64,000 nucleotides of DNA from an uncultured Bacilli bacterium (GTDB lineage: Bacteria; Bacillota_I; Bacilli_A; RF39; UBA660), in the NCBI GenBank assembly GCA_947625505.1, contig CANQON010000005.1, forward strand, positions 819 through 64,818, read 5' to 3'. The notes under the pieces were generated by a model, which saw nothing but the letters and a program-made list of their open reading frames with translations, did not search any database and was not told the DNA's origin. Made by a program: the position numbers and the translations under genes. Below are positions 1 through 64,000 of the stretch, one piece after another; position 1 is the first letter of the stretch, and each line of letters starts with the position of its first letter.

Positions 1-230
1 CTTCTCTAGCATCCATATTTACAAAGCTATATTTTAAATATTCTTGAGCATTAGAGCCACATATTTTACCTATATATCTCTTATATAGTTTTAATGCTTT
101 AGCGTCTTTTAAATCGGTATTCTCACGATTAAATATTCCTAAACGACACTTTTCAAAATAAGTTGCTATTATATCATTATGAGCATCGTCTATTAAATTA
201 CCACTAGTATTAATTGCCATAATATCCCCC
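1..230 (-). CDS. hypothetical protein, N-terminal part (gene runs off the left edge)
   Basis: ATG at 228-230 follows a GGGGGGA Shine-Dalgarno and stays open to the window edge (MAINTSGNLIDDAHNDII...). No motif recognised. Confidence 0.5.
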
Positions 231-287
231 CAAAAAACGTTTCATATATTAACATATTTTCTCTTAAAAAGCAAATTAAAACTAGTA

Positions 288-1001
288 TTAACTAGTTCTT
301 TTTAAAGTATTTAAATATTTTTTAGTTGAATCATCAATACGTAATGATTCTTTTATTTTTTGAATAGCTTTATTATGTGTCCAAGGATCTAATTTATTAT
401 TTTTTATATATGTAAGTGTTTCATTAGGATATTTAATATAACAAATAGATATAAGCCATGCGATAGCCATTTGTACATAATAATGCTTGGTATTATATAG
501 GTCACATAATTGAAAGATAGTTTTTAAGTATTTTTGATCGATATAGTAATCTAATAATAAGACATACCCTACCCTTTTCTTCCAAGGATTATTTTGTTTT
601 AGTAAATTAATAATAAAGATAAGTCCTTCATCGAGATTTTGACGCCAAATATGCATATTAGCAACTGTTGTATCACATAATGACCAATTATCTATATAGG
701 TAATATAATCGCTAAATAGTTTTAATATATCCTTAAACTCCTCTTTTATATTCCCTATTAATAAGCCATGTAATAATTTTTCTTCTAAAGTTTGATGCTT
801 ATTATATTTGATAAACGCTTGATAATCTGATTTACTAATATTTTTTGCTATCTTCTTTAGTTCAGGTATTCTAATACCTATTATTTCTTGATTATTAACA
901 CCTATTTTAGATATAAAGTCACGATACTTTAAATCTCTTTTTTTATATAAATCATCAATAAATATTTGATATGTTTTTTCATTCCAAATTATTTCTTTCA
1001 T
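288..1001 (-). CDS. DNA alkylation repair protein (AlkD/AlkC-like HEAT-repeat family)
   Basis: 237 aa helical-repeat protein. Its layout (..NWSLCDT.., ..PWKKRVGYVLLL.., ..VQMAIAWLIS.., ..PWTHNKAIQKIKES) is typical of the DNA_alkylation family. Confidence 0.7.
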   Translation of the reverse strand: MKEIIWNEKTYQIFIDDLYKKRDLKYRDFISKIGVNNQEIIGIRIPELKKIAKNISKSDYQAFIKYNKHQTLEEKLLHGLLIGNIKEEFKDILKLFSDYITYIDNWSLCDTTVANMHIWRQNLDEGLIFIINLLKQNNPWKKRVGYVLLLDYYIDQKYLKTIFQLCDLYNTKHYYVQMAIAWLISICYIKYPNETLTYIKNNKLDPWTHNKAIQKIKESLRIDDSTKKYLNTLKRTS

Positions 1002-1023
1002 AATGTTATTTTAACATACTCCC

Positions 1024-1755
1024 TTAAAATAGTAAATGTGTCATAAGCGCTAAAAGAATACCTAATAGAAAGCTTATTAATACTTTACTTAGAGAATAGT
1101 TTAATCCTTCTTTTAGAATATCTTTAAGCGCTACTAAAATCATGATACCTGATACTAATGCAAGCAAGATACCCATGATAAGATCATTTGATATATTTCT
1201 TAAAAATAAATAAGCTGTTATAGCGCCTATAGGTTCTGATATAGCGCTAACTAAAACATATTTTAAGGCTTTTAATTTACTATTGGTACTATAATAAATA
1301 GGAATAGCTATACATATTCCTTCAGGAATATTATGTAAGGCAATTGATAAAGCAAGGACAATACCTGATTTAGTTTCTATTGATGTTGTAATATAAGTAA
1401 TTATGCCTTCTGGAATATTATGTAATATAATCGTAATCATTGATAATATGCCTACACAATATAAGGAATTATTACTTTTCGGTATGATACTTTTTATACC
1501 TAATGTTATACCTAATCCTAAGATAAAAAAGAATAAAGATATAAATAAACTAAATGATGATATATATATATTATGAAAATACTTATAAGAATTTATTAAT
1601 AAATCAAATATAGATATAAAAAGCATTATACCAATAGAAAATCCTAATGCATAAGGAATAATCTTATCCTCTTTTATTTTTAAATAGATAAATAAAAAAC
1701 CTAGTATGGTACTAAATCCTGCTAAAGAAGATAATATAAAAGCTAATATATTCAT
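1024..1755 (-). CDS. ZIP family metal (zinc) transporter
   Basis: Polytopic hydrophobic protein with a duplicated HNIPEG motif (LHNIPEGIITY, LHNIPEGICIA), characteristic of ZupT/ZIP transporters. Confidence 0.8.
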   Translation of the reverse strand: MNILAFILSSLAGFSTILGFLFIYLKIKEDKIIPYALGFSIGIMLFISIFDLLINSYKYFHNIYISSFSLFISLFFFILGLGITLGIKSIIPKSNNSLYCVGILSMITIILHNIPEGIITYITTSIETKSGIVLALSIALHNIPEGICIAIPIYYSTNSKLKALKYVLVSAISEPIGAITAYLFLRNISNDLIMGILLALVSGIMILVALKDILKEGLNYSLSKVLISFLLGILLALMTHLLF

Positions 1756-1791
1756 ATTATATAATATAAAAATAGAAGAATTAATATTCTT

Positions 1792-3162
1792 CTATTTTAA
1801 ATATTCATTTAATAAATCTGTAAATTCTTTTTGAATAGCTTGTAGTCTTTCTTCCGTCTTAGCTTCAAAACGAACTGTTATATTAGGACCTGTATTAGAA
1901 GCACGAACAAGAGCCCATCCATCATCAAAGGTAACACGTACTCCATCAACAGTAATAATATTATAATTCTTATTTATACAATATTGTTTTACTTTTTCTA
2001 TAACATCAAATTTGATACTATCATCAGCTTTAAATTTTAATTCTTCTGTAGAATAATAGTGATTGATATTAGCAAGTAAATCTGAAACTTTAGCATTTGT
2101 TTTAGATAGTATTTCAATTAAACGTAAACCTGCATATATACCATCATCAAAACCTGGCCATTTATCTCTAAACCATAAGTGACCTGAGTATTCACCACCG
2201 AAATCATAATCACCTTCATTAATAGCTAAATTCATATAAGAATTACCTGTACGATTCATAGTTCCTTCTAAACCTAATTTTTCTATTTCATCAATTAAAG
2301 TTTTAGAACATTTTACATCATAGATAGCTTTTTTCTTTTTCATGACATTAACCATACTACGATAAACAATTAACATTATTAAGTCATTACTAACAACATT
2401 TCCATTTTCATCGACTAATCCTACACGATCAGCATCACCATCAATACCAATTCCTAAGTCATAACCTAATTCTCTTACTTTATTACCTAAATCTTTAAGA
2501 TTTTCATGAACACAAGGATCTGGGTGATGATTAGGAAAAGTAGGATCAGAATCACAATATAATAATTCATAATCAATATCAAACATATCTAAAATGTCTT
2601 TAACAATAATAGAGCCTGTACCATTACCACAGTCATATACAACTTTTACTCTACGACTACCTAAGTCAACACTTTTTTTAACTTCTTCTAAGTATTCATC
2701 ACGAATATTCATTGTTGTAATATATCCATTACCATTAATAAAGTTATTAGCGTTTGTATAGTCACGGAAATCGGTAATAGCTTTACCACAGGCATTACCT
2801 TTATCATTAAAAGATATTTTAAATCCATTATATTCTCTAGGATTATGACTAGCTGTAATCATAATACCTGCTTGGATATTATTTTTCTTTTTAGCATAAT
2901 AATACATTGGTGTTGTAACAAGTCCTAGATTAATTACATGAACACCTGTAGATAATAATCCTTTAATTAATCCATTAGATAATATAGGTCCTGATTCACG
3001 ATTATCATTACCTATAATTACTTCATGATTACCCATTGTCTGAATGTATGATCCAAAACTGCGTCCAAATGTATAGGCTACATCAATATCTAAGTCCTTA
3101 CCATATATTCCTCTTACATCATATTCTCTAAATATTTCATCATTAACTTTTACTATATTCAT
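1792..3162 (-). CDS. phosphomannomutase/phosphoglucomutase family protein
   Basis: TASHNP phosphoserine loop, GIDGDADR metal-binding loop, GEYSGH sugar loop, and a 456 aa length. Confidence 0.88.
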   Translation of the reverse strand: MNIVKVNDEIFREYDVRGIYGKDLDIDVAYTFGRSFGSYIQTMGNHEVIIGNDNRESGPILSNGLIKGLLSTGVHVINLGLVTTPMYYYAKKKNNIQAGIMITASHNPREYNGFKISFNDKGNACGKAITDFRDYTNANNFINGNGYITTMNIRDEYLEEVKKSVDLGSRRVKVVYDCGNGTGSIIVKDILDMFDIDYELLYCDSDPTFPNHHPDPCVHENLKDLGNKVRELGYDLGIGIDGDADRVGLVDENGNVVSNDLIMLIVYRSMVNVMKKKKAIYDVKCSKTLIDEIEKLGLEGTMNRTGNSYMNLAINEGDYDFGGEYSGHLWFRDKWPGFDDGIYAGLRLIEILSKTNAKVSDLLANINHYYSTEELKFKADDSIKFDVIEKVKQYCINKNYNIITVDGVRVTFDDGWALVRASNTGPNITVRFEAKTEERLQAIQKEFTDLLNEYLK

Positions 3163-3180
3163 ATTATTCCCTTTCTATCT

Positions 3181-4053
3181 TTAACTATGTGGATGATATT
3201 CATCATAATTTTTTCTTAATTCTTGATTAGATACATGCGTATATATTTGTGTTGTTGATATATCACTATGTCCTAATAGTTCTTGAATACTACGTAAATC
3301 AGCTCCATGATTAAGTAAATGTGTAGCAAACGAATGTCTTAAAGTATGGGGAGATAACTCTTTATTTATCCCCTTTTCATAGGCAATAGCTTTTAATATT
3401 TTAAAGAATCCTTGACGTGTCATTTTCTTACCATGATTATTTAAAAATAAATAATCATTATATTCTTTTTTTAGCATACTATCACGATATTCAGTAAGAT
3501 ATTTTTTTAAGTATTCAGTAGCATAATCACCTATCGGAATAATTCTTTCTTTACTACCTTTACCAATTGTTCGAACTAAAGCCATATCTAAATCGATATC
3601 ATGAACTTTTAAGTTAATTAATTCACTAACACGTAATCCACTAGCATACATTAATTCTAACATAGCTTTGTTACGATAACTAAAGGTATCAACTAAATTA
3701 ATATCTAAAAGATTATCGATATCTTCTTCATCTAAAGTTTTAGGTAATGCTTTATTAAGTTTAGGTAATTCAATATTTTCCATAGGATTATTAGATACAA
3801 CTTTCTCAATTACTAAAAACTTATAAAATGATCTTAAAGCAGATATATTACGTGCAATCGACTTTTTACTTTCTTCATGTTCTGTTAAATGTTTTAAATA
3901 TTTTTTAATATCTTTTTCATCAATACTAGTAATATTTTTATTTAAGAAAGTATCTACTTTAGTTAAATCACGGCGATAAGATTCTATAGTATTAGAACTA
4001 TATTTTTTATCGATTAATAAGTAATTACAAAATAATTCAATCTCATTTATCAT
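3181..4053 (-). CDS. xerD: site-specific tyrosine recombinase XerD-like
   Basis: N-terminal SAM-like domain (SSNTIESYRRDL). C-terminal catalytic motifs ASGLRVSEL, HTLRHSFATHLL and LGHSDISTTQIYTHV. Confidence 0.85.
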   Translation of the reverse strand: MINEIELFCNYLLIDKKYSSNTIESYRRDLTKVDTFLNKNITSIDEKDIKKYLKHLTEHEESKKSIARNISALRSFYKFLVIEKVVSNNPMENIELPKLNKALPKTLDEEDIDNLLDINLVDTFSYRNKAMLELMYASGLRVSELINLKVHDIDLDMALVRTIGKGSKERIIPIGDYATEYLKKYLTEYRDSMLKKEYNDYLFLNNHGKKMTRQGFFKILKAIAYEKGINKELSPHTLRHSFATHLLNHGADLRSIQELLGHSDISTTQIYTHVSNQELRKNYDEYHPHS

Positions 4054-4162
4054 TCTATCACATCTATTATCTAACTATTATAAGTATAACATTTATTAAG
4101 CATCTTGTAAATAAAGGTTAAAAATATGTTAAAATATAAATAGTAATAAGGAAAGTGATAAA

Positions 4163-5392
4163 ATGAATATGAATAATGATCCTTTAGCTATAAAAATGCG
4201 TCCTTTAAAAATAAAAGATGTTATTGGGCAAAAACATCTTTTAGGTAAAGATAAAATACTTTATAATTTAGTTAAAAATAAGAAATTATTTTCGATGATA
4301 TTATATGGTAAACCTGGTATAGGTAAAACTAGTATTGCTATAGCAATTATTAATGAATTAGGATTAAAATATCGCATCTTAAACGCAACTATAAATAATA
4401 AAAAAGACTTTGACATTGTTGTAGAAGAAGCTAAAATGTATAAAGGATTAGTTGTTATAATGGATGAAATACATCGTTTAAATAAAGATAAGCAAGATTT
4501 ATTACTTCCATATCTCGAAAGTGGATTAATAACTTTAATAGGTATGACAACATCTAATCCTTATCATAAAATTAATCCTGCTATTAGAAGTAGATGTCAA
4601 ATATTTGAGTTAAAAGAACTAACTAATGATGATATCATAGATGGTATAAAAAAAGCTTGTAAGAGTGAATATTTACCTAATATTAAGATAGATAATAAAA
4701 CAATGAAGATGATTGCTAATATATCGGGAGGAGACTTACGAGCTGCCTATAACTTACTTGAAGTAGCATACTATTCTACAAGTGACTTTCATATAACAGA
4801 AGAAGTAATTAAAAATATTAATAGTAAGCCTATATTCTTTCATGACAAGAATGAAGATGGCCATTATGATGTCATTAGTGCTTTTCAAAAAAGTATTAGA
4901 GGCTCTGATGTTAATGCTTCATTATATTATTTAGCTCGTTTAATCGAAGCAGAAGACTTAGATATCATATATCGACGTATGAGTGTTATTGCCTATGAAG
5001 ATATCGGACTTGCTAATCCTAGTATGGGGCCTAGAGTTGATGCCTGTATTAATACTTGTGAAAGACTAGGATTACCAGAAGCTAGAATACCTCTTGCTGT
5101 TATGGTAATAGATTTAGCATTATCTCCTAAATCTAATAGTGCTATTATGGCTCTTGATGCAGCCTTAGATGATATACATAATGGTTCAAGTGGAAACGTA
5201 CCAGATCATATTAAAACAACAGCCTTTGGCTATAAATATCCTCATGATTATCCTCATGCCTATGTAAAGCAACAATATTTACCTGATCAAATTAAAGATC
5301 ATCGCTATTATAAACCTAAAAATACAAGTAAATATGAAACTAATTTAAAAAATATTTATGATAATATTAATAGATTAAATGAAAAAGAGTAG
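4163..5392 (+). CDS. rarA: replication-associated recombination protein A (AAA+ ATPase RarA/MgsA)
   Basis: Walker A GKPGIGKTS, Walker B VIMDEIHR, and an MgsA C-terminal region (HYDVISAFQKSIRGSD..YYLARL). Confidence 0.9.
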   Translation: MNMNNDPLAIKMRPLKIKDVIGQKHLLGKDKILYNLVKNKKLFSMILYGKPGIGKTSIAIAIINELGLKYRILNATINNKKDFDIVVEEAKMYKGLVVIMDEIHRLNKDKQDLLLPYLESGLITLIGMTTSNPYHKINPAIRSRCQIFELKELTNDDIIDGIKKACKSEYLPNIKIDNKTMKMIANISGGDLRAAYNLLEVAYYSTSDFHITEEVIKNINSKPIFFHDKNEDGHYDVISAFQKSIRGSDVNASLYYLARLIEAEDLDIIYRRMSVIAYEDIGLANPSMGPRVDACINTCERLGLPEARIPLAVMVIDLALSPKSNSAIMALDAALDDIHNGSSGNVPDHIKTTAFGYKYPHDYPHAYVKQQYLPDQIKDHRYYKPKNTSKYETNLKNIYDNINRLNEKE

Positions 5393-5407
5393 TACCCTAC
5401 TCTTTAA
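5388..5407. terminator. bidirectional hairpin between convergent rarA and queH
   Basis: AAAGAGTAG-tacc-CTACTCTTT, a 9-bp stem overlapping both stop codons. Confidence 0.6.
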
Positions 5408-6000
5408 TTATGCTCTTTAGAATATTTACATCCACAGTAATCTTGACGATATAAATTAAATTCTTTAGATAATTCTAGTGATCTTTTATAGCCATTTTTC
5501 TTTTTAAAATCAGCATATAAATAATTAATATGATATTCTTTTTCTAATTCTTCCCCTATTTCATTAATCCAACTACTTATTTTATAAGGACTAATAGATA
5601 AAGTAGTTGTAAAATAATCAAAGTGATGCTCTTTAGCATACTTACATGCTCTTTCTAATCTTAATTTATAACAAGCATAACATCTTTTACTTTTTTCACC
5701 TAGTTCTTCTAATCCTTGAATAGCTAAGTCATAATCATCAGGATTATAATCATCAATAACTAATTTTACTTCATGCATATAATTTCTTTTAGGTAAAAAG
5801 TTTTGTAATTCTTCTAAACGGCGATTATATTCTTCTTTAGGATATATATTAGGATTATAATATAATATCGTAATATTAAAATACTTGCTTAAATATTCTA
5901 AGACATAACTACTACAAGGAGCACAACAAGCATGTAATAATAATGTAGGTGTTCCTTCTATATTATTTAATATTTCCTCTAATTTTAATTGATAATTCAT
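5404..6000 (-). CDS. queH: epoxyqueuosine reductase QueH (DUF208)
   Basis: LLHACCAPCS N-terminal Cys motif and C-terminal QDYCGC, at about 198 aa. Confidence 0.85.
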   Translation of the reverse strand: MNYQLKLEEILNNIEGTPTLLLHACCAPCSSYVLEYLSKYFNITILYYNPNIYPKEEYNRRLEELQNFLPKRNYMHEVKLVIDDYNPDDYDLAIQGLEELGEKSKRCYACYKLRLERACKYAKEHHFDYFTTTLSISPYKISSWINEIGEELEKEYHINYLYADFKKKNGYKRSLELSKEFNLYRQDYCGCKYSKEHN

Positions 6001-6027
6001 AAAACCTCCTAATGAAAAAGACTATTG

Positions 6028-6741
6028 TTAGCACGTACCATCACAATAAGTCTTATTCATTTCTTTGATATCATTTTCAAATGTCTTAGTAATTTCTTTT
6101 TTATCATTATCTGATAATTTAGTATAATTATCTTCATTAATAGTATATGAATCGATTACTTTACCATCTTTAATAAAGATAATCGTAGGCGCAAATATTC
6201 TTTTTTCATTAGTTATATATATTTTACCATTATAAAGATAATTAAAATCTTCTAATTGTTCATCAAATAATTCTAATAATTTGTAATAAGTACTTTTACC
6301 TTTAGTTAATAGTAATTTACCATTATCAACTCTAACAGATGAACGAATATCTTTAATATTTATATAATTAATGGTATCAACATGATAAATAAATGCTACA
6401 TCAAGTAATATTTGAACTACTTCACGACTAGCATTGCTTTCAGGAAATCCTAAATAGACAATGCCAGAATTATTGTTAAGTAATTCTTCTATTTGTTGGG
6501 TACTACTATATACCATAGGATTTTCATCTAAAATATTAAGATTAACTAGAATATCGCCATTTTCTAATTGCTTATTATTTAAGTCTTCATATTCTTTCTT
6601 AAATTTTTGGGCATCACTAACGACAATAGGAATATCACTTTCTTCTTCTTTACCAATATTTAAAGCAATGATAAATCCTCCAATTACTAATACTAAACTT
6701 AAGGTAAGAGCAAGTACTTTAGGAACTGTATTTTTTTTCAT
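6028..6741 (-). CDS. membrane-anchored thioredoxin-fold-like protein, no CxxC
   Basis: N-terminal signal anchor (VPKVLALTLSLVLVIGGFII). Start moved to the ATG at 6739-6741 behind GGAGTAGGTGA. YLGFPESNAS sits where thioredoxin-like accessory proteins carry CxxC. Ends in ..YCDGTC. Confidence 0.5.
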   Translation of the reverse strand: MKKNTVPKVLALTLSLVLVIGGFIIALNIGKEEESDIPIVVSDAQKFKKEYEDLNNKQLENGDILVNLNILDENPMVYSSTQQIEELLNNNSGIVYLGFPESNASREVVQILLDVAFIYHVDTINYINIKDIRSSVRVDNGKLLLTKGKSTYYKLLELFDEQLEDFNYLYNGKIYITNEKRIFAPTIIFIKDGKVIDSYTINEDNYTKLSDNDKKEITKTFENDIKEMNKTYCDGTC

Positions 6742-6747
6742 ATTCAC

Positions 6748-8490
6748 CTACTCCAAGATAGCCTTAATACGTCTTACTCCTGCTGAACTAGCTTCTTCCT
6801 TTTTAATTTTAAAACGACCTAATTCACTAGTATTTTTAACATGTGGACCTCCACATAATTCTTTAGATATATCTCCAATACTATATACTGTAACTATATC
6901 AGGATACTTCTCAATAAACATACATTCTGCTCCTGATGCGATAGCTTCTTCTTTAGGCATTTCTTCTCTCACTACATCTAATCCATCATTAATCCATTTA
7001 TTAACTAATTCTTCAGCACGATTCTTTTCTTCATCAGATAGCTTATGATCACAACTGAAGTCAAAACGCATACGTTCAGATGTTATATTAGATCCTTTTT
7101 GATGAACATCAGGCCCAACAACAACTTTTAAAGCAGCGTTAAGTAAATGGGTAGCTGTATGATACTTAGTTTCTATTTCACCATTACCTGCAAGTCCTCC
7201 TTTAAACTTACCTGCAGATGCTGTGCGAGATAATTCTTGATGTTCCTTAAATTTAGTTTCAAAACCTTTAACATCAACCGTTAAACCTTTTTCTGTAGCA
7301 AGTTCAACCGTAAGTTCAATTGGAAATCCATATGTATCATATAAATGGAAAGCTGTTGTTGCATCAATATTTTGATTATCTTTAGTTGCCTTTTCAAACT
7401 CTCTTAAGCCTTTTTCTAAAGTACGATTAAATTTAATTTTTTCATTTTTTAATACTTCTAAAACAACATTATAATTATATTCTAATTCTTTATAATAGCC
7501 TTTATATTTATCTAGTAATAATTTAGCTATTTCTTCTTCCCAATTACTATTAATATCAATATTTAAGTTTTTAGCATGTCTAATAGCTCTTCTTATTAAT
7601 CTTCTTAAAATATATCCTTGATCCGTATTACTAGGTTTAATACCTGCAGGATCAGCTGCAATAAAGACTGCTGTACGTAAATGATCAGCAATAATACGCA
7701 TACTTACTTCATTACCTTCATAAGGCAAATTAGATATCTTACTAATTAGTTCAATAACATCTTTCCAAATGCTAGATAAATAGTTATCATTAACGCCTTC
7801 TAAGATAGCTGTTGTTCTTTCAACACCCATACCTGTATCAACATTTTTTTTAGGTAATTCAGAAATAGATCCATCACTAGCTTTATTATATTGCATAAAA
7901 ACATTATTCCATATTTCTACCCAACGATTATCTTCAGGATCAAATACTTCAGGTATTTCATCCTCACTACGCCAGTAAAAGATTTCCGTATCAGCTCCAC
8001 ATGGACCTGTCTCTCCTGCAATCCAAAAATTATCTTCAATCGTTCTAGCAATTCTCTCTTTTTTAATACCTAAACTTAACCATTTATTATAACTAACTTC
8101 ATCAAATGGTATATCATTATTACCTGCAAAAACAGTAACAGCTAATCTATCGGTAGGAATATGTAATACTTCAGTTAAAAACTCATAACTCCAAGTAATA
8201 GATTCATCTTTAAAATAATCTCCTAAACTCCAATTACCAAGCATTTCAAAAAATGTATGATGCGTTGTATCTCCTACTTCATCTAAATCGATTGTACGAA
8301 TACATTTTTGATAATCACATAATCTTGTACCATAAGGATGTGTTTGTCCCATTAAATAAGGAATTAATGGTTGCATTCCTGCTGTATTAAATAATACAGA
8401 AGGATCATTTTCTGGTACTACAGGAGCACTAGGTATTTGTTTATGTCCTTTACTAATAAAAAAATCTATATATAAATCTTTAAGATTCAT
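6748..8490 (-). CDS. alaS: alanine--tRNA ligase, short form lacking the C-Ala domain
   Basis: Class II AlaRS core (FNTAGMQP, HHTFFEMLGNWS, WVEIWNNVFMQ) and editing-domain zinc motifs (HTATHLL, CGGPHV). Start set at MNLKDLYIDFF (ATG 8488-8490) behind GAAGGTGA. Only about 580 aa. Confidence 0.88.
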   Translation of the reverse strand: MNLKDLYIDFFISKGHKQIPSAPVVPENDPSVLFNTAGMQPLIPYLMGQTHPYGTRLCDYQKCIRTIDLDEVGDTTHHTFFEMLGNWSLGDYFKDESITWSYEFLTEVLHIPTDRLAVTVFAGNNDIPFDEVSYNKWLSLGIKKERIARTIEDNFWIAGETGPCGADTEIFYWRSEDEIPEVFDPEDNRWVEIWNNVFMQYNKASDGSISELPKKNVDTGMGVERTTAILEGVNDNYLSSIWKDVIELISKISNLPYEGNEVSMRIIADHLRTAVFIAADPAGIKPSNTDQGYILRRLIRRAIRHAKNLNIDINSNWEEEIAKLLLDKYKGYYKELEYNYNVVLEVLKNEKIKFNRTLEKGLREFEKATKDNQNIDATTAFHLYDTYGFPIELTVELATEKGLTVDVKGFETKFKEHQELSRTASAGKFKGGLAGNGEIETKYHTATHLLNAALKVVVGPDVHQKGSNITSERMRFDFSCDHKLSDEEKNRAEELVNKWINDGLDVVREEMPKEEAIASGAECMFIEKYPDIVTVYSIGDISKELCGGPHVKNTSELGRFKIKKEEASSAGVRRIKAILE

Positions 8491-8491
8491 T

Positions 8492-9145
8492 TTAATCACC
8501 TTCAATTATATTTATCATTTGTTCTACAACTTCATCAATTGACATATTAGTTGTATCTATGTATATAGCATCTTCTGTACGCATAAGTGATCCTACTTCT
8601 TTATGCATATCATTATAATCTCTTTTTTGAATACTATCTAATACTTCTTCAAAAGACATATCAATGCCTTTTTCTTTATTTTGTTCAAAACGACGACGTG
8701 CTCTCTCTTCTAAAGAAGCATCTAAGTAAAATTTATAATCAGCATTTGGGAAAACGACAGTAGTAATATCTCTACCTTCCATAATAACGTCTTTTCCTTC
8801 CGCCATCTTTCTTTGAAGATCAACCATATTAGCACGTACTTCTACAATACTAGAAATAGGAGAAACAATAGATGTTACATCTTTTTCTCTAATACGTTTA
8901 GATACATCTTCACCATCTAAATAAACTCTACCTTGATCATCAAATTCAATATTTATTTTACCAGATAATTCAATTATCTTATCTTTATCATCAATACTTA
9001 AATTATTATTAAGAGCTGCAAGCGCTACACAACGATATGTAGCTCCTGTATCAATCGTAACTAAATGACATCTAGAAGCAATAATAGGTGTAATAGTACC
9101 TTTACCACTACCTGCAGGTCCATCAATCGCAACAACTTTACTCAT
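8492..9145 (-). CDS. cmk: cytidylate kinase
   Basis: MSKVVAIDGPAGSGKGT P-loop start behind GGAGGAG, about 217 aa. The upstream part of the ORF-track extension overlaps the preceding gene. Confidence 0.9.
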   Translation of the reverse strand: MSKVVAIDGPAGSGKGTITPIIASRCHLVTIDTGATYRCVALAALNNNLSIDDKDKIIELSGKINIEFDDQGRVYLDGEDVSKRIREKDVTSIVSPISSIVEVRANMVDLQRKMAEGKDVIMEGRDITTVVFPNADYKFYLDASLEERARRRFEQNKEKGIDMSFEEVLDSIQKRDYNDMHKEVGSLMRTEDAIYIDTTNMSIDEVVEQMINIIEGD

Positions 9146-10304
9146 CTTCTTCTCCTCCATTACTATTAAAAAAGTCATATTTCTCATCAAAGAATAAATA
9201 TATTTGTTTTATAACAGCTATAATTGGTGTAGATATAACCATACCAACAATACCCCAGAAATGTCCAAAAACAAGTAAACCTGTAATAATCGTAACAGGA
9301 TGTAACTTAGTTGTTTTACTCATAATATATTCTTGTAAGAAATTACCTTCAATAAATTGAATAATAATAATCGCTATCGTCGTTAATATACCAATAGTAG
9401 GACTCATTGAAAAGCCTACAATTACAGCAGGAACCGCACCAATATATGGTCCTACATAAGGTATTACATTAGTAATAGCACAGAATACAGCAAATAAAAG
9501 TGGTGCACGTAGTCCTACTAAACTAAAGACTAGTGAGCATATAATAAATATGACAATAGCATCAATAATAACACCCATTAAATAACTTCTTAAAGATCCA
9601 TTAATACTTACTAATAAAGTCTTAGTATCTTTACGCCATTTTTTAGGTACAATATCAATGATGATTTCACTAATACTACCTTTACGTAATAATAAGAAGA
9701 AACCAATAATTAAACCTACAACTAATGATGCAATACCAGATATGAATCCACTTACAATATTAATAACATATGTAGGTAAAGTAGAAGATATATCAGATCC
9801 AAATGATTCTAAGTGTTCGATAACTCCTGCTTTAATAGACTCCATATCAAGTCCTTCAATATTATTAAAATGATTTAAAAAGCCATTAATATATCCTTCT
9901 GCATTATCAATTATATTAGGAATACTATTTGCAAAAGAAACAATTTGATCATATAAGATTGGTAATAAAGAGCCTATTACTAAAGCTACAATACCTAGTA
10001 ACAAAACATATACAATAATAATGCCTAAAGACCTTTTAATACCTTTCTTTTGTAAATAATTAATTACAGGATTAAAAGTCCATGCGATAATCATACCAAT
10101 AAATAAAGGAGATAAAATTCCTATTATATCAAGTATAATTCGTGCGACTTTTAATTCTTGGCATACTTTTAATACAACATAAACGCATACAATACATATT
10201 AAAATGTAAAATATTTTTAAGACATGATGTGATAGTTTTAATATTTCATTAAGACGACGATAATTTATCTTTGATTTCGTCTTTGTTTCTTTTTCTTCCA
10301 TCAT
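9138..10304 (-). CDS. AI-2E family transporter (PerM/UPF0118)
   Basis: Eight-TM-like profile with the typical C-terminal NVIPYVGPYIGAVP motif. ATG at 10302-10304 behind AAGGTGA. Confidence 0.8.
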   Translation of the reverse strand: MMEEKETKTKSKINYRRLNEILKLSHHVLKIFYILICIVCVYVVLKVCQELKVARIILDIIGILSPLFIGMIIAWTFNPVINYLQKKGIKRSLGIIIVYVLLLGIVALVIGSLLPILYDQIVSFANSIPNIIDNAEGYINGFLNHFNNIEGLDMESIKAGVIEHLESFGSDISSTLPTYVINIVSGFISGIASLVVGLIIGFFLLLRKGSISEIIIDIVPKKWRKDTKTLLVSINGSLRSYLMGVIIDAIVIFIICSLVFSLVGLRAPLLFAVFCAITNVIPYVGPYIGAVPAVIVGFSMSPTIGILTTIAIIIIQFIEGNFLQEYIMSKTTKLHPVTIITGLLVFGHFWGIVGMVISTPIIAVIKQIYLFFDEKYDFFNSNGGEEDE

Positions 10305-10389
10305 ATTTATCACCTTTTTTAATTATATCAAATAATATGTCTTTTAACAATAATATGTAAGCTGTTTATGACTATTGAAAATTTAAAGT

Positions 10390-10418
10390 ATTATATATCT
10401 CTTCAATATATTTGTCAA
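10390..10418 (-). promoter_or_regulatory. sigma-A type promoter for the AI-2E transporter/cmk/alaS unit
   Basis: On the minus strand, TTGACA, 17 nt, TATAAT lies directly after the frr stop. Confidence 0.55.
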
Positions 10419-10427
10419 AAAAAAGAA

Positions 10428-10970
10428 TTAAACGGTCATTAATTCTTCTTCTTTTTCTTTAAACTTTTCATCAACGATTTTATTATATTTATTAATTAAT
10501 TCTTGTACTTCTTCTTCCCCTGCTTTGATATCATCTTCAGGTACTTCTAATTTACTAATATCTTTATTAGCATCTTGACGAATATTACGTAAGACAATAC
10601 GACAATCTTCAGCATATGTCTTAGCTTGTTTTACATATTCTCTTCTTGTATCCTCAGTTAAAGCAGGAATATTTAAAATAATTACTTCTCCATTATTATT
10701 AGGTGTAATACCTACATTAGCAGCAAGAATTCCTTTTTCAATAGCACCAATAGAACTTCTATCGAAAGGTTTAATAGATAATTGACGAGCTTCAGGTATA
10801 GAGATTGTAGCTAATTGTTTAAGAGGTGTATCAACTCCATAATAATTAACCATAACTCCATCTAACATAGCAGGATTAGCTCTACCTGCACGAATATTCG
10901 TAAAACGTTTTACCATACTATCGATAGCTTCTTCCATACGTGTTTCTACTTCTAATAATATATCATCCAT
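10428..10970 (-). CDS. frr: ribosome recycling factor
   Basis: 180 aa with full-length RRF pattern (RANPAMLDGVMVNYYG, ISIPEARQLSIKPFD, LTEDTRREYVK). Confidence 0.93.
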   Translation of the reverse strand: MDDILLEVETRMEEAIDSMVKRFTNIRAGRANPAMLDGVMVNYYGVDTPLKQLATISIPEARQLSIKPFDRSSIGAIEKGILAANVGITPNNNGEVIILNIPALTEDTRREYVKQAKTYAEDCRIVLRNIRQDANKDISKLEVPEDDIKAGEEEVQELINKYNKIVDEKFKEKEEELMTV

Positions 10971-11024
10971 TTATATAATCTCTCCTAACAAATTCATTAT
11001 ATCATTAACATTATTATTTAGCAA

Positions 11025-12836
11025 TTAAAATCCACTACGCTTAAATAATTTTTCTAAGTCACTTTTAGAATAATAAATAACAGTTGGACGTCCATGAGGA
11101 CAATTAAATGGGTTATCACATTTTCTTAAATCATCAATTAATTGTTGCATTTCTTCAATAGTAATATTAGTATTAGCTTTAATACTCATCTTACATGCTA
11201 CTGTAGCCGATACATTATCATAAAATCTTACCATATCAAAGTCTTTTTCTTTTTCTAATACTACTTCAATAATACGTTTAATACCCTCATTTTCATTGCC
11301 ACTAGGTATCCAAACAGGATGAGCTTTAACAATAACCGAACTAACACCAAATTCTTCAATATCAAAATTTAAATCACGAAGTAAGTCTAAATTTTCTTTT
11401 AATTTTATAAATTCATCATTAGTATATTCGATAGTTAAAGGAATAATCATTGAAATACTCTCTTTTTTATGCTCTGCTAACTTTTTCTTTACCATTTCAT
11501 AATTAATTCTTTCTTTAGCAGCATGTTGATCAATAATATACATACCATTTTCATTTTGACATATGATATAAGTTCCATGAACTAAGCCTACAGGATAAAT
11601 AATAGGTAGTTTTTCCTTAACATCTTCATGAACTTCATAATTAGTTTCTTCTTCCTTTACTACTAAATCGGAATTAATAGTTAAATCACTTTCTTCATTC
11701 TTAGGTTCATCAAAATTTAATTTCAAATTTTCAAATTTATGTTTAACATTACCAACTATTAATTTATTAGTTAAAGCCTTATCATCTAGTTTATTATCAA
11801 AATAAGGATTAGCTATCTCAGGATTAGGATGTTCTTCAATATGAGGTATTAGTGTTTTAGGCCTTAAAGCTTCTCTAATTGTTTGAAAAACTAAGTCATT
11901 TAATACTTCTTGTTTACCAAATTTAATATCCATTTTTGTAGGATGAATATTAACATCTACTAAACTAGTATCTACATTAATATTTAAAACAACAATAGGA
12001 TAACGATTATCAGGTTTATAAGAATGATAAGCTTCATTAATATAACGATTTAATTCAGAGTTTCGAACATTTCTTCCATTAACGATTGTAACAATGCCAT
12101 TTCTATTAGCACGATGCACTTCAGGTAAAGATATATAGCCTGTTATTTCATAATCATTATTACTATTTTTTACTTCAATCATTTTTTTAGCAATACTTAA
12201 TCCATAAATATTATTAATAATTTTTAAAACATTACCTGATCCATCAGTACTAAATACGTTTCTTCCATCACTATATAAAGAAAAACGAATAAAAGGATGC
12301 GCTAAGGAAATTTTATTTATATAATCAACGATATTATATAATTCTGTTTGTAAGCTTTTTAGATGTTTTAAACGTGCAGGAGTATTATAAAATAATTCTT
12401 TAACACGCATTATTGCCCCTACTCTAGCATCACTATTAATAACATCAATTATTTTTCCTCCTTCAATATTAACTGTCGTACCTACATCTCCCATTGAAGT
12501 AATTAATTCTACTTTAGATACACTTGCAATACTCGCTAAAGCCTCACCTCTAAAACCTAAAGTAGCAATATGATATAAATCATCTTCATCATATATTTTA
12601 CTAGTAGCATGACGTGAAAAACAGTTAATAGCATCATCATGATCCATACCTTTGCCATTATCAATAACTGTTATTTCTTTAATACCTGATTCTACTAATT
12701 TAATAGTTATTTCCGTAGATCCTGCATCAATACTATTTTCTACTAATTCTTTAACAACAGATGCACATCTTTCGACTACTTCTCCTGCCGCTATTTTATT
12801 AGCTAAAACATCATCTAATAGTTTTATTATTGCCAT
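11025..12836 (-). CDS. mutL: DNA mismatch repair endonuclease MutL
   Basis: GHKL ATPase N-terminus (IAAGEVVERCASVVKELVENSIDAG), DQHAAKERINYE endonuclease motif, and C-terminal CPHGRP. Confidence 0.93.
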   Translation of the reverse strand: MAIIKLLDDVLANKIAAGEVVERCASVVKELVENSIDAGSTEITIKLVESGIKEITVIDNGKGMDHDDAINCFSRHATSKIYDEDDLYHIATLGFRGEALASIASVSKVELITSMGDVGTTVNIEGGKIIDVINSDARVGAIMRVKELFYNTPARLKHLKSLQTELYNIVDYINKISLAHPFIRFSLYSDGRNVFSTDGSGNVLKIINNIYGLSIAKKMIEVKNSNNDYEITGYISLPEVHRANRNGIVTIVNGRNVRNSELNRYINEAYHSYKPDNRYPIVVLNINVDTSLVDVNIHPTKMDIKFGKQEVLNDLVFQTIREALRPKTLIPHIEEHPNPEIANPYFDNKLDDKALTNKLIVGNVKHKFENLKLNFDEPKNEESDLTINSDLVVKEEETNYEVHEDVKEKLPIIYPVGLVHGTYIICQNENGMYIIDQHAAKERINYEMVKKKLAEHKKESISMIIPLTIEYTNDEFIKLKENLDLLRDLNFDIEEFGVSSVIVKAHPVWIPSGNENEGIKRIIEVVLEKEKDFDMVRFYDNVSATVACKMSIKANTNITIEEMQQLIDDLRKCDNPFNCPHGRPTVIYYSKSDLEKLFKRSGF

Positions 12837-12893
12837 CCTAACACTTCTTTCTATAAATATTATATCAAAATAATAAAAAAAGGACTATGTCCT

Positions 12894-13814
12894 TTATTCT
12901 AAATTTGCTTTTAATTTATCCATAATATTATCAATATCTTTATATAAGTTATACCACCAGTTCCAATTATCACGGATCTGTCTTTCATTATAGATATCAA
13001 TAATATCAAATTGATAATAATATACTTTTTCAAATAATACTTTTAAAGTATAGAATTTAAAACTTTTGGTATAAGTATCTAATATTTCATTATTTAATTC
13101 ACCATAATATTGTTTTAATATTTCATATAAATAATAAGTATCAAAATAGTCTTCAATCATACAGTGTTTAGTAGCGAACACAACTAATTCATATTCTTTA
13201 GTACAAATACTAGCTTCATCAAAATCAATAACACCAAATAATTGTCCTTGATACCATAATATATTACTATAGTTTAAATCATCATGACCAATATATTTAG
13301 AATTATCTCTTATTTCATCTTTTATTTCTTCATAACCTTTGATAATATCTTTAACTACTTTTTGATCAATTTTGGTTTTCTTTAATTTTTTTAAAGCTTC
13401 ATATTGTTTTTCAACAACATCTATTTTAATAACATCATCTTTCGCTATCTTATTAATTTTAATATTAGTAGCTCTAATTATATTCGTTATTTCTTCTATT
13501 TGCCTATGATCAGGATGAGATAACTCTTCACCATTAATATAACGATAGACTATTACTTTTTTACCTTCATAAGTTATTTCACGATCATTAATAGGTTCAG
13601 GTACACTAACAAAGTTTTTCCATATTTCCATTGTTTTACTAGCTGTAACAAGATTTCTTTCTAAATCATATATTTTAATTATTAATCTTCCTAAACTAGT
13701 ATCTACACGCCATATAGTATTCATAAGTCCTCCTGTAAGGTGCTTATAACTATATATATCGGCATTCTTATATGCTGTTGTACTAAGTATATTTTTAATA
13801 TCTTTTACTGTCAT
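12894..13814 (-). CDS. phosphotransferase family protein (APH/choline-kinase-like)
   Basis: Brenner-type HDDLNYSN catalytic loop followed by IDFDEA. AGGTGA RBS. Confidence 0.7.
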   Translation of the reverse strand: MTVKDIKNILSTTAYKNADIYSYKHLTGGLMNTIWRVDTSLGRLIIKIYDLERNLVTASKTMEIWKNFVSVPEPINDREITYEGKKVIVYRYINGEELSHPDHRQIEEITNIIRATNIKINKIAKDDVIKIDVVEKQYEALKKLKKTKIDQKVVKDIIKGYEEIKDEIRDNSKYIGHDDLNYSNILWYQGQLFGVIDFDEASICTKEYELVVFATKHCMIEDYFDTYYLYEILKQYYGELNNEILDTYTKSFKFYTLKVLFEKVYYYQFDIIDIYNERQIRDNWNWWYNLYKDIDNIMDKLKANLE

Positions 13815-14382
13815 TTAATTCACCTATCTTCTTTACTATATATTTTGTTTCTTCTTCAAAAGGAGTTTCATCAGTTAAACATCTTATATCAACACATTCT
13901 TTAATTAATGATTCATATAATGCTTCATTTCTTTTAGCAACTTCAATTCGAAAAGATGTATCTTCACTTTTTTGATGACGATCTTTAGTTCTTTCAATAA
14001 TCATTTTTTCGATATCAACAAATGTTAATTGAATAATAATCATATTATATTTTGACTTTAAAGGTATTAATTGTTCTAAATCCATATAGTTAACATTAAT
14101 AACTAAACCTGGATTACTTTCATAAGCTGCAAAAAAATCTTCTTTTAAGATACCATAATATCTTTCTTTATATCCTGAATAAAATAAAAATTCATTATTA
14201 TGTACTTTATCTAAAAAAGCATCCCGTGATATATAATTATAAAATCCAGGCTCATCATCATCCCTTTTTTCTCTAGTTGTCGTATGTATAGGAAATGGAT
14301 AATGATATTTTTCTCTTAGATAATTAGATAGACAAGTTTTCCCTGCCCCTGATGGACCTGTAATAGCAAGTACTGTTTTCAT
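13795..14382 (-). CDS. guanylate kinase family protein
   Basis: Start at MKTVLAITGPSGAGKT behind GAGGTGGA. TTREKRDDDEPGFYNYISRDAF..YYG layout resembles Gmk. Confidence 0.65.
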   Translation of the reverse strand: MKTVLAITGPSGAGKTCLSNYLREKYHYPFPIHTTTREKRDDDEPGFYNYISRDAFLDKVHNNEFLFYSGYKERYYGILKEDFFAAYESNPGLVINVNYMDLEQLIPLKSKYNMIIIQLTFVDIEKMIIERTKDRHQKSEDTSFRIEVAKRNEALYESLIKECVDIRCLTDETPFEEETKYIVKKIGELNDSKRY

Positions 14383-14448
14383 AATCCACCTCACTTATTT
14401 AATTATTATACATCTTTTTTCAAAATAAAAAAGGATTTTTTATCCTTT

Positions 14449-15639
14449 TTATATAATTTCTTTCTTTAAGTTAGGATTTTTTAAGACATCAATAAGTTTA
14501 TCAACTTCTTCTTTGGTGTTATAAAAGTAAAAACTTAAACGACAAGTATTCTTAATATTTATTTCGTCTTTTAATATTTTAGCACAATGATTGCCTGCTC
14601 TTACACATATATGATATTTATTTAAATAAATAGCTAAGTCTTGAGCAAAAATATCTTTATAGTTAAAAGCAATAATACCACTTTTACTATATTCATTATA
14701 AATAATAATATTATCTATCTCTTTTAATCTATTTAAAGCATATTCACGTAATTCTAACTCATATTTATGAATATTATCCATACCTATTTTATTTAAATAT
14801 TCAATACATTTTCCAAATCCTATTACACCAGCTATATTAGGAGTACCTGCTTCATAGAAATGAGGGGGTTCATTATATAATACATCACCATTAGCTTCAA
14901 AGCTACCATTCATTCCTCCTCCTACTATTAGAGGATACATTTTCTTAAGTAAAGAATATTTGCCATATAAAACACCTACTCCTGTAGGACCACACATTTT
15001 ATGAGCAGAGAAAGCTAGAAAATCAATATCTAATTCTTTAACATTAATTTTCATATGAGGAATAGATTGCGCACCATCAATAACTACTAATATATTATTT
15101 AAATGAGCAAATTCAATTATTTCTTTAATAGGTCTTACATCACCAATAACATTAGTAACCTGCGCTAAAGAAATAACTTTTGTATGACGTGTAATACTTT
15201 TTTTTACATTATCTAGAGTTACATGATGATGATTATCTAGTGGTATATAGTTAACATTAATACCAATATTTTTAGATAATTCAAACCATGGTAAAACTAA
15301 AGAAGCATGTTCACTTGTCGTTATTAATACTTCATCATCTTTATTTAAATAATGAGCAAAATAACCTAAGACAATTTTATTTAAAGCATCAGTTGCGTTA
15401 TTAGTAAATATAACTTCATTACTATCTGATCCAATAAATTCACTAACTAAGAAACGACTTTTTTCATATGTTTCATCAACTTTTAAACTAATATCATAAT
15501 CTCCACGATGAGCATTAGCGCTATAGTTATTGTAATAATCACTTATTGCATCAACAACGCATTTAGGCTTTAAAGTAGTTGCGCCATTATCAAAATATAT
15601 AATATCTTGTTTTAAAAGTTCAAAGTCTTCTCTATGCAT
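14449..15639 (-). CDS. sufS: cysteine desulfurase SufS (class V aminotransferase)
   Basis: PLP lysine motif FSAHKMCGPTG and catalytic Cys loop RAGNHCA. Adjacent to sufC/sufD. Confidence 0.9.
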   Translation of the reverse strand: MHREDFELLKQDIIYFDNGATTLKPKCVVDAISDYYNNYSANAHRGDYDISLKVDETYEKSRFLVSEFIGSDSNEVIFTNNATDALNKIVLGYFAHYLNKDDEVLITTSEHASLVLPWFELSKNIGINVNYIPLDNHHHVTLDNVKKSITRHTKVISLAQVTNVIGDVRPIKEIIEFAHLNNILVVIDGAQSIPHMKINVKELDIDFLAFSAHKMCGPTGVGVLYGKYSLLKKMYPLIVGGGMNGSFEANGDVLYNEPPHFYEAGTPNIAGVIGFGKCIEYLNKIGMDNIHKYELELREYALNRLKEIDNIIIYNEYSKSGIIAFNYKDIFAQDLAIYLNKYHICVRAGNHCAKILKDEINIKNTCRLSFYFYNTKEEVDKLIDVLKNPNLKKEII

Positions 15640-15642
15640 AAA

Positions 15643-16437
15643 TCACCTCCAATAACTTTTAATTAATTTTAATATTTGTTTAATCATTTTAGTATTATCT
15701 ATATCACTTAATAAGATTCCTGTAATCAATAGTTTATTAGCTTCACTTTCCTTAATACCTCTTGTCATAAGATAAAACATTTCTTCAGAATCAAATCCTC
15801 CAATTAATGCAGAATGATTAGCTGTTGTATCAAATTCATCAATATATAAATTAGGCCTAATTTCACACTTATTATTTGAAAAATTAATAATACGATTATT
15901 TTGATTAACAATACAAGAAGTAATACCTTTAGGTACATAACTAGATACTTGTAAACTTACTTTTCCATCTTTATTAATAACATTATTTTTAATATTACTA
16001 TTTGTTTTTTTAGCTTCATGATTAATAACTAAATCATATGTTTCATTACCTAAAGACATCGATTTAAAATTATAATTAATAGAACTATTTTCTCCTTTTA
16101 AATAAATCATAATCATTTCTCTAATATCAGTTAAGTAATTAAACTTATTAATACATAAAGAACTGTTTTCATCTAAATTATAAGTATATTGTACTTTACT
16201 TTTTAATCCTTTTTTTATTTCATATATATTACATTTAACATTAGGTAATAAATTAATAATAATATCTAATTTATTACTATCTAAATTAAAATCTAATTCT
16301 AAATCTGTATCTTTTAAGATATCAATCTTTATTTTGGTAATAGCGAAGATACCATCTGAAGACGATGTTTCTACCTTAATTTTTTTTGTTACTTTCTTTA
16401 GTTCAATTTTTTCTTTATCTATACATATTCTATTCAT
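15643..16437 (-). CDS. sufD: short SufB/SufD family Fe-S assembly protein
   Basis: C-terminal beta-helix motif RPNLYIDEFDTTANHSALIGGFDSEEMFYLMTRGI. Only 264 aa. Confidence 0.75.
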   Translation of the reverse strand: MNRICIDKEKIELKKVTKKIKVETSSSDGIFAITKIKIDILKDTDLELDFNLDSNKLDIIINLLPNVKCNIYEIKKGLKSKVQYTYNLDENSSLCINKFNYLTDIREMIMIYLKGENSSINYNFKSMSLGNETYDLVINHEAKKTNSNIKNNVINKDGKVSLQVSSYVPKGITSCIVNQNNRIINFSNNKCEIRPNLYIDEFDTTANHSALIGGFDSEEMFYLMTRGIKESEANKLLITGILLSDIDNTKMIKQILKLIKSYWR

Positions 16438-17218
16438 TTTTTAAAATATCCTTCACGATACAAGTACTAGATATATTTGTTTTTTCTTCTAAATCTCCAT
16501 ATCCATGTTCTTCAATATATTTAACTAAAGAAGCATCCCCACTTTTAACTATTTGACCATTAACCATAATATGAACAAAGTCAGGCTTAATATAATCTAA
16601 TAAACGCTTATAATGTGTTATAACAAGTAAACTAGCATTATATTCTTTTTGATAATCTGTAATATTTTCACCTACGATTTTAAGACTATCTACATCTAAT
16701 CCTGAATCTATTTCATCTAATATAACCATATCCGGTTTTAACATATACATTTGTAGAACTTCATTTTTTTTACGTTCTCCCCCACTAAAGCCTTGATTAA
16801 CTCCACGATGAATAAAGTCTTGATTAATCTTTAAAGTATCAGCTCTTTGTTCTAATTCTTTAATAAATTTAAATAATTTAAAATTATCTTTCTCTTTACT
16901 TGATACAGCTGTTCTTAAGAAGTCAGCATTACTAACTCCTTCTATTTCAATTGGTGATTGCATCGCTAAAAAGATTCCTAAACGAGCTCTTTCATCAGTA
17001 GTTAATTTTAAAATACTCTTATTATCAAATAATATATCACCACTAATAACTTCATAATCAGTATTACCCATGATTACTTTTGATAATGTACTCTTACCTG
17101 TTCCATTAGGCCCCATAATAGCATGTGTTTCTCCACTATTTATTTCTAAATTAAAATGATTAAGAATGACTTTATCACCAATCTTAACAGATAAATCATC
17201 AATCTTTAATGTATGCAT
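16430..17218 (-). CDS. sufC: Fe-S cluster assembly ATPase SufC
   Basis: Walker A GPNGTGKST, signature FSGGERKK, and Walker B ILDEIDSGLD. Confidence 0.93.
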   Translation of the reverse strand: MHTLKIDDLSVKIGDKVILNHFNLEINSGETHAIMGPNGTGKSTLSKVIMGNTDYEVISGDILFDNKSILKLTTDERARLGIFLAMQSPIEIEGVSNADFLRTAVSSKEKDNFKLFKFIKELEQRADTLKINQDFIHRGVNQGFSGGERKKNEVLQMYMLKPDMVILDEIDSGLDVDSLKIVGENITDYQKEYNASLLVITHYKRLLDYIKPDFVHIMVNGQIVKSGDASLVKYIEEHGYGDLEEKTNISSTCIVKDILKNE

Positions 17219-17297
17219 AGAATCATCTCCATTGTTAATTATACTAAATATTATAATAAAAATAAAGAAAAAAGGATATCTATATCATATAATTTAG

Positions 17298-17326
17298 TTG
17301 CATATTTACCTATTTTTTTGTATAAT
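17298..17326 (+). promoter_or_regulatory. sigma-A type promoter
   Basis: TTGCAT, 17 nt, TATAAT, about 25 nt upstream of the 17352 ATG. Confidence 0.55.
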
Positions 17327-17351
17327 AAGAAACCATTGAAGGTGAAATATT

Positions 17352-17474
17352 ATGGAAGATATTAACTTAGAAAATTTAAATAATGAAACACTTATTGATT
17401 TAGTCTCCCTTTTAGAAGGAATGGACGATACCTTAAAAGAAGAATTAGAGAGTGATACTAATGAAAAAAATTGA
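17352..17474 (+). CDS. small acidic protein (40 aa), unannotated in the ORF track
   Basis: ATG behind GAAGGTGA. Encodes MEDINLENLNNETLIDLVSLLEGMDDTLKEELESDTNEKN and overlaps the next start by 14 nt. Confidence 0.45.
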   Translation: MEDINLENLNNETLIDLVSLLEGMDDTLKEELESDTNEKN

Positions 17475-18561
17475 TGAACGTATAAAAAAGATTAATAAAG
17501 ATCATGAAGAACTTTTAAAAAGAGTTAAGGCTAGTTTACTACAAAACCGTGATCTTGTAGATGATGAAATTAATCATTTAAAAGAAGTTCTAGAAAAAGA
17601 AGATAATAATGTCAAACAATATAACGCTATTATTCAAGCACAAAATTTAATTGTTAGTTTAACAGAAGAAATTTTAGCTTGTAATTCTATTGATGATATT
17701 ATTAATATCCGTAAAAAACTAAATTATTATATTAATAAAATTAAAACCATTCTCGCTAAAAGAAATGTAAGTGAAACTACTATTACCAATTATCAAGAAA
17801 AAGTAAGTAGTTTAAGAAAAGATATTGCTAAATACATAAGATATTTAAAACGTGATAACAATCTATCGATGATTCAAGAATTACATGATAAAGGAGATCA
17901 GATGACACTTGAAGAACTACGAACTTTAAAAAAGGCTATCACTAAAGAAATAGCTTATAATAAAAGAAATTTAGTAAAAGAACAAGAAGTTAAATCATTA
18001 TTACCTGTTCCTATTAGTTTTCCTAATCTAACAGAAACACGTATGATAGAACAACCATTAAGATTTGACATTTGGCCTGAAAAAAGAGAAGAAATTGATT
18101 CAAATGCCTTTAGTATTAAACTTCCTGATGAAGAAGTAAGAACTATTGGTACGCATCAATTAACTATCGACGATAAAATTCATTTCTTTGAACGTAGTGC
18201 TCATAAATTTACAGAACAATATCATGTTATACCAACACATGATTATCAAAAAGCTAAAGTAGGAAGAAATATAGTTACTTTCTTTCAAAACTTACCACGT
18301 TATTTTCATAATAAGAAATTACTTAAAGTTATTAGAAAAGATTATATGATATATTACCGTGGATGTGACTTAGTAAGTTATATGGAATATATAAGACAAA
18401 GAAACTCTATTAAACATGGTTTAAGATGTATCTTTGATCAATCTTATTTATCATCTGAAGAAGTAGCTCGTTTAAATAGTCATGAACAATGTTCTATTTG
18501 GCTATTAAATTTCTGTAATGAAAGAAATCTAGATTTACCTGTCCAATATATTAAAGCATAA
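17461..18561 (+). CDS. hypothetical coiled-coil protein
   Basis: Start taken at the ATG (MKKIDERIKK). The N-terminal half is heptad-like and K/E-rich. No enzymatic motif recognised. Confidence 0.6.
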   Translation: MKKIDERIKKINKDHEELLKRVKASLLQNRDLVDDEINHLKEVLEKEDNNVKQYNAIIQAQNLIVSLTEEILACNSIDDIINIRKKLNYYINKIKTILAKRNVSETTITNYQEKVSSLRKDIAKYIRYLKRDNNLSMIQELHDKGDQMTLEELRTLKKAITKEIAYNKRNLVKEQEVKSLLPVPISFPNLTETRMIEQPLRFDIWPEKREEIDSNAFSIKLPDEEVRTIGTHQLTIDDKIHFFERSAHKFTEQYHVIPTHDYQKAKVGRNIVTFFQNLPRYFHNKKLLKVIRKDYMIYYRGCDLVSYMEYIRQRNSIKHGLRCIFDQSYLSSEEVARLNSHEQCSIWLLNFCNERNLDLPVQYIKA

Positions 18562-18585
18562 AAAGCCTATTTAAGGCTTTTTTAT
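18561..18585. terminator. bidirectional terminator between convergent genes
   Basis: AAAAGCCT-attta-AGGCTTTT hairpin flanked by A and T runs. Confidence 0.65.
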
Positions 18586-20192
18586 ATTAATTTATATACT
18601 TTTGGATTATCTATCGTTTCACTAGTTACAATTAATTTTGTATATTTAGACTTCGTTGTTTGTAAAACAAATTTAGAATGCGTTAAACTTTCATTAACAA
18701 CAATATTCATACCACGGAAGCCACTTTTCTTTTTAAAAGCATCATCACATAAGCGATCGATATAATCATCACTAAAAACGATTTCCACGCCATAATTTCT
18801 TTTAAATTTATTATTTTGAATAACAAATGGCGATAATAATCCTTTTAAAAGAGCTTCCCGCATCATTTCTTTTGTAACTCTATTATATTGAACAAAAAGA
18901 TTCCATCGTCCAACAAATTCATCAGCTAATCCATATTGTTGTAAATCATCAATAGATACATCTTTTTCTAATTCTTCTTCAGTATTATATATGCCAATAC
19001 GATGACTTTCTTTCTTAAAGATATCTTCAAAAGCACCTCCACAAGCAACTGTCATCATACTAGTATCAATAATGACAGAGTTACCTAATTTATCAATTTC
19101 AACATTAAATTTACTTCCTTCAATAAATTTAAGTAAAGCTTGTTGAGCACCGATATCACTAACAGAATTTCCACGACTTGCTAACTTATCTACTTCATCA
19201 AAGAAGACAATAGCTCTTTCTGTTTTATCGATATTTTTACCACATAACATATATAAATCATTTAAAACATTTAAAACACTTTTACCATGATATCCTTCTT
19301 GAACAATGGTATTACAATCAACAGTAATAACAGGAACATCTAATATTTGACCTAATAACTTAAATAATAAGCTTTTACCACTTCCTGTTTGCCCTATAAT
19401 AAAAGGTTTAATAATCTCTTCAGGAGTAGTAGCATACAAATTATCAAATACTGCACTAACAATCATTTCAACAGCTTGATCTTGTCCAATAATACGATTT
19501 TTTATATATGCTGTTGCGCTACTAACATCTATTACACTTGGTTTTGGACTATCTTCTACTTTGGGTAAAGATTTAGGTATTTTTACTTCTTTATCATGAA
19601 CTGTTACTTCTAATATTTCAGTACCATCAGGAGAAGTCTTAATCTCACTTATGTCTTTTTCTTTTTTTAATTTTTCAATAGCAGATGTTCGACGAAATAA
19701 ATTACCTAATAATTGTCTTAATTCTTTAGGATTAGGTATTTCTAACATTCTCTTTAATTGTCCTTTAGTTAATGTAACATACCCTTCCCCATCATCAATA
19801 CGATAAGTAGGTAAATGCGTTAAAGATTGAATTTGTAATTTATTAAGCGATATAACATTTATTTGCTTACATTTTTTATCTATATAACCTAATAAAATAA
19901 CATCTTTAATTTCATCATAAAAATGGGATAATGCTTCATAGGTATTAGGTATTTGATATCTATTTTGTAAATCATGAGCTGTGATATCAAAATAATATGA
20001 TAAATCACGACCTGATGTAAAACATTCAAAATCTTTACAACTATAAAAAGTATGACCTGAGTGATCAATAAAACACCCATCATTTCTATCTATTATTCCC
20101 TCAGAATAATTACAAGGCATAAATAAATATAAATCATCACATATTAATTGCTTTTTATAAATAACAGCAAATACTTCATTAGGTGTACGCAT
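18582..20192 (-). CDS. ClpX-like AAA+ ATPase with non-canonical N-terminal domain
   Basis: The C-terminal 300 aa are collinear with ClpX (IIGQDQAVEMIVSAV, GQTGSGKS, pore loop GYHG, FFDEVDKL, AQQALLKFIEGS, RIGIY at the IGF-loop position). The N-terminal 230 aa are unrelated to the C4 zinc-binding domain. ATG follows GGAG plus 8 nt. Confidence 0.75.
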   Translation of the reverse strand: MRTPNEVFAVIYKKQLICDDLYLFMPCNYSEGIIDRNDGCFIDHSGHTFYSCKDFECFTSGRDLSYYFDITAHDLQNRYQIPNTYEALSHFYDEIKDVILLGYIDKKCKQINVISLNKLQIQSLTHLPTYRIDDGEGYVTLTKGQLKRMLEIPNPKELRQLLGNLFRRTSAIEKLKKEKDISEIKTSPDGTEILEVTVHDKEVKIPKSLPKVEDSPKPSVIDVSSATAYIKNRIIGQDQAVEMIVSAVFDNLYATTPEEIIKPFIIGQTGSGKSLLFKLLGQILDVPVITVDCNTIVQEGYHGKSVLNVLNDLYMLCGKNIDKTERAIVFFDEVDKLASRGNSVSDIGAQQALLKFIEGSKFNVEIDKLGNSVIIDTSMMTVACGGAFEDIFKKESHRIGIYNTEEELEKDVSIDDLQQYGLADEFVGRWNLFVQYNRVTKEMMREALLKGLLSPFVIQNNKFKRNYGVEIVFSDDYIDRLCDDAFKKKSGFRGMNIVVNESLTHSKFVLQTTKSKYTKLIVTSETIDNPKVYKLI

Positions 20193-20262
20193 AATAATCA
20201 CTCCATAGTTTTTTATTATATAACATAAATAATTATTTCACAATAAAAATAGACTTTTACGT

Positions 20263-20928
20263 CTATTTTTTTAATAATTTAGAAAGTAAACTGACAATAC
20301 AAGTAATTAAAGATGCTAAAGACAAATAGCGCATCGCATTACTAACTATCGTTAAATCTTCTAGTTCACTTTTCTTTACTAATTGTAATTTTTTTAGTTC
20401 TAGATTACCACGTTTCATTGCATCTATATCTAATTTAAACATTATAAGATGGAATAGTTCAACAAAGAACATAACAGATATGGCCATCTTTATATATAAG
20501 AAAGATGTAGAAGCAAGCGCTAATAATAATCCAGCATATCCTAAATAAGTAATAATGGTAACAGTAGGAAGTAAAAGTCCTTTAATTTTTAATAATAACG
20601 ATTTATTTTTACCTTTAATAGCATATGCACTTTCTTTAGCCGCTAAAGCTAAAGAAATCATTGATGCTTCATGAAAAGTATGCGTTGAAAGACGTATTAC
20701 ATTACGATTAATATCATAATGATCTTCTAAGAATCCTTTTACTTCAACTACATATACATTATCTAATCCATTATTAGAAAGTATTTTAAGAGCTACTTCA
20801 CAACCACTTAATGAACTCTTATTATCTATTTTTTTATATTTATTATAAGTAGTAAAAACTTTAACAAAAGAATATATAGCAATTCCAAAAGTAAAAAAGG
20901 TTATAACAGTAAATATAATAGTATCCAT
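20263..20928 (-). CDS. YugP-like membrane protein (Zn_peptidase_2 family) with degenerate HExxH
   Basis: Family layout is present (GFLEDHYDINRNVIRLS..., TM helices at both ends), but the metal motif reads AAKESAYAI instead of AAHExGHAI. The start overlaps the cysS stop (TAATG). Confidence 0.65.
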   Translation of the reverse strand: MDTIIFTVITFFTFGIAIYSFVKVFTTYNKYKKIDNKSSLSGCEVALKILSNNGLDNVYVVEVKGFLEDHYDINRNVIRLSTHTFHEASMISLALAAKESAYAIKGKNKSLLLKIKGLLLPTVTIITYLGYAGLLLALASTSFLYIKMAISVMFFVELFHLIMFKLDIDAMKRGNLELKKLQLVKKSELEDLTIVSNAMRYLSLASLITCIVSLLSKLLKK

Positions 20929-22316
20929 TATTTTACCTCATATTTAGTTCCTTCTCGTGTATCTATTAAAACAATACCTTTATCTAGTAGTTCATCTCTT
21001 ATCTCATCAGCTAAAGCAAAATCTTTATTCTTTTTAGCTTCTGTTCTTCTTTGAATAGAATCTAATATATAAGTTTCTAATTCACTACTTATACTATTTT
21101 GTTCATTAACTAATAAATCTAGTGATAACACTTTATCAAATTCTTTTACTAAATATCTTTTTTGAGCATTACTTAAATCACTTTTTAAAACATCATATAA
21201 AATAGTAAGCGCTAAAGAAGTATTTAAATCATCGGCTAAAGCATCTTTAAATTGTTTTATATATTCTTCCGTATTGGTCTTATCTTCTTCTTCTCCTAAA
21301 TTAAGAGTTTTAGCTTTTAACTTATTATAAGCCTGTGTCATATTATCTAAAGCTTCATATGAAAAGACAAGTAATTTACGATAATGAGAATTCAAACACA
21401 TAAAACGATAAGCTAAAGGATTATATCCTTTATTTTTTAATAGTGACACTGTTAAGAAATCACCTTTACTTTTAGCCATCTTACCTGACTTATCATTTAA
21501 ATGTTCACCATGTACCCAATAATTACACCATTTATGTCCTAAATAAGCTTCTGATTGCGCTATTTCATTAGTATGATGAGGGAATATATTATCTACTCCT
21601 CCACAATGTATATCTAGTTCTTCACCTAAATACTTCATGCTAATACCTGAACATTCAATATGCCATCCAGGATAACCATATCCCCATGGACTATCCCATT
21701 TTAACTCTTGATCTTCAAATTTAGACTTCGTAAACCATAAAACAAAATCAGCTTGATTATGTTTGTTATCGTCAGCTTCAACGCCTTCTCTAACACCAAC
21801 AACCATCTCATCTTCTTTATGATTAGTTAGTACATAATAATCATCTAATTTTGATGTATCAAAATAAACATTACCACCAGATATATAAGCATATCCATCA
21901 TCTAATAATTTAGTAATAATCTTTATATATTCATCAATATTATCAGTAGCCTTGGAAACAATCATAGGCCATTTAATATTAAGTTCATCACAATCATCCA
22001 TAAAAGCTTTAGTATAAAAATCAGCTATCTCTAGAACACTTTTATGTTCTCTTTTAGCTCCTTTTAACATCTTATCTTCTCCAGAATCAGAGTCACTACT
22101 TAAATGTCCTACATCAGTGATATTCATACATCGTTTAACATTATATCCTAAAAAGTTTAAAGACTTTTCAAAAATATCCTCAAAGATATAGGTCCTTAAA
22201 TTACCTATGTGCGCATAATGATATACTGTAGGTCCACAAGTATACATTGTTACTACATTATCATTATGTGGCTTAAAATCTTCAACACGATGTGTCAATG
22301 TATTATATATTTTCAC
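20928..22316 (-). CDS. cysS: cysteine--tRNA ligase
   Basis: HIGN (HYAHIGN) and KMAKS class I motifs. Start taken at the GTG (VKIYNTLT...) 7 nt after GAGGAG. Confidence 0.92.
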   Translation of the reverse strand: MKIYNTLTHRVEDFKPHNDNVVTMYTCGPTVYHYAHIGNLRTYIFEDIFEKSLNFLGYNVKRCMNITDVGHLSSDSDSGEDKMLKGAKREHKSVLEIADFYTKAFMDDCDELNIKWPMIVSKATDNIDEYIKIITKLLDDGYAYISGGNVYFDTSKLDDYYVLTNHKEDEMVVGVREGVEADDNKHNQADFVLWFTKSKFEDQELKWDSPWGYGYPGWHIECSGISMKYLGEELDIHCGGVDNIFPHHTNEIAQSEAYLGHKWCNYWVHGEHLNDKSGKMAKSKGDFLTVSLLKNKGYNPLAYRFMCLNSHYRKLLVFSYEALDNMTQAYNKLKAKTLNLGEEEDKTNTEEYIKQFKDALADDLNTSLALTILYDVLKSDLSNAQKRYLVKEFDKVLSLDLLVNEQNSISSELETYILDSIQRRTEAKKNKDFALADEIRDELLDKGIVLIDTREGTKYEVK

Positions 22317-22405
22317 AATATCACTCCTCACATTTCATTATATCATATTAACACTCTAAAATGAAAAAAAATGCTTATTTAAGCATTTTTATTCTTATAT
22401 TATGA

Positions 22406-24028
22406 TTATTCTCCGATTTTATATTGACCTACTTCATAATCGTATACTGTAACATTATTTTCAGCACAGTAACCAGTAATCATTAAAACAATTTCACTAT
22501 ATGGAGTAAGACCATTATCCATATCAGATACATAAGATGTCATATCACCAACAAATTGATCATTATTAATCTTAGATTTGTTATTTAAAAGTGTATAATA
22601 TGTAATCCAATCTACTACTTGATTTCCACCTAAAGATAAGGCATTTTTATCTAATGTAACAGGAGCAGTTAATTCTCCATTAGCATCTTTTTCTTGATAT
22701 GAAATAGTAGTTTGAGATGAATATTGAGTATAACCTTTAAGTTTTAATAAAGCATCTTCTCTAACAGCTGCATCATCAGAATGTACATCATGAGCAACTT
22801 TAACAATAGCTCTTACTGATAATATATCTGTTTTAGAATCTAAGAAGAAATGTCCATAATCATAAAGATCAGTAGCTGTTAAATTATATATTTCAATTTT
22901 TTCAACAGCTGATTCAGCATCTCTAAATAATTTATTAATATCAAAACTTCCATCAGTTGCATATACTTTAGCAAAAGCATTACCATTATTAGTTGAATCA
23001 GCGAAGTAATTAATATTAGCAATAGCAAATAAAGCTTTAGCTTCTTCTTCTGTAACATTCATCTTACTTGTTTCATTAGCTAAGATAGGAATTATTTTAT
23101 TCATTCTTTCTACTAAAGCATTTGTTTCTTCTTCAGATACTTGAGGATTTGTTACAGATGCTATAGCATTATTTCTAATCATAACTTCTTGAATTCTAGC
23201 AATTGAATCTTGAGCTCTTAAACTATTATCTAATTCAGCTCTCTCTTCTGTAGGAATCTTTTCTTGACATTCTACAGATATACTTTGCATATAGATAGTA
23301 GCAATTAAGTTTCCACCTTTAGATGTTTCAATTTCAGCAACTTCAACGATATCATCACCTATTTTAACAGGAATTTTACCTTTACCAGTTGCAAAATCTT
23401 TAATTAAATTAAATATCTCTTCAACTCTTTCTTGAGTTGTTTCTGGATTTTTAATCTCTCTTAAATAAGAATCTAAAACATTAACAATTGCTTGATCTTT
23501 AGTAGAAATTAAAAGGCTACCAACTTTGTAAATATCATCAGAAGTTGTATTATGCTCACGTAATTGACCTAATAAAGAATTAGCATTTTTGATTTCATTT
23601 TCAATATTAATACCTTTACCATAATAATTAGTTAAGATTCCTGCATTATTCTCATCTAAATATTGAATATTAAATATCATTAAAGCAGATTTAAATGCTT
23701 CATAATCAATATTATTAACTTTTCCTTGAATACCTGCCCATGCTTCATCAACAAATGAATTCCAATCTTCTTCAGTAATAGTAAATGTTTCACTATCAGG
23801 TACTTGAACAGTTGTATCAGGTGTTTCAGTACTTTCTGTTACACTTGTAGATGGAGTATCTGGATCAGTATTCTTAGAATTACCACAACCAGTTAATACA
23901 GATGTCATTAATACAGCAGATAATCCAATAGCTGCAAGTCTTTTTCCTAATCCTTTTCTTTTTGTCTTTGCATTTCCATTCTTAAATATTTGAGTTAATT
24001 TTTCTAAGTTAAATAAATTCTTTTTCAT
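22406..24028 (-). CDS. lipoprotein, function unknown
   Basis: Signal peptide with lipobox (LSAVLMTSVLTGC|GNS), then a T/S/P/D-rich linker. 540 aa. Confidence 0.75.
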   Translation of the reverse strand: MKKNLFNLEKLTQIFKNGNAKTKRKGLGKRLAAIGLSAVLMTSVLTGCGNSKNTDPDTPSTSVTESTETPDTTVQVPDSETFTITEEDWNSFVDEAWAGIQGKVNNIDYEAFKSALMIFNIQYLDENNAGILTNYYGKGINIENEIKNANSLLGQLREHNTTSDDIYKVGSLLISTKDQAIVNVLDSYLREIKNPETTQERVEEIFNLIKDFATGKGKIPVKIGDDIVEVAEIETSKGGNLIATIYMQSISVECQEKIPTEERAELDNSLRAQDSIARIQEVMIRNNAIASVTNPQVSEEETNALVERMNKIIPILANETSKMNVTEEEAKALFAIANINYFADSTNNGNAFAKVYATDGSFDINKLFRDAESAVEKIEIYNLTATDLYDYGHFFLDSKTDILSVRAIVKVAHDVHSDDAAVREDALLKLKGYTQYSSQTTISYQEKDANGELTAPVTLDKNALSLGGNQVVDWITYYTLLNNKSKINNDQFVGDMTSYVSDMDNGLTPYSEIVLMITGYCAENNVTVYDYEVGQYKIGE

Positions 24029-24091
24029 ATAAAAATTCCCCTCTTTTCATAAGATGTCGTCTATATTAACACTTTTTTCTTTATTTGTCAA
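24029..24091 (-). promoter_or_regulatory. promoter and leader, copy 1 of a shared element
   Basis: On the minus strand: TTGACA, 17 nt, TGT-TAATAT, then leader ..CATCTTATGAAAAGAGGGGAA.. before the ATG. Roughly 80% identical to 32971-33032. Confidence 0.6.
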
Positions 24092-24135
24092 ATCATAATA
24101 AATATTATTTTTTATATCTTTTTAAATAATATCTC

Positions 24136-24164
24136 TTGCATTAAAATCATAATTATGTTATATT
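24136..24164 (+). promoter_or_regulatory. promoter of the tRNA pair
   Basis: TTGCAT, 17 nt, (TGt)TATATT, ending 11 nt before the first tRNA. Confidence 0.55.
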
Positions 24165-24175
24165 TAAGAAGTCAT

Positions 24176-24252
24176 GGATCTTTAGCTCAGTTGGTTAGAG
24201 CATCCGGCTCATAACCGGGCGGTCGTAGGTTCGAGTCCTACAAGATCCACCA
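24176..24252 (+). tRNA. tRNA with CAT anticodon (Met, or lysidine-type Ile2), CCA encoded
   Basis: 77-nt cloverleaf with acceptor GGATCTT/AAGATCC, anticodon loop CTCATAA and T-arm GTAGG-TTCGAGT-CCTAC. The body resembles Firmicute tRNA-Ile(CAU), from memory only. Confidence 0.85.
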
Positions 24253-24254
24253 CT

Positions 24255-24339
24255 GCGAGTGTGGCGAAATTGGCAGACGCACTAGACTTAGGATCTAGCG
24301 CCGCAAGGCATGGGGGTTCAAGTCCCTTCACTCGCACCA
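24255..24339 (+). tRNA. tRNA-Leu (TAG anticodon), CCA encoded
   Basis: 85 nt with acceptor GCGAGTG/CACTCGC, anticodon stem CTAGA/TCTAG with loop CTTAGGA, and a long variable arm. Lies 2 nt after the previous tRNA. Confidence 0.85.
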
Positions 24340-24446
24340 TTGATATTTCTGTTCGATTTATTCGAACTTTAAATATATTTTCAGTCTAGATATGACTGAT
24401 TTTTTATTATCAAAATAGCAAAGTCATTTTAAATAGGAGTAAATTT

Positions 24447-24977
24447 ATGTTAGAAACAGTTGGTAAAATAATGAATTTAATGGATTCAATTGAATATGGA
24501 TTTAAGGATGAAGATGGAAATAATATAATAAATATCAATACCCAAAAATGGGATGAAGAATTTGAAAATTTCTATTATCTACAAACGCCTGAAGAATTAA
24601 TGCAATCAAAATGTGGGGTATGTTGGGATCAGGTAGAATTAGAAAGAAAATTATTTTCTGAAAATAATATAACAATAAAAACATATTTTATCTTTATCTC
24701 AGATGGATATATGTTACCTTCACATACTTTTTTAACTTTTGAAAATAATGGTAAGCACTATTGGTTTGAACATTCTTGGAGTAAATATAAAGGAATTCAT
24801 GAATACATAACTAAAGAATTTTTATTAAAAGATATAATAGATAAATTTAGAAATGACCATAGTGAAGTTAAAGCAAATGCTAATTTGTATTTATATGAAT
24901 ATCAAAAACCGAAAGATCACATTTCTTGTAATGATTTTTACAAATATATTGAAACGCAAAAACTTATTGAACTTTAA
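24447..24977 (+). CDS. hypothetical protein, possible transglutaminase/papain-like Cys-His fold
   Basis: GGAG RBS. CGVCWDQVELERKLF ... SHTFLTF..YWFEHSW resembles the Cys...His...acidic order of transglutaminase-like cores. Weak assignment. Confidence 0.4.
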   Translation: MLETVGKIMNLMDSIEYGFKDEDGNNIININTQKWDEEFENFYYLQTPEELMQSKCGVCWDQVELERKLFSENNITIKTYFIFISDGYMLPSHTFLTFENNGKHYWFEHSWSKYKGIHEYITKEFLLKDIIDKFRNDHSEVKANANLYLYEYQKPKDHISCNDFYKYIETQKLIEL

Positions 24978-25008
24978 TTTACTACGTCATTCACACAACT
25001 AATATATA

Positions 25009-25033
25009 AATCAATCATAAGATTGATTTTTTT
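25009..25033 (+). terminator. rho-independent terminator
   Basis: AATCAATC-ataa-GATTGATT followed by TTTTT. Confidence 0.7.
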
Positions 25034-25036
25034 ATA

Positions 25037-25061
25037 TTAAAAAATAGCACAAGGCTATTTT
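25037..25061 (-). terminator. rho-independent terminator after the extended zinc-ribbon reading frame
   Basis: On the minus strand, AAATAGC-cttgt-GCTATTT followed by a T run, 8 nt after the TAG at 25069-25071. Confidence 0.65.
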
Positions 25062-25068
25062 AAACTTT

Positions 25069-25638
25069 CTATTCTACAATTTCTACATCATTTGCTTTAA
25101 ATGAAAATATTTTCAAATTATCTTTTTTGTTTCCTTTATATTTAGCAACTAAAATATAATAATCATCGGAATATGTTTCCAAAACTATTTCTACATTCCT
25201 TTCATATTCTTTACTACCTAATAGTTCATCATTATTATTGTAATGATTTACTTCAATAGACTCTACTCTATTTGGGATAAATAAATCAAGGGGAATCTTA
25301 TCTTAATTTTCTTTCGATATTAAATAATAAGCTTTATTATCTTTTGTATAATAAATATCATACATATCATTTCCTAATATTTTTAAATGTGTTCCATTTT
25401 CAAGACAAAATAGAATACCAAAAGATAATATAAATATAATTACTAATGTTTTAAAAATCCAATGATCTAGTATAACGGTTAAAGTAAAACGATTATACCA
25501 TTTTTCAAATAAATCAATTTTACCATATATCGTTTTTTGATAAGCTTTTTCCTTTTCTTTTTTAGTAAACTTTTTAGCACATTTCTTACAATAATTTGCT
25601 TTTATAGCATTATCAGTTTTACATTTACTACATTTCAT
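25069..25638 (-). pseudogene. zinc-ribbon membrane protein interrupted by one in-frame TAA (25303-25305)
   Basis: The 111-codon ORF (MKCSKCKTDNAIKANYCKKCAKKF.., one TM) ends at TAA. The same frame stays open for 77 more codons with no Met (DKIPLDLFIPNRVESIEV...VEIVE) to TAG 25069-25071, followed by a terminator. Confidence 0.6.
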
Positions 25639-25641
25639 AAT

Positions 25642-26520
25642 TTACCCCACATCACACATATTACATTTATCATTGAAAATGTATCCATCTTGGCATGATA
25701 GAGATGGTGTTTCTTCTTCTTTTATAATACACTTATTATTATCTAGTTCTCCCTTTTCACATGTATATTCTTTTTTAGGTGTTTTACTTGTTCTACATTC
25801 ACCATCAATAAGAGTTGTCCCTTTAGCACAAACAGGAACAGAAGTAAAACTTATTGGTAGATTACTTCCAGCATTACACTTTCCATCAACCCATCCATCA
25901 CTATTACATACACTCATATAACATAAATTACCTTCTATATGCGCTCCTATTATATTTTTATCATTTTTACTTGATAATCCAACTTGCTTTGCTATTTCAT
26001 CAGTAACAATACATTGTTTTTCATAGGTAGTATAAGTCTTATTACTAACGCATTTACTTCCTTTTAAATAATATCCATTTTCACAAACATTATTTTCTTT
26101 GGCCTCAATAGTAGATTCTTTTAGGCATTTACCATCAACTAATTCATACCCTTCTGAACAAATTGATACAGGATTTAATGAATTAACTTTATGACAGGTT
26201 GTCGAAACAACAGGTGCTTTCTTGACTTTTGTATAAACTTTGCTACTAGTATTATTCACATAAGTAATAGTTGATACGCCTGTAAAAACTATAGTAGCAA
26301 CAAATACAGCACCAAATAAATGACTTATTAAAAATCTTGCCAGAAGCGAAAAAATATTATCTGTTATATCACTTTTTATTTTATCTTTGGTATGGTTATA
26401 TATAAATTCTCTAAAAAGATGATCTTTAACTTCTATCTTTTCTTTACATTCCTTACAAACTTTAGACTTATTAGAATTTTTAGTTCCACAGTTAGGACAA
26501 TATATATATTTATTTTTCAT
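25642..26520 (-). CDS. zinc-ribbon membrane protein with Cys-rich repeated ectodomain
   Basis: MKNKYIYCPNCGTKNSNKSKVCKECKEK, one TM, then five or more C-x2-G-(Y)-x-L-x3-(K/E)-C modules (CSEGYELVDGKC, CENGYYLKGSKC, CAKGTTLIDGEC, CEKGELDNNKC, CQDGYIFNDKC). Confidence 0.7.
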   Translation of the reverse strand: MKNKYIYCPNCGTKNSNKSKVCKECKEKIEVKDHLFREFIYNHTKDKIKSDITDNIFSLLARFLISHLFGAVFVATIVFTGVSTITYVNNTSSKVYTKVKKAPVVSTTCHKVNSLNPVSICSEGYELVDGKCLKESTIEAKENNVCENGYYLKGSKCVSNKTYTTYEKQCIVTDEIAKQVGLSSKNDKNIIGAHIEGNLCYMSVCNSDGWVDGKCNAGSNLPISFTSVPVCAKGTTLIDGECRTSKTPKKEYTCEKGELDNNKCIIKEEETPSLSCQDGYIFNDKCNMCDVG

Positions 26521-26632
26521 ATTATCACCACCTAGATTGTATCAATTTTCTAATGAAAAGTCTTTAGTTTTTATAAAATTTATTTATAAAGAATAATATT
26601 ATTTGTTATAATAGCTATATAAGGTGAATGAA

Positions 26633-27202
26633 ATGAAATATGAAGATATACTAAAAGATGAAGTAATAATTAATAAATTAAAGGAAATAGATGCAAATAA
26701 TACTGGTAAAGTTTTACATGGCATAAAACATGCTGAAGGCGTTATAATTAATGTTACTAAAATGTGTCAGTTATTAAATATTAATGATAAAGATACTAAC
26801 TTATTAAAGATGGCTGCCCTACTCCATGATATAGGACAAATTTATGGGAATGCTAAGCACTGTGAAAAAGGTTATGAATTTGTTAATGAGTACTTTAAAA
26901 ATAAGCTAAATAAAGAAGACCTAAATAAAATTAGTTTAGCTATTTTACATCATCATGATAAAGAAGAAATATCTTCGATGTCTTTATTTAATCATATCCT
27001 TTTGATATGTGATAAATTAGATTTTGGTCATTCCAGAATTAATCCATTTTATTTAGAAAAAAATCCTGATGATGTTGCATGCCTTATCGATAGAGTTGAT
27101 TTTGAAATATCTGAAAATATATTTAAAGTAAATATATATTTATATGAAGATATAGATAAAAAAGTATGGGAATATTATCCTAAAATAAAAGGAAAGAATT
27201 AA
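26633..27202 (+). CDS. HD domain phosphohydrolase
   Basis: H..HD metal motif (HGIKHAEGV ... ALLHDIGQ) and later ILHHHDK. ATG taken behind AAGGTGA. Confidence 0.7.
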   Translation: MKYEDILKDEVIINKLKEIDANNTGKVLHGIKHAEGVIINVTKMCQLLNINDKDTNLLKMAALLHDIGQIYGNAKHCEKGYEFVNEYFKNKLNKEDLNKISLAILHHHDKEEISSMSLFNHILLICDKLDFGHSRINPFYLEKNPDDVACLIDRVDFEISENIFKVNIYLYEDIDKKVWEYYPKIKGKN

Positions 27203-27261
27203 GGAATTTGCTAAAAAGATAAATAAAAATGATGAAATAGAATTTATAAAGGAGAATTAGT

Positions 27262-28146
27262 ATGTTACCTAGTTATCTAATGGATAAATTAAATACGGAA
27301 TATAAAGATTTAAGTGATAAAATACTCATGGGTTATCAAGAAAGATTAACATCATTACGTCTTAATACTTTAAAAGAAGATAAAGATATCATCTTAGAGG
27401 AATTAAAACGTGATGGCTTAGAATTACAAAGTGTTACATGGTATTCTAATGCCTATATTGTATTAAATAAAAAAGAAGATGATATAAAAAAGTTGGATGC
27501 TTATAATAATGGATTAATTTATTTACAGAGTCTTTCTTCGATGTTACCCGTTTTAGCACTTTCTCCAAAAGATAATGAGCATATATTAGATATGTGTGCT
27601 GCTCCTGGTTCTAAAACAACCCAAATAGCTATGGAAACAAATAATAAAGTACGTATCACAGCGTGTGAAAAAAATAAAATACGTGCTGATAGATTAAAAT
27701 ATAATTTAAATAAACAAGGTGTTACTTGTACTACCATTCTAATGGAAGATGCGAGATATCTAGATCCTTTCTTCTCTTTTGATAAAATATTATTAGATGC
27801 TCCTTGTAGTGGAAGTGGAACCTTAACTAATCCAGATTCTAATAATGATATCTTTACCGAAGAAAGAATAACAAAGATTACCAATCGTCAGTTAGAATTA
27901 CTACGTAAAGCATTAAGCCTTCTAAAAAAAGATCAAACAATGATTTATTCTACTTGCTCTATATTAAAAGAAGAAAATGAAGACATCATAAAAAAAGTAA
28001 TGCAAGAATATAATATAGAATTACTACCTATAGAATTAAATATATCTAAAGATAACTATTTACCTAGTACTTTAGATAATGTTATTACGATTTGTCCTAA
28101 TAAATATTTTGAAGGCTTTTTTATCGCTAAAATACATAAATTATAA
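27262..28146 (+). CDS. RsmB/RsmF family rRNA (cytosine-C5)-methyltransferase
   Basis: SAM motif DMCAAPGSKTT, catalytic DAPCSGSG and YSTCS motifs. Confidence 0.85.
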   Translation: MLPSYLMDKLNTEYKDLSDKILMGYQERLTSLRLNTLKEDKDIILEELKRDGLELQSVTWYSNAYIVLNKKEDDIKKLDAYNNGLIYLQSLSSMLPVLALSPKDNEHILDMCAAPGSKTTQIAMETNNKVRITACEKNKIRADRLKYNLNKQGVTCTTILMEDARYLDPFFSFDKILLDAPCSGSGTLTNPDSNNDIFTEERITKITNRQLELLRKALSLLKKDQTMIYSTCSILKEENEDIIKKVMQEYNIELLPIELNISKDNYLPSTLDNVITICPNKYFEGFFIAKIHKL

Positions 28147-28201
28147 ATATTAGTTTAATCTAATATTTTTTTATTGTATAATAATCTTAGGAGATGATAA
28201 T

Positions 28202-29233
28202 ATGATTAAGCCAGAAAAATTAAAAAAAGGTGATAAAATTGCTATTGTAAGTCTTTCTGCAGGATTATTAGGTGAAGAAGCCCTAATTCATAAATTAGAT
28301 ATAGCTAAAGAAAGATTAGAAAAAATATTTGGTTTAGAGGTAGTTACAATGCCTAATGCTTTAAAAGGTATTAAGTATTTATATGAACATCCTGAAGCAC
28401 GTGCTAAAGACTTAATGGATGCCTTTAAAGATAAAACAATTAAGGGTATCTTTTGTGCTATAGGAGGAAATGATTCAATTCGTTTACTACCTTATATCGA
28501 TTTTGATGTAATAAAAAAGAATCCTAAAGTATTTATGGGATATTCAGATACAACATCTAATCACTTTATGATGCGAAAAGCAGGACTTATATCTTTCTAT
28601 GGACCAACTATTATGTGTGAAATAGCTGATTATGTTAAAATGCCTGATTATGTCAAAAAAGCTATGGAAAATATTCTTTTTAAAGATAGTACAGGCTATG
28701 AAATAAAATCAAGTGAATATTGGTCAAAAGATTACATTCCATGGGGAATTGAAAATATTAATAAAGAAAAAGAAATGACTAAAGAAGAACATGGATATGA
28801 AGTATTACAAGGAAGTGGAACTATAACAGGAGAAGTTATTGGAGGATGTATTGATGTATTCCCAATGGTTAATGGAACATCAATATGGCCTAAATTAGAT
28901 GAATGGAAAGATAAAATATTATTACTAGAAACAAGTGAAGAAGAAATTGCTCCTGATACCCTTTTATATTATTTAAGAAACTTAGGAGCTCAAGGTATAT
29001 TAAATGTTATTAAAGGTATTATCGTGGGTAAACCATCTATGGAAAAATACTATGATGAATATAAAGAAATCTATTTAAAAGTAATGAAAGAATTTAATCT
29101 AACTAATTTACCTATTATGTATAATATAAATGTAGGACATGCTTTCTTTACAGGTATTATTCCTTTAGGAGGAATAATCACTGTTGATTATGATAATAAG
29201 AAAATATTTATTGCTGAATCTCCTACCAAATAA
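28202..29233 (+). CDS. LD-carboxypeptidase (peptidase S66, LdcA/MccF-like)
   Basis: Nucleophile elbow GYSDTT plus a C-terminal E...H region (LLLETSEE, NVGHA). Confidence 0.85.
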   Translation: MIKPEKLKKGDKIAIVSLSAGLLGEEALIHKLDIAKERLEKIFGLEVVTMPNALKGIKYLYEHPEARAKDLMDAFKDKTIKGIFCAIGGNDSIRLLPYIDFDVIKKNPKVFMGYSDTTSNHFMMRKAGLISFYGPTIMCEIADYVKMPDYVKKAMENILFKDSTGYEIKSSEYWSKDYIPWGIENINKEKEMTKEEHGYEVLQGSGTITGEVIGGCIDVFPMVNGTSIWPKLDEWKDKILLLETSEEEIAPDTLLYYLRNLGAQGILNVIKGIIVGKPSMEKYYDEYKEIYLKVMKEFNLTNLPIMYNINVGHAFFTGIIPLGGIITVDYDNKKIFIAESPTK

Positions 29234-29260
29234 AAAAGTATATTGATATATACTTTTTTT
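29232..29260. terminator. bidirectional terminator
   Basis: 12-bp stem AAAAAAGTATAT-tgat-ATATACTTTTTT between convergent genes. Confidence 0.75.
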
Positions 29261-30149
29261 ATATTGCAGCAAACTTACGAATAGTTTTATCTGGACTATC
29301 ACTAGATAAAATACTAGCTACCATCTTTTCACGATCATATTGAACTAATACTTCTTCAAGATCAAACCCTTCAGTATGTTCTCTTAAAATAACATAAGAG
29401 GCTGTATCAATAGGATCCCTACGATATGCCATACCAACTGCTCTTATCGAATAAAACTTAGTAGGAGCACTATCATCATATAATTTCCAATGTACATGCC
29501 CTTGAACTACAGCATCAAAGAACTCAACTCTTTTTTTAGCAAACAAAGGATCATCTTTAGCGGATAAATATCCTCTAACAAAAGGATGATCAGCGCCATA
29601 CGTTTTAATCATTCTTTCTATTTCAGCTAATTGAGCAGTACTATTAGTATAATCAAATTGGTGGGATGGATTAGATCTAATTCTATCCCCTGTTCCCATA
29701 AAGTCAAAACCTCTTTGATATGTCCATGTACTATGAGCATTAAAATCAATTCTAACGTCATTAGCAAAGTGACATAAAGCTAACCTTTTACCACCTATTA
29801 ATAACTCAATAGAATGAGGAAATAACTTAATAAGTGCTATTTGTTCTTCATTTAATTTAGATAAAGTCCATGTATTACTAGCTTCTTTTAAAGAATTAAA
29901 ATATGTTCTAAAAGGCTCAATACCTAAAGTAATATATTCTTCTGAATTACCAGCTATCGATTTAACATGATATTGTCTTAAAAGATCTAATACCTCACTA
30001 GGATTAGGCCCAACACCTATATTATCACCTAATGAATATATTTCCGTTATTCCTCTTTTAGCCATATCTTCTAAAGCAGCTTGCGTAGGTTCAAGAAGTC
30101 CATGAGCATCAGTAAAAATAGCTATTTCACGTCCTGTATATTCTTTCAT
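29259..30149 (-). CDS. metallophosphoesterase
   Basis: Calcineurin-like motifs (IFTDAHG, SLGDNIGVGP, GNSEEY, QGHVH). Confidence 0.8.
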   Translation of the reverse strand: MKEYTGREIAIFTDAHGLLEPTQAALEDMAKRGITEIYSLGDNIGVGPNPSEVLDLLRQYHVKSIAGNSEEYITLGIEPFRTYFNSLKEASNTWTLSKLNEEQIALIKLFPHSIELLIGGKRLALCHFANDVRIDFNAHSTWTYQRGFDFMGTGDRIRSNPSHQFDYTNSTAQLAEIERMIKTYGADHPFVRGYLSAKDDPLFAKKRVEFFDAVVQGHVHWKLYDDSAPTKFYSIRAVGMAYRRDPIDTASYVILREHTEGFDLEEVLVQYDREKMVASILSSDSPDKTIRKFAAI

Positions 30150-30152
30150 GAC

Positions 30153-30770
30153 TTAATCCTTATTAATTACTGTTATTCTTGTAATTTTAGGTTGATTTTT
30201 AGGCGCTACAGTCTCTCCATCATCTTCCGTAATTGTTTCTTCGGCTATTTTATCAACTACATCTAAGCCCTTAGTAACATGCCCAAAAGCAGCATATTTT
30301 CCATCTAAGAAAGTAGAATCTTCATGGCAAATAAAGAATTGACTACTTGCACTATCATATGATTGACTACGAGCCATAGAAATAACACCTCTTTTATGAG
30401 ATATAGTATTATTTACACCATTATAAGCAAATTCCCCTTTAATAGTATTAGGTGATCCCCCAGTACCATTACCATCAGGATCTCCTCCTTGAATCATGAA
30501 TCCCTTAACAACACGATGAAACGTTAATCCATCATAAAATTTTTCATTAACTAGATTAATAAAATTAGTAACTGTAATAGGTGCTACATCAGCATCCAAT
30601 TCTAATTCAATATCTCCATAGTTTTCTATTTCAATTTTAACATAATGTAATCCAGTTAAATAATTATCTTGTTCATTCATATTCTCTTCCTCCTTTGACG
30701 TATCTTTACCACACCCTACCATAAGAAATGTTAAAGCAAGACATATTATACATAATAATGTTTTTTTCAT
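30153..30770 (-). CDS. peptidyl-prolyl cis-trans isomerase (cyclophilin type), lipoprotein
   Basis: Start at MKKTLLCIICLALTFLMVGC (lipobox) behind AGGTGA. Cyclophilin core FHRVVKGFMIQGGDP. Confidence 0.88.
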   Translation of the reverse strand: MKKTLLCIICLALTFLMVGCGKDTSKEEENMNEQDNYLTGLHYVKIEIENYGDIELELDADVAPITVTNFINLVNEKFYDGLTFHRVVKGFMIQGGDPDGNGTGGSPNTIKGEFAYNGVNNTISHKRGVISMARSQSYDSASSQFFICHEDSTFLDGKYAAFGHVTKGLDVVDKIAEETITEDDGETVAPKNQPKITRITVINKD

Positions 30771-30825
30771 TCTATCACCTAATTCATTATAACATAAAAA
30801 AATAGAAGTAAACAACTTCTATTTT

Positions 30826-31245
30826 TTACTTATCAATCATATTTAATAAGTTAATCTTAAACATATCCTTTTCAGCATGCTGTTTAGATACCATAACTCC
30901 TTTATAAGTAACTAATTCACTGGCATGTCCTTCACTAAGAATATCCATAGGTTCAAACTTATCTAACATTACTATCTTTTCTTTTTCATAAACTAAATAA
31001 TATAATTTTATATCACCATGTACCTTAGAAAATAAAGCATCAGTTGGTAATTTTAATTCATAGGTTTTAGTCCCATTTGTCTTATTAGTTGAAATCAACT
31101 GTCCTAGGAAATTTCCCTCTTTTAAAGATGGATAATATTCAAAATATAATTTCTTATAGGCAAGCATGTTATATTTTTTTATGGAACGTTCTAACTTTTT
31201 GAATTCATTTTCATTAACATAGTCAAACAAATATGTGCTCTTCAT
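30826..31245 (-). CDS. hypothetical protein
   Basis: 139 aa ORF with a GGAAGGGG RBS. No confident motif. Confidence 0.55.
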   Translation of the reverse strand: MKSTYLFDYVNENEFKKLERSIKKYNMLAYKKLYFEYYPSLKEGNFLGQLISTNKTNGTKTYELKLPTDALFSKVHGDIKLYYLVYEKEKIVMLDKFEPMDILSEGHASELVTYKGVMVSKQHAEKDMFKINLLNMIDK

Positions 31246-31365
31246 GACAAGCCCCTTCCTATTATAATTATATTATTCTTATTCTAAAATTATGATAACA
31301 CAATCATATAGACTTGTCAAACAAAAAGAAGCTTAAAAGTGCTTCTTTACTGTTTGCTATTTACA

Positions 31366-32970
31366 CTAGGCTTCTTTTTTATTACCTGTTAATTTATAGC
31401 CTTGAGATGTTAACTTAGAATCCACTGGATCACAAGTGCTCCATTTTCTATCAACAGTTCCACCTTTATATTCTCTAGTTCTTGAACGATAATAAGTTAC
31501 ATTTTTATAAGTAGGTACTTTTATAGTTTCATATACTGGTACTGTTCTAGTTCCATATACTGGTACTTGTTTAGTTCCATATACTGGAACTTTTCTAGTA
31601 CTATATACAGGCACTTTTCTAGTTCCATATACTGGTACCTTTCTTGTTCCATATTGTGGTACTTGTCTTGTTCCATATTGAGGAACTTTTTTAGTAGCAT
31701 AAACTGGAACTTGTTTTTCTTCATAAACATTTTCTGTCTTGTAAACTGGTACTTGTTCTGTTCTCTTTTCAGTCTTATATACAGTTACAACTTGGTAAAC
31801 ATCCCATGTATAAGTTGTCTTAATAGCACAACTTGAACAGCTTTGGGTTGTCTTAGAACCTGTTTTAACATATACATAACCATTACCACTTGAAGGTATA
31901 GTAGATCCACTACTAGAGCTTACATAAACCTTAGTAGTTCCTGAAGGTACTTTTACAGTTACAGTTTTAGTAGTAGTTCCTGTTTGTACTTTCTTTGTAC
32001 CTGTTTTAACTTTTTGAGTTACATATTTAGAAACATACTTTTCAGTTGTATATCCTTTAATATATTGTTCTGTCTTATAACCAGTTACATATTGTTCATC
32101 TTTATAACCAGTTATATATTTTTCAGTTGTATATCCTTTGATATATTTTTCAGTTGTATATCCTTTGATATATCTTTCAGTTGTATATCCTTTAATATAA
32201 GTTTCTGTTTTGGTTCCTGTTTGTACTTTCTTTTCTGTATATCCAGTTACAACTTTTTCAGTTTTAGTCTCTACTTGCGTATAGTCATTAGCAGTTAATT
32301 TATTAGTTGTCCATTTAGACCATGAACTCCAATCAGTCCATTTACCATCTGTTCTCTTCTCATACTCACAAACATATTTTTTAGTTGGAGTACTTGGAGT
32401 TGGATTAGATGGAGTAGGATTAGATGGTGTTGGCTTAGAAGGTGTTTCTTGTTTCTCACAAACACCTGTAGCATCACAGTAATCATAACATCCTAAATAA
32501 ACAATAATATAATCCTCTTCTGATCCGCAACTTAAATTAACTTTCATTTGGAATTCGTCTTTATACTTAGTAATTGTAACATATGATTTTTCGCCATCAC
32601 AAGCAACGCCATTCTTATCAGTTAATTTTAAAACTAAATGTTTTTCATACATTTGATTTAATGTCATCTTATCGGAATCACCAACATTTTTAGGTAATCT
32701 TTCATTAGTATAATATCCGACAGCGCCATTTTTCATTCTTTCAATATTATCAGCGAAAATTTGATTATAAAGTACAGCAAATTTATCAATATCTTCTGAA
32801 CTTGCATCTACTTTAGCACTAGTTTCACTTTTAATATTCGTATTAAAGAATTTTTTCATATATCCTTTAGTTGGGAAAATCCAAACTAATAAAATTACGA
32901 ATAAAACGATTAATACAATTTGTAATAATAAATCCCTTATTGAAAAAGTCTCTCTTCTCTCTTCGTACAT
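31366..32970 (-). CDS. membrane-anchored tandem-repeat surface protein
   Basis: Start at MYEERRETF behind GAGGGGGA. Contains one TM, a Cys-containing domain, a PTPSN x3 linker, 7 x 9-aa repeats (YIKGYTTEK) and about 10 x 8-aa repeats (KVPVYGTR). Confidence 0.75.
   Translation of the reverse strand: MYEERRETFSIRDLLLQIVLIVLFVILLVWIFPTKGYMKKFFNTNIKSETSAKVDASSEDIDKFAVLYNQIFADNIERMKNGAVGYYTNERLPKNVGDSDKMTLNQMYEKHLVLKLTDKNGVACDGEKSYVTITKYKDEFQMKVNLSCGSEEDYIIVYLGCYDYCDATGVCEKQETPSKPTPSNPTPSNPTPSTPTKKYVCEYEKRTDGKWTDWSSWSKWTTNKLTANDYTQVETKTEKVVTGYTEKKVQTGTKTETYIKGYTTERYIKGYTTEKYIKGYTTEKYITGYKDEQYVTGYKTEQYIKGYTTEKYVSKYVTQKVKTGTKKVQTGTTTKTVTVKVPSGTTKVYVSSSSGSTIPSSGNGYVYVKTGSKTTQSCSSCAIKTTYTWDVYQVVTVYKTEKRTEQVPVYKTENVYEEKQVPVYATKKVPQYGTRQVPQYGTRKVPVYGTRKVPVYSTRKVPVYGTKQVPVYGTRTVPVYETIKVPTYKNVTYYRSRTREYKGGTVDRKWSTCDPVDSKLTSQGYKLTGNKKEA
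31498..31755 (-). repeat. in-frame 24-nt tandem repeats (about 10 units, one interrupted)
   Basis: Encodes QVPVYATK KVPQYGTR QVPQYGTR KVPVYGTR KVPVYSTR KVPVYGTK QVPVYGTR TVPVYETI KVPTYKNV. Confidence 0.9.
32011..32199 (-). repeat. in-frame 27-nt tandem repeats (7 units)
   Basis: Encodes YIKGYTTER YIKGYTTEK YIKGYTTEK YITGYKDEQ YVTGYKTEQ YIKGYTTEK YVSKYVTQK. Confidence 0.9.
32383..32442 (-). repeat. 15-nt Pro/Thr/Ser linker repeats
   Basis: Encodes PSKPTPSNPTPSNPTPSTPT. Confidence 0.8.
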
Positions 32971-33032
32971 ACAAAATCCCCCTCTTTTCATAAGATGAGC
33001 TCTATACTAACACTTTTTATATAAATTGTCAA
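32971..33032 (-). promoter_or_regulatory. promoter and leader, copy 2 of a shared element
   Basis: On the minus strand: TTGACA, 17 nt, TGT-TAGTAT, then leader ..CATCTTATGAAAAGAGGGGGA.. before the ATG. Paralogous to 24029-24091. Confidence 0.6.
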
Positions 33033-33035
33033 GTT

Positions 33036-33305
33036 CTATTTATGCAATAATTCGACAATTGTGCATCCAACATTACCTGCATAAACTTGATAATCTAAAA
33101 CATATTTATTTTTCTTTAAAGTATCATGAGTAGTCTTTTTAATAATACCACCACTTATACCATGAACAATAACAACATTTTCATTGCCCATAATATAGTT
33201 ATCATGGATAAATTCATTAATTTTAATGACGGCATAATCACGATCAACACCGTGTAGATCTAAAGAAGGTAATGAATCAGTAAATATTATTTCATTTAAC
33301 TTCAT
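33036..33305 (-). CDS. Smr domain protein
   Basis: LDLHG motif and VIVHGISGGIIKK. Start taken at MKLNEIIF, overlapping the kinase stop by 14 nt. Confidence 0.7.
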   Translation of the reverse strand: MKLNEIIFTDSLPSLDLHGVDRDYAVIKINEFIHDNYIMGNENVVIVHGISGGIIKKTTHDTLKKNKYVLDYQVYAGNVGCTIVELLHK

Positions 33306-34188
33306 TAAATACTTCTTCCATTTCATTAATAGAGAAGATGGAATTACGTCCACCAATTCTTGTTACAGACATAGCACCTGCTACATTAGCAAATCTAAGT
33401 ACTTTTTCCATTGGCCAATCTTGTGTTAAACCATAGACAAAAGCTCCATGGAAAATGTCCCCTGCCCCTGTTGAATCAACAGCTTTTACTTGAACGGATG
33501 GAATAACAACAATTTCTTTATTATCATTACGATAAGCACAACCTAACGCTTCTAAAGTAACAATAACATTTGTTTTAAATTCTTCCTCTATTTTTTTGAA
33601 TGCAGCATCTAAAGATTCTTTATCTTGAATAGTAACACCACTTACTAATTCCATAAATTCTTTAGAGCATACCACATAGTCACATAAATAACATAAATCT
33701 TTTACTTCTTTACGATCACGTCCTGCATCAATAACAACAATAGCATCAGGATGTTCCTTAATCGTTTTCATTGACATTTCATATTCTTGTCCATCTAATA
33801 AGATAATGTCAGGTTCAAAATCAATACTAACAGCATCCATTTTCATATCACTAGGACGATAAGTTAGAATTGTTCTACTTCCATTAGCTCTATTAGCAAT
33901 TATATGGCTTGATGTTGTAGTATAATTATCATTTAACTGTAAGTAATCAATATTAACGCCTATAGTACGGAATTCATCACGTATTCTTTTACCATATAAA
34001 TCATTACCAACAATACCTGCTATATAAGTTTCAACACCCCATTTAGCTAATAAATAGGCAGCATTGCCTGCAGGGCCTCCACCACATTCAATACGCTCAT
34101 GAACACGATTTTTAGTATTCTCTTTAGGATATTCTTCTAAAGGAGTAGTTATATCATAAGCATTATGTCCAATGCATAAAACTTTCAT
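33292..34188 (-). CDS. PfkB family carbohydrate kinase (ribokinase-like)
   Basis: N-terminal GG motif (ECGGGPAGNAA) and C-terminal DSTGAGDIFHGAF. TGA stop. Confidence 0.85.
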   Translation of the reverse strand: MKVLCIGHNAYDITTPLEEYPKENTKNRVHERIECGGGPAGNAAYLLAKWGVETYIAGIVGNDLYGKRIRDEFRTIGVNIDYLQLNDNYTTTSSHIIANRANGSRTILTYRPSDMKMDAVSIDFEPDIILLDGQEYEMSMKTIKEHPDAIVVIDAGRDRKEVKDLCYLCDYVVCSKEFMELVSGVTIQDKESLDAAFKKIEEEFKTNVIVTLEALGCAYRNDNKEIVVIPSVQVKAVDSTGAGDIFHGAFVYGLTQDWPMEKVLRFANVAGAMSVTRIGGRNSIFSINEMEEVFNEVK

Positions 34189-34233
34189 ATTATCACCTAT
34201 TTAATTATAATACATAATAACTATAATTGTAAA

Positions 34234-34881
34234 CTATTTAAGAAACTTTTGAAAAGAACTATCAATCGTACTTTCTGTAATATCATTAGCCTTCTTATAA
34301 CAAGCATAAGCTATACCTAATATGTTATCTCCCTCATCACTAAAAAAGGTATTGGAAGCTAAACGGAATAAAGTTCTCTCATCATATCCAGAATCTAATA
34401 ATGTTTGATAAACAGATATTACGAGTTCTAAGATAGCAAGATGTTCTCTATTTGGATTATCAAAAGCAAACCTACTAGGTACAGCACTACTTAATCTTCT
34501 TTTAATACTTTCTTCAAATACATATTGATTACTACCTATTTTTATATCACCTTGTTCTATTAAACGTTCTTTAATAGACTTAATTATTTCATTAGGATCA
34601 TATAAAATATCACTACTAGCAATATCATCACAATGCGCTATATCAGTAACACATACATCATAACTACTAAATCTTAAATCACCAATAGTAAAATATTTAG
34701 ATATATGAGATTTACCTGGCAATACAAAATTAATAATATCAAAATTAGATGTATCATCTTCATAAGCAAATAAGGTACTACCTAAATAACTACCAGGATT
34801 CTTTATTAATTCAATTTCTATTTTAGCTTTAATAATAGCTTCTAGAATATTAACCTTTTCTTTTTGATCAAATAATATCAT
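34234..34881 (-). CDS. nucleotidyltransferase-fold-like protein with degenerate catalytic motif
   Basis: YLGSTLFAYEDDTSNFDIINFVL fits the hG[GS]-x(9-13)-D-h-[DE]-h pattern, except the second carboxylate is Asn. The C-terminal half is helical. Confidence 0.4.
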   Translation of the reverse strand: MILFDQKEKVNILEAIIKAKIEIELIKNPGSYLGSTLFAYEDDTSNFDIINFVLPGKSHISKYFTIGDLRFSSYDVCVTDIAHCDDIASSDILYDPNEIIKSIKERLIEQGDIKIGSNQYVFEESIKRRLSSAVPSRFAFDNPNREHLAILELVISVYQTLLDSGYDERTLFRLASNTFFSDEGDNILGIAYACYKKANDITESTIDSSFQKFLK

Positions 34882-34934
34882 AAACTCAACTCCAAGTTAA
34901 TATTCTATCATACCTCATAACGAAAAAAAAGAGC

Positions 34935-36179
34935 TTAACTAGCTACTTTTTCTGTATCTGTTTTTAATTCATATGTCTCCATAAAAGTTCTTAAAGTCTC
35001 ACGCATTCTTTCATATCCTAAATAACGCATATTATTAATAATAAAATTATCATAAGGCCAAATACGTTTTGACTTAGCTACATGATTAGCTCCAAAATCC
35101 ATTATGGCATATTCTTGTTCAAAGTCTTTAAATTCTTTACCTTCAGCATGTCTTAAAAATTCTTCACAAGCATCAATAAGTGATCCTCCATTTTGAAGTA
35201 TCCAGTTTTCAATACCTACGCCACCTAAACCACCATTTTGGCGATCTCCTTCTAGAATACCTCGAGCAGGTTTATAACTACCAGCCATTTTTAACATATC
35301 TTTAGCATACATAATATTAGCTAATACTAAACGATATTTTTGAGGATCTTGAGCCCTCATATTCTCTAATCTTTCTTTAATTGCATCCTCTGTTGAAAGA
35401 TAATTATCTTTTTGTGGTGTTAATGAAAAATCAATATCAAGAGGTTTTTCAAGTTCAGGAATAGTAACATCAACTAATCTTACTTTATAAGTAGAAGTCT
35501 TTGTAATATGTCCTTCAGCTTGTAAATCATTTTCTAATATTTGTTTTACTTTCCAAGTTAATTCAGGATTAAAACGAATTGTAAAATCAAAATCCCATTT
35601 TTGACTACCATCTAATGATGGAACATTAGTATATCGATCAGTAGATCCTGCTTCAACTAATTCAATATCCCCTCCTGAATTACATCCAATAGTAACAGTA
35701 AATCCATATTTACTTAATTGCCTAATAATTTCTTGATAAACTTTATCACGATAGAAATCAACTTGTCTTATATTTTCATCTATTTTACTTAAATACTTAT
35801 CTAAACCTGGAAAATATAAATTTGGTGAAAAAGTATAATCACCAGCTCCATATTCTTTTAAACCACCCATTCTTACACGAAATAAGCGAAATTCTTCTTC
35901 TGTAAATAATAATTGATTAGTTTCAGAATTATAAATAGGTATATATCTATTATTCATAGCTTCAAGTAATTTTATATCATTTACATTCATTGATTCTGTT
36001 AAATAAGGTGCTTTTCTATATGCTCTTAAATTACTAGGTACTACAATAATTGCTTCCATAGGGCTATTAACATAATAAAAAGGAACATTAGAAGTAGACT
36101 CTATTTTTTCTCCATGTAAAAATCTTTCCATTGTTTCTAAATCCCTTATTCCTAATCCCATTGTATCCATAAATATCAT
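34935..36179 (-). CDS. Pol-beta superfamily nucleotidyltransferase-like protein
   Basis: VEAGSTDRYTNVPSLDGSQKWDFDFTIRF (G-S ... D-x-D), a third acidic site PLDIDFSL, and a later helical motif GGLGGVGIENWILQNGGS resembling the GFSGY..ELL helix of class I CCA-adding/PAP-type enzymes. The start codon is uncertain among M1, M4 and M7. Confidence 0.5.
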   Translation of the reverse strand: MIFMDTMGLGIRDLETMERFLHGEKIESTSNVPFYYVNSPMEAIIVVPSNLRAYRKAPYLTESMNVNDIKLLEAMNNRYIPIYNSETNQLLFTEEEFRLFRVRMGGLKEYGAGDYTFSPNLYFPGLDKYLSKIDENIRQVDFYRDKVYQEIIRQLSKYGFTVTIGCNSGGDIELVEAGSTDRYTNVPSLDGSQKWDFDFTIRFNPELTWKVKQILENDLQAEGHITKTSTYKVRLVDVTIPELEKPLDIDFSLTPQKDNYLSTEDAIKERLENMRAQDPQKYRLVLANIMYAKDMLKMAGSYKPARGILEGDRQNGGLGGVGIENWILQNGGSLIDACEEFLRHAEGKEFKDFEQEYAIMDFGANHVAKSKRIWPYDNFIINNMRYLGYERMRETLRTFMETYELKTDTEKVAS

Positions 36180-36246
36180 CTCTATTCTCTAATATAATTA
36201 TACCTAACTCATTAATTATGTCAACTATAATAGTATGCCATATCTT

Positions 36247-37248
36247 TTATTTATTAATAACCTCCAATATTGCTCCACCATGTGTTTTAACTTTAATAGG
36301 TGTCAAAACATTAGAGTTTTTTAATTCTTCCATTGTTTTAGGCCTTACAATAACTAATTTATCTAGTTCATCATTAGTAAATACATAATAAGCAGGCATA
36401 TTCATTTCTTTAGATCTTTCTTTTCTAAAATTAATCAATCTTTCTTTTAAATCATCATTAATAGATATATTATTATTATTATAACAATACTTATTTTTAT
36501 AATATGTATAATAGTCAATAGATTCATTGAATGACAAGTTCAAATAAGAATTAGCAATTTCTTCCATACTCTTTTTTGTTTCTAAAATTTCATTAGAAGC
36601 TCTATGGTTTAAATCATATTCAATTTGTCTTATTAATGCATCAGCACGTAATATTTTATATTTCATATCTTTAGGTGCTCTTGTAGTATTTAAAATAGTA
36701 TCTTGATTAGCAGCTACAACTAAAACTTTTCGGTAATAATTAAACTTATTAGAACTTAATAATTTAGTTACTTTAGATGACTGACTTTCCCATATTTTTC
36801 TTACTACTTCTCTTTGTGCTTCTACTTGTCTTAAAGGTGAATACATTCCTTTCTTAATCTTTTTACCATTAATAGAAAATTCTCTTATAAAATCTCCTTT
36901 ATCTGTTACTGTAATATTTCCAACTAGATTTTTACATTCAATATAATATATATAAACAGGTGTTATAACTATATAATCAATCTGAGCAGTTAAATCATCA
37001 TATTTAAGTTTTATATCTCTTAATACATACATTCCTATGTGAGCTTTTTTTAATTGATAAGCTATTTCATTTTCTCCATCTAAACCTTTTTTAATTATAA
37101 ATAATTCACTTAATAATTCTTCATTATTAGGAAATTCATTATTTAATCTTATTAAGGCATCATATCTATCTTGTAAATCACTATTTTCTTTTATAAATAT
37201 AGTATCTTTAAATCTTAAAGAATCAATTACATTATCTATTAATCTCAT
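36247..37248 (-). CDS. NERD domain protein with C-terminal HRDC-like domain
   Basis: NERD pattern (GLDGENEIAYQL..., DYIVITPVYIYYIECKN). The C-terminal 70 aa are HRDC-like (PAYYVFTNDELDKLV..PKTMEELKN). Confidence 0.65.
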   Translation of the reverse strand: MRLIDNVIDSLRFKDTIFIKENSDLQDRYDALIRLNNEFPNNEELLSELFIIKKGLDGENEIAYQLKKAHIGMYVLRDIKLKYDDLTAQIDYIVITPVYIYYIECKNLVGNITVTDKGDFIREFSINGKKIKKGMYSPLRQVEAQREVVRKIWESQSSKVTKLLSSNKFNYYRKVLVVAANQDTILNTTRAPKDMKYKILRADALIRQIEYDLNHRASNEILETKKSMEEIANSYLNLSFNESIDYYTYYKNKYCYNNNNISINDDLKERLINFRKERSKEMNMPAYYVFTNDELDKLVIVRPKTMEELKNSNVLTPIKVKTHGGAILEVINK

Positions 37249-37275
37249 TATTTCACCTTCATATTTTTTTAATTA

Positions 37276-37458
37276 TTAATTCCACCATTTACTAATAATA
37301 TTTATATTTTGTTTAAAATCATTAAAATTTAATAGTTCCCAATATTTAACATTATACTTACTTAAAATATCAATAAATTCATAAGCTTCATATTCCAAAT
37401 CTCCTATACCATATTTACTAGGTAAAGAAAATATTGGTAATAAAATTCCTATATCCAT
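37276..37458 (-). pseudogene. 5' stub of a 4-alpha-glucanotransferase (malQ, GH77) gene
   Basis: MDIGILLPIFSLPSKYGIGDLEYEAYEFIDILSKYNVKYWELL matches the conserved GH77 N-terminus (GILLHxxSLPSxYGIGDxGxxAYxFxDFL...WQxLPL). It stops after about 60 codons, whereas full-length enzymes are about 500 aa. Confidence 0.6.
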
Positions 37459-37543
37459 ATTATATTTCACCATCTTAATTTTATCATAAAAATAATTAAA
37501 AACTAAGTATAACTTAGTCTTTAACTTATAATTATTATTTAAT

Positions 37544-37945
37544 TTATTTTTTATCATTAGTCCATACAAGCATTATACCTATAATCGGATACAATCCTAG
37601 TATTGGCCCAAACATACTAAACAAGTTATCTTCATTAACAAAACTGCCAATCATAAACAAGGCAAAACTAATCACACCTAATACAATTGATATTCTTACT
37701 TTTTTTCTAAATGCATCTTCTTTTACTTTTTTTTCAAATTCATAATTATCTATTTTTTCTCTCATATCTTGTTCATGCTTTGATTTTCGACTTTTTATTT
37801 TAGCATTTTCTACTCTTTCAATAGTAGTTGCTTCATCATCAATAAGCATTTTATTGCCACAATAATTGCAATAAACCTCATTTAATTCAGAATTTACTTT
37901 TAAATTAGCTCCACAATTATTACATTTTAATTCAATTAACTTCAT
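37544..37945 (-). CDS. zinc-ribbon membrane protein
   Basis: CNNCGANL...CNYCGNKM zinc ribbon, a charged helix, and two C-terminal TM segments. AAAGAGGAG RBS. Confidence 0.65.
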   Translation of the reverse strand: MKLIELKCNNCGANLKVNSELNEVYCNYCGNKMLIDDEATTIERVENAKIKSRKSKHEQDMREKIDNYEFEKKVKEDAFRKKVRISIVLGVISFALFMIGSFVNEDNLFSMFGPILGLYPIIGIMLVWTNDKK

Positions 37946-37990
37946 ATATACTCCTCTTTCGCTACAAATATCTTTTACTATAATATCATT

Positions 37991-38056
37991 ATATCACAAA
38001 AAAAGACTAAGTTTCCTTAGTCTTTAATCTTTGTTATTAAGCTTGTTTTTCTTTGA
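37991..38056. repeat. 66-bp direct repeat, copy A (non-coding duplicate of the ppdK 3' end and terminator)
   Basis: Matches 39205-39270 at 63 of 66 positions and contains the same AAGACTAAG-gaaa-CTTAGTCTT hairpin. Confidence 0.9.
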
Positions 38057-38085
38057 AAGATTAATTACATCATAGTCACCAATTA

Positions 38086-38120
38086 ATAAAAAACACCTAA
38101 TTTCATAAAAGAAATTAGGT
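38086..38120 (-). terminator. rho-independent terminator of the abi cassette
   Basis: On the minus strand, ACCTAATTTC-ttttat-GAAATTAGGT (10-bp stem) followed by GTTTTTTATT. Confidence 0.8.
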
Positions 38121-38122
38121 AG

Positions 38123-38160
38123 ATTGACTTAAGGCTTCGTAAGTTTCTTAAATACTAATC
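38123..38160 (-). ncRNA. conserved bulged hairpin motif, copy 2 (3' of abi)
   Basis: Minus strand: GATTAGTATTTAAG-AAACTTACGAAGC-CTTAAGTCAAT. Same architecture as 39081-39118, with compensatory stem changes. Confidence 0.4.
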
Positions 38161-38189
38161 AATAATATTATATGAATTATCATCATAAT

Positions 38190-39059
38190 TTATACATTAG
38201 GATATCCCATAATTTTTAAAACTATTCTAGCATCTATTGATTTAATAGACTTATTTAATTTATCAAACTCTTTAGTAATCAAAGTTATTAAGTCATTGTA
38301 ATCTTGTTCATTTAAGAATTTTTCCATACTTCTAATTAACATATATAAATTAGTTGAATTGTTATTTATTTTATATGTGTTATCTATTAAGCTAAAAGTC
38401 ATAAAAAATTTACTATGAAAAGAAAATAATCTATCAGAATGAGCACAAATATTTCTTGCTAATGTCATATTAATAAGAATTTGTTTTAATAATTTTGGTG
38501 ATACATTAAATTTTTTAGCTATTTCATTTCTATCTGATTGTTTTAATAATCCATACCATCTACTTATTTGTCCAAAAGATAAGATTTTAATTGCAACAAA
38601 TGGAGGTATAAAGCCATAGGTTTGATCATAATGCGTAATAGCTGGATGCTTGCCTTTATTTTTATCTATTTCTGTTATGATAGAATCAATTACATCATTT
38701 ATATCATCTTCATTTGCTAATTCATCAAAATTTGTTTTGTTAAGATAATCTTTAATCCCATAATTCTTAGCAATTATATTTCCCATCATACCCCTTATTT
38801 TTAATTCAAATTCTAAAGCATACTTTAAAAATATAACTCTTATATTTTTATCAAAATCATATAAAGAATATATTTCATTAAAATGAACATTTTCAAAATA
38901 TGTATTATCATCTTTTTTAAATACATATTTATATGTGTTAATAACAGAATAATATGAATAATTATCTATAATATTTAAGGCTCTATTCTCATCATCAATT
39001 ATTACATTTTTATTTTTTAAATGTTCTAATAATTCTTCATTATGTTTATATTCTTTCAT
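38190..39059 (-). CDS. Abi_2 family abortive-infection protein (AbiD/AbiF-like, HEPN)
   Basis: N-terminal pattern ..LNIIDNYSYYSVINTYKY..F..V.F.EIYSLYDFDKNIR and the HEPN R-x4-H motif (LARNICAHSDRLF). Start taken at MKEYKHNEE behind GGGGGAA. Confidence 0.8.
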   Translation of the reverse strand: MKEYKHNEELLEHLKNKNVIIDDENRALNIIDNYSYYSVINTYKYVFKKDDNTYFENVHFNEIYSLYDFDKNIRVIFLKYALEFELKIRGMMGNIIAKNYGIKDYLNKTNFDELANEDDINDVIDSIITEIDKNKGKHPAITHYDQTYGFIPPFVAIKILSFGQISRWYGLLKQSDRNEIAKKFNVSPKLLKQILINMTLARNICAHSDRLFSFHSKFFMTFSLIDNTYKINNNSTNLYMLIRSMEKFLNEQDYNDLITLITKEFDKLNKSIKSIDARIVLKIMGYPNV

Positions 39060-39080
39060 ATAATATTCCCCCATAAAAAA

Positions 39081-39118
39081 ATTGACTCAGGGCTTCATAA
39101 GTTTCCTGAGTACCAATC
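39081..39118 (-). ncRNA. conserved bulged hairpin motif, copy 1 (abi 5' leader, attenuator-like)
   Basis: Minus strand: GATTGGTACTCAGG-AAACTTATGAAGC-CCTGAGTCAAT followed by TTTTTTT. A 7-bp core stem, GU bulge and 4-bp distal stem, lying between the predicted TSS and the RBS. Confidence 0.45.
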
Positions 39119-39125
39119 GTTAAAG

Positions 39126-39155
39126 AGTATATCATATATTTGTATATAAAGTCAA
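39126..39155 (-). promoter_or_regulatory. promoter of the abi cassette
   Basis: On the minus strand, TTGACT, 18 nt, TGaTATACT (extended -10). Confidence 0.55.
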
Positions 39156-39204
39156 TACAATTGTATATACATTCAATGCATTATTAATGTAATTTTTATA
39201 AAAA

Positions 39205-39270
39205 ATATCATAGAAAAAGACTAAGTTTCCTTAGTCTTTAATCTTTATTATTAAGCTTGTTTTTCTTTGA
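39205..39270. repeat. 66-bp direct repeat, copy B (last 20 nt of ppdK plus its terminator)
   Basis: See copy A. Positions 39251-39270 encode ..IKEKQA-stop of ppdK. Confidence 0.9.
39212..39239 (-). terminator. ppdK rho-independent terminator
   Basis: On the minus strand, AAGACTAAG-gaaa-CTTAGTCTT followed by TTTTC. Confidence 0.75.
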
Positions 39271-41875
39271 TTGCAGCTTGAGCAGCAGCTAATCTAGCAA
39301 TAGGTACTCTAAATGGAGAACAAGATACATAAGTTAATCCTACATTATGGCAGAATTCTACTGATGATGGATCTCCTCCATGTTCACCACAGATACCTAA
39401 TTTAATATTAGGTCTAGTAGCTTTACCTTTACTAGCAGCCATTTCAACTAATTGTCCTACACCAGTTTGATCTAGTTTAGCAAATGGATCTTGCTCATAA
39501 ATCTTATGATCATAATATGCACCTAAGAATTTACCTGCATCATCTCTAGAGAAACCAAAAGTCATTTGTGTTAAGTCATTAGTACCAAATGAGAAGAATT
39601 CAGCTTCTTTAGCTATTTCATCAGCTGTTAAAGCAGCTCTTGGTATTTCAATCATAGTACCAATATGATATTCCATATCAGAGTTTTTCTCTTTCTTAAC
39701 TTGTTCAGCTACTTCGACAACAATATCCTTAACAAATTTTAATTCTTTAACTTCACCTACTAATGGAATCATAATTTCAGGTACAATATCGTATCCTTCT
39801 TCTTCTTTAACTTCAATAGCAGCTTCCATTAAAGCTCTTGTTTGCATTCTAGCTATTTCTGGATAAGTAACAGCTAAACGACATCCTCTATGTCCCATCA
39901 TTGGGTTGAATTCATGTAATTCGTCACATTTAGCTTTTAAATGCTCTACAGATACATTCATATCTTTAGCTAAAGCTTCAATATCAGCTTCTTCTTTAGG
40001 TAAGAATTCATGTAGAGGTGGATCTAAGTAACGTACTGTCATTGGTAATCCTTTTAATACCTTATACATAGCTTTAAAGTCACCTTTTTGGAATGGAATT
40101 AAAGCGTCTAAAGCAGCTTCTCTTTGTTCAACTGTTTCAGATAAGATCATCTTACGAATAGCTGGAATTCTTTCTTCATCAAAGAACATATGCTCAGTAC
40201 GACATAATCCAATACCTTCAGCTCCTAATTCAACAGCTTTCTTAGTATCTGTAGGGTTATCAGCATTAGTTCTTACTCTTAATCTTCTATATTTATCAGC
40301 CCATTCCATAACACGTCCAAATTCACCTGCGATAGTTGCATCAACAGTAGGAATAGCTCCATCATAAATATTACCAGTAGATCCATCAATAGAGATAACA
40401 TCTCCTTCATGGAATGTTTTACCAGCTAAAGTGAATTGTTTATTAGCTTCATCCATTTGGATTTCACCACATCCAGATACACAACAAGTACCCATACCAC
40501 GAGCAACAACAGCAGCATGAGAAGTCATACCTCCACGTACTGTTAAAATACCTTGACTAGCTTTCATACCTGTAATATCTTCTGGAGATGTTTCAAGTCT
40601 AACAAGAACAACTTTCTTACCTTCAGCATGCCATTTTTCAGCATCTTCAGCAGAGAAGACAACTTGTCCACAAGCAGCACCTGGAGATGCTCCTAATCCT
40701 TTACCAATAGCTTGTGCTTCTTTTAAAGCTTTTTGATCAAATTGTGGATGTAGTAATGTATCTAAGTTTCTAGGATCTATCATTAAGACAGCTTCTTCTT
40801 CTGTACGCATTCCTTCATCTACTAAATCACAAGCAATTTTTAAAGCAGCTTGTGCTGTACGTTTACCATTTCTTGTTTGTAACATATAAAGTTTACCATG
40901 TTCAACAGTAAATTCCATATCTTGCATATCACGATAATGTTCTTCTAGAGTTTTACATACCTCTTTAAATTGTTCAAATGCTTCTGGGAATTTTTGTTCC
41001 ATTTCAGCAATCTTCATTGGTGTTCTAACGCCTGCAACAACGTCTTCACCTTGAGCATTAGTTAAGAATTCACCAAATAAACCTTTTTCACCTGTAGCAG
41101 GATCTCTTGTGAAAGCAACACCAGTTCCACAATCATCACCCATGTTACCAAAAGCCATTGATTGAACGTTTACAGCAGTTCCCCATGAATAAGGAATATC
41201 ATTATCTCTTCTATAAACATTAGCTCTTGGATTATCCCATGATCTAAATACAGCTTTAATAGCTCCCATTAATTGTTCTTTTGGATCATCAGGGAAATCA
41301 GTTCCAATCTTATTCTTATATTCAGCTTTAAATTGGTTAGCTAATTCCTTTAAGTCATCAGCATCAAGTTCTACATCTTGTTTTACCCCTTTTTCAGCTT
41401 TCATTTTATCAATTAATTCTTCAAAGTATTTTTTACCAACTTCCATAACAACATCAGAATACATTTGAATAAATCTTCTATAACAATCCCATGCCCATCT
41501 TGGATTATTACTCTTTTCAGCTAAAACATTAACAACATCCTCATTTAATCCTAAATTAAGGATTGTATCCATCATACCAGGCATAGATGCTCTAGCTCCA
41601 GATCTAACAGAAACTAATAAAGGATTTTCTTTATCTCCAAATTTCTTTCCTGTTATCTCTTCCATTTTACCAATATACTCATTGATTTGACTTTGAATTT
41701 CAGCATTAATTTCTCTACCATCCTCATAATATTGAGTACAAGCTTCAGTTGTAATTGTGAATCCTTGAGGAACAGGTAGACCAATATTTGTCATTTCAGC
41801 AAGGTTAGCGCCTTTACCACCTAATAGGTTACGCATGTCAGCATTACCTTCTGTAAATAAGTATACATATTTCAT
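39251..41875 (-). CDS. ppdK: pyruvate, phosphate dikinase
   Basis: 874 aa and collinear with PPDK: ATP-grasp N-terminus, phospho-His loop GGMTSHAAVVARG, and PEP-utilising C-terminal GICGEHGGDP. Strong TAAGGAGG RBS. Confidence 0.95.
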   Translation of the reverse strand: MKYVYLFTEGNADMRNLLGGKGANLAEMTNIGLPVPQGFTITTEACTQYYEDGREINAEIQSQINEYIGKMEEITGKKFGDKENPLLVSVRSGARASMPGMMDTILNLGLNEDVVNVLAEKSNNPRWAWDCYRRFIQMYSDVVMEVGKKYFEELIDKMKAEKGVKQDVELDADDLKELANQFKAEYKNKIGTDFPDDPKEQLMGAIKAVFRSWDNPRANVYRRDNDIPYSWGTAVNVQSMAFGNMGDDCGTGVAFTRDPATGEKGLFGEFLTNAQGEDVVAGVRTPMKIAEMEQKFPEAFEQFKEVCKTLEEHYRDMQDMEFTVEHGKLYMLQTRNGKRTAQAALKIACDLVDEGMRTEEEAVLMIDPRNLDTLLHPQFDQKALKEAQAIGKGLGASPGAACGQVVFSAEDAEKWHAEGKKVVLVRLETSPEDITGMKASQGILTVRGGMTSHAAVVARGMGTCCVSGCGEIQMDEANKQFTLAGKTFHEGDVISIDGSTGNIYDGAIPTVDATIAGEFGRVMEWADKYRRLRVRTNADNPTDTKKAVELGAEGIGLCRTEHMFFDEERIPAIRKMILSETVEQREAALDALIPFQKGDFKAMYKVLKGLPMTVRYLDPPLHEFLPKEEADIEALAKDMNVSVEHLKAKCDELHEFNPMMGHRGCRLAVTYPEIARMQTRALMEAAIEVKEEEGYDIVPEIMIPLVGEVKELKFVKDIVVEVAEQVKKEKNSDMEYHIGTMIEIPRAALTADEIAKEAEFFSFGTNDLTQMTFGFSRDDAGKFLGAYYDHKIYEQDPFAKLDQTGVGQLVEMAASKGKATRPNIKLGICGEHGGDPSSVEFCHNVGLTYVSCSPFRVPIARLAAAQAAIKEKQA

Positions 41876-41899
41876 TTATTTTCCTCCTTACACCACAAT

Positions 41900-41928
41900 A
41901 TTATAACATTTAAACATGAGTGACACAA
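41900..41928 (-). promoter_or_regulatory. ppdK promoter
   Basis: On the minus strand, TTGTGT, 17 nt, (TGt)TATAAT. Confidence 0.5.
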
Positions 41929-41929
41929 C

Positions 41930-41962
41930 AAAAAAAGTGTAAAAAATTAATTCTTTACACTT
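41930..41962 (-). terminator. tdk terminator
   Basis: On the minus strand, AAGTGTAAA-loop-TTTACACTT followed by TTTTT. Overlaps the tdk stop. Confidence 0.6.
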
Positions 41963-42536
41963 CTCTAATTCCCATTACTTTTTCTAGGTAACACTTACCA
42001 CATAAAGGCTCATATGTCACATCATTCATACCATCTATCGCAACCTCAGCTCCATCTGTTACAAATTTACCATTTACCTTACGTCCTTGGAATTTAGCTT
42101 TCGATCCACATGAACAAATAGTTACTAATTCTTCTAATTCATCAGCTAATTCTAATAATGCTTTACTACCTATAAAACATTTAGATTTAAAAGTTGTACG
42201 TAAGCCATAACATATAACTGGTATATCTGTTAATTTAGCAATTTTCCATAAGTCTTCTACTTGATCAGGTTGTAAGAATTGAGCTTCATCAACTAAGATA
42301 CAAGCTAAACCATTTAAGTCGACTTTCTCACGGACATTCATTTTAGGTGTTAAAACAATATCAGCTTTTCTTTTAAGACCTATACGGGTAACAATATTTT
42401 TACCTCCTTTTAAGTCTACTGATGGTTTAATAATACATATTTTTAATCCATTTTCTTCATAGTTATGAGCTGTTTGTAATAAATGAATAGTTTTACCACA
42501 ATTCATCGCACCATAACGAAAATATAATTTTGCCAT
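41955..42536 (-). CDS. tdk: thymidine kinase
   Basis: P-loop YGAMNCGKT, DEAQF Walker B, and a C-terminal zinc ribbon (CSCGSKA...CGKC). Confidence 0.93.
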   Translation of the reverse strand: MAKLYFRYGAMNCGKTIHLLQTAHNYEENGLKICIIKPSVDLKGGKNIVTRIGLKRKADIVLTPKMNVREKVDLNGLACILVDEAQFLQPDQVEDLWKIAKLTDIPVICYGLRTTFKSKCFIGSKALLELADELEELVTICSCGSKAKFQGRKVNGKFVTDGAEVAIDGMNDVTYEPLCGKCYLEKVMGIREV

Positions 42537-42544
42537 AATTCCCC

Positions 42545-43444
42545 CTATGATTTATGTGCTCTTGGATGAGCATTTAAATATACACCTCTTAATCTTTCAT
42601 TAGTAAGATGCGTATAGATAGTTGTAGTACTTAATGATTCATGTCCTAATAATTCTTGAACACTACGTAAATCAGCTCCATTATTTAGCATATCTGTTGC
42701 AAAAGTATGTCTAAGTACATGGGGTGAAATATGTATTTTAAGTCCTGAGGCTGCTACTATATCATCTAATACATTTCTTACTTCCCGAGGATTAATCTTT
42801 CTTCCTGTTTTACTAAGTAATAAATAATCACTACTATATTTAAGATTATATAATTTATCTCTTCCTTTACTTAAATATTCTTTTAATTTATATTCACATG
42901 TTTTACCAAATAAAACAATTCTTTCTTTACTACCTTTACCTAAGATATTTATTTCTTTATTATTAAAATTAATATCTTTTAGTCTTATATTAACTAGTTC
43001 ACTAACACGTACACCTGTAGAATATAATAATTCTAATATTAAGGAATCACGTAATCCAAGTGGTGTATTAAGATTAGGAATATTCATTAATGTTTCTAAC
43101 TCTTTAGGATATAAGATTTTAGGTAATTTTTTTTCTTGTTTAGGATTACTAATTAAAAGCATAGGATTATTATTGATAAGATCATATTTTTTTAAATATT
43201 TAAAGAAACTACGTAAAGAACTTATATGACGCGCTATAGCTTTACTAGCATATTTCTTATCATATAAGTAATTTAAATATTTTCTAATTAATTGATAATC
43301 AATCTTTTTAATATCTTGAACTTTTTCAATAACTAAAAAGTCACTAAATAATTCTAAATCATCACGATAATTAATAATCGTATTCATCGAATACTTTTTT
43401 TCATTAGCTAAGACATCTAAAAAGTCATTAATATAATTTTTCAA
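42545..43444 (-). CDS. xerC: site-specific tyrosine recombinase XerC-like
   Basis: STGVRVSEL, HVLRHTFATDML and LGHESLSTTTIYTHL motifs. Apparent TTG start 5 nt after AAGAGG. Confidence 0.85.
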   Translation of the reverse strand: MKNYINDFLDVLANEKKYSMNTIINYRDDLELFSDFLVIEKVQDIKKIDYQLIRKYLNYLYDKKYASKAIARHISSLRSFFKYLKKYDLINNNPMLLISNPKQEKKLPKILYPKELETLMNIPNLNTPLGLRDSLILELLYSTGVRVSELVNIRLKDINFNNKEINILGKGSKERIVLFGKTCEYKLKEYLSKGRDKLYNLKYSSDYLLLSKTGRKINPREVRNVLDDIVAASGLKIHISPHVLRHTFATDMLNNGADLRSVQELLGHESLSTTTIYTHLTNERLRGVYLNAHPRAHKS

Positions 43445-43445
43445 T

Positions 43446-44534
43446 TTAACCTCTTACACGCTTTTTATATTCATTAATATATAAACCCGCTACTATATCA
43501 GCAAACATTTTATATGAGTTATATGTTCCATATTTATAATCACGAATAATAACCGTATCTAACTTACTAAAGTTTTCTTTATATATTTGTTCTAAATGTT
43601 CATCACTAGTTAATATTAAAACAGTAATACTTCTACTAGCAGCACGCATTATTTTTTCAGCTAAATCATGATTAAAATCATTACCATCAACTATAACCAT
43701 AATCGAATTATCATAGATTCTAGTAAACTCTGTTGTTAAAGGCAAAGATACGTTAGCATTAAAAGGATAATAAATAGGATTATTAAAACACTTCTTACAA
43801 TTATTATATAATTCAACATACTCTGCTTTCGTACTATCTGTTATATTACCTCCAAAAATAAAGACAGGCTTTTTATTATCAAAAGCATTACCAAACTTCT
43901 TAAAGAAATTTGGATGTTCAAAGACAGCAAAAGGACTTTGTTTTGGAGCCTCTTCTTTTTTCTTTGGAATTACTTTAGGATTTAAATTACCCTCTTTTAA
44001 ATGTTTAAGATAACTACGATAAATCATATCAATAGTAGGTATTTTACGATCTTGATAATCTTCAAGATAATTATTATATTGATAACATATACGACGAATA
44101 AAATCATAATATTCATCTTCTGATAGATTATCCATAACCTCTTTTAATATTTTTCTTATCTCACTATCAGTTACATCTTTATCTAGTATTAAATCACGAT
44201 ATTTTTTATCTAGTAAACTTTTTTCATAAGTTAAAGCATACTTTAAAAAATGACGATTACGAACAATGGATTTAACTGCAACTAAATGTTTTTTATACAT
44301 AACAAAACGTTCTTTATCATTAGGTAAAAAAAGTCTTATTTTTATATCTACTTCACTATGGTCATCTATCTCATATATATGATTAAACTCATCTATTTTT
44401 TCAGGATATTCTTTTAAAATAGCTTTAGCTGTATCAAATTTAACTGTATATTTATCGATATCACTTAATTCTCCATCTAGTAAATGTACTGCATTAACAC
44501 TAGAATTATTCAGTGAAATACATAGAAATGCCAT
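43446..44534 (-). CDS. hypothetical protein
   Basis: Start taken at MAFLCISL behind AGGTGA. The C-terminal 130 aa alternate beta and alpha segments (Rossmann-like: PVFIFGG...IMVIVDG...ITVLILTSD). No catalytic motif recognised. Confidence 0.55.
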   Translation of the reverse strand: MAFLCISLNNSSVNAVHLLDGELSDIDKYTVKFDTAKAILKEYPEKIDEFNHIYEIDDHSEVDIKIRLFLPNDKERFVMYKKHLVAVKSIVRNRHFLKYALTYEKSLLDKKYRDLILDKDVTDSEIRKILKEVMDNLSEDEYYDFIRRICYQYNNYLEDYQDRKIPTIDMIYRSYLKHLKEGNLNPKVIPKKKEEAPKQSPFAVFEHPNFFKKFGNAFDNKKPVFIFGGNITDSTKAEYVELYNNCKKCFNNPIYYPFNANVSLPLTTEFTRIYDNSIMVIVDGNDFNHDLAEKIMRAASRSITVLILTSDEHLEQIYKENFSKLDTVIIRDYKYGTYNSYKMFADIVAGLYINEYKKRVRG

Positions 44535-44598
44535 ATCATCACCTACTATCATTATAGTAGTTATAGCACTAAAAAATCAAGCTTTTTTTTAAGCTTGA

Positions 44599-45666
44599 TT
44601 AATTAAAACTATTTACACCATTAGTAAAATCATCAACTAATTTATTAAATTGAAGTAAATTTTCTGCTAAAGCTGCACGCTCTTTTTCTATTTGTTCTCT
44701 TTCTTTAGCTAAATTACTTCTTTCAATATCTAATTGTTCTTTACGTTTAACAAGACCTATTTCTACTTGTTCAATATCTTTATTACGACTATCATAAGAA
44801 TCTTTTAATTCTTTTTCTAATGTCTTTAAATTAGCTAAAGCTGTACTCTTATAAGTTTCAAAATCTTTTCTTTCCGTATTAAACTTAGCTTGATCACTTC
44901 TTAAAGCTACAAGTTCTTGTTCAATATCAGCTTTCTTTTGTTGTAATTTAGCATATACTTCTTCTTTATAAGAATTAATTTCTTGATAATCACTTTTCTT
45001 ATTAGCTTCATGTTCTTGTTGTAAACGTCTTAACTCATTAAAACGTTCTTCAATTTTTCTTTTAATCTCAGCATTACGATTAACAATCTCAGAAGCTCCC
45101 TTAACATTATTTGAAACTTTATCAAATAATTGACTTAAATCACGCATATCAACTTGATTAGAACTTTCAATCTTTGGTGTAACCATAGGTTTTACTGGTT
45201 CAGGCTTAGGTGCTGGTGTAGGAACTACTTTAACTTCAGGACTTGTTTTAGCATTATTAATTAATGGATTAGGTATGTCAGCATGTTTAGGCTCTTCTTT
45301 TTCTTCTTTAGGTTTAGAAGTACGATTTAAATAATCATCAACACTAGCTACCATAGGACTAGGATTCTTAGAAGCAATTTTTACTTCAGGAATTCTAATT
45401 GTTTCATCTAAGACATCTTTTTCTACTTTAACAGGAGGCTTCTCTTTTTCTACTTTTTCCTTTTCTGTATATAAATCAATCTTAGGTTCTTCTTTTTTAT
45501 CTTCACTATAATCCATATAGAAATCTGCTAAATCATCATCACTTTGTTTATTATTATTAATTGGTTTAATATCTTCATCATCCAATAACTTTAAATCATC
45601 ATCATAATCAAGATTATTTAATTCTGTTAGAATATCTTCACTATTAACATCTGCAATATTTTTCAT
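44599..45666 (-). CDS. hypothetical acidic / Pro-rich / coiled-coil protein
   Basis: Acidic N-terminus, a PxP-rich middle (VVPTPAPKPEPVKPMVTPK) and a C-terminal 170 aa of heptad-like K/E/Q repeats. Confidence 0.6.
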   Translation of the reverse strand: MKNIADVNSEDILTELNNLDYDDDLKLLDDEDIKPINNNKQSDDDLADFYMDYSEDKKEEPKIDLYTEKEKVEKEKPPVKVEKDVLDETIRIPEVKIASKNPSPMVASVDDYLNRTSKPKEEKEEPKHADIPNPLINNAKTSPEVKVVPTPAPKPEPVKPMVTPKIESSNQVDMRDLSQLFDKVSNNVKGASEIVNRNAEIKRKIEERFNELRRLQQEHEANKKSDYQEINSYKEEVYAKLQQKKADIEQELVALRSDQAKFNTERKDFETYKSTALANLKTLEKELKDSYDSRNKDIEQVEIGLVKRKEQLDIERSNLAKEREQIEKERAALAENLLQFNKLVDDFTNGVNSFN

Positions 45667-45681
45667 AATTCACCTCGATAT

Positions 45682-46206
45682 TTACTCAGAAACATCGTGG
45701 ATTTTTTTATAGTCTTCAAAAAATTCTCTAAAATTAGCACAACTATTAACTATTTCCTTTGTCTCTAAGTAAAGTTTTTCTCTATCAAGCTCTTTTTGTT
45801 TTTCATACTCTGCTTTTTCTGCTTGAAAGCTTTCTTCAGACAATTTCTTTAAAGCTTCCCATTCGCTCTTAGCTCGGGCAAATTTTTCTTTTTCGTATTC
45901 TAATTCTTCACGTTCTAAACGAATTCTTTCATAAGCTAGTTTCTTTTCTATCTCAAATAAATTTCGTTCTTCATCAAGAGTAAGAATATCTGTAGGCTCT
46001 TGCTTTTCATCAGATGATTCTTCATCGATAATTTCTTGAAGTAATTTTTCAAATTCTTCATCATTAAGAACTGATTCACTATCTTCTTCATCATCACTTA
46101 AAGTAAAATTATCATCAGAATCTAAATCCATAAAATGAGGATTTCCTAATAATAAGTCTTCATCATATAAATCATCTTTTGCTATCATAAAATTGTCTTT
46201 CATCAT
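45682..46206 (-). CDS. hypothetical acidic coiled-coil protein
   Basis: 174 aa, D/E-rich with an E/K coiled-coil segment. Confidence 0.55.
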   Translation of the reverse strand: MMKDNFMIAKDDLYDEDLLLGNPHFMDLDSDDNFTLSDDEEDSESVLNDEEFEKLLQEIIDEESSDEKQEPTDILTLDEERNLFEIEKKLAYERIRLEREELEYEKEKFARAKSEWEALKKLSEESFQAEKAEYEKQKELDREKLYLETKEIVNSCANFREFFEDYKKIHDVSE

Positions 46207-46305
46207 ATCACCAGTAACCTCTTCTTATTCTCTACCCTCTAGAATGATTTTTCATTCTTCATGTTAATTATATCATAGGTTTTTAATAAAAAACAATATT
46301 TTTAT

Positions 46306-48459
46306 TTATTTTAATGGATTTATATCAATCTCTAGTTTAACTTTCGTACTAACATATTTTTGGTTAAGAAAAGATAAGGCATTTAAAAGCTCATTACTTT
46401 TCTTATATTTTAAAGTTATCTGAATATAATAGTTATTATTTATTTTAGGCATAAAAGAACTTGTGGGTCCTAGGACAATAACATTCTTAACATGACTTTT
46501 AATATAATCACATATTTTTTTGCCTTCTTCTAAAGCATAATCATAATCTTTACCTACAAGTGTTAACATACTTAAATTATAATATGGAGGATACTTTAAA
46601 GCTTTACGTACTTTCATCTCTTCATTATAGAATCCTTCATAGTCATGTACTTTTGCTTTTAAAATACTATAGTGGTTTAAGTTAAAACCTTGAATAATAA
46701 CATAACCTTTTTTGTCGCCACGTCCTGCTCTACCTGCGACTTGATTTAGTAAAGAAAACGTTCTTTCCGCACTTCGAAAATCAGGTATATTTAGACTAGC
46801 ATCACCATTAATAACACCAACTAATGTCACATTTTCAAAGTCTAATCCTTTAGAGATCATTTGAGTTCCTACTAAAATATCATATTCATGTTTTTTAAAG
46901 GCTTCAAATATTTTGGCATGACTTCCTTTTGTTGATGTTGTATCTATATCCATTCTAATAGTTTTAAAAGTTGGAAACAATTTATTTATTTCTTCTTCTA
47001 ATTTTTCTGTACCTAAACCAAACTGACTAATGTCTTTGCTATGACATTCAGGACAAGTAAGAGGTTTAAAAGTAGTATAATCACAATAATGACATTTCAT
47101 AATATTATTTTTTTTATGATAAGTAAGAGGAATATCACAATTAGGGCATGTTATACAATGTCCACATTCATGGCATGTTACGGTAGTGGAATATCCCCTA
47201 CGATTAAGTAAGATAATCGCTTGTTCATTATGTTCTAAAGTATTATTTAAAGCCTCAATTAATTCTTTTGATAAAATACGATAACCTTTTTTAATTTCTG
47301 GTGCCATATCAATTAATTTAACATCAGGCAAATTATTATTAATACGTTTAGGTAGACGAAGTAATTCATAAATACCCATTTGCGCTCTAGTATAGCTTTC
47401 TAAAGATGGGGTTGCACTTCCTAAAACAACAGGTATATTATTTAATTTACCTCTAAATAACGCTATATCAATAGCATGATAACGGGGATTAGAATCTTGT
47501 TTATAAGTTGTTGTATGTTCTTCATCAACAATAATAATTCCTAAGTTTTTAAATGGTGCGAAAATAGCGCTTCGCGCACCAATAGCTATCTTTACTTCAC
47601 TACGAACTATTTTACGCCATTCATCATAGCGTTCGCCATCACTTAACCTTGAATGTAAAATAGCTATATCATTACCAAAACGTTTTTTAAAATTACCTAC
47701 TAATTGAGGAGTTAAACTTATTTCTGGTACTAAAACAATAGCTTCTTTACCATTATCAATAACATTACTTATCATATGCATATATACTTCAGTTTTGCCA
47801 CTTCCTGTGACACCATATAATAAGAAAGGTTTGAAAGTATTAGAAGATTCTTTTACTTTTTGAATAGCTGTTTTTTGATCTTGATTTAATTTAATATTAG
47901 ATATTTCTTTATCTACATCATCTTGAAGACGATATACTTCTTCTTTTTTTAATTCAATAACTTCCTTTTTAATTAAAGTTTGAATAGCTGAGTTATATTC
48001 TTTCAAATCAGTTTTTAAATAATCTTTTTCTTTTAATTTCGTAATTAGTTCTTTTTGTTTATCATTTTTTCCTTCATAATCAAAATCAATAAGACTTACA
48101 TAAGTATCATATTTTTTATTTACTTTAACACCATGATGGGCTTTTAATGCTTTAGGTAACATAGCTTCTAAGGAAGCCATTTGGGTTGCTAAAGTCTTTT
48201 TACTTATATACTCCCCTACTTTTAATAATTCATCATTTAAAATAACTTCATCATCTATAACTTCTTTTATTTCTTTTAAGTTTTGAATTGAACTATCTGG
48301 TTTAATAGCCATAACAAAACCCTCTAGATTTTGTTTTCCGAAAGGTACAAGGACTCTAATTCCTACTTGTACTTTTTCTTCATAATCTAGAGGTATTAAG
48401 TAATCAAAAACACGATCAACAGCTTTTGCTTTAATTTCAACCAAAACTTGCGCTACCAT
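46306..48459 (-). CDS. priA: primosomal protein N' (replication restart helicase PriA)
   Basis: Walker A GVTGSGKTEVY, DEEH box, Cys-rich zinc insertion (CHECGHCITCPNCDIPLTYH..CHYCDY..CPEC) and QVAGRAGR. Confidence 0.93.
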   Translation of the reverse strand: MVAQVLVEIKAKAVDRVFDYLIPLDYEEKVQVGIRVLVPFGKQNLEGFVMAIKPDSSIQNLKEIKEVIDDEVILNDELLKVGEYISKKTLATQMASLEAMLPKALKAHHGVKVNKKYDTYVSLIDFDYEGKNDKQKELITKLKEKDYLKTDLKEYNSAIQTLIKKEVIELKKEEVYRLQDDVDKEISNIKLNQDQKTAIQKVKESSNTFKPFLLYGVTGSGKTEVYMHMISNVIDNGKEAIVLVPEISLTPQLVGNFKKRFGNDIAILHSRLSDGERYDEWRKIVRSEVKIAIGARSAIFAPFKNLGIIIVDEEHTTTYKQDSNPRYHAIDIALFRGKLNNIPVVLGSATPSLESYTRAQMGIYELLRLPKRINNNLPDVKLIDMAPEIKKGYRILSKELIEALNNTLEHNEQAIILLNRRGYSTTVTCHECGHCITCPNCDIPLTYHKKNNIMKCHYCDYTTFKPLTCPECHSKDISQFGLGTEKLEEEINKLFPTFKTIRMDIDTTSTKGSHAKIFEAFKKHEYDILVGTQMISKGLDFENVTLVGVINGDASLNIPDFRSAERTFSLLNQVAGRAGRGDKKGYVIIQGFNLNHYSILKAKVHDYEGFYNEEMKVRKALKYPPYYNLSMLTLVGKDYDYALEEGKKICDYIKSHVKNVIVLGPTSSFMPKINNNYYIQITLKYKKSNELLNALSFLNQKYVSTKVKLEIDINPLK

Positions 48460-48467
48460 ATATCCCC

Positions 48468-49415
48468 CTAATTTTTTAATGCCCGTAAAGCATCTTTTAC
48501 TTGCTTATTATAATTATCTATATTTTTAAAGAATATATTTTGAATATTCTTTTCACGATTTTTCTTTTTAGTATATTCATCTTCAAATTTTTTAGTAATT
48601 AATTTTTTAAAACTCTTTTCATCCATTGATGAGTCAATAACCATTTTTTCTATTAAACGTTCTAAAAAAGCACGATAGACATTTTCATCTTTAGGTTTTT
48701 TTAATAAATTATTCAATTGTTGATATTCTAAATAAGATGTAATAAGTAAACGGTTATTTAATATCTCAATATTATCTTTATTATCAGATTCTTCCATCGT
48801 ATCATTAAAACTATCTATATAATTAAATAGTTCTAAAGCTTTACGATAATTCACTTCTTCTTCAAATAAAGGTGTTTTATTAATTGGACTATGAACTAAG
48901 GAAGCATCTTTTAAAGCATCTATAAAAGGCGAAGCTAGTAAATTATTCGTAATCGTTAATACTCTTTCAATACGATCAGATAAACTCATACCATATGATT
49001 CACCCATTTTATTATCTTCTAACTTACGTGTTTTTACTTTAATATCAATTTCAATTTCTTCTCCTTCAAGAAAAGAATTTAATTTTGTATTAAAACTTTT
49101 CTCTTTAGTACTTTTTAAATATCTCTGATATTTCTTTTGTTCAAAAGAGATAAAATCAGCCAAACGACATAATAGCGTCTTAATTAAACGATTTTCATAA
49201 GAAGTAATAACACTAATATCAGCATGGGAAAAATCCATACTAACAATATTACTTACGAATGGTAAATACTGTTCTATTTGATTTAACCATGAATAATCAT
49301 AAGATAAATTTTTAGTATCAAGATCAAGAGAAGTATTGATACTTACACTATCTTTAAATTGATCAAAAGATGAAGAGTCAATATCACTAATTAATTCTAC
49401 AATTTTATCATTCAT
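48468..49415 (-). CDS. hypothetical protein
   Basis: 315 aa with an AGGTGA RBS, tightly linked to the upstream ORF. No motif recognised. Confidence 0.55.
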   Translation of the reverse strand: MNDKIVELISDIDSSSFDQFKDSVSINTSLDLDTKNLSYDYSWLNQIEQYLPFVSNIVSMDFSHADISVITSYENRLIKTLLCRLADFISFEQKKYQRYLKSTKEKSFNTKLNSFLEGEEIEIDIKVKTRKLEDNKMGESYGMSLSDRIERVLTITNNLLASPFIDALKDASLVHSPINKTPLFEEEVNYRKALELFNYIDSFNDTMEESDNKDNIEILNNRLLITSYLEYQQLNNLLKKPKDENVYRAFLERLIEKMVIDSSMDEKSFKKLITKKFEDEYTKKKNREKNIQNIFFKNIDNYNKQVKDALRALKN

Positions 49416-49419
49416 CTTA

Positions 49420-50544
49420 TCACCTATTTTCTGTTAAGATACGATTTTCTAATGTTTTAGCGAAGGTACTATTATCTAAAATAAAATTAATCTTTTTAAC
49501 ATTCCACATATCATGATATTCCGATGCTCTTAAATATAAGTCACTACTAATAAAGACATAGTCATATAAATCAAAAGAATTACCATTAAATTTAGTATTA
49601 TCATTAATATCAGATACAGCTATATTAAATTCTTTTTCATGAAGTGTTTTCGCCACACTAGTATTATTTTTAATATCATCATATTCAAAACAAAAAACTA
49701 ATTGTTGACGAATTGCTTTATTACTAAAAATACTTAAAATACTAAGCATGTCTTTATTCTTAGTAAAATAATCACTATAAATATTAATAAAGAATAAATC
49801 ATCATAATTATTATTTAAAATATTCTTTAAGATAAAGACAGATAACATTTCTAAATATATAGTTAAAATATCATCATTAATACCTTTAGTTAAAATAGTC
49901 TTTTTAACTTCTACTTCATCATAACGATATAACATTTTTAGATCATAATGATATTCAACTAAAAAATAGTTATTATTTTTTAAAGAACGACTAAAAGATA
50001 AAACAAAGTTCTTATTAACTAAAGAACGCCAAAATTTATGTTCGGCATTTGTATCTTTCTTTACTTGTTCTACTAATTCTTCAAAAAGGCTAGTATCTGT
50101 TTCAGCTAATTTAATTTTATTTTTAAAATGATCTAAAAATAATTGAACACGTTCTTCAACTAAAATATCATGATGCTTATAATCATTAGTATATTCATCT
50201 AATTTAATAGCTAAATAGATTAAATTAGAAAGGACAACAATGGTATTTATATCACTCTCTATTTGACTTTCTAAACCACTATTTTGATAAAACAGCAAAG
50301 ATGATGTAATAACATCTTTAATAGTTGACTCTTTAGTCATTTTAATTTCAAAATACTTAGTTAATAAAGAATAATCTTGATTCTTATATAAATAAAAGTT
50401 ATTAATATATATTTCTATAATCTTATTTATAACTTTATTTAATTGTACAGCCTTCTTTAGCATATGCTTACTAAATATTTCTGTATAATGGTTTATATTA
50501 AGTCTTTTACGATTTAAAAATAAAGATATAATATCATTTTCCAC
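49420..50544 (-). CDS. hypothetical protein (C-terminal half weakly EAL/TIM-barrel-like)
   Basis: No ATG near the 5' end. Either the TTG at 50559 or, preferred, the GTG at 50542-50544, 7 nt after GGGAAG. Alternating beta/alpha pattern (LFFINIYSDYF, QLVFCFEYDDI, FNIAVSDI, YDYVFISSD) but no EAL catalytic residues. Confidence 0.5.
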   Translation of the reverse strand: MENDIISLFLNRKRLNINHYTEIFSKHMLKKAVQLNKVINKIIEIYINNFYLYKNQDYSLLTKYFEIKMTKESTIKDVITSSLLFYQNSGLESQIESDINTIVVLSNLIYLAIKLDEYTNDYKHHDILVEERVQLFLDHFKNKIKLAETDTSLFEELVEQVKKDTNAEHKFWRSLVNKNFVLSFSRSLKNNNYFLVEYHYDLKMLYRYDEVEVKKTILTKGINDDILTIYLEMLSVFILKNILNNNYDDLFFINIYSDYFTKNKDMLSILSIFSNKAIRQQLVFCFEYDDIKNNTSVAKTLHEKEFNIAVSDINDNTKFNGNSFDLYDYVFISSDLYLRASEYHDMWNVKKINFILDNSTFAKTLENRILTENR

Positions 50545-50626
50545 TATATCACTTCCCAAGTATCTACTTATTAAATAGTATCATAATAACTAGTAATTTA
50601 CAAGAAAAAAAGACATAAGTCTTTTT

Positions 50627-51118
50627 TTAATTATTGATACAAGCACAAGCATTAAGCTTACACTTATCAGGACTAGGACAACATGAACAAATTTCATTAG
50701 AAGTAAAGTATTTTTCCTTAATACTTTTTGGAAATCTAAAGGTAATATTTTCTTCTAACCATAAGCCACTATCAGTATCTAAATCAAAGAAAAGAGTACG
50801 TCCATCGATAACTATTTTATATTTACCATAAACAACATCATCAACTTTATCATATAAATCTAATTTAGCTAAATCATTACGTAAACCTTGTTCATCAGTT
50901 AAATTTACTTTTATATAAGAATATCCATCAGTATAATATATAAAATCAGTCTGATAAACAGCCATATTAGTAATATTTCCTACTATATAGTGTTCACTAT
51001 TAGTTGTCTCCTCTTCCTTTAAAGGTTCTTCTTCACTACTATTATTATTCGCTACAAAGAACATTGCAAATATCATTACTAAAAAGACAACAAATACAAT
51101 TAATATTTTCTTATCCAT
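50627..51118 (-). CDS. membrane-anchored protein with Cys-rich C-terminal tail
   Basis: Start at MDKKILIVFVVFLVMIFAMFFVA behind AGGTGA. The tail reads CSCCPSPDKCKLNACACINN. Confidence 0.6.
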   Translation of the reverse strand: MDKKILIVFVVFLVMIFAMFFVANNNSSEEEPLKEEETTNSEHYIVGNITNMAVYQTDFIYYTDGYSYIKVNLTDEQGLRNDLAKLDLYDKVDDVVYGKYKIVIDGRTLFFDLDTDSGLWLEENITFRFPKSIKEKYFTSNEICSCCPSPDKCKLNACACINN

Positions 51119-51195
51119 ATATCTAGTCACCTACTATATTAATTATACCAATTTGAAAGCATAAATACAATAAGAAAAAAACTGTTACCAGTTTT

Positions 51196-53571
51196 TTACT
51201 TATTTCTTAATTTAGCATTTAATTTTGTCTCTACATCTTTAATAATGGTATCAAATACTTTTGTTACTTCTTCATCACTTAAAGTACGAGACATATCAGC
51301 AAATGTAAGTGAGAATGCTAAAGATTTTTCATTAGCATCAATATTTTCTCCCTCATATAAGTCAAATACTTCTATATCAGTAAGTAATTTACCTCCTGAT
51401 TTACGTATTTGATTAATAATCGTTTTAGCATCCGTTTTCTTATCAATAGCGAATGCTAAATCTTTCTTAATCTCAGGATACTTAGAAGCTTCTTTAAATT
51501 TAATACCTCTTACTTGTTTTTCATTTAATTTTGTCATTGATAATTCAGCTACATATATTTCATCTTTTTGATAACTTGGATGAACACGTCCTAACATACC
51601 TACGACTTCTTTATCAATAGATATGCTAGCGCATATACCAGGATGCATCTCAGGAAGACTTACTTTATCAAATTGATAACGATTATTAAATCCTAAATAA
51701 TTAAGTAAGTTTTCAATAATACCTTTTAAAACATAGAAGTCACATTTTACCTTAACACCTTGCCATGCATTTAAGATATAATTACCTTTCATTAAAATAG
51801 CGACTTTCGTATCTTCATGATAATCTTTATCATATGTTTTAGATATTTCATATAGTAAGATATCATCGATATGACGAGCTTTATTATATTCATAAACATT
51901 CATTAATGATGGTAATATACTACTACGAATAACAGATTTATCCATACTCATAGGATTTGGTAAAGTAATACATTCACGATTATCATAACGGAATAATTTA
52001 GCCATATCAGGACTTGTTAACGTATATGTTTTAGTTTCATTAAGTCCTAAACTTCTTAAACGTTTAGAAATTAATTTACGAATACGTACGTCGCCGACAT
52101 ATACGCCTCTTCTAGTTGGCACCATAGGTAGAGTTGAGACAAGATTATGATAGCCATATAATCTACCAATTTCTTCAGCTATATCATTAATATTAGGATC
52201 AACATCTAAACGACGACGAGGAATAGTAACAGTAAATACGCCTTTAACTAGTTTATAATCAAAACCTAATCTAGCAAGTTCGGTTTTACAATCAGCATTA
52301 GTTAAAGTAATACCTAATAAAGAATTAATTTCTTCGGTTTTAAAGCTAACAACTTTTTCGGTTTTATCTACCTTATCATGTTTAACAATACCTGATAATA
52401 TTTTCGCATCAGCATATTTTTCTAGTAAATGGCAAGCACGTCTTAAAGCAGCATCCGTATACTCATAGTTTAATCCTTTACCATAACGAATAGATGCTTC
52501 ACTCTTAAGATTTAATTTAGAAGCTGTATAACGAATACTTACCGCATCAAAAATAGCGCTTTCAATTAAAATATTTTTGGTATTATCATCAACATCCGTG
52601 TTTTCTCCACCCATAACACCAGCGATACATACCGGTTTTTTACCATCCGTAATAACGATATCATCTTTACATAATACTCTTTGTTGTCCATCTAAAGTAA
52701 CAATTTCTTCCTTATCTTTAGCATTTCTAACTAATATTTTGTTACCTAGTTTATCTTTATCAAAGAAATGAAGGGGTTGTCCATACTCTAACATAACATA
52801 GTTAGATATATCGACAACATTATTAATAGGACGCATACCTGCTGATATTAATCTTTGCTTAATAAATTCTGGTGATTCTTTAATGACTACATCTTTAACC
52901 ATTTTACAAGTATAATAAGGACATTTATCAGTATCAACTTTTAAATCAATATAATCTTTAACATCATCTTTTAATTCTTTAAATTTATCATCAGGTAATG
53001 TTACTTTTTTATTTAAGATAGACGCTATTTCATAAGCAAAGCCAATATGATAGTAACAGTCATTATTACGATGTTTATGGACATCTAATTCATATACCGT
53101 ATCATCAGTACCTAAATAGATGTTAGCGTCACTTCCAACTTCGACACTGTCATCTACTTCTTCGATTCCTTTAGCGTATGTTTCATCATTTTTTTCTTCT
53201 AGACCTAATTCAAATAAAGCACAAATCATACCATTAGATTCTTGTCCTCTAATTTTACCTGCTTTAATTTCAAAATTACCTGGAAGAACACAACCTGGTA
53301 AGGCGACAATTACTTTTATACCTTCACGAACATTAGATGCTCCACATACAATTTGAACTGTCTCTTTACCAATATCAACCATACATAAGTGCAAATGATC
53401 ACTATCAGGATGATCAAGACATTTAACAACTTTACCAATAACTAAGTTATCGATATGTTTTGTTATAACAGCTTCAACGTTAACGCCTGCTTTAGTTATT
53501 TTAACAGCCAAATCTTTTAGATTTTCATCAACTATATCAACATAATCTTTAACCCAATTTAAACTGATCAT
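51196..53571 (-). CDS. pheT: phenylalanine--tRNA ligase beta subunit
   Basis: 791 aa with an N-terminal tRNA-binding OB domain, B3/4 and B5 domains, and a C-terminal FDX-ACB. Immediately downstream of pheS. Confidence 0.93.
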   Translation of the reverse strand: MISLNWVKDYVDIVDENLKDLAVKITKAGVNVEAVITKHIDNLVIGKVVKCLDHPDSDHLHLCMVDIGKETVQIVCGASNVREGIKVIVALPGCVLPGNFEIKAGKIRGQESNGMICALFELGLEEKNDETYAKGIEEVDDSVEVGSDANIYLGTDDTVYELDVHKHRNNDCYYHIGFAYEIASILNKKVTLPDDKFKELKDDVKDYIDLKVDTDKCPYYTCKMVKDVVIKESPEFIKQRLISAGMRPINNVVDISNYVMLEYGQPLHFFDKDKLGNKILVRNAKDKEEIVTLDGQQRVLCKDDIVITDGKKPVCIAGVMGGENTDVDDNTKNILIESAIFDAVSIRYTASKLNLKSEASIRYGKGLNYEYTDAALRRACHLLEKYADAKILSGIVKHDKVDKTEKVVSFKTEEINSLLGITLTNADCKTELARLGFDYKLVKGVFTVTIPRRRLDVDPNINDIAEEIGRLYGYHNLVSTLPMVPTRRGVYVGDVRIRKLISKRLRSLGLNETKTYTLTSPDMAKLFRYDNRECITLPNPMSMDKSVIRSSILPSLMNVYEYNKARHIDDILLYEISKTYDKDYHEDTKVAILMKGNYILNAWQGVKVKCDFYVLKGIIENLLNYLGFNNRYQFDKVSLPEMHPGICASISIDKEVVGMLGRVHPSYQKDEIYVAELSMTKLNEKQVRGIKFKEASKYPEIKKDLAFAIDKKTDAKTIINQIRKSGGKLLTDIEVFDLYEGENIDANEKSLAFSLTFADMSRTLSDEEVTKVFDTIIKDVETKLNAKLRNK

Positions 53572-53573
53572 TT

Positions 53574-54611
53574 TTACACTTCCCTTCTATCGAATGGTTT
53601 TGACTCTCTTAAGTCGGTTTGATAAAATGTACGAATATCATTAATGCCATATTTAAGCATAGCTAATCTTTCAGCACCAAAACCAAAAGCAAAACCTGAC
53701 CAAATATTAGGATCATATCCACAGTTTCTTAAAACATTAGGATGAACCATACCTGCTCCACTTACCGTTATCCAACCTGTATTTTTACATAATGAACAAC
53801 CTTCACCTTTACATACAAAGCAACTGATATCAGTTTCGACAGATGGTTCTGTAAATTGATAATAACTTGGACGAAATCTTGTTTTAATATCATCACCAAA
53901 TAATTTTTTAGCAATAACATCAAAAGTACCTTTTAAGTCAGAAAGACTAATATTCTTATCTACTAATAATCCTTCTATTTGCATAAATTGATGAGAATGC
54001 GTTGCATCATCAGCATCTCTTCGATATGTTTTACCAGGACATATCATACGAATAGGTGTATTTCCTCCTGCTTTTAACATAGTACGAGCTTGTACAGGTG
54101 ATGTTTGACTACGAAGTAAAATAGATTCATCTTCAATATAGAAAGTATCTTGTGCATCACGAGCAGGATGTCCTTTAGGAATATTTAATAACTCAAAGTT
54201 ATATTTATCCTCTTCTACTTCTGGTCCATCAACAACATCATATCCCATTGACATAAATACTTCTTCAACTTCTTCAATAATGTTTTCTAGGATATTAGGT
54301 GCTCCCATAGGAATATTGGTTCCTGGAAGAGTAATATCAATATTTTCACTTTCTAGTTTAGCATTTAATTCTCTTTCATCAATTTCTTTTTTCTTATTAT
54401 CAATAGCCTCAGTTACATTTGTTTTAATTTCATTTAATTTTTTACCTAGTTCTTTCTTTTCTTCAGGACTAAGTGATCCCATTTGTTTTGATAATTCGGT
54501 AACAATACCTTTTTTACCTAAATATTGCGCTCTCAATTCATTTAAAGCATTATTATCATTAATACTAGTTAATTTTTCATTTAAGCTTTGTATTATTTCT
54601 TCATTATTCAT
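53574..54611 (-). CDS. pheS: phenylalanine--tRNA ligase alpha subunit
   Basis: Start at MNNEEIIQSL behind AGGAAGGA. Class II motifs (GHPARDAQDTFY, FRPSYYQFTEPS, GFAFGFGAERLAM). Confidence 0.93.
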   Translation of the reverse strand: MNNEEIIQSLNEKLTSINDNNALNELRAQYLGKKGIVTELSKQMGSLSPEEKKELGKKLNEIKTNVTEAIDNKKKEIDERELNAKLESENIDITLPGTNIPMGAPNILENIIEEVEEVFMSMGYDVVDGPEVEEDKYNFELLNIPKGHPARDAQDTFYIEDESILLRSQTSPVQARTMLKAGGNTPIRMICPGKTYRRDADDATHSHQFMQIEGLLVDKNISLSDLKGTFDVIAKKLFGDDIKTRFRPSYYQFTEPSVETDISCFVCKGEGCSLCKNTGWITVSGAGMVHPNVLRNCGYDPNIWSGFAFGFGAERLAMLKYGINDIRTFYQTDLRESKPFDRREV

Positions 54612-54848
54612 TTTATCATCCTTCCTAATAAAAAAAGTATTATGAGTATAGGAGTGAGTATAAACCCATGGTACCATCCTATTTCATAATACTATTATGC
54701 ACTTAAGACTATAACGCGTCACCGTTATAAATTTTCTTTTATAACACTAGAAAGTGAATTCTTTAAGATTAATTATTCATTTCCACCAACCATGAACTCT
54801 CTATTAATTAATTACTTAAATACTACTCTTTCATTATCGCTTTCAAAA
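54612..54848 (-). promoter_or_regulatory. T-box leader, Phe specifier (UUC)
   Basis: Minus strand: stem I start GCGATAATGAAAGAGTAGTA, AGAGAG box with GGTTGGTGGAA, specifier loop GAA-TTC-A (TTC = plus 54756-54758), and T-box sequence GGATGGTACCATGGG. Terminator AGTATTATGA...TCATAATACT plus T7 at 54630-54693. Confidence 0.85.
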
Positions 54849-54855
54849 CAAACAT

Positions 54856-54884
54856 ATTGTAACATACTTATTTTAATTATTCAA
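54856..54884 (-). promoter_or_regulatory. pheST promoter
   Basis: On the minus strand, TTGAAT, 17 nt, (TGt)TACAAT. The -35 overlaps the stop of the upstream sirtuin gene. Confidence 0.55.
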
Positions 54885-55593
54885 GTATGTTTTTCATAAC
54901 TTTACCTAAAGAATCATGAATGACTAAGTCAGCCATATCATCATAATCCGTTTTATCTTTATTGATTAAGACTAAGTATTTACCATTAAAGTATCTTATT
55001 AAACCACTTGCGGGATATACAGTTAAAGAAGTACCTGCCACAATTAACATATCACACTTATTAATAGCATGTATTGCTTGACTAACTGTTTCTTCATCTA
55101 ATGCTTCTTCATATAAAACGACATCAGGTTTAATAGTTCCTCCACAAGAACATTTAGGTATTCCTTTACTGTTAAAGACATATGTAGCATCATAAAATTT
55201 ATGGCATTTCATACAATAGTTTCTTAAAGTACTACCATGTAATTCATAGACTTTTTTTGATCCTGCTTTTTGGTGTAAGCCATCAATATTTTGAGTAATA
55301 ATAGCTTTTAATTTACCACTTTTTTCTAACTCTGTTAAAACTTTATGGGTAATATTAGGTTCATACTTTAAAGTATTTAGTTTATCTTTATAGAATTTAA
55401 AAAATTTTAATGTATTATTCATAAAAAAAGTATGACTTAGTATTTCTTCAGGAGGATAATCATATTTTTGATTATATAATCCATCTTTACTACGAAAATC
55501 AGGAATACCACTTTCGGTTGATACCCCTGCTCCTCCAAAGAAAACAATATTATGACATTCTTTAATCATTTTCTTTAATTCATCAGTTTTCAT
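54877..55593 (-). CDS. NAD-dependent protein deacylase (Sir2 family)
   Basis: GAGVSTESGIPDFRS, QNIDGLH and a zinc ribbon (CMKC...CSCGG). Confidence 0.9.
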   Translation of the reverse strand: MKTDELKKMIKECHNIVFFGGAGVSTESGIPDFRSKDGLYNQKYDYPPEEILSHTFFMNNTLKFFKFYKDKLNTLKYEPNITHKVLTELEKSGKLKAIITQNIDGLHQKAGSKKVYELHGSTLRNYCMKCHKFYDATYVFNSKGIPKCSCGGTIKPDVVLYEEALDEETVSQAIHAINKCDMLIVAGTSLTVYPASGLIRYFNGKYLVLINKDKTDYDDMADLVIHDSLGKVMKNILE

Positions 55594-56113
55594 ATATGCC
55601 TCTTAAATAAATATTATATTTTCTTTCATGTAAAAAATCGGTACTAGGTCCATGTCCAGGATATATTTTTACTTTATCACTAAAGCGTCTTGTCTTTTTT
55701 AAACTATTTAACATATCTAACATATTACCATCATCTAAGTCCGTTCGGCCTATGGATTCGTAAAAAAGAAAGTCTCCTACAAATAAGGCATTATCATTAG
55801 AAAAATAAATACTAATAGCGTCACTACGATGACCTGGTGTTTTAAGCATTTCAAAAGTAAATTTACCAATTGTATTTATCCCTTCAATTAGATTATTTAT
55901 ATCATATATAGGTATATCTAAAAAATTATTTAAGGCGCCTATATGATCATCATGATAATGGGTAATAATAATACCATCTATAAGTTTATTACCTATTCTT
56001 TCTCTTATCTTATCTTCTTCATCACCAGGATCAATAATTAAGACATGATTATCGATATCTAATAGATAACAATTGGTACTTAAATCTCCTACAACGACTT
56101 TATCTATTTTCAT
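55583..56113 (-). CDS. MBL-fold metallo-hydrolase
   Basis: HxHxDH motif (THYHDDHIG) with later TPGH and GH. Start taken at MKIDKVVVG. Confidence 0.8.
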   Translation of the reverse strand: MKIDKVVVGDLSTNCYLLDIDNHVLIIDPGDEEDKIRERIGNKLIDGIIITHYHDDHIGALNNFLDIPIYDINNLIEGINTIGKFTFEMLKTPGHRSDAISIYFSNDNALFVGDFLFYESIGRTDLDDGNMLDMLNSLKKTRRFSDKVKIYPGHGPSTDFLHERKYNIYLRGIYEN

Positions 56114-57041
56114 TAACATTCCTACTATTAATAAGATAATCAATAATGTAATCTTTCATATGTTCTGGAATAGGAGCTCCTGCGGCATGGGTATGGCCCT
56201 TACCATTAAAGGTTGTAGCGAAACTATTAACATCAGCTTTATCCTCCAAACTACGAAAGCTTAAACTACGATTTAGGTTAACAATTAAGATAAGATCAAC
56301 TTCATCATGATAGTATTCCGCTAAAGCATTACCTAATTCACTACGATATAGTTCAGCAAAGACAATACCGACATTCAAATTATCTATTTTTCTAATAATA
56401 ACTTTATCTTTTAGATTATCGATATATTCATTACGTCTTCTTTCATCTATTTCAATAAGAAGATTTTCTGCATCGGTAAAATAAAATTCTTCATTTTCTC
56501 TTAAGAATTTTTTATAGTTATCAATAAATTTATCAATACCATAATAATTTAATAGTGTACCTATTTTACGAGCATCTAAGTTATTATATTTTTTCCATTC
56601 CCATGTATCACCTAGTCTTACTAAAGATACCATATAAGATACACTATTATGAAGTAAATTAGGATTAGGATAGTGTTCTAATAAATATTTATAGTATAAA
56701 CTAGTACCTGATTCTTTAATACCATCTTGTTCATCAATAACATGAATAAAAGGATATTTATTTAAAGAGATAGAACTAATATGATGATCTAAAATAATTA
56801 TTTTATCTTTAATACGAGAATTAGTTATCTCTAGAGCTACTTCTTCATTAACACATAAATCGGTAATAAAGATATAATCATATTTATCTAATTCATTATT
56901 TTGTAAAGCATCTAACATATAATTATTTAAATCACTAGGTTCAAATAATTTATATTCATAATCATCAAAAACTAAGTCTGTTAAGATAACAGGCATAATT
57001 CCATCAGGATCAGCAATATGGGATAATAATAATACTTTCAT
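56100..57041 (-). CDS. DHH/DHHA1 family phosphoesterase
   Basis: SHIADPDG, ILDHH and the C-terminal GKGHTHAAG motif. Confidence 0.8.
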   Translation of the reverse strand: MKVLLLSHIADPDGIMPVILTDLVFDDYEYKLFEPSDLNNYMLDALQNNELDKYDYIFITDLCVNEEVALEITNSRIKDKIIILDHHISSISLNKYPFIHVIDEQDGIKESGTSLYYKYLLEHYPNPNLLHNSVSYMVSLVRLGDTWEWKKYNNLDARKIGTLLNYYGIDKFIDNYKKFLRENEEFYFTDAENLLIEIDERRRNEYIDNLKDKVIIRKIDNLNVGIVFAELYRSELGNALAEYYHDEVDLILIVNLNRSLSFRSLEDKADVNSFATTFNGKGHTHAAGAPIPEHMKDYIIDYLINSRNVNENR

Positions 57042-57078
57042 ATATTCACCTACTAGACTAATTATAACATAAAAGAAG

Positions 57079-57699
57079 CTATTTAGCTTCTTTATTTAAA
57101 ACATCCATGACAGGTCCATAACTTTTACGATAGCCATCAATTAATCCATATTTATTTATAGCTTCAATATGGGATTTAGTAGGATATCCTTTATGATTTT
57201 TATATCCATACATTGGATATTTTTCATCTAACTCATACATCATACGATCACGCGTTACTTTCGCCACAACACTAGCAGCAGCAATACTAATACTTTTAGC
57301 GTCCCCTTTAATAATAGATGTTGTTGGAATATCGATATCTAGTGGCATCGCATCAATTAAAACATGTTCTAGTTTTACTTCTTTATTTACTTTATCAATA
57401 GCTCTTTTCATTGCTATTTTCGTAGCTTCATAGATATTATATTCATCGATTTCTTCAGGACTACATTCACCTATCGCATAACATAAGGCATGCTTAGTAA
57501 TATAATCGTAAAAGATATTTCTTTTCTTTTCACTAAGTTTTTTAGAATCTGTAAGTTCATCTAAGACAAAGTCTTTAGGTAAAACAACACAAGCTGTTAC
57601 AACAGGTCCACATAAAGGACCTCTACCTACTTCATCAACACCACCAATAATATTTATTCCTTTTGCATATAATTCTTTTTCATATTGCCATAAATCCAT
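57079..57699 (-). CDS. rnhB: ribonuclease HII
   Basis: GVDEVGRGPLCGPV catalytic motif, SIAAASVVAKVTRD, and 206 aa. Confidence 0.92.
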   Translation of the reverse strand: MDLWQYEKELYAKGINIIGGVDEVGRGPLCGPVVTACVVLPKDFVLDELTDSKKLSEKKRNIFYDYITKHALCYAIGECSPEEIDEYNIYEATKIAMKRAIDKVNKEVKLEHVLIDAMPLDIDIPTTSIIKGDAKSISIAAASVVAKVTRDRMMYELDEKYPMYGYKNHKGYPTKSHIEAINKYGLIDGYRKSYGPVMDVLNKEAK

Positions 57700-57702
57700 A
57701 TT

Positions 57703-58419
57703 TCACCTTTTATTATGAATAATTACATAACGATCAAAATGATTTAAATCCTTTTTAATTTCAACTTCACAATCTAGATATTGATGGGCTAAAGACTTAA
57801 TTTGTTCGCCTTGTAAATATCCTATTTCAAAAAATATATAATAATTATTATTTACATAAGAAGAAACACGTTTTAGTATCTCTTCATAATAATATAATCC
57901 CTTATTGGGAGCATATAATGCTTCATGAGGTTCATTATTTTTAACGATATCCATAATCTCTTCATCATAACTAATATATGGAGGATTACTAATAATATAA
58001 TCATATTTATCATTTAAAGGTTTTAACATATCACCTTGGATAAAATTAATATTAACTTGATTATTTTTCGCATTTTCTTGAGCAACTTCTAAAGCATCAA
58101 AAGATATATCAACAGCTGTCATATTAATATTAGGCCTTTTCTTTTTTAAGGTAATAGCGATACATCCACTACCTGTACCTAAGTCTAAAACATTTACATT
58201 ATCATTAGGTAAATAGGATAAGACTATTTCAACTAGTCCTTCCGTTTCAAAACGAGGTATTAATACTCTTTTATCAACTTTAAAATTTAAATCAAAGAAG
58301 TCAACATTACCAACTATATATTGAACAGGTATTCCCTTTTCTAATAATTTTAAAGCATCATTTATATTACCTTGATAATATTTTTCTAAATATTTTTTAT
58401 CGTTAATAATATCACCTAC
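57703..58419 (-). CDS. prmC: release-factor glutamine methyltransferase PrmC, 5'-truncated reading frame without a canonical start
   Basis: The frame is open from 58419 (a TAA at 58420-58422 lies inside the upstream gene). It encodes IPVQYIVGNVDFFDLNFKVDKRVLIPRFETE, SAM motif LDLGTGSGCIAI and NPPY. The only Met is internal (58120-58122), downstream of the SAM motif. Confidence 0.7.
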   Translation of the reverse strand, partial: VGDIINDKKYLEKYYQGNINDALKLLEKGIPVQYIVGNVDFFDLNFKVDKRVLIPRFETEGLVEIVLSYLPNDNVNVLDLGTGSGCIAITLKKKRPNINMTAVDISFDALEVAQENAKNNQVNINFIQGDMLKPLNDKYDYIISNPPYISYDEEIMDIVKNNEPHEALYAPNKGLYYYEEILKRVSSYVNNNYYIFFEIGYLQGEQIKSLAHQYLDCEVEIKKDLNHFDRYVIIHNKR

Positions 58420-59452
58420 TTAAGAAAGCATCAAAGTATGCTTTATATTCTAAATAAGTATTATTAATATCACATTTAGAACCATAAGTAATATTTTCCT
58501 TAGATATATCTTTTAATAATTGACGATTATTATATAATTCAATTATTTTATTTTTCATATTTTGTTTAACAGTATCATCACCTAAAAGCTCACGATTACC
58601 AACAATACATGATTGTCCTAAAGGGCCTAAAACCTCTGGTACAATACCAACATCAGTCGCAATAACAACAACACCACTAGCCATAGCTTCAAATAAAGGT
58701 CTTGGAGTGCCTTCACTTGAAGAAGCAATTAAACATATATCAATAGAATCATAATATTCTGGCATTTCATCACTTGAACGTTGTTTAATATTTTTATCAG
58801 CATAATTAGTAGTAATGTCATATCCTTCATTATTTAATTCTTCAATAATAGGTTTAATAATCGTATTAAAGCCTTTAAAGTCTTGATACTTAATATTCCA
58901 TTTACTATTGCCTACCCAACCAATTGTTAAAGTTTTATCAAAAGTACGCTTAGGATTATCATGGAAGATAGTACCATCAAAAGCATCATATATTGTTCCA
59001 TAAGGAATAGGATAACCATATTTATCATGAAGTGTATGATAGATATTTTCTAGTCTTTTAGAACAAGTGTAATACATCTTAATATATTTTTTAAAGATAT
59101 TTTGATATTCTAAAGCGTTTTCTTCATCAACAAATAAATGATCATATATACCTGTTGATAGTTTTTGACTTATTTTCGCTACAAAAGAATTATATTCTTC
59201 TTCATTAGCAAAGTGTTTTTTAAAGTCATCACTTTCTATTTGAATAATTAATTTACGGAAGAAAACATGGATAATATCATAGTTTTCCGTATCTTTTAAA
59301 ACAAGGTATAAATCATTATTATACCTTGGTGATGCTGATACGAAAATATCTATGTCATAATATTTGCCTAGTTTCTTTTTTAAAAGACGAGCTTCAATAT
59401 CAAAAGCCCAATCAGGAACATCTACGACTAAAGCTATTTTCTTTTTATTCAT
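58412..59452 (-). CDS. glycosyltransferase (GT-B fold, GT4/GT1-like)
   Basis: C-terminal E-x7-E region (SSSEGTPRPLFEAMASGVVVIATDVG). TGA stop. Confidence 0.75.
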   Translation of the reverse strand: MNKKKIALVVDVPDWAFDIEARLLKKKLGKYYDIDIFVSASPRYNNDLYLVLKDTENYDIIHVFFRKLIIQIESDDFKKHFANEEEYNSFVAKISQKLSTGIYDHLFVDEENALEYQNIFKKYIKMYYTCSKRLENIYHTLHDKYGYPIPYGTIYDAFDGTIFHDNPKRTFDKTLTIGWVGNSKWNIKYQDFKGFNTIIKPIIEELNNEGYDITTNYADKNIKQRSSDEMPEYYDSIDICLIASSSEGTPRPLFEAMASGVVVIATDVGIVPEVLGPLGQSCIVGNRELLGDDTVKQNMKNKIIELYNNRQLLKDISKENITYGSKCDINNTYLEYKAYFDAFLSR

Positions 59453-60524
59453 ATTCTACCTCTTTTGTAAGAAGCATCTTTTCATATAGTTCAAGTGGAG
59501 GCTTAGACATACCTTCTTTAACTTCTTTAGTTAAATCCTTACGTATAAGCGCTACATACTCACATTTTTCAATGGCTTCTTCATATTTTTTATCAGCTAT
59601 TAATTTAACAATATCCGTTAGGAATTCTTGACACATTGGTACTTTTAAACCAATACTTAGTTTATAAAACCAACGCATCTCTCCTAAAACTTTTATTTTT
59701 TCTTCATGAGATAATAACTTAGAATCAATAAATTTATACATCATATAAGTTACACTTTTAGCATAAAAGAATCGATAAAAACCAATTTGATTATTATCTC
59801 TAAAGTTTTCATATATCATACGATATGCTTTATTAATCTTATTAAAATATTCATAACTACAATTGTTAGATATTGATGTAGGTAAATTTCTTTGACGATA
59901 TAAATAAATTACGTCATTGAAATAATATACCTTTGTAGATTTAATAAAACAATAAGTAGTAAAGATTGCATCTTCAGCAATAGCGCCATCAACAAATCTT
60001 AAGTTTAATTTATCTATAAAAGATTTACGAAAGATTTTATTACAAGCACTAGAGTTCATTACATAAAATGAATCATGGTAATCCGTAATACTTAATTTAA
60101 AGTTTTTATACTTTTCGGTATTAAATACAGGATTTTTCCATGGAGTACCATCTTCATCACAGTTTTGATAGTTACCAATTACGTAATCGGCACGATGTTT
60201 TTCTATCTCATTATAAAGTAATTCACATGACTTAGGTAAGTATAAATCATCTGAATCAAGGAAAGTTACATATTTACCTTTAGCTATTTCTAATCCTGCA
60301 TTACGAGCACTAGATAAGCCTCCATTTTGTTTATGAATTACTTTTATCCTTTCATCCTTTTTTTGATATTCATCACATAGTTTACCGCTATTATCTGTTG
60401 CTCCATCATCAACAAGAATAATTTCGATATCTTTTAAAGTTTGGTTGAATATACTTTCAACACATGCTCCCAAGTATGCTTCAACATTATATACGGGAAC
60501 AATCACGCTAATTTTAGGTTTCAT
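59445..60524 (-). CDS. glycosyltransferase family 2
   Basis: ISVIVPVYNVEAYLGACVESIFNQT, ILVDDGATDNS and FLDSDD motifs. Confidence 0.88.
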   Translation of the reverse strand: MKPKISVIVPVYNVEAYLGACVESIFNQTLKDIEIILVDDGATDNSGKLCDEYQKKDERIKVIHKQNGGLSSARNAGLEIAKGKYVTFLDSDDLYLPKSCELLYNEIEKHRADYVIGNYQNCDEDGTPWKNPVFNTEKYKNFKLSITDYHDSFYVMNSSACNKIFRKSFIDKLNLRFVDGAIAEDAIFTTYCFIKSTKVYYFNDVIYLYRQRNLPTSISNNCSYEYFNKINKAYRMIYENFRDNNQIGFYRFFYAKSVTYMMYKFIDSKLLSHEEKIKVLGEMRWFYKLSIGLKVPMCQEFLTDIVKLIADKKYEEAIEKCEYVALIRKDLTKEVKEGMSKPPLELYEKMLLTKEVEYE

Positions 60525-60551
60525 TTCATCATCCTTTTTTTATTGCAAGAA

Positions 60552-61604
60552 TTAACCTTTTAATTTTCTTGCTTGATCTTCGGTAATCAAAGCTTCGATA
60601 ATATCATTTAAATCCCCATCCATTACACGTTCTAATTGCATAGTTGAAAAGCCAATACGATGATCCGTTACTCTATTTTGAGGATAGTTATATGTACGAA
60701 TTTTTTCTGAACGATCACCCGTACCTATCTTATTTCTTCTTTCATTACCTAATTCTTTTTCTTGTTCTTCTAATTGCATTTGATAAAGTCTTGATTTTAA
60801 GACTTCCATTGCTTCGGCTTTATTTTGAATTTGACTACGTTGATTTTGACATGTTACAACCGTATTAGTAGGTAAGTGTGTAATACGTACGGCTGATGGA
60901 GTAGTATTTACTCCTTGTCCTCCATGTCCACTAGCACAATATACGTCAATTCTTAAGTCACTGTCTTTAATATCTATATCAATATCCTCTGCTTCAGGCA
61001 TAACAAGAACAGTTGCTGTCGATGTTTGAATACGTCCTTGTGATTCTGTTGCAGGAACTCTTTGAACGCGATGAGAGCCACTTTCATATTTAAGTTTAGA
61101 ATATACATTATCGCCTTTAATTTTGAATTCAACTTGTGAATATCCTCCTGCTGCACCTTCCTCAGCATTTAATTCTTCAACTTTCCATCCTTGGCTTTCA
61201 GCATAATAAGTATACATACGATATAAATCGCCTGCAAATATATTAGCTTCATCTCCTCCTGCTGCTCCTCTAATTTCAACAATAACATCTTTTCCATCAT
61301 TAGGATCTTTTGGTAATAATAATATTTCAAAATTAGATTCTAATTCATCTTTTTTAGCCATTAGATTAGTATATTCTTCCTTAGCTATTTCTCCTAGTTC
61401 AGGATCTTTCATCATACTTTTAGCATCCTCAATACTTGTTAAGACATTTTTATAGTTTTGATATGCTTCATATGCTTCTTTAAGTGATGATTGTTCTTTA
61501 GTAAGTTCGGCCATTTTCTTTACATCAGAAAATGTTTCGGGTTTCATTAATTCATCTTGTAATTCTAAATACCTTGCTTCTATTGCTTCTAACCTTTCAA
61601 TCAT
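60552..61604 (-). CDS. prfA: peptide chain release factor 1
   Basis: PAT tripeptide (RVPATESQGR), GGQ motif (SGHGGQGVNTT), and 350 aa. Confidence 0.94.
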   Translation of the reverse strand: MIERLEAIEARYLELQDELMKPETFSDVKKMAELTKEQSSLKEAYEAYQNYKNVLTSIEDAKSMMKDPELGEIAKEEYTNLMAKKDELESNFEILLLPKDPNDGKDVIVEIRGAAGGDEANIFAGDLYRMYTYYAESQGWKVEELNAEEGAAGGYSQVEFKIKGDNVYSKLKYESGSHRVQRVPATESQGRIQTSTATVLVMPEAEDIDIDIKDSDLRIDVYCASGHGGQGVNTTPSAVRITHLPTNTVVTCQNQRSQIQNKAEAMEVLKSRLYQMQLEEQEKELGNERRNKIGTGDRSEKIRTYNYPQNRVTDHRIGFSTMQLERVMDGDLNDIIEALITEDQARKLKG

Positions 61605-61632
61605 TTAAATCTTCCTTTCATCGCTAAGTTTG

Positions 61633-61661
61633 ATTATACTATATTTAATTTTAAAAGACAA
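61633..61661 (-). promoter_or_regulatory. prfA operon promoter
   Basis: On the minus strand, TTGTCT, 17 nt, TATAAT, about 30 nt before the AAAGGAAG RBS. Confidence 0.5.
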
Positions 61662-61750
61662 GAATAATATGTTTGCTTAAATAGCTAAACAAAGTGGGAA
61701 ATTAATCCCACATTTCAAGAATATCACTTTTATCATTAAAAGTAAAATTA

Positions 61751-61777
61751 CAAAAAAACTAGTATAAAACTAGTTTT
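61751..61777 (-). terminator. rpoE terminator
   Basis: On the minus strand, AAAACTAGT-tttat-ACTAGTTTT plus a T run, overlapping the TAG stop. A second hairpin, GTGGGA-ttaatt-TCCCAC, follows near 61689-61715. Confidence 0.7.
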
Positions 61778-62222
61778 CTTCTAATTCTTCTTCCGTTAAG
61801 ATAGCTAAATCGCCAATATCGTCATCACCATCATCTAAATCATCTTCATCAGAATCCATAGTATCGATATTTTCATCTTCTTCACTTTCTTCAGAATCTT
61901 CTTCTAAGACTTCTTCTTCAGATTCTTCATCCTCATCTTCATCTTCGTCATCTGCTACAACAACTTGTGCTTGATGTCTACTTCTTAAATCCCATTCAGC
62001 ACTTTCATCTAAGAATAAAAATCTTTTATCGGTTGTTAAAGATGTATAAAAATCACCTATTTTAGCAGCATATTCTTCATCTGTTAGTCCTAACAATGAA
62101 CTAATACGTTTGAATATATTCGCTGTATTCATTGAACCCTTTTCTTCTTTTAATATTAACTCTGTTAAATCTGTATATGATAATAATTCTAATTCATCTT
62201 TTTTCATTGTACTTAAATTCAT
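61770..62222 (-). CDS. rpoE: DNA-directed RNA polymerase delta subunit
   Basis: N-terminal HARE-HTH-like domain (LSYTDLTELILKE...FLFLDESAEWDLRSRH), then a long D/E tail. Confidence 0.85.
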   Translation of the reverse strand: MNLSTMKKDELELLSYTDLTELILKEEKGSMNTANIFKRISSLLGLTDEEYAAKIGDFYTSLTTDKRFLFLDESAEWDLRSRHQAQVVVADDEDEDEDEESEEEVLEEDSEESEEDENIDTMDSDEDDLDDGDDDIGDLAILTEEELEEN

Positions 62223-62244
62223 CTAAATCCCTCCAAATATAAGT

Positions 62245-63951
62245 CTACATTGCCTTAGGTGTATCAATTACTAATAATGATAACATTTCTTTAATAATTA
62301 TACTTGTAATATTTAAAATATTAACCCAATCGTTTTTCTTAACTAAATCTTCTTCATTATTTATATGATTGTTTTGATAAAATGCATTAGTTAAAACGCA
62401 TAAATCATACAGATATTCAGCAATAAAACTTGGCATACGACTGTTAAAAGCACTTTCAAATGCTTGAGGTAAATCTAAGATTTTTAATCTTAAATCACGA
62501 TCGTATTCATTATATATATTATTACTTAAATTGTCAAAATTAATACTAGATAAATTATCAATAATTTTTCTTATACGTAGATATGTATATAAAATATAAG
62601 GACCTGTCTTACCAATTACTTCAGAAAATTTACTAATATCGAAGATATAATCACGTTCACGATTATTTTGTAAATCAGCAAATTTTAGAATAGAGTTAAC
62701 AATCTTATCAATATCACTAGTTGTAATATTAGAACTCATTTCTTTTTTATCTAATAAGATTTCTTTAGCTTGATCAAATAAGTTTTGAAGTTTAGGTGCT
62801 TCACCACTACGTGTTTTATAAGGCTTGCCATCTTCACCATTAACAGTACCATATCCTAAGTATTCTAACTTATTATATGCGATAATATCAGCCTTATCAC
62901 AAGTACGAAATACTTGTTCAAAATGTAATGATTGACGATTATCAACAACATATAATATATGATCTGGATTAAAGTCTTTAACTCTTTCAACAATAGTAGC
63001 TAAATCAGTTGATGCATATAAATAAGCTCCATTACTTTTTTGAAATAATAAAGGAGGAAGTTCTTTTTTATCATCATCGTGACTTACATCTACGACTAAA
63101 GCGCCTTCACTTTCTTGAAGTAAATGATGACTATCTAAAATATTTTTTGTTTCTTCTAAATATGGATAAGCATCAGATTCTCCATACCAATAATCAAAGT
63201 GAACATCTAAATAATCATATATCTTACGCATATCTTCACATGATACTTCTAAGATTTTTTTCCATAATGCTTGATACTCTTCATTTCCATCTTGAAGTTC
63301 TTTCGTTATTGTTGCACATTTTTCTTTAATATCCGCATCTTCTTTACATATTGCACTCATTTTAGGATATATATAATCTAAGAAGTTAATATCAATATCT
63401 GATAAAGATTTACCTTCTTCTTTAATACCATATATAACTTGTCCTATCTGTAAACCATAATCACCTAAATGAATATCACTAATAACTTTATGTCCTTTAT
63501 ATTTAATAATTCTTTTGATAGATTCCCCTACTATAGCTGTACGCATATGTCCCACATGTAAAGGTTTCGCTACATTAGGTCCTCCATAATCCATAACATA
63601 AGTTTCAACTAAATTAGTCTTTTTAATACCTAACTTTTCATCATGCATAATATCTTTAATATTATTATTGATAAATGTATCACTTAATGTCATATTAATA
63701 AATCCTGGTTTAACGAATTCAACTTTTTTAAAGTAAGCATCAAAGTCATCAATTTTTAATAACTCATCAGTAATACTTGTACCTATTTCCATAGGATTTT
63801 TATGATATGTTTTAGCTAGCTTAAAAACATCATCACATTGATAATCACATAAATCAGGACGATTAGATTTAATAACACGCATATTTGGTGTATCAAATCC
63901 AAGTTTTTTTACTATGGATGTAATAAGACTTTCTAACTTTTCAATCATCAT
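62245..63951 (-). CDS. argS: arginine--tRNA ligase
   Basis: Class I HIGH-type motif (PLHVGHMRTAIVGE), C-terminal anticodon-binding DALR domain, and 568 aa. Confidence 0.92.
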   Translation of the reverse strand: MMIEKLESLITSIVKKLGFDTPNMRVIKSNRPDLCDYQCDDVFKLAKTYHKNPMEIGTSITDELLKIDDFDAYFKKVEFVKPGFINMTLSDTFINNNIKDIMHDEKLGIKKTNLVETYVMDYGGPNVAKPLHVGHMRTAIVGESIKRIIKYKGHKVISDIHLGDYGLQIGQVIYGIKEEGKSLSDIDINFLDYIYPKMSAICKEDADIKEKCATITKELQDGNEEYQALWKKILEVSCEDMRKIYDYLDVHFDYWYGESDAYPYLEETKNILDSHHLLQESEGALVVDVSHDDDKKELPPLLFQKSNGAYLYASTDLATIVERVKDFNPDHILYVVDNRQSLHFEQVFRTCDKADIIAYNKLEYLGYGTVNGEDGKPYKTRSGEAPKLQNLFDQAKEILLDKKEMSSNITTSDIDKIVNSILKFADLQNNRERDYIFDISKFSEVIGKTGPYILYTYLRIRKIIDNLSSINFDNLSNNIYNEYDRDLRLKILDLPQAFESAFNSRMPSFIAEYLYDLCVLTNAFYQNNHINNEEDLVKKNDWVNILNITSIIIKEMLSLLVIDTPKAM

Positions 63952-64000
63952 ATCACTCCTCTATATTAATACTATACTCACGTAATTCATCATTTAATTC

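Follow-up and report, generated by a model that had tools for sequence, protein, structure and literature searches.

A Hairpin-Flanked AbiF-Type Toxin Module between Two Copies of the ppdK 3′ End

A module composed of an AbiF-type toxin gene, as assigned from its homologues, and a conserved hairpin RNA is found between two copies of the 3′ end of ppdK, the gene for pyruvate phosphate dikinase, in the 64,000-nucleotide stretch of DNA that was analyzed here (the window). The arrangement is real, but it is a variant of things that are already known. The two copies are direct repeats of 66 nt, and we consider the chances to be about even that these 66-mers are the scar of a recombination event between a ppdK end that carried the cassette and one that was free of it. 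The features of the locus are collected in Table 1, in which the contigs used for comparison are designated by L numbers.

Table 1. Features of the ppdK–AbiF Locus, Listed in the Direction of Transcription
Feature	Coordinates	Strand	Basis or remark
ppdK (pyruvate phosphate dikinase), 874 aa, native-type C-terminal tail ..AAQAAIKEKQA*	39251..41875	-	ORF call and domains
attB-like motif GCTGCTCAAGCTGCAATCAA, CAAGC core at 39276–39280	39267..39286	-	found once only; upstream of copy B, overlapping its first 4 nt
Copy B: last 20 nt of ppdK including the stop, ppdK terminator hairpin, and 11 further nt	39205..39270	-	
Cassette left flank (TTTTTATAAAAATTACATTAATAATG...)	39156..39204	-	alignment: continuous with L003 (sister species)
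Cassette promoter: -35 TTGACT, 18-nt spacer, TG-extended -10 TATACT	39126..39155	-	
Hairpin 1 (5′ UTR) GATTGGTACTCAGGAAACTTATGAAGCCCTGAGTCAAT, putative RNA antitoxin or AbiF-binding element	39081..39118	-	
AbiF-type (Abi_2/AbiD/F) HEPN RNase toxin gene (assigned by homology), 289 aa, RNICAH	38190..39059	-	Pfam, PADLOC, and PDB matches
Hairpin 2 (3′ UTR) GATTAGTATTTAAGAAACTTACGAAGCCTTAAGTCAAT, loop identical to that of hairpin 1, compensatory stem changes	38123..38160	-	
Cassette terminator, 11-bp stem and then a T run (38121–38094)	38094..38121	-	kept with the module in all contexts
Cassette right flank (...GACTATGATGTAATTAATCTT), ends abruptly at copy A	38057..38093	-	alignment with L103, L193, and L097
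Copy A: displaced noncoding ppdK tail fragment and terminator, without the att motif	37991..38056	-	
Zinc-ribbon membrane protein gene, first of the variable stretch between ppdK and pfkB	37544..37945	-	contigs L083–L088

The two 66-mers are identical at 63 of 66 positions, are separated by 1148 nt (1214 nt from start to start), and occur nowhere else in the window; a 31-nt segment of the core has only these two sites in the 64 kb, where 0 are expected from 100 shuffles. Counted on the plus strand, the mismatches fall at repeat positions 7, 9, and 43, which leaves an identical core of 33 nt that contains the hairpin. Copy B starts at the second base of an Ile codon and holds the end of the reading frame (..IKEKQA-TAA, with the stop codon at 39251–39253) and the ppdK terminator, which has a 10-bp stem and a GAAA loop (39216–39239). 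The same hairpin is found in the noncoding copy A at 38002–38025. On the minus strand the end of copy A falls within TGTGATATAAT (37997–37987), ahead of the zinc-ribbon gene, where the copy passes into that gene's -10 element. The ppdK product has the domains PPDK_N, PEP-utilizers, and PEP-utilizers_C, as seen on identical contigs.

All that the original prediction, which was made from the sequence of the window, had described of the repeats proved to be accurate. The sequence and profile searches also recovered the promoter, the Abi_2 reading frame with the motif RNICAH, and the terminator that had been described for the interval, and they agreed that the 1148 nt between the copies hold neither a recombinase gene nor terminal inverted repeats; the Abi reading frame stands alone there, and no transposase was found. 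The designation as a single-gene cassette has to be abandoned because a conserved hairpin RNA partner is also present. A transposon or insertion sequence with a target-site duplication was rejected, there being no transposase, no inverted repeats, and no conserved termini among 12 repeat-flanked cassettes. The 66-mer core had no match in the IMG/VR viral contigs or in the JGI metagenomes, and searches of Rfam with the 66-mer, at the gathering threshold and at permissive E-values, returned chance matches only and no family. Metagenome contigs of this strain are interrupted at the repeats or close to them, as would be the case if the repeats had arisen from the assembly. An origin from an artifact or from chance similarity can nevertheless be set aside almost entirely: identity at 63 of 66 positions is expected 0 times by chance, the three differences between the copies mean that they are therefore not a collapsed node, and each junction is reproduced by six independent contigs with 100% identity.

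The reading frame in the cassette covers 183 of the 184 positions of the Pfam profile Abi_2 (PF07751, 3.3e-42) and matches PADLOC AbiD (3.8e-52). Residues 3–214 of its product match PDB 8vz6_A, an “Abi family protein” (E = 4.8e-14), and there are 1371 homologues at E ≤ 1e-20. The HEPN R-x4-H motif, RNICAH, aligns with the RNSCCH region of 8vz6_A, and the R, N, A, and H residues are invariant in 13 homologues of 53–90% identity. From these matches, the cargo is assigned as an AbiF-type Abi_2/HEPN toxin, and we infer from its likeness to the homologues that the protein would act as a toxin here. The second ATG (39059) was selected as the start codon, which gives a protein of 289 rather than 294 amino acids, because all of the homologues begin with MKEYK and GGGGGA is positioned 8 nt upstream. 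Exact look-ups of the 294- and 289-aa versions returned no match because the metagenome contigs of this strain break inside abi.

The hairpin corresponds to an inner pair of direct repeats, one on each side of the ORF (hairpins 1 and 2 in Table 1), that the original prediction had overlooked. All of the orthologues have it on both sides of the abi ORF, as do 73 of 73 homologous loci from metagenomes. The 7-bp stem is 100% paired, with double changes at 8 of the 14 pairs, and the covariation score was determined to be 0.427, compared with 0.224 in shuffles (0 of 500 shuffles reached 0.427). The Rfam abiF motif (RF03085) was not matched at the gathering threshold, nor when the cutoff was relaxed to E ≤ 10 for 1.4 kb and for the 76-nt hairpin region alone; these searches assigned the hairpin to no Rfam family and returned chance matches only. 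These comparisons point to a large AbiF subfamily that has a new hairpin motif, present at both ends of the mRNA, as its RNA partner. The noncoding RNAs of AbiF systems act as RNA antitoxins (PMC12373285), and by analogy the hairpin is probably the RNA antitoxin of AbiF in the present locus.

The promoter of the cassette is consensus-like, with the -35 element at 39155–39150 and the TG-extended -10 element ending at 39126, and the predicted transcription start is the foot of hairpin 1. This promoter is kept together with the module in L089, L095, L097, and L008. A single transcript would start at hairpin 1, encode the HEPN RNase, and end in hairpin 2 and the terminator. If the module behaves as AbiF(Cd)/RCd22 and PbAbiF do, the hairpins would bind and neutralize the RNase dimer, with two hairpins for the two subunits, and infection by phage would be expected to release the toxin from them. 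AbiF has been found to act as a dimer that binds two RNAs (PMC12373285). An ORF-less version of the cassette, a candidate for an orphan hairpin RNA, is found in L003.

The proposal that the 3′ end of ppdK is a hotspot for exchange gained support from relatives, in which displaced ppdK tails are found behind integrase-less islands in five lineages. One element family (HTH/ParB) begins exactly at CAAGC in the ..AAQA codons of ppdK in at least three hosts, and the elements in L184, L186, L189, L064, L097 (two elements), and L193 join at CAA(G/T)C of ..AAQ... The islands of the relatives range from 1.2 to 7 kb or more; that of L189 carries a Mob_Pre relaxase, and L097 has three ppdK tails in a tandem array. 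An attB in ppdK, 5′-GYSGCNCARGCKGCHRTHGA-3′, has been published for conjugative transposons of Bacteroidota (PMC11005914), and the attB-like motif of the window matches it at 18 of 20 positions. The HTH/ParB_N/154-aa module of the element family matched regulators and split ParB-like proteins only, and no recombinase. Among viral contigs, the HTH protein had one distant match and the right-arm pattern of the islands was absent.

The tail of ppdK in the window is orthologous to the tails of L004, L008, L028, and L097 (copy 3), and both 66-mers resemble the native tail and terminator of the cassette-free L004 and L097 copy 3; the element-borne ppdK tails in L193, L097, and L184 are foreign. Copy B and the left flank are colinear with L003, which has one copy only. 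The right flank of the cassette can be aligned with L103, L193, and L097 as far as the base that precedes copy A. In those three contigs the flank runs ~55–80 nt further to the element right arm and CAAGC. From that point ~80 nt are missing in the window, among them the right arm, CAAGC, and the 10 nt with which the tail begins. On the alignment, the abrupt end of the right flank at copy A is taken to be the illegitimate joint; no clear microhomology was found at this joint. At the three mismatches, copy B reads T;C,A, copy A reads C;T,G, and contig L086 reads T;T,G, and this is the pattern that results when a T;T,G site and a C;C,A donor cross over once within the core.

We read the 66-mers as a scar and not as a working att pair because both tails are native-like, the arm and core are missing from the distal copy, and L003 matches the sequence straight across the left junction. 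The suggestion that the repeats are functional attL and attR sites is thus not upheld, the motif with its CAAGC core being positioned ahead of copy B and absent before copy A. A cassette-bearing locus (ppdK-tail-terminator-AbiF, as in L003) would have been joined to a cassette-free one (ppdK-tail-terminator-zinc-ribbon gene), and the join would need homologous recombination together with a single illegitimate joint (...AATCTT|TCAAAG...) located 20 nt ahead of the stop codon of ppdK. In one route, a circularized 66-mer plus cassette would integrate Campbell-style into the naive site, and in a second route naive DNA would integrate behind the cassette by homology-facilitated illegitimate recombination. 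Neither the donor circle nor the naive allele from an independent strain was found. Two further observations count against the scar. The left ends of the ppdK-tail duplications in five lineages fall within ~13 nt of each other, which is more easily explained by a specific site than by illegitimate joints formed at random, and L193, L103, and L097 carry the cassette in a clearly site-specific setting, so that the window could hold a decayed att pair.

It is possible, with a probability that we judge to be clearly below that of the scar, that the 66-mers are such decayed attL and attR sites of a miniature, integrase-less element of the CIME type that a tyrosine integrase, recognizing the att motif in the ppdK tail, had mobilized in trans. 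In that case the element would have supplied copy B as a replacement tail and displaced the original one, now copy A; a deletion of ~80 nt would later have removed the right arm and the core, and gene conversion would have homogenized the tails. In L193, L103, and L097, the element right arm, CAAGC, and the old ppdK tail come after this AbiF cassette in that order. The arrangement in L193 (ppdK-CAAGC-foreign tail-AbiF cassette-right arm GCTTCCCAAACAAAGTAGTGATA|CAAGC-old tail-terminator) spans ~1226 nt, which is near the 1214 nt of the window. The same right arm that follows the cassette in L103 and L097 also follows a 7-kb island in L064, an identical HTH/ParB element has its start exactly at CAAGC in three hosts with ppdK and in other places lies directly against right arms, and the published Bacteroidota attB has the same motif. 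The CIME concept is itself established (PMC5704250). This origin is difficult to reconcile with a copy B that is native-like and colinear with L003, and with a repeat that begins 10 nt past the core, the core being missing from the distal copy. It would take at least two additional events, a deletion and also a gene conversion for which flanking homology was lacking. Integrases were absent from both ends of all the islands examined and from the region downstream of ppdK in ~90 loci.

The 66-mers would allow a RecA-type deletion of the cassette across their 33-nt identical core. In contig L086, ppdK, one 66-mer, and the zinc-ribbon gene are directly joined, which is the exact product of such a deletion, and outside of the repeat the contig is base-for-base identical to the window and is from the same strain. 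L086 was taken from a Logan assembly with k = 31, and the 33-nt identical core exceeds k, so a chimera would look alike; the contig is either a deletion product or a chimera of the assembly. It was ruled out as an ancestral empty site by its identity to the window outside of the repeat. The original prediction had anticipated an empty site in which a single 66-mer joins ppdK to the zinc-ribbon gene, and L086 supplies a contig of this form but not an ancestral one. For the accompanying proposal that the cassette could be lost or gained by recombination between the repeats, the 33-nt core and L086 make loss plausible but unproven, and gain is unsupported. If the module is addictive in the manner of toxin/antitoxin pairs, the repeat-flanked structure would be preserved and not collapsed.

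Duplications are also found around AbiF cassettes elsewhere. In unrelated contexts, native target duplications of 24–125+ nt accompany 11 of 53 AbiF cassettes, compared with 2 weak matches in 90 shifted controls, and the duplicated targets include a tRNA-Met flank, a small gene, and a terminator loop. Insertion by duplication might therefore be intrinsic to AbiF modules, with template switching or staggered breaks copying 24–300 nt of the target on both sides and with the ppdK location either incidental or favored by the terminator hairpin. The variable lengths of the duplications, the lack of conserved termini or inverted repeats, and the presence of a different AbiF subfamily between two ppdK tails in L008 would all be in keeping with such a process. 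We regard it as improbable for the window: the left junction is common to L003, where there is no duplication, no mechanism or enzyme has been identified, and the right flank is the truncated flank of a longer element, which is easier to explain by a single illegitimate joint than by a defined mobile unit.

The same observations can be assembled into a broader proposal, which, taken jointly, is doubtful. AbiF modules may be mobile without a dedicated recombinase, and their spread may duplicate 24–300 nt of the target on both sides. These unstable, repeat-flanked insertions may then be frozen by addiction, since loss by recombination between the repeats would kill the cell. The flanking hairpins may double as recombination substrates through which the ORF drops out, and an orphan antitoxin sRNA would then stay behind, of which L003 would be an example. 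Several landing sites may be preferred, the ppdK tail among them, and a new family of integrase-less HTH/ParB islands in Bacillota may use this tail as well.

An iterative HMM search of 2924 ORFs from all of the fetched loci found no tyrosine or serine recombinase inside or beside the ppdK-tail islands. An integrase located downstream in L014 was considered and is unrelated to the ppdK tail. A tyrosine recombinase gene is found in the window at 42545–43444, upstream of tdk-ppdK. Its product scores 344 bits against the NCBIfam XerC equivalog (cutoff of 335) and 139 bits against the integron-integrase model (cutoff of 265), and a XerD partner is encoded at 3181–4053 (375 bits, cutoff of 330). 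This neighbor was rejected as the island integrase: it is XerC, and its adjacency to ppdK is synteny that is missing in some island-bearing hosts.

We think it very unlikely that the cassette was captured in the manner of an integron by this XerC-type recombinase, whose gene is the second one ahead of ppdK, at sites formed by the hairpins or by the palindrome of the terminator. A tyrosine recombinase is also found upstream of tdk-ppdK in L064, L186, L193, and L091, and L003 does resemble a precise excision of the ORF between two hairpins. Nevertheless, the recombinase is a XerC equivalog with an integron-integrase score far under the cutoff, islands are present without an adjacent Xer gene in L184, L028, and L008, there is no dif-like or attC-like sequence, and an RNA function explains the conservation of the hairpins.

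The ppdK 3′ end, known as a landing site for mobile elements in Bacteroidota, can from these results be counted as one in low-GC gut Bacillota and Clostridia as well, where the islands bring defense cargo and are without a recognizable integrase. The placement of a hairpin at both ends of the transcript bears on the pairing of protein and RNA in AbiF-type systems, which are proposed ancestors of Cas13. Duplicated target DNA is found on both sides of AbiF cassettes with unusual frequency, and these cassettes offer a concrete, testable case of how a toxin–antitoxin defense module moves and persists. For the purpose of annotation, the 66-mers would be labeled as a candidate recombination scar and the cassette as a two-component system, for which loss between the repeats is plausible and unproven.

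The ppdK target in the ..A-A-Q-A-A-I.. codons is the same as that of the PvCTn-like conjugative transposons of Bacteroidota, whose integration regenerates the ppdK stop codon and leaves imperfect direct repeats (PMC11005914). Those elements are large, carry their own integrases, and belong to another phylum, whereas the islands described here are from 1.2 to 7 kb or more with no integrase found, and the distal repeat of the window is without the att motif. There is also a likeness in organization to the cis-mobilizable elements, or CIMEs, as defined previously (PMC5704250), in that a conserved gene is followed at its 3′ end by islands that are without genes for integration or transfer and are bracketed by repeats of the gene's end, with tandem accretion in L097. 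A CIME retains functional attL and attR sites, whereas the distal core has been lost from the window, though it is present in L193 and L103, and the ppdK islands could not be traced to any parent ICE or IME that has an integrase. As in an integron cassette, a unit that extends from promoter to terminator lies between hairpin-forming repeats and has an ORF-less version (L003), but there is no IntI, the neighboring recombinase being XerC, there is no attC or attI consensus, and the unit has its own promoter.

The combination of an RNase toxin with a repeated, structured RNA in one transcription unit is found in ToxIN. ToxI is an upstream tandem array that is processed by the toxin, whereas single copies flank the ORF here and the predicted toxin is of the HEPN type and not ToxN/AbiQ. 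A further comparison is with AbiF(Cd)/RCd22 from the phi027 prophage of C. difficile and with PbAbiF and its ncRNA (PDB 8VZ6), AbiD/F HEPN toxins that are neutralized by hairpin ncRNAs in systems that resemble type III toxin–antitoxin systems. An Abi_2/HEPN protein with the R-x4-H motif, an adjoining hairpin RNA that is cotranscribed from a sigma-A promoter, and two hairpins per unit are common to these systems and to the cassette. The module in the window, which is known here from its sequence, differs from AbiF(Cd) in that it is chromosomal and located in a hotspot rather than in the lysis module of a prophage, and its hairpin does not match RF03085. In AbiF(Cd) and PbAbiF the two hairpins are in tandem upstream of the gene with an intervening terminator, whereas in the window one hairpin is positioned 5′ and the other 3′ of the ORF.

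The repeat-bounded Abi feature behind ppdK is real and was described well in the original prediction. The two 66-nt direct repeats were found where they had been claimed, with 63/66 positions identical, and their 31-nt core has no further occurrence within the 64-kb window (chance expectation 0). As had also been claimed, copy B, the ppdK-proximal repeat, holds the final 20 nt of ppdK and the ppdK terminator; copy A, the distal repeat, is a duplicate without a coding role that ends inside TGTGATATAAT 5' of the zinc-ribbon gene; and the 1148-nt interval between them has its own promoter, one ORF and its own terminator. The promoter is TG-extended and close to consensus, the stem of the cassette terminator is 11 bp (that of the ppdK terminator 10 bp), and the ORF was assigned to Pfam Abi_2 (3.3e-42) and to PADLOC AbiD (3.8e-52), with the motif RNICAH. 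Neither a recombinase gene nor terminal inverted repeats were found in this interval. The minus strand is the coding strand for every gene of the cassette region.

Features of the window and duplicated ppdK tails at the loci compared with it (tail positions are relative to the ppdK stop)
Locus	Feature	Position	Strand	Remark
Window	XerD equivalog	3181-4053	minus	
Window	two neighbouring tRNA genes	24176-24336	plus	unconnected with the cassette
Window	215-aa protein	34234-34881	minus	no family match
Window	414-aa protein	34935-36179	minus	no family match
Window	NERD-HRDC protein	36247-37248	minus	
Window	malQ fragment	37276-37569	minus	
Window	zinc-ribbon membrane protein gene	37544-37945	minus	
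Window	66-nt repeat, copy A	37991-38056		
Window	hairpin 2	38123-38160		3' of the abi ORF
Window	Abi_2 ORF	38190-39074	minus	true start 39059
Window	hairpin 1	39081-39118		5' of the abi ORF
Window	66-nt repeat, copy B	39205-39270		
Window	ppdK	39251-41875	minus	
Window	attB-like motif of ppdK	39267-39286		
Window	XerC equivalog	42545-43444	minus	
Window	T-box leader	54647-54846	minus	105 bits; unconnected with the cassette
Window	duplicated tail	-20 to +46		
L008	duplicated tail	33 nt + diverged terminator		flanks another AbiF subfamily
L028	duplicated tail	about -30 to +11		1.9-kb island: zinc-ribbon membrane protein + HTH protein
L064	duplicated tail	-21 to +129		95% identical; 7-kb nucleotide-metabolism island
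L097	three tandem ppdK tails			island 1: HTH, 231-aa protein, AbiF; island 2: 265-aa protein

One further ORF is what is left of a 4-alpha-glucanotransferase gene (GH77, malQ), encoding just the N-terminal ~42 residues; this remnant indicates an earlier rearrangement between ppdK and pfkB. A variable stretch (34234-37248, minus strand) runs on until the conserved pfkB/Smr genes, and its genes may be additional defence cargo. The gene content of this stretch is wholly different in related species (L004, L097, L193).

An empty site had been predicted to join ppdK to the zinc-ribbon gene through a single 66-mer. Among the contigs encoding an identical zinc-ribbon protein, L083-L085 and L087 show the filled junction; contig L086 runs from ppdK through one 66-mer into the zinc-ribbon gene, the first mismatch being that of copy B and the other two those of copy A. 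One contig thus shows the predicted join. Outside the 66-mer, however, L086 does not differ from the window across 1.8 kb, and it was rejected as an ancestral empty site for this reason. It is either a same-strain product of recombination between the repeats or a k=31 assembly chimera across the 33-nt identical core. Contig L088, from a sister run, begins exactly where the shared k-mers end.

A second pair of direct repeats lies tightly around the abi ORF. Both repeats form a hairpin whose 7-bp stem carries the conserved loop AAACUUAYGAAGC, and the two window copies differ by compensatory stem changes. Across the subfamily (the window and L089-L182) the loop is AAACUUWNGAAGC on a covarying 7-bp stem, and the hairpins of homologues are located 20-60 nt 5' of the start codon and 30-100 nt 3' of the stop. 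This two-sided arrangement was found in all orthologues fetched (L089-L102 and L008) and at 73 of 73 testable metagenome loci, with homologues at 45-82% identity. For 49 distinct hairpin sequences, pairing of the 7-bp stem was 100%, changes on both sides were present in 8 of 14 pairs, and the covariation score was 0.427 compared with 0.224 after shuffling (0 of 500 shuffles as high). Shifting the partner by one column reduced pairing from 94% to about 53%. Transcription is predicted to begin at the foot of hairpin 1, and the order on the mRNA would thus be hairpin, ORF, hairpin, terminator.

In C. difficile, the HEPN protein AbiF is toxic and is neutralised through direct binding by the ncRNA RCd22, which contains two "abiF motif" hairpins, and PbAbiF (PDB 8VZ6) is a dimer with two copies of its ncRNA bound (PMC12373285). 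The window protein matches 8vz6_A (E=4.8e-14) over a span that includes the catalytic region. Because this background fits and the structure is matched, we read the hairpins, from knowledge of the family, as the putative RNA partner (antitoxin and regulator) of the window AbiF. The Rfam abiF model RF03085 did not detect them, even with a 76-nt query at E<=10, and the motif and its placement, once on either side of the ORF, are therefore a variant. In the sister species L003 (ppdK 90% identical), positions 12690-12850 hold the promoter and terminator of the cassette together with a single hybrid hairpin, and the abi ORF is absent from this remnant; a deletion across the two hairpin repeats has apparently left an orphan small-RNA gene behind ppdK.

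The same AbiF cassette is found directly 5' of ppdK in L095, L096 and L192 (around 5001-8738; order DUF3841-AbiF-ppdK), one lineage with a chromosomal neighbourhood unlike that of the window, so the AbiF-ppdK linkage outlasts rearrangement. Exact-strain metagenome contigs end about 50 nt inside abi and again at hairpin 2 (ends of L001/L002, starts of L083-L085), and many contigs with AbiF homologues are just 1-1.3 kb long; these breaks and short contigs suggest several cassette variants or genomes per sample.

About 90 ppdK loci were scanned for duplicates of the ppdK end on the downstream side, and the tail of the gene proved to be a hotspot with its own specific site. No recombinase gene is present in the islands of the window, L008, L028, L064 or L097. 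A right arm, TCCYRAACNAAACWGTGRYA directly followed by CAA, is conserved 5' of the distal tails of L064 and L097, and the HTH proteins encoded by the first genes of these two islands are 65% identical. The L064 island (12626-19658, 7 kb) is enclosed by two ppdK tails; its products are an NT5C nucleotidase, radical SAM, Amdase-like and HhH-GPD proteins, a deoxynucleoside kinase, and PfkB-like and MazG-like proteins; it looks like a nucleotide or DNA-modification gene set, possibly anti-phage.

The HTH/ParB islands that start at CAAGC and carry the conserved right arm at the other end are clearly a mobile element. At least three hosts (L184, L186/L190, L189) share, directly 3' of ppdK, an identical HTH protein of 163 aa followed by a split ParB-like pair, and the same HTH protein lies 3' of right-arm-like sequences on three further contigs. 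In all cases CAAGC, which encodes the Gln-Ala of ..AAAQA.., is the exact start of the shared sequence, and the elements supply their own ppdK tail, QAHLRQKAAEKQGK-stop. The left module, HTH (163 aa)-ParB_N (137 aa)-154-aa protein, is 100% identical between hosts, the cargo is highly varied, and a Mob_Pre relaxase and an IS110 element occur in one member. Left ends are present in L184 and L186-L191; the other family loci are L064 (19639), L097 (5046 and 6148), L193 (about 6050) and L103. L193, with an Abi 83% identical to that of the window, has a mini-element of about 1226 nt with AbiF as its sole cargo; at this locus xerC, tdk, ppdK, CAAGC, the foreign tail AAVREKMDK-stop, 26 nt and the AbiF cassette are followed by some 100 nt, the right arm GCTTCCCAAACAAAGTAGTGATA abutting CAAGC, the old tail with its terminator, and transketolase. 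The right ends of L103 and of the first L097 island are the same.

In one of two proposed readings, the 66-mers looked like attL and attR. The att motif occurs in the window just once, so they cannot be a working att pair, and arm and core are missing before copy A. Both copies are native-like, with orthologues in the ppdK tail and terminator region of the cassette-free relative L004 and in the outermost copy of L097. Copy B and the left cassette flank are colinear with L003, in which there is no second copy. The right flank aligns with L103, L193 and L097 as far as ...TAATTAATCTT, after which it continues directly with TCAAAG..; about 80 nt are missing at this point, and with them the right arm, the CAAGC core and the 10 nt that begin the tail. 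The best reading of the repeats is a recombination scar at the ppdK hotspot, to which we give an about even chance. The simplest history would combine one illegitimate joint of the flank to position -20 of ppdK with homologous recombination between cassette-bearing and cassette-free versions of the locus. Either Campbell-type circle integration or illegitimate recombination facilitated by homology could account for the latter. All three mismatches are compatible with one crossover inside the 33-nt core. A decayed att pair, followed by deletion and gene conversion, is a less likely alternative that requires more events than a scar.

The tyrosine recombinase 5' of tdk-ppdK is an XerC equivalog, in an xerC-(tdk)-ppdK order that is conserved in L064, L186, L193 and L091, and an XerD equivalog is likewise encoded within the window. 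An integron-type integrase was searched for and not found, an iterative HMM search of 2924 ORFs returned no recombinase inside or beside any ppdK-tail island, and the left module that the elements have in common consists of an HTH regulator and a split ParB-like protein. These searches thus yielded no candidate for an enzyme using the ppdK-tail site in these Bacillota.

Direct repeats were also sought just beyond the hairpin-bounded cassette at 53 non-redundant AbiF loci and at 90 shifted control positions. Duplications of 19-125 nt flank 11 of the 53 loci; the 90 controls gave 2 weak hits. In nine independent contexts the shortest duplication measures 24 nt and others reach 125 nt or more, with at least 258 nt in L128 (bracketed loci: L104, L107, L108, L120, L128, L130, L135, L148, L170-L172 and L008). 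The duplicated DNA is native target sequence: a tRNA-Met flank (L170-L172), a whole small gene (L148), half a terminator (L104) or intergenic DNA (L107, L108). No conserved element termini were found among these duplication-flanked cassettes, a class to which the window and L008 belong. The pattern may reflect a shared route of insertion, or else preservation under selection through toxin-antitoxin addiction.

In Bacteroidota, PvCTn-like conjugative transposons insert into the 3' end of ppdK at the sequence 5'-GYSGCNCARGCKGCHRTHGA-3' (PMC11005914), and the window ppdK carries 18 of the 20 positions of this attB motif. The cassette is located at an att site of a known type, newly seen here in Bacillota. 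With a motif that Rfam misses, the cargo, an AbiF toxin and its putative RNA partner, is a known kind of system in a new arrangement.

Follow-up and report, generated by a model that had tools for sequence, protein, structure and literature searches.

Which RNA, if any, does an abortive infection protein work with, and what does it mean when the candidate RNA lies on both sides of its gene? AbiD/F proteins are widespread anti-phage toxins and proposed Cas13 ancestors, and their RNA partner has been characterised in two systems only, both with the RNA upstream of the gene. Abi_2 proteins are HEPN RNases, and a type III arrangement places a structured RNA and an attenuator upstream of the toxin. 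The locus described here lies in a stretch of 64,000 nucleotides from an uncultured Bacilli bacterium (contig CANQON010000005.1, positions 819 to 64,818), hereafter called the window. An initial annotation had pointed out two copies of a 38-nt bulged hairpin that flank an abi gene in it, and had taken them for a selected RNA structure transcribed with the gene, with an antitoxin, a cofactor or a processing site as conceivable roles.

In the following sections, we describe the locus and its hairpins, compare them with those of homologous loci and with the known AbiF RNA, and then weigh the possible functions of the pair.

The abi gene and its transcription signals

The abi coding sequence occupies positions 38190..39059 of the minus strand and encodes 289 aa. 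We take the ATG at 39059 as the true start, and set aside the ATG of the longest open reading frame at 39074, because a ribosome binding site, GGGGGA (39072-39067), precedes the former by 7 nt and because the homologues are 288-289 aa long; the same site is conserved as GGAGG/GGGGG in homologous loci. The protein matches the Pfam family Abi_2 (PF07751) with 145 bits against a cutoff of 25.6 (E 3e-42) and the PADLOC model AbiD (E 5e-52), and it is homologous to PbAbiF (PDB 8VZ6) over residues 3-214 (E 4.8e-14), at low protein identity. The HEPN R-phi-x3-H motif reads RNICAH (R202...H207) and aligns to that of PbAbiF; R202, N203 and H207 do not vary among the 18 homologues compared. A search of the assembly index for a protein identical to that of the window gave no record. 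Judged by these matches, Abi is a member of the AbiD/F (Abi_2) HEPN toxin family.

On the minus strand, the stop codon of ppdK is followed by a terminator, a 46-nt spacer, a promoter (P1), hairpin 1, a U-run, the ribosome binding site and abi; beyond abi there are 17 nt, a TATAAT, 6 nt, hairpin 2, a terminator (T2) and a second copy of the ppdK end. P1 is a predicted sigma-70 promoter (39126..39155, minus strand) with a -35 element TTGACT (39155-39150), an 18-nt spacer and a TG-extended -10 element TATACT (39131-39126). It matches the consensus at 10 of 12 positions, and its -10 element ends 7 nt ahead of hairpin 1, which in turn lies 22 nt ahead of the abi ATG in the same orientation. The U-run (39075..39081, minus strand) directly 3' of hairpin 1 suggests that the two together form an intrinsic-terminator-like attenuator. 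The TATAAT near the end of abi (38167..38172, minus strand), 6 nt ahead of hairpin 2, is a candidate -10 element of a second promoter, P2, which has neither a -35 nor a TG element and so may be weak. T2 (38086..38121, minus strand) begins 1 nt 3' of hairpin 2 and consists of an 11-bp stem-loop (38121-38094) and a T-run.

The hairpin pair

Hairpin 1 (39118-39081, minus strand; GATTGGTACTCAGGAAACTTATGAAGCCCTGAGTCAAT) is the upstream copy and hairpin 2 (38160-38123, minus strand; GATTAGTATTTAAGAAACTTACGAAGCCTTAAGTCAAT) the downstream copy, each 38 nt in length. Hairpin 1 is made up of a distal 5-bp stem (GAUUG/CAAUU), a GU bulge, a 7-bp core stem (ACUCAGG/CCUGAGU) and a 13-nt loop (AAACUUAUGAAGC), within which there is an inner CUU/AAG mini-helix. 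Hairpin 2 has the same architecture and corresponding loop (AAACUUACGAAGC), and its core stem is AU-rich (AUUUAAG/CUUAAGU). From copy 1 to copy 2, the core stem changes at three pairs: C9-G33 becomes U-G, C11-G31 becomes U-A, and G13-C29 becomes A-U. The two sequences and the three changes are exactly as first annotated, and two smaller points need amendment. The U-run that had been given as T7 is present, but it is six T that follow CAAT, and seven only when the last hairpin base is counted; the GU bulge is indeed kept in both copies, but the distal stem of copy 2, said to be kept as well, contains an A-C mismatch at position 5/35.

In the 64-kb window, a degenerate 38-nt pattern allowing up to 3 mismatches has two sites, which are the two hairpins themselves, and 100 shuffles gave an expectation of 0. 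A covariance model built from the relatives described below (model R1) scores hairpin 1 at 66.1 bits (E 1e-14) and hairpin 2 at 59.8 bits (E 5e-13), and finds no other site above 11.5 bits in the rest of the window. With only two copies in the window, the spread of a generic REP-like element away from abi, which had been feared, was not seen. Folding of the single sequences is not significant when compared with shuffled ones (z -1.25 for copy 1 and -0.14 for copy 2), so that support for an RNA structure comes from comparative data.

Conservation and covariation among homologous loci

We collected 88 homologous abi loci with 50-97% aa identity from metagenome-assembled genomes of uncultured gut Bacilli, 'Tenericutes' and Clostridia, and together with the window these make 89 loci. 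The upstream copy is present in 87 and the downstream copy in 86 of them, all genuine copies are in the abi sense, and in about 97% of the loci the hairpins keep a constant position with respect to the gene. Missing copies correspond to contig ends, except in one locus (L077), in which the downstream copy is truly absent. The two-sided layout, which had seemed unusual at first, is the rule in this abi clade and not a peculiarity of the window locus.

The non-redundant hairpins were arranged in an ungapped alignment of 117 distinct 45-mers (alignment A2). In the 7-bp core stem of these 117 hairpins, there is 1 non-pair in 819 cells, and double-sided changes occur in 6 of the 7 core pairs (143 cells); examples are G-C replaced by A-U in 48 sequences and U-A replaced by C-G in 47. 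Neither the observed covariation score nor the number of compensated cells was reached by any of 500 shuffles. As a register control, the 3' partner was shifted by one position in either direction, and pairing fell from 95% to about 50%. G-U and U-G pairs number 27 and 20 in the core stem and more than 100 in the distal stem of the same 117 hairpins; since they are abundant, the structure can be assigned to the abi-sense RNA. RNAalifold recovered the core stem independently, along with an invariant inner CUU/AAG helix. On the same hairpin alignment, it did not call the distal 5-bp stem, which is 80-90% paired and contains one covarying pair. Hardly any variation across the family is seen in the 13-nt loop AAACUUNNGAAGC or in the bulged GU, as would be expected for protein contacts.

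According to these alignments, the hairpins are real, conserved and covarying RNA elements. The proposal of a selected RNA structure on the sense strand thus withstood comparison, with six of seven pairs compensated, no shuffle reaching the observed score, and many G-U pairs; the homologous loci carry the motif on both sides of abi, and its variation is compensatory.

Two differentiated copies

The sequences flanking the hairpin were compared over 80 upstream and 76 downstream non-redundant copies. Ahead of the upstream copies, there is a promoter that has a TG element in 69 of 80 cases and a -35 element matching at 5 or 6 of its 6 positions in 57 of 80, at a fixed spacing to the hairpin. A U-run follows all 80 upstream copies and none of the 76 downstream copies. 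The downstream copies are preceded by a perfect TATAAT at -12..-7 in 57 of 76 cases and by a 5/6 match in 17 more; its spacing to the hairpin is about the same as that from the P1 -10 element to hairpin 1 (6 vs 7 nt in the window), and neither a -35 nor a TG element was found in these 76 flanks. A terminator-like hairpin and T-run lie 0-8 nt past the downstream copy in all 76.

The copies themselves differ in a consistent way. The core stem contains 3-5 G-C pairs in the upstream type and 1-2 in the downstream type, and the upstream copy is the more stable one in 69 of the 73 loci in which it was compared with its own downstream copy. The core stem of an upstream copy is more similar to upstream copies of other loci (0.79) than to the downstream copy of its own locus (0.63), from which it follows that the two classes predate the radiation of the family. 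For the distal stem, the higher similarity is that within a locus (0.94 vs 0.81), which is consistent with either a shared locus-specific recognition element or concerted evolution.

A more distant relative has the same two-sided layout: on a phage contig (L091), an Abi_2 gene whose product has 30% identity carries on both sides near-identical units that consist of TTGACA, a hairpin (loop AAACUUGCGAUGC) and a terminator. This layout, together with the promoter, U-run and terminator signals, suggests that the upstream copy, hairpin 1 in the window, is a leader sRNA acting as an attenuator. Likewise, the downstream TATAAT and terminator and the units of the phage contig suggest that hairpin 2 is an independently transcribed sRNA, which would also be present at the 3' end of the abi mRNA. 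The earlier statement that the hairpins are transcribed with abi is therefore right as to the sense, but transcription of the downstream copy probably also starts at a promoter of its own. The downstream TATAAT could instead be an RNA processing signal. Since no flanking repeats were found at the Abi_2 loci of Streptococcus and Enterococcus phages, the two-sided layout appears to be clade-specific.

In the window, the abi initiation region (39055-39067) has a perfect 13-nt complement in the 3' UTR (38164-38176). Long-range pairing between the two was considered as a cause of the conserved TATAAT and was rejected, since the duplex energy is -5.7 for the own pair, -5.4 for shuffled and -5.5 for cross-locus pairs, and the pairing is not conserved.

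Comparison with the AbiF RNA and type III systems

Rfam contains one abiF motif, RF03085. Using cmscan, we found no match of this model (threshold 37 bits) to the hairpins, at E<=10 on 150-nt slices, nor in 3 kb of the locus, nor in 20 homologous loci; no other Rfam family gave a credible match to the hairpins. As a positive control, we used RCd22, the RNA of a Clostridioides difficile system, reconstructed with the primers tabulated in PMC12373285. Its sequence occurs with 100% identity in phage phiC2, where RF03085 scores 37.6 bits against its gathering threshold of 37; in the reciprocal search, model R1 found nothing on phiC2. That the hairpin is the Rfam abiF RNA is ruled out by the lack of a match when the phiC2 control passes. 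The consensus of RF03085 combines a 6-bp GC stem and a 1-nt A bulge with an inner stem of 3 bp and, on the 3' side, an internal loop of 6 nt (CAAAUC), whereas the hairpin of the window consists of a distal stem of 5 bp, the GU bulge, a core stem of 7 bp and the loop AAACUUNNGAAGC. What the two have in common is no more than an overall plan, in which an outer stem is combined with a small inner helix and the 5' strand is rich in A. In location, hairpin 1 agrees with the Rfam abiF RNA, since it precedes, and is oriented like, a gene of the abiF family.

AbiF proteins are described as type III-like toxins whose HEPN site is blocked by an ncRNA, and this ncRNA is upstream in each of the accounts cited (PMC12373285; PMC12737573; PMC13064643). 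In the phage-encoded AbiF(Cd) of C. difficile, the protein dimer binds RCd22, in which two abiF motifs stand in tandem ahead of a terminator (PMC12373285). RCd22 starts at the transcription start site of the abi promoter, and the terminator before the toxin gene yields an abundant short RNA and rare read-through, so that RCd22 also acts in cis through premature termination; the structure of its stems matters, and not their sequence (PMC12373285). The window protein resembles AbiF(Cd) in family (Abi_2/AbiD-F HEPN), in size and in the catalytic positions R202/H207, and both loci have two hairpin motifs, matching the protein homodimer. They differ in that RCd22, a single RNA of 98-132 nt, has both motifs in tandem upstream of the gene and a terminator apart from them, whereas in the window one motif is upstream and serves as its own terminator, and the other is downstream with its own -10 element and terminator. 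For the Prevotellaceae protein PbAbiF (PDB 8VZ6), citing papers describe a dimer that binds two separate AbiFr ncRNAs, which block the HEPN site; in these papers it is classed as a type III system in which the ncRNA neutralises the toxin (PMC12737573; PMC12373285). PbAbiF is homologous to the window protein, and AbiFr is described there as upstream only; on the RNA side, the likeness to the window system is one of published descriptions.

The type III systems ToxIN, CptIN and TenpIN share with the window locus an RNase toxin, a cis-encoded RNA antitoxin, a terminator that sets the RNA:toxin ratio, and a compact, mobile form, with the antitoxin role in the window being a putative one. They differ in toxin fold (ToxN/CptN) and in their antitoxin, a tandem repeat array processed by the toxin. 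In terms of sequence signals, the window has the type III order of promoter P1, hairpin 1 with its U-run terminator and then abi in one unit; it has a single hairpin unit on each side of abi and no array, a feature from which AbiF systems also depart. The hairpin motif and the split two-sided layout were found neither in Rfam nor in the AbiF accounts cited above, in which the primary work on PbAbiF is represented by papers that cite it; the main text of Weinberg 2017 does not describe the abiF motif. The suggested link to a reported AbiF ncRNA therefore survives insofar as AbiF systems are published RNA-antitoxin systems, while the motif is not RF03085.

Hairpins away from abi genes

To approach the association from the side of the motif, the degenerate pattern was used in a search that yielded 3 viral loci and at least 120 metagenome loci. 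Among the matches listed, there are 170 credible hairpins, of which 62 are upstream of abi, 51 downstream, 28 at contig edges and 29 orphans, around which the contig extends for 1 kb or more in both directions with no piece of abi close by. Thus 113 of the 142 resolvable hairpins among these matches (80%) are adjacent to abi, and orphans make up 17% of the hairpins listed. The association with abi holds in both directions, the search starting from abi having given 87 and 86 of 89 loci.

Orphans carry their own promoter and a U-run or terminator, and appear to be stand-alone promoter-hairpin-terminator genes (L107 is an example). Two are on viral contigs, one after an endolysin gene (L094) and the other after a terminase-portal block (L095). 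A phage pseudo-ToxI, in work attributed to Blower et al. in 2012, is said to mimic the ToxI antitoxin. The orphan antitoxin-like hairpins of these two phage contigs, out of only 3 viral contigs found, may resemble it in this respect.

A mobile cassette at ppdK

The abi cassette is enclosed by 66-nt direct repeats that are identical at 63 of 66 positions and correspond to the 3' end of ppdK and its terminator. Copy 1 (39205..39270, minus strand; attL-like) comprises the last 20 nt of ppdK and the terminator hairpin, and copy 2 (37991..38056, minus strand; attR-like) closes a 1214-bp insertion that contains the whole cassette. Contigs from sibling samples were used to compare filled and empty sites. 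Three of them have a filled site (L217, L218 and L220), and in one (L219) the site is empty: ppdK is followed by a single 66-nt copy and then by a zinc-ribbon gene. According to three diagnostic mismatches, this single repeat is a hybrid of left (copy 1) and right (copy 2), which points to a circular element that recombined by a single crossover inside the 66-nt repeat. The crossover maps between repeat positions 24 and 57, that is, to the terminator hairpin and not to the abi hairpins.

Another locus (L012) has a cassette with 95% identity to that of the window (about 39158-38060), whereas the adjacent ppdK genes of the two loci are 70% identical, which argues for horizontal exchange at a ppdK-linked hotspot. 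The hotspot of L012 also contains a CptN-like toxin gene (PDB 4RMO, E 2e-20) behind 2.1 x 51-nt repeats, and a third, truncated abi cassette. By these sequence comparisons, the 1.2-kb abi cassette is a mobile insertion. A contig of 1207 bp (L222), whose abi is 93% identical, was tried as a circular form and discarded, as its ends do not overlap.

Proposed mechanism and alternatives

We consider it probable, by analogy with the AbiF systems, that the locus is an AbiD/F-type toxin/RNA-antitoxin module, type III-like, with a split RNA antitoxin. The Abi HEPN RNase (39059-38190) would be the toxin and the two hairpins its cognate protein-binding RNAs. Hairpin 1 would be transcribed from a strong promoter, beginning at the transcription start or within 1-2 nt of it, and its GC-richer stem and U-run would end most transcripts, giving an abundant sRNA of about 45 nt with limited read-through into abi. 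Hairpin 2 would form a second sRNA of about 75 nt, transcribed from the -10-only promoter inside the 3' end of abi and ended by its own terminator, and would also be found at the 3' end of any full-length abi mRNA. As in PbAbiF and C. difficile AbiF, two hairpins may keep the Abi homodimer inactive, with the invariant loop and the bulge as the features by which they would be recognised. A drop in the transcription of these short-lived RNAs, for example upon phage infection, would then release free RNase. We infer this function by homology to AbiF systems that have a different RNA motif; most likely, the system works like the published AbiF RNA-antitoxin systems and differs in its RNA motif and split layout. 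The selected structure, its sense strand, the linkage to the gene, the AbiF homology, the attenuator logic, the independent downstream unit and the split of the copies into two old classes with a common locus-specific distal stem favour the antitoxin reading, and against it count a P2 without -35 or TG elements, the weak folding of copy 2, a distal stem paired in only 80-90% of cases, and the 29 orphans among the matches listed.

Two alternatives keep the hairpins as functional RNAs. They may act purely in cis, hairpin 1 by attenuating transcription and hairpin 2 by affecting the stability or processing of the abi mRNA from its 3' UTR, with no antitoxin in trans. The U-run after every upstream copy and the terminator after every downstream copy fit this idea, as do a P2 without -35 and TG elements and the cis action of RCd22. 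We nevertheless consider it unlikely, as a terminator or stabiliser has no need for a 13-nt loop that is invariant in both copies across proteins of 50% identity, and orphan copies come with a promoter and terminator of their own in the absence of abi; furthermore, both flanks of abi on the phage contig L091 are complete promoter-hairpin-terminator units. It is also improbable that the hairpins are activating or guide-like cofactors, similar to crRNAs, which Abi would need to have bound for activity or targeting. AbiF has been reported as a Cas13 ancestor and its ncRNA as a crRNA forerunner (PMC12737573), the upstream sequence of lactococcal AbiF has been reported as essential for the antiphage effect (PMC13064643), and an invariant loop combined with a locus-specific distal stem suggests formation of a specific RNP. 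However, the RNA neutralises toxicity in both characterised AbiF systems, and the hairpin contains no variable spacer-like segment, its flanks being a promoter, a U-run or a terminator. Cofactor and inhibitor roles could coexist.

The other two alternatives dispense with an RNA partner of Abi. Because the cassette is a mobile 1.2-kb insertion bracketed by hairpins with extrahelical bases, the hairpins might be recombination sites that act as folded single strands of DNA, in the manner of attC sites. This is very unlikely: the insertion junctions fall within the 66-bp repeat of the ppdK terminator, 46 nt beyond one hairpin and about 65 nt beyond the other, and the crossover is inside this repeat; the homology blocks common to other loci include the promoter and terminator; the loop sequence is conserved, unlike that of attC; and the promoter, U-run and terminator contexts indicate transcription units. 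An integron-type attC cassette was accordingly rejected, as filled and empty sites differ inside the 66-bp repeat and not at the hairpins. We regard the probability as negligible that the hairpin is an unspecific REP/MITE-like repeat of intergenic regions or a similarity due to chance, even though 17% of the hairpins among the matches listed are not beside abi. The window holds two copies where 0 are expected, the position is fixed in about 97% of loci and the covariation is strong. A dispersed repeat of the REP type was rejected on the two copies in 64 kb and on the 80% of resolvable hairpins, among the matches listed, that are abi-adjacent.

Implications

Returning to the antitoxin reading, its parts can be combined with the mobility of the cassette and the phage-borne hairpins, and the combination, taken jointly, is a tentative and rather doubtful one: a split-antitoxin, integrase-less mobile cassette in which two sRNAs load the Abi dimer, which is transferred as a circle, and against which phages carry hairpin decoys. 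The two RNAs would be an anciently differentiated pair, one of an attenuator type coupled to toxin transcription and the other of a constitutive, -10-only type, so that the balance of toxin and antitoxin would read out host transcription. The 1.2-kb unit would move between genomes as a circle that recombines through the 66-bp copy of the ppdK terminator, and the orphan hairpins would have been captured as RNA decoys against AbiD/F defence.

The hairpin represents a second class of AbiD/F RNA motif, absent from Rfam, counted more than 250 times in Bacilli and Clostridia of the gut, and with a repeat-gene-repeat layout in which the two copies are differentiated. Its covariance model should be useful for annotating systems that are now labelled as single-gene 'Abi', and the filled and empty ppdK sites are a concrete example of cassette movement. 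The phage-borne orphan hairpins suggest counter-defence by RNA mimicry. Finally, the 1.2-kb cassette is a compact natural test module with which the number of RNAs loaded onto an AbiF dimer and the control of the RNA:toxin ratio can be studied.

Insertion of the abi cassette next to ppdK

In the window, the abi cassette is enclosed by a 66-nt direct repeat (37991-38056 and 39205-39270), which consists of the 3' end of ppdK and its terminator. The insertion between the two copies is 1214 bp long and contains the entire cassette. Among the loci compared for this region (L217-L221), an empty site was found in L219 (Logan ERR10663786), where the single 66-nt copy is a hybrid of both window copies. 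This hybrid implies that a circular element lacking an integrase integrated in the Campbell manner, and places the putative crossover within the terminator hairpin of the repeat.

The cassette (38060-39158) is 85-95% identical between genomes, whereas the neighbouring ppdK is only about 70% identical (compared with L012, L014, L010 and L003-L005). The two adjoin in many loci, and usually the cassette lies downstream of ppdK; in L014 it lies upstream, and in L003-L008 other small genes are located between them. In L003 and L004, a tyrosine recombinase gene is found immediately upstream of ppdK. Insertions thus seem to favour a hotspot at ppdK.

Downstream of the cassette (34935-37945), the minus strand carries a group of genes that may represent a defence island: genes for a zinc-ribbon membrane protein (133 aa, weakly matching LeoC), a 333-aa NERD-HRDC protein and a 414-aa protein without a family, and a 93-97-aa ORF that is annotated elsewhere as a Glyco_hydro_77 fragment and is possibly a malQ remnant. 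The terminator past the zinc-ribbon gene (~37500-37530) is similar to the ppdK terminator arm (AAAGACTAAG...).

Repeated cassettes and an additional putative toxin unit

Additional hairpin copies in L010, L009, L018, L024 and L067 belong to tandem or neighbouring abi cassettes, so that cassettes of different subclades share one locus. For example, L010 (70-2575) contains two complete cassettes in succession, 70% and 94% identical to that of the window. L012 contains, beside its abi cassette, a unit (4185-4879) in which a promoter is followed by a 51-nt tandem repeat (2.1 copies) and a homologue of CptN, the toxin of the type III system CptIN. The 160-aa homologue matches PDB 4RMO at E 2e-20 and has no match in Pfam or PADLOC; the whole unit looks like a CptIN-type type III toxin-antitoxin system. 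It is followed (~5000-5231) by a third unit of P1, the hairpin 1 promoter, plus hairpin, whose abi is truncated to a 74-aa ORF. This locus also has a repeat of the 3' end of ppdK, at 4080-4120.

Start region of abi

The longest abi ORF begins at ATG 39074, within the U-run/RBS region. The homologues and the position of the RBS establish ATG 39059 as the real start, and automatic annotation from ATG 39074 would give abi five spurious residues. The start-codon region (39055-39067) is perfectly complementary over 13 nt to the 3' UTR just ahead of hairpin 2 (38164-38176). This complementarity is also present in L012; since it is not conserved across the family, it is probably incidental.

Hairpins beyond the cassette

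In L091 (MT835668.1), a human-faecal phage contig, the encoded Abi_2 is only 30% identical, and nearly identical units, each comprising TTGACA, a hairpin whose loop is AAACUUGCGAUGC, and a terminator distinct from it, lie on both sides of its gene (195-300 and 1290-1392), which indicates that the two-sided layout extends to a distant clade.

There are also 29 orphan hairpins, each with a promoter of its own plus either a U-run or a terminator, and no abi nearby (e.g. L107 1655-1870; L104, L193, L205, L120; viral contigs L093-L095). One subclass of these carries GAGAUGUGCC...GGUCUUUUU. Two are found in a phage setting, after an endolysin gene (L094) and after terminase-portal-structural genes (L095). 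Orphan hairpins may be genes for an antitoxin alone, or RNA decoys directed against AbiD/F.
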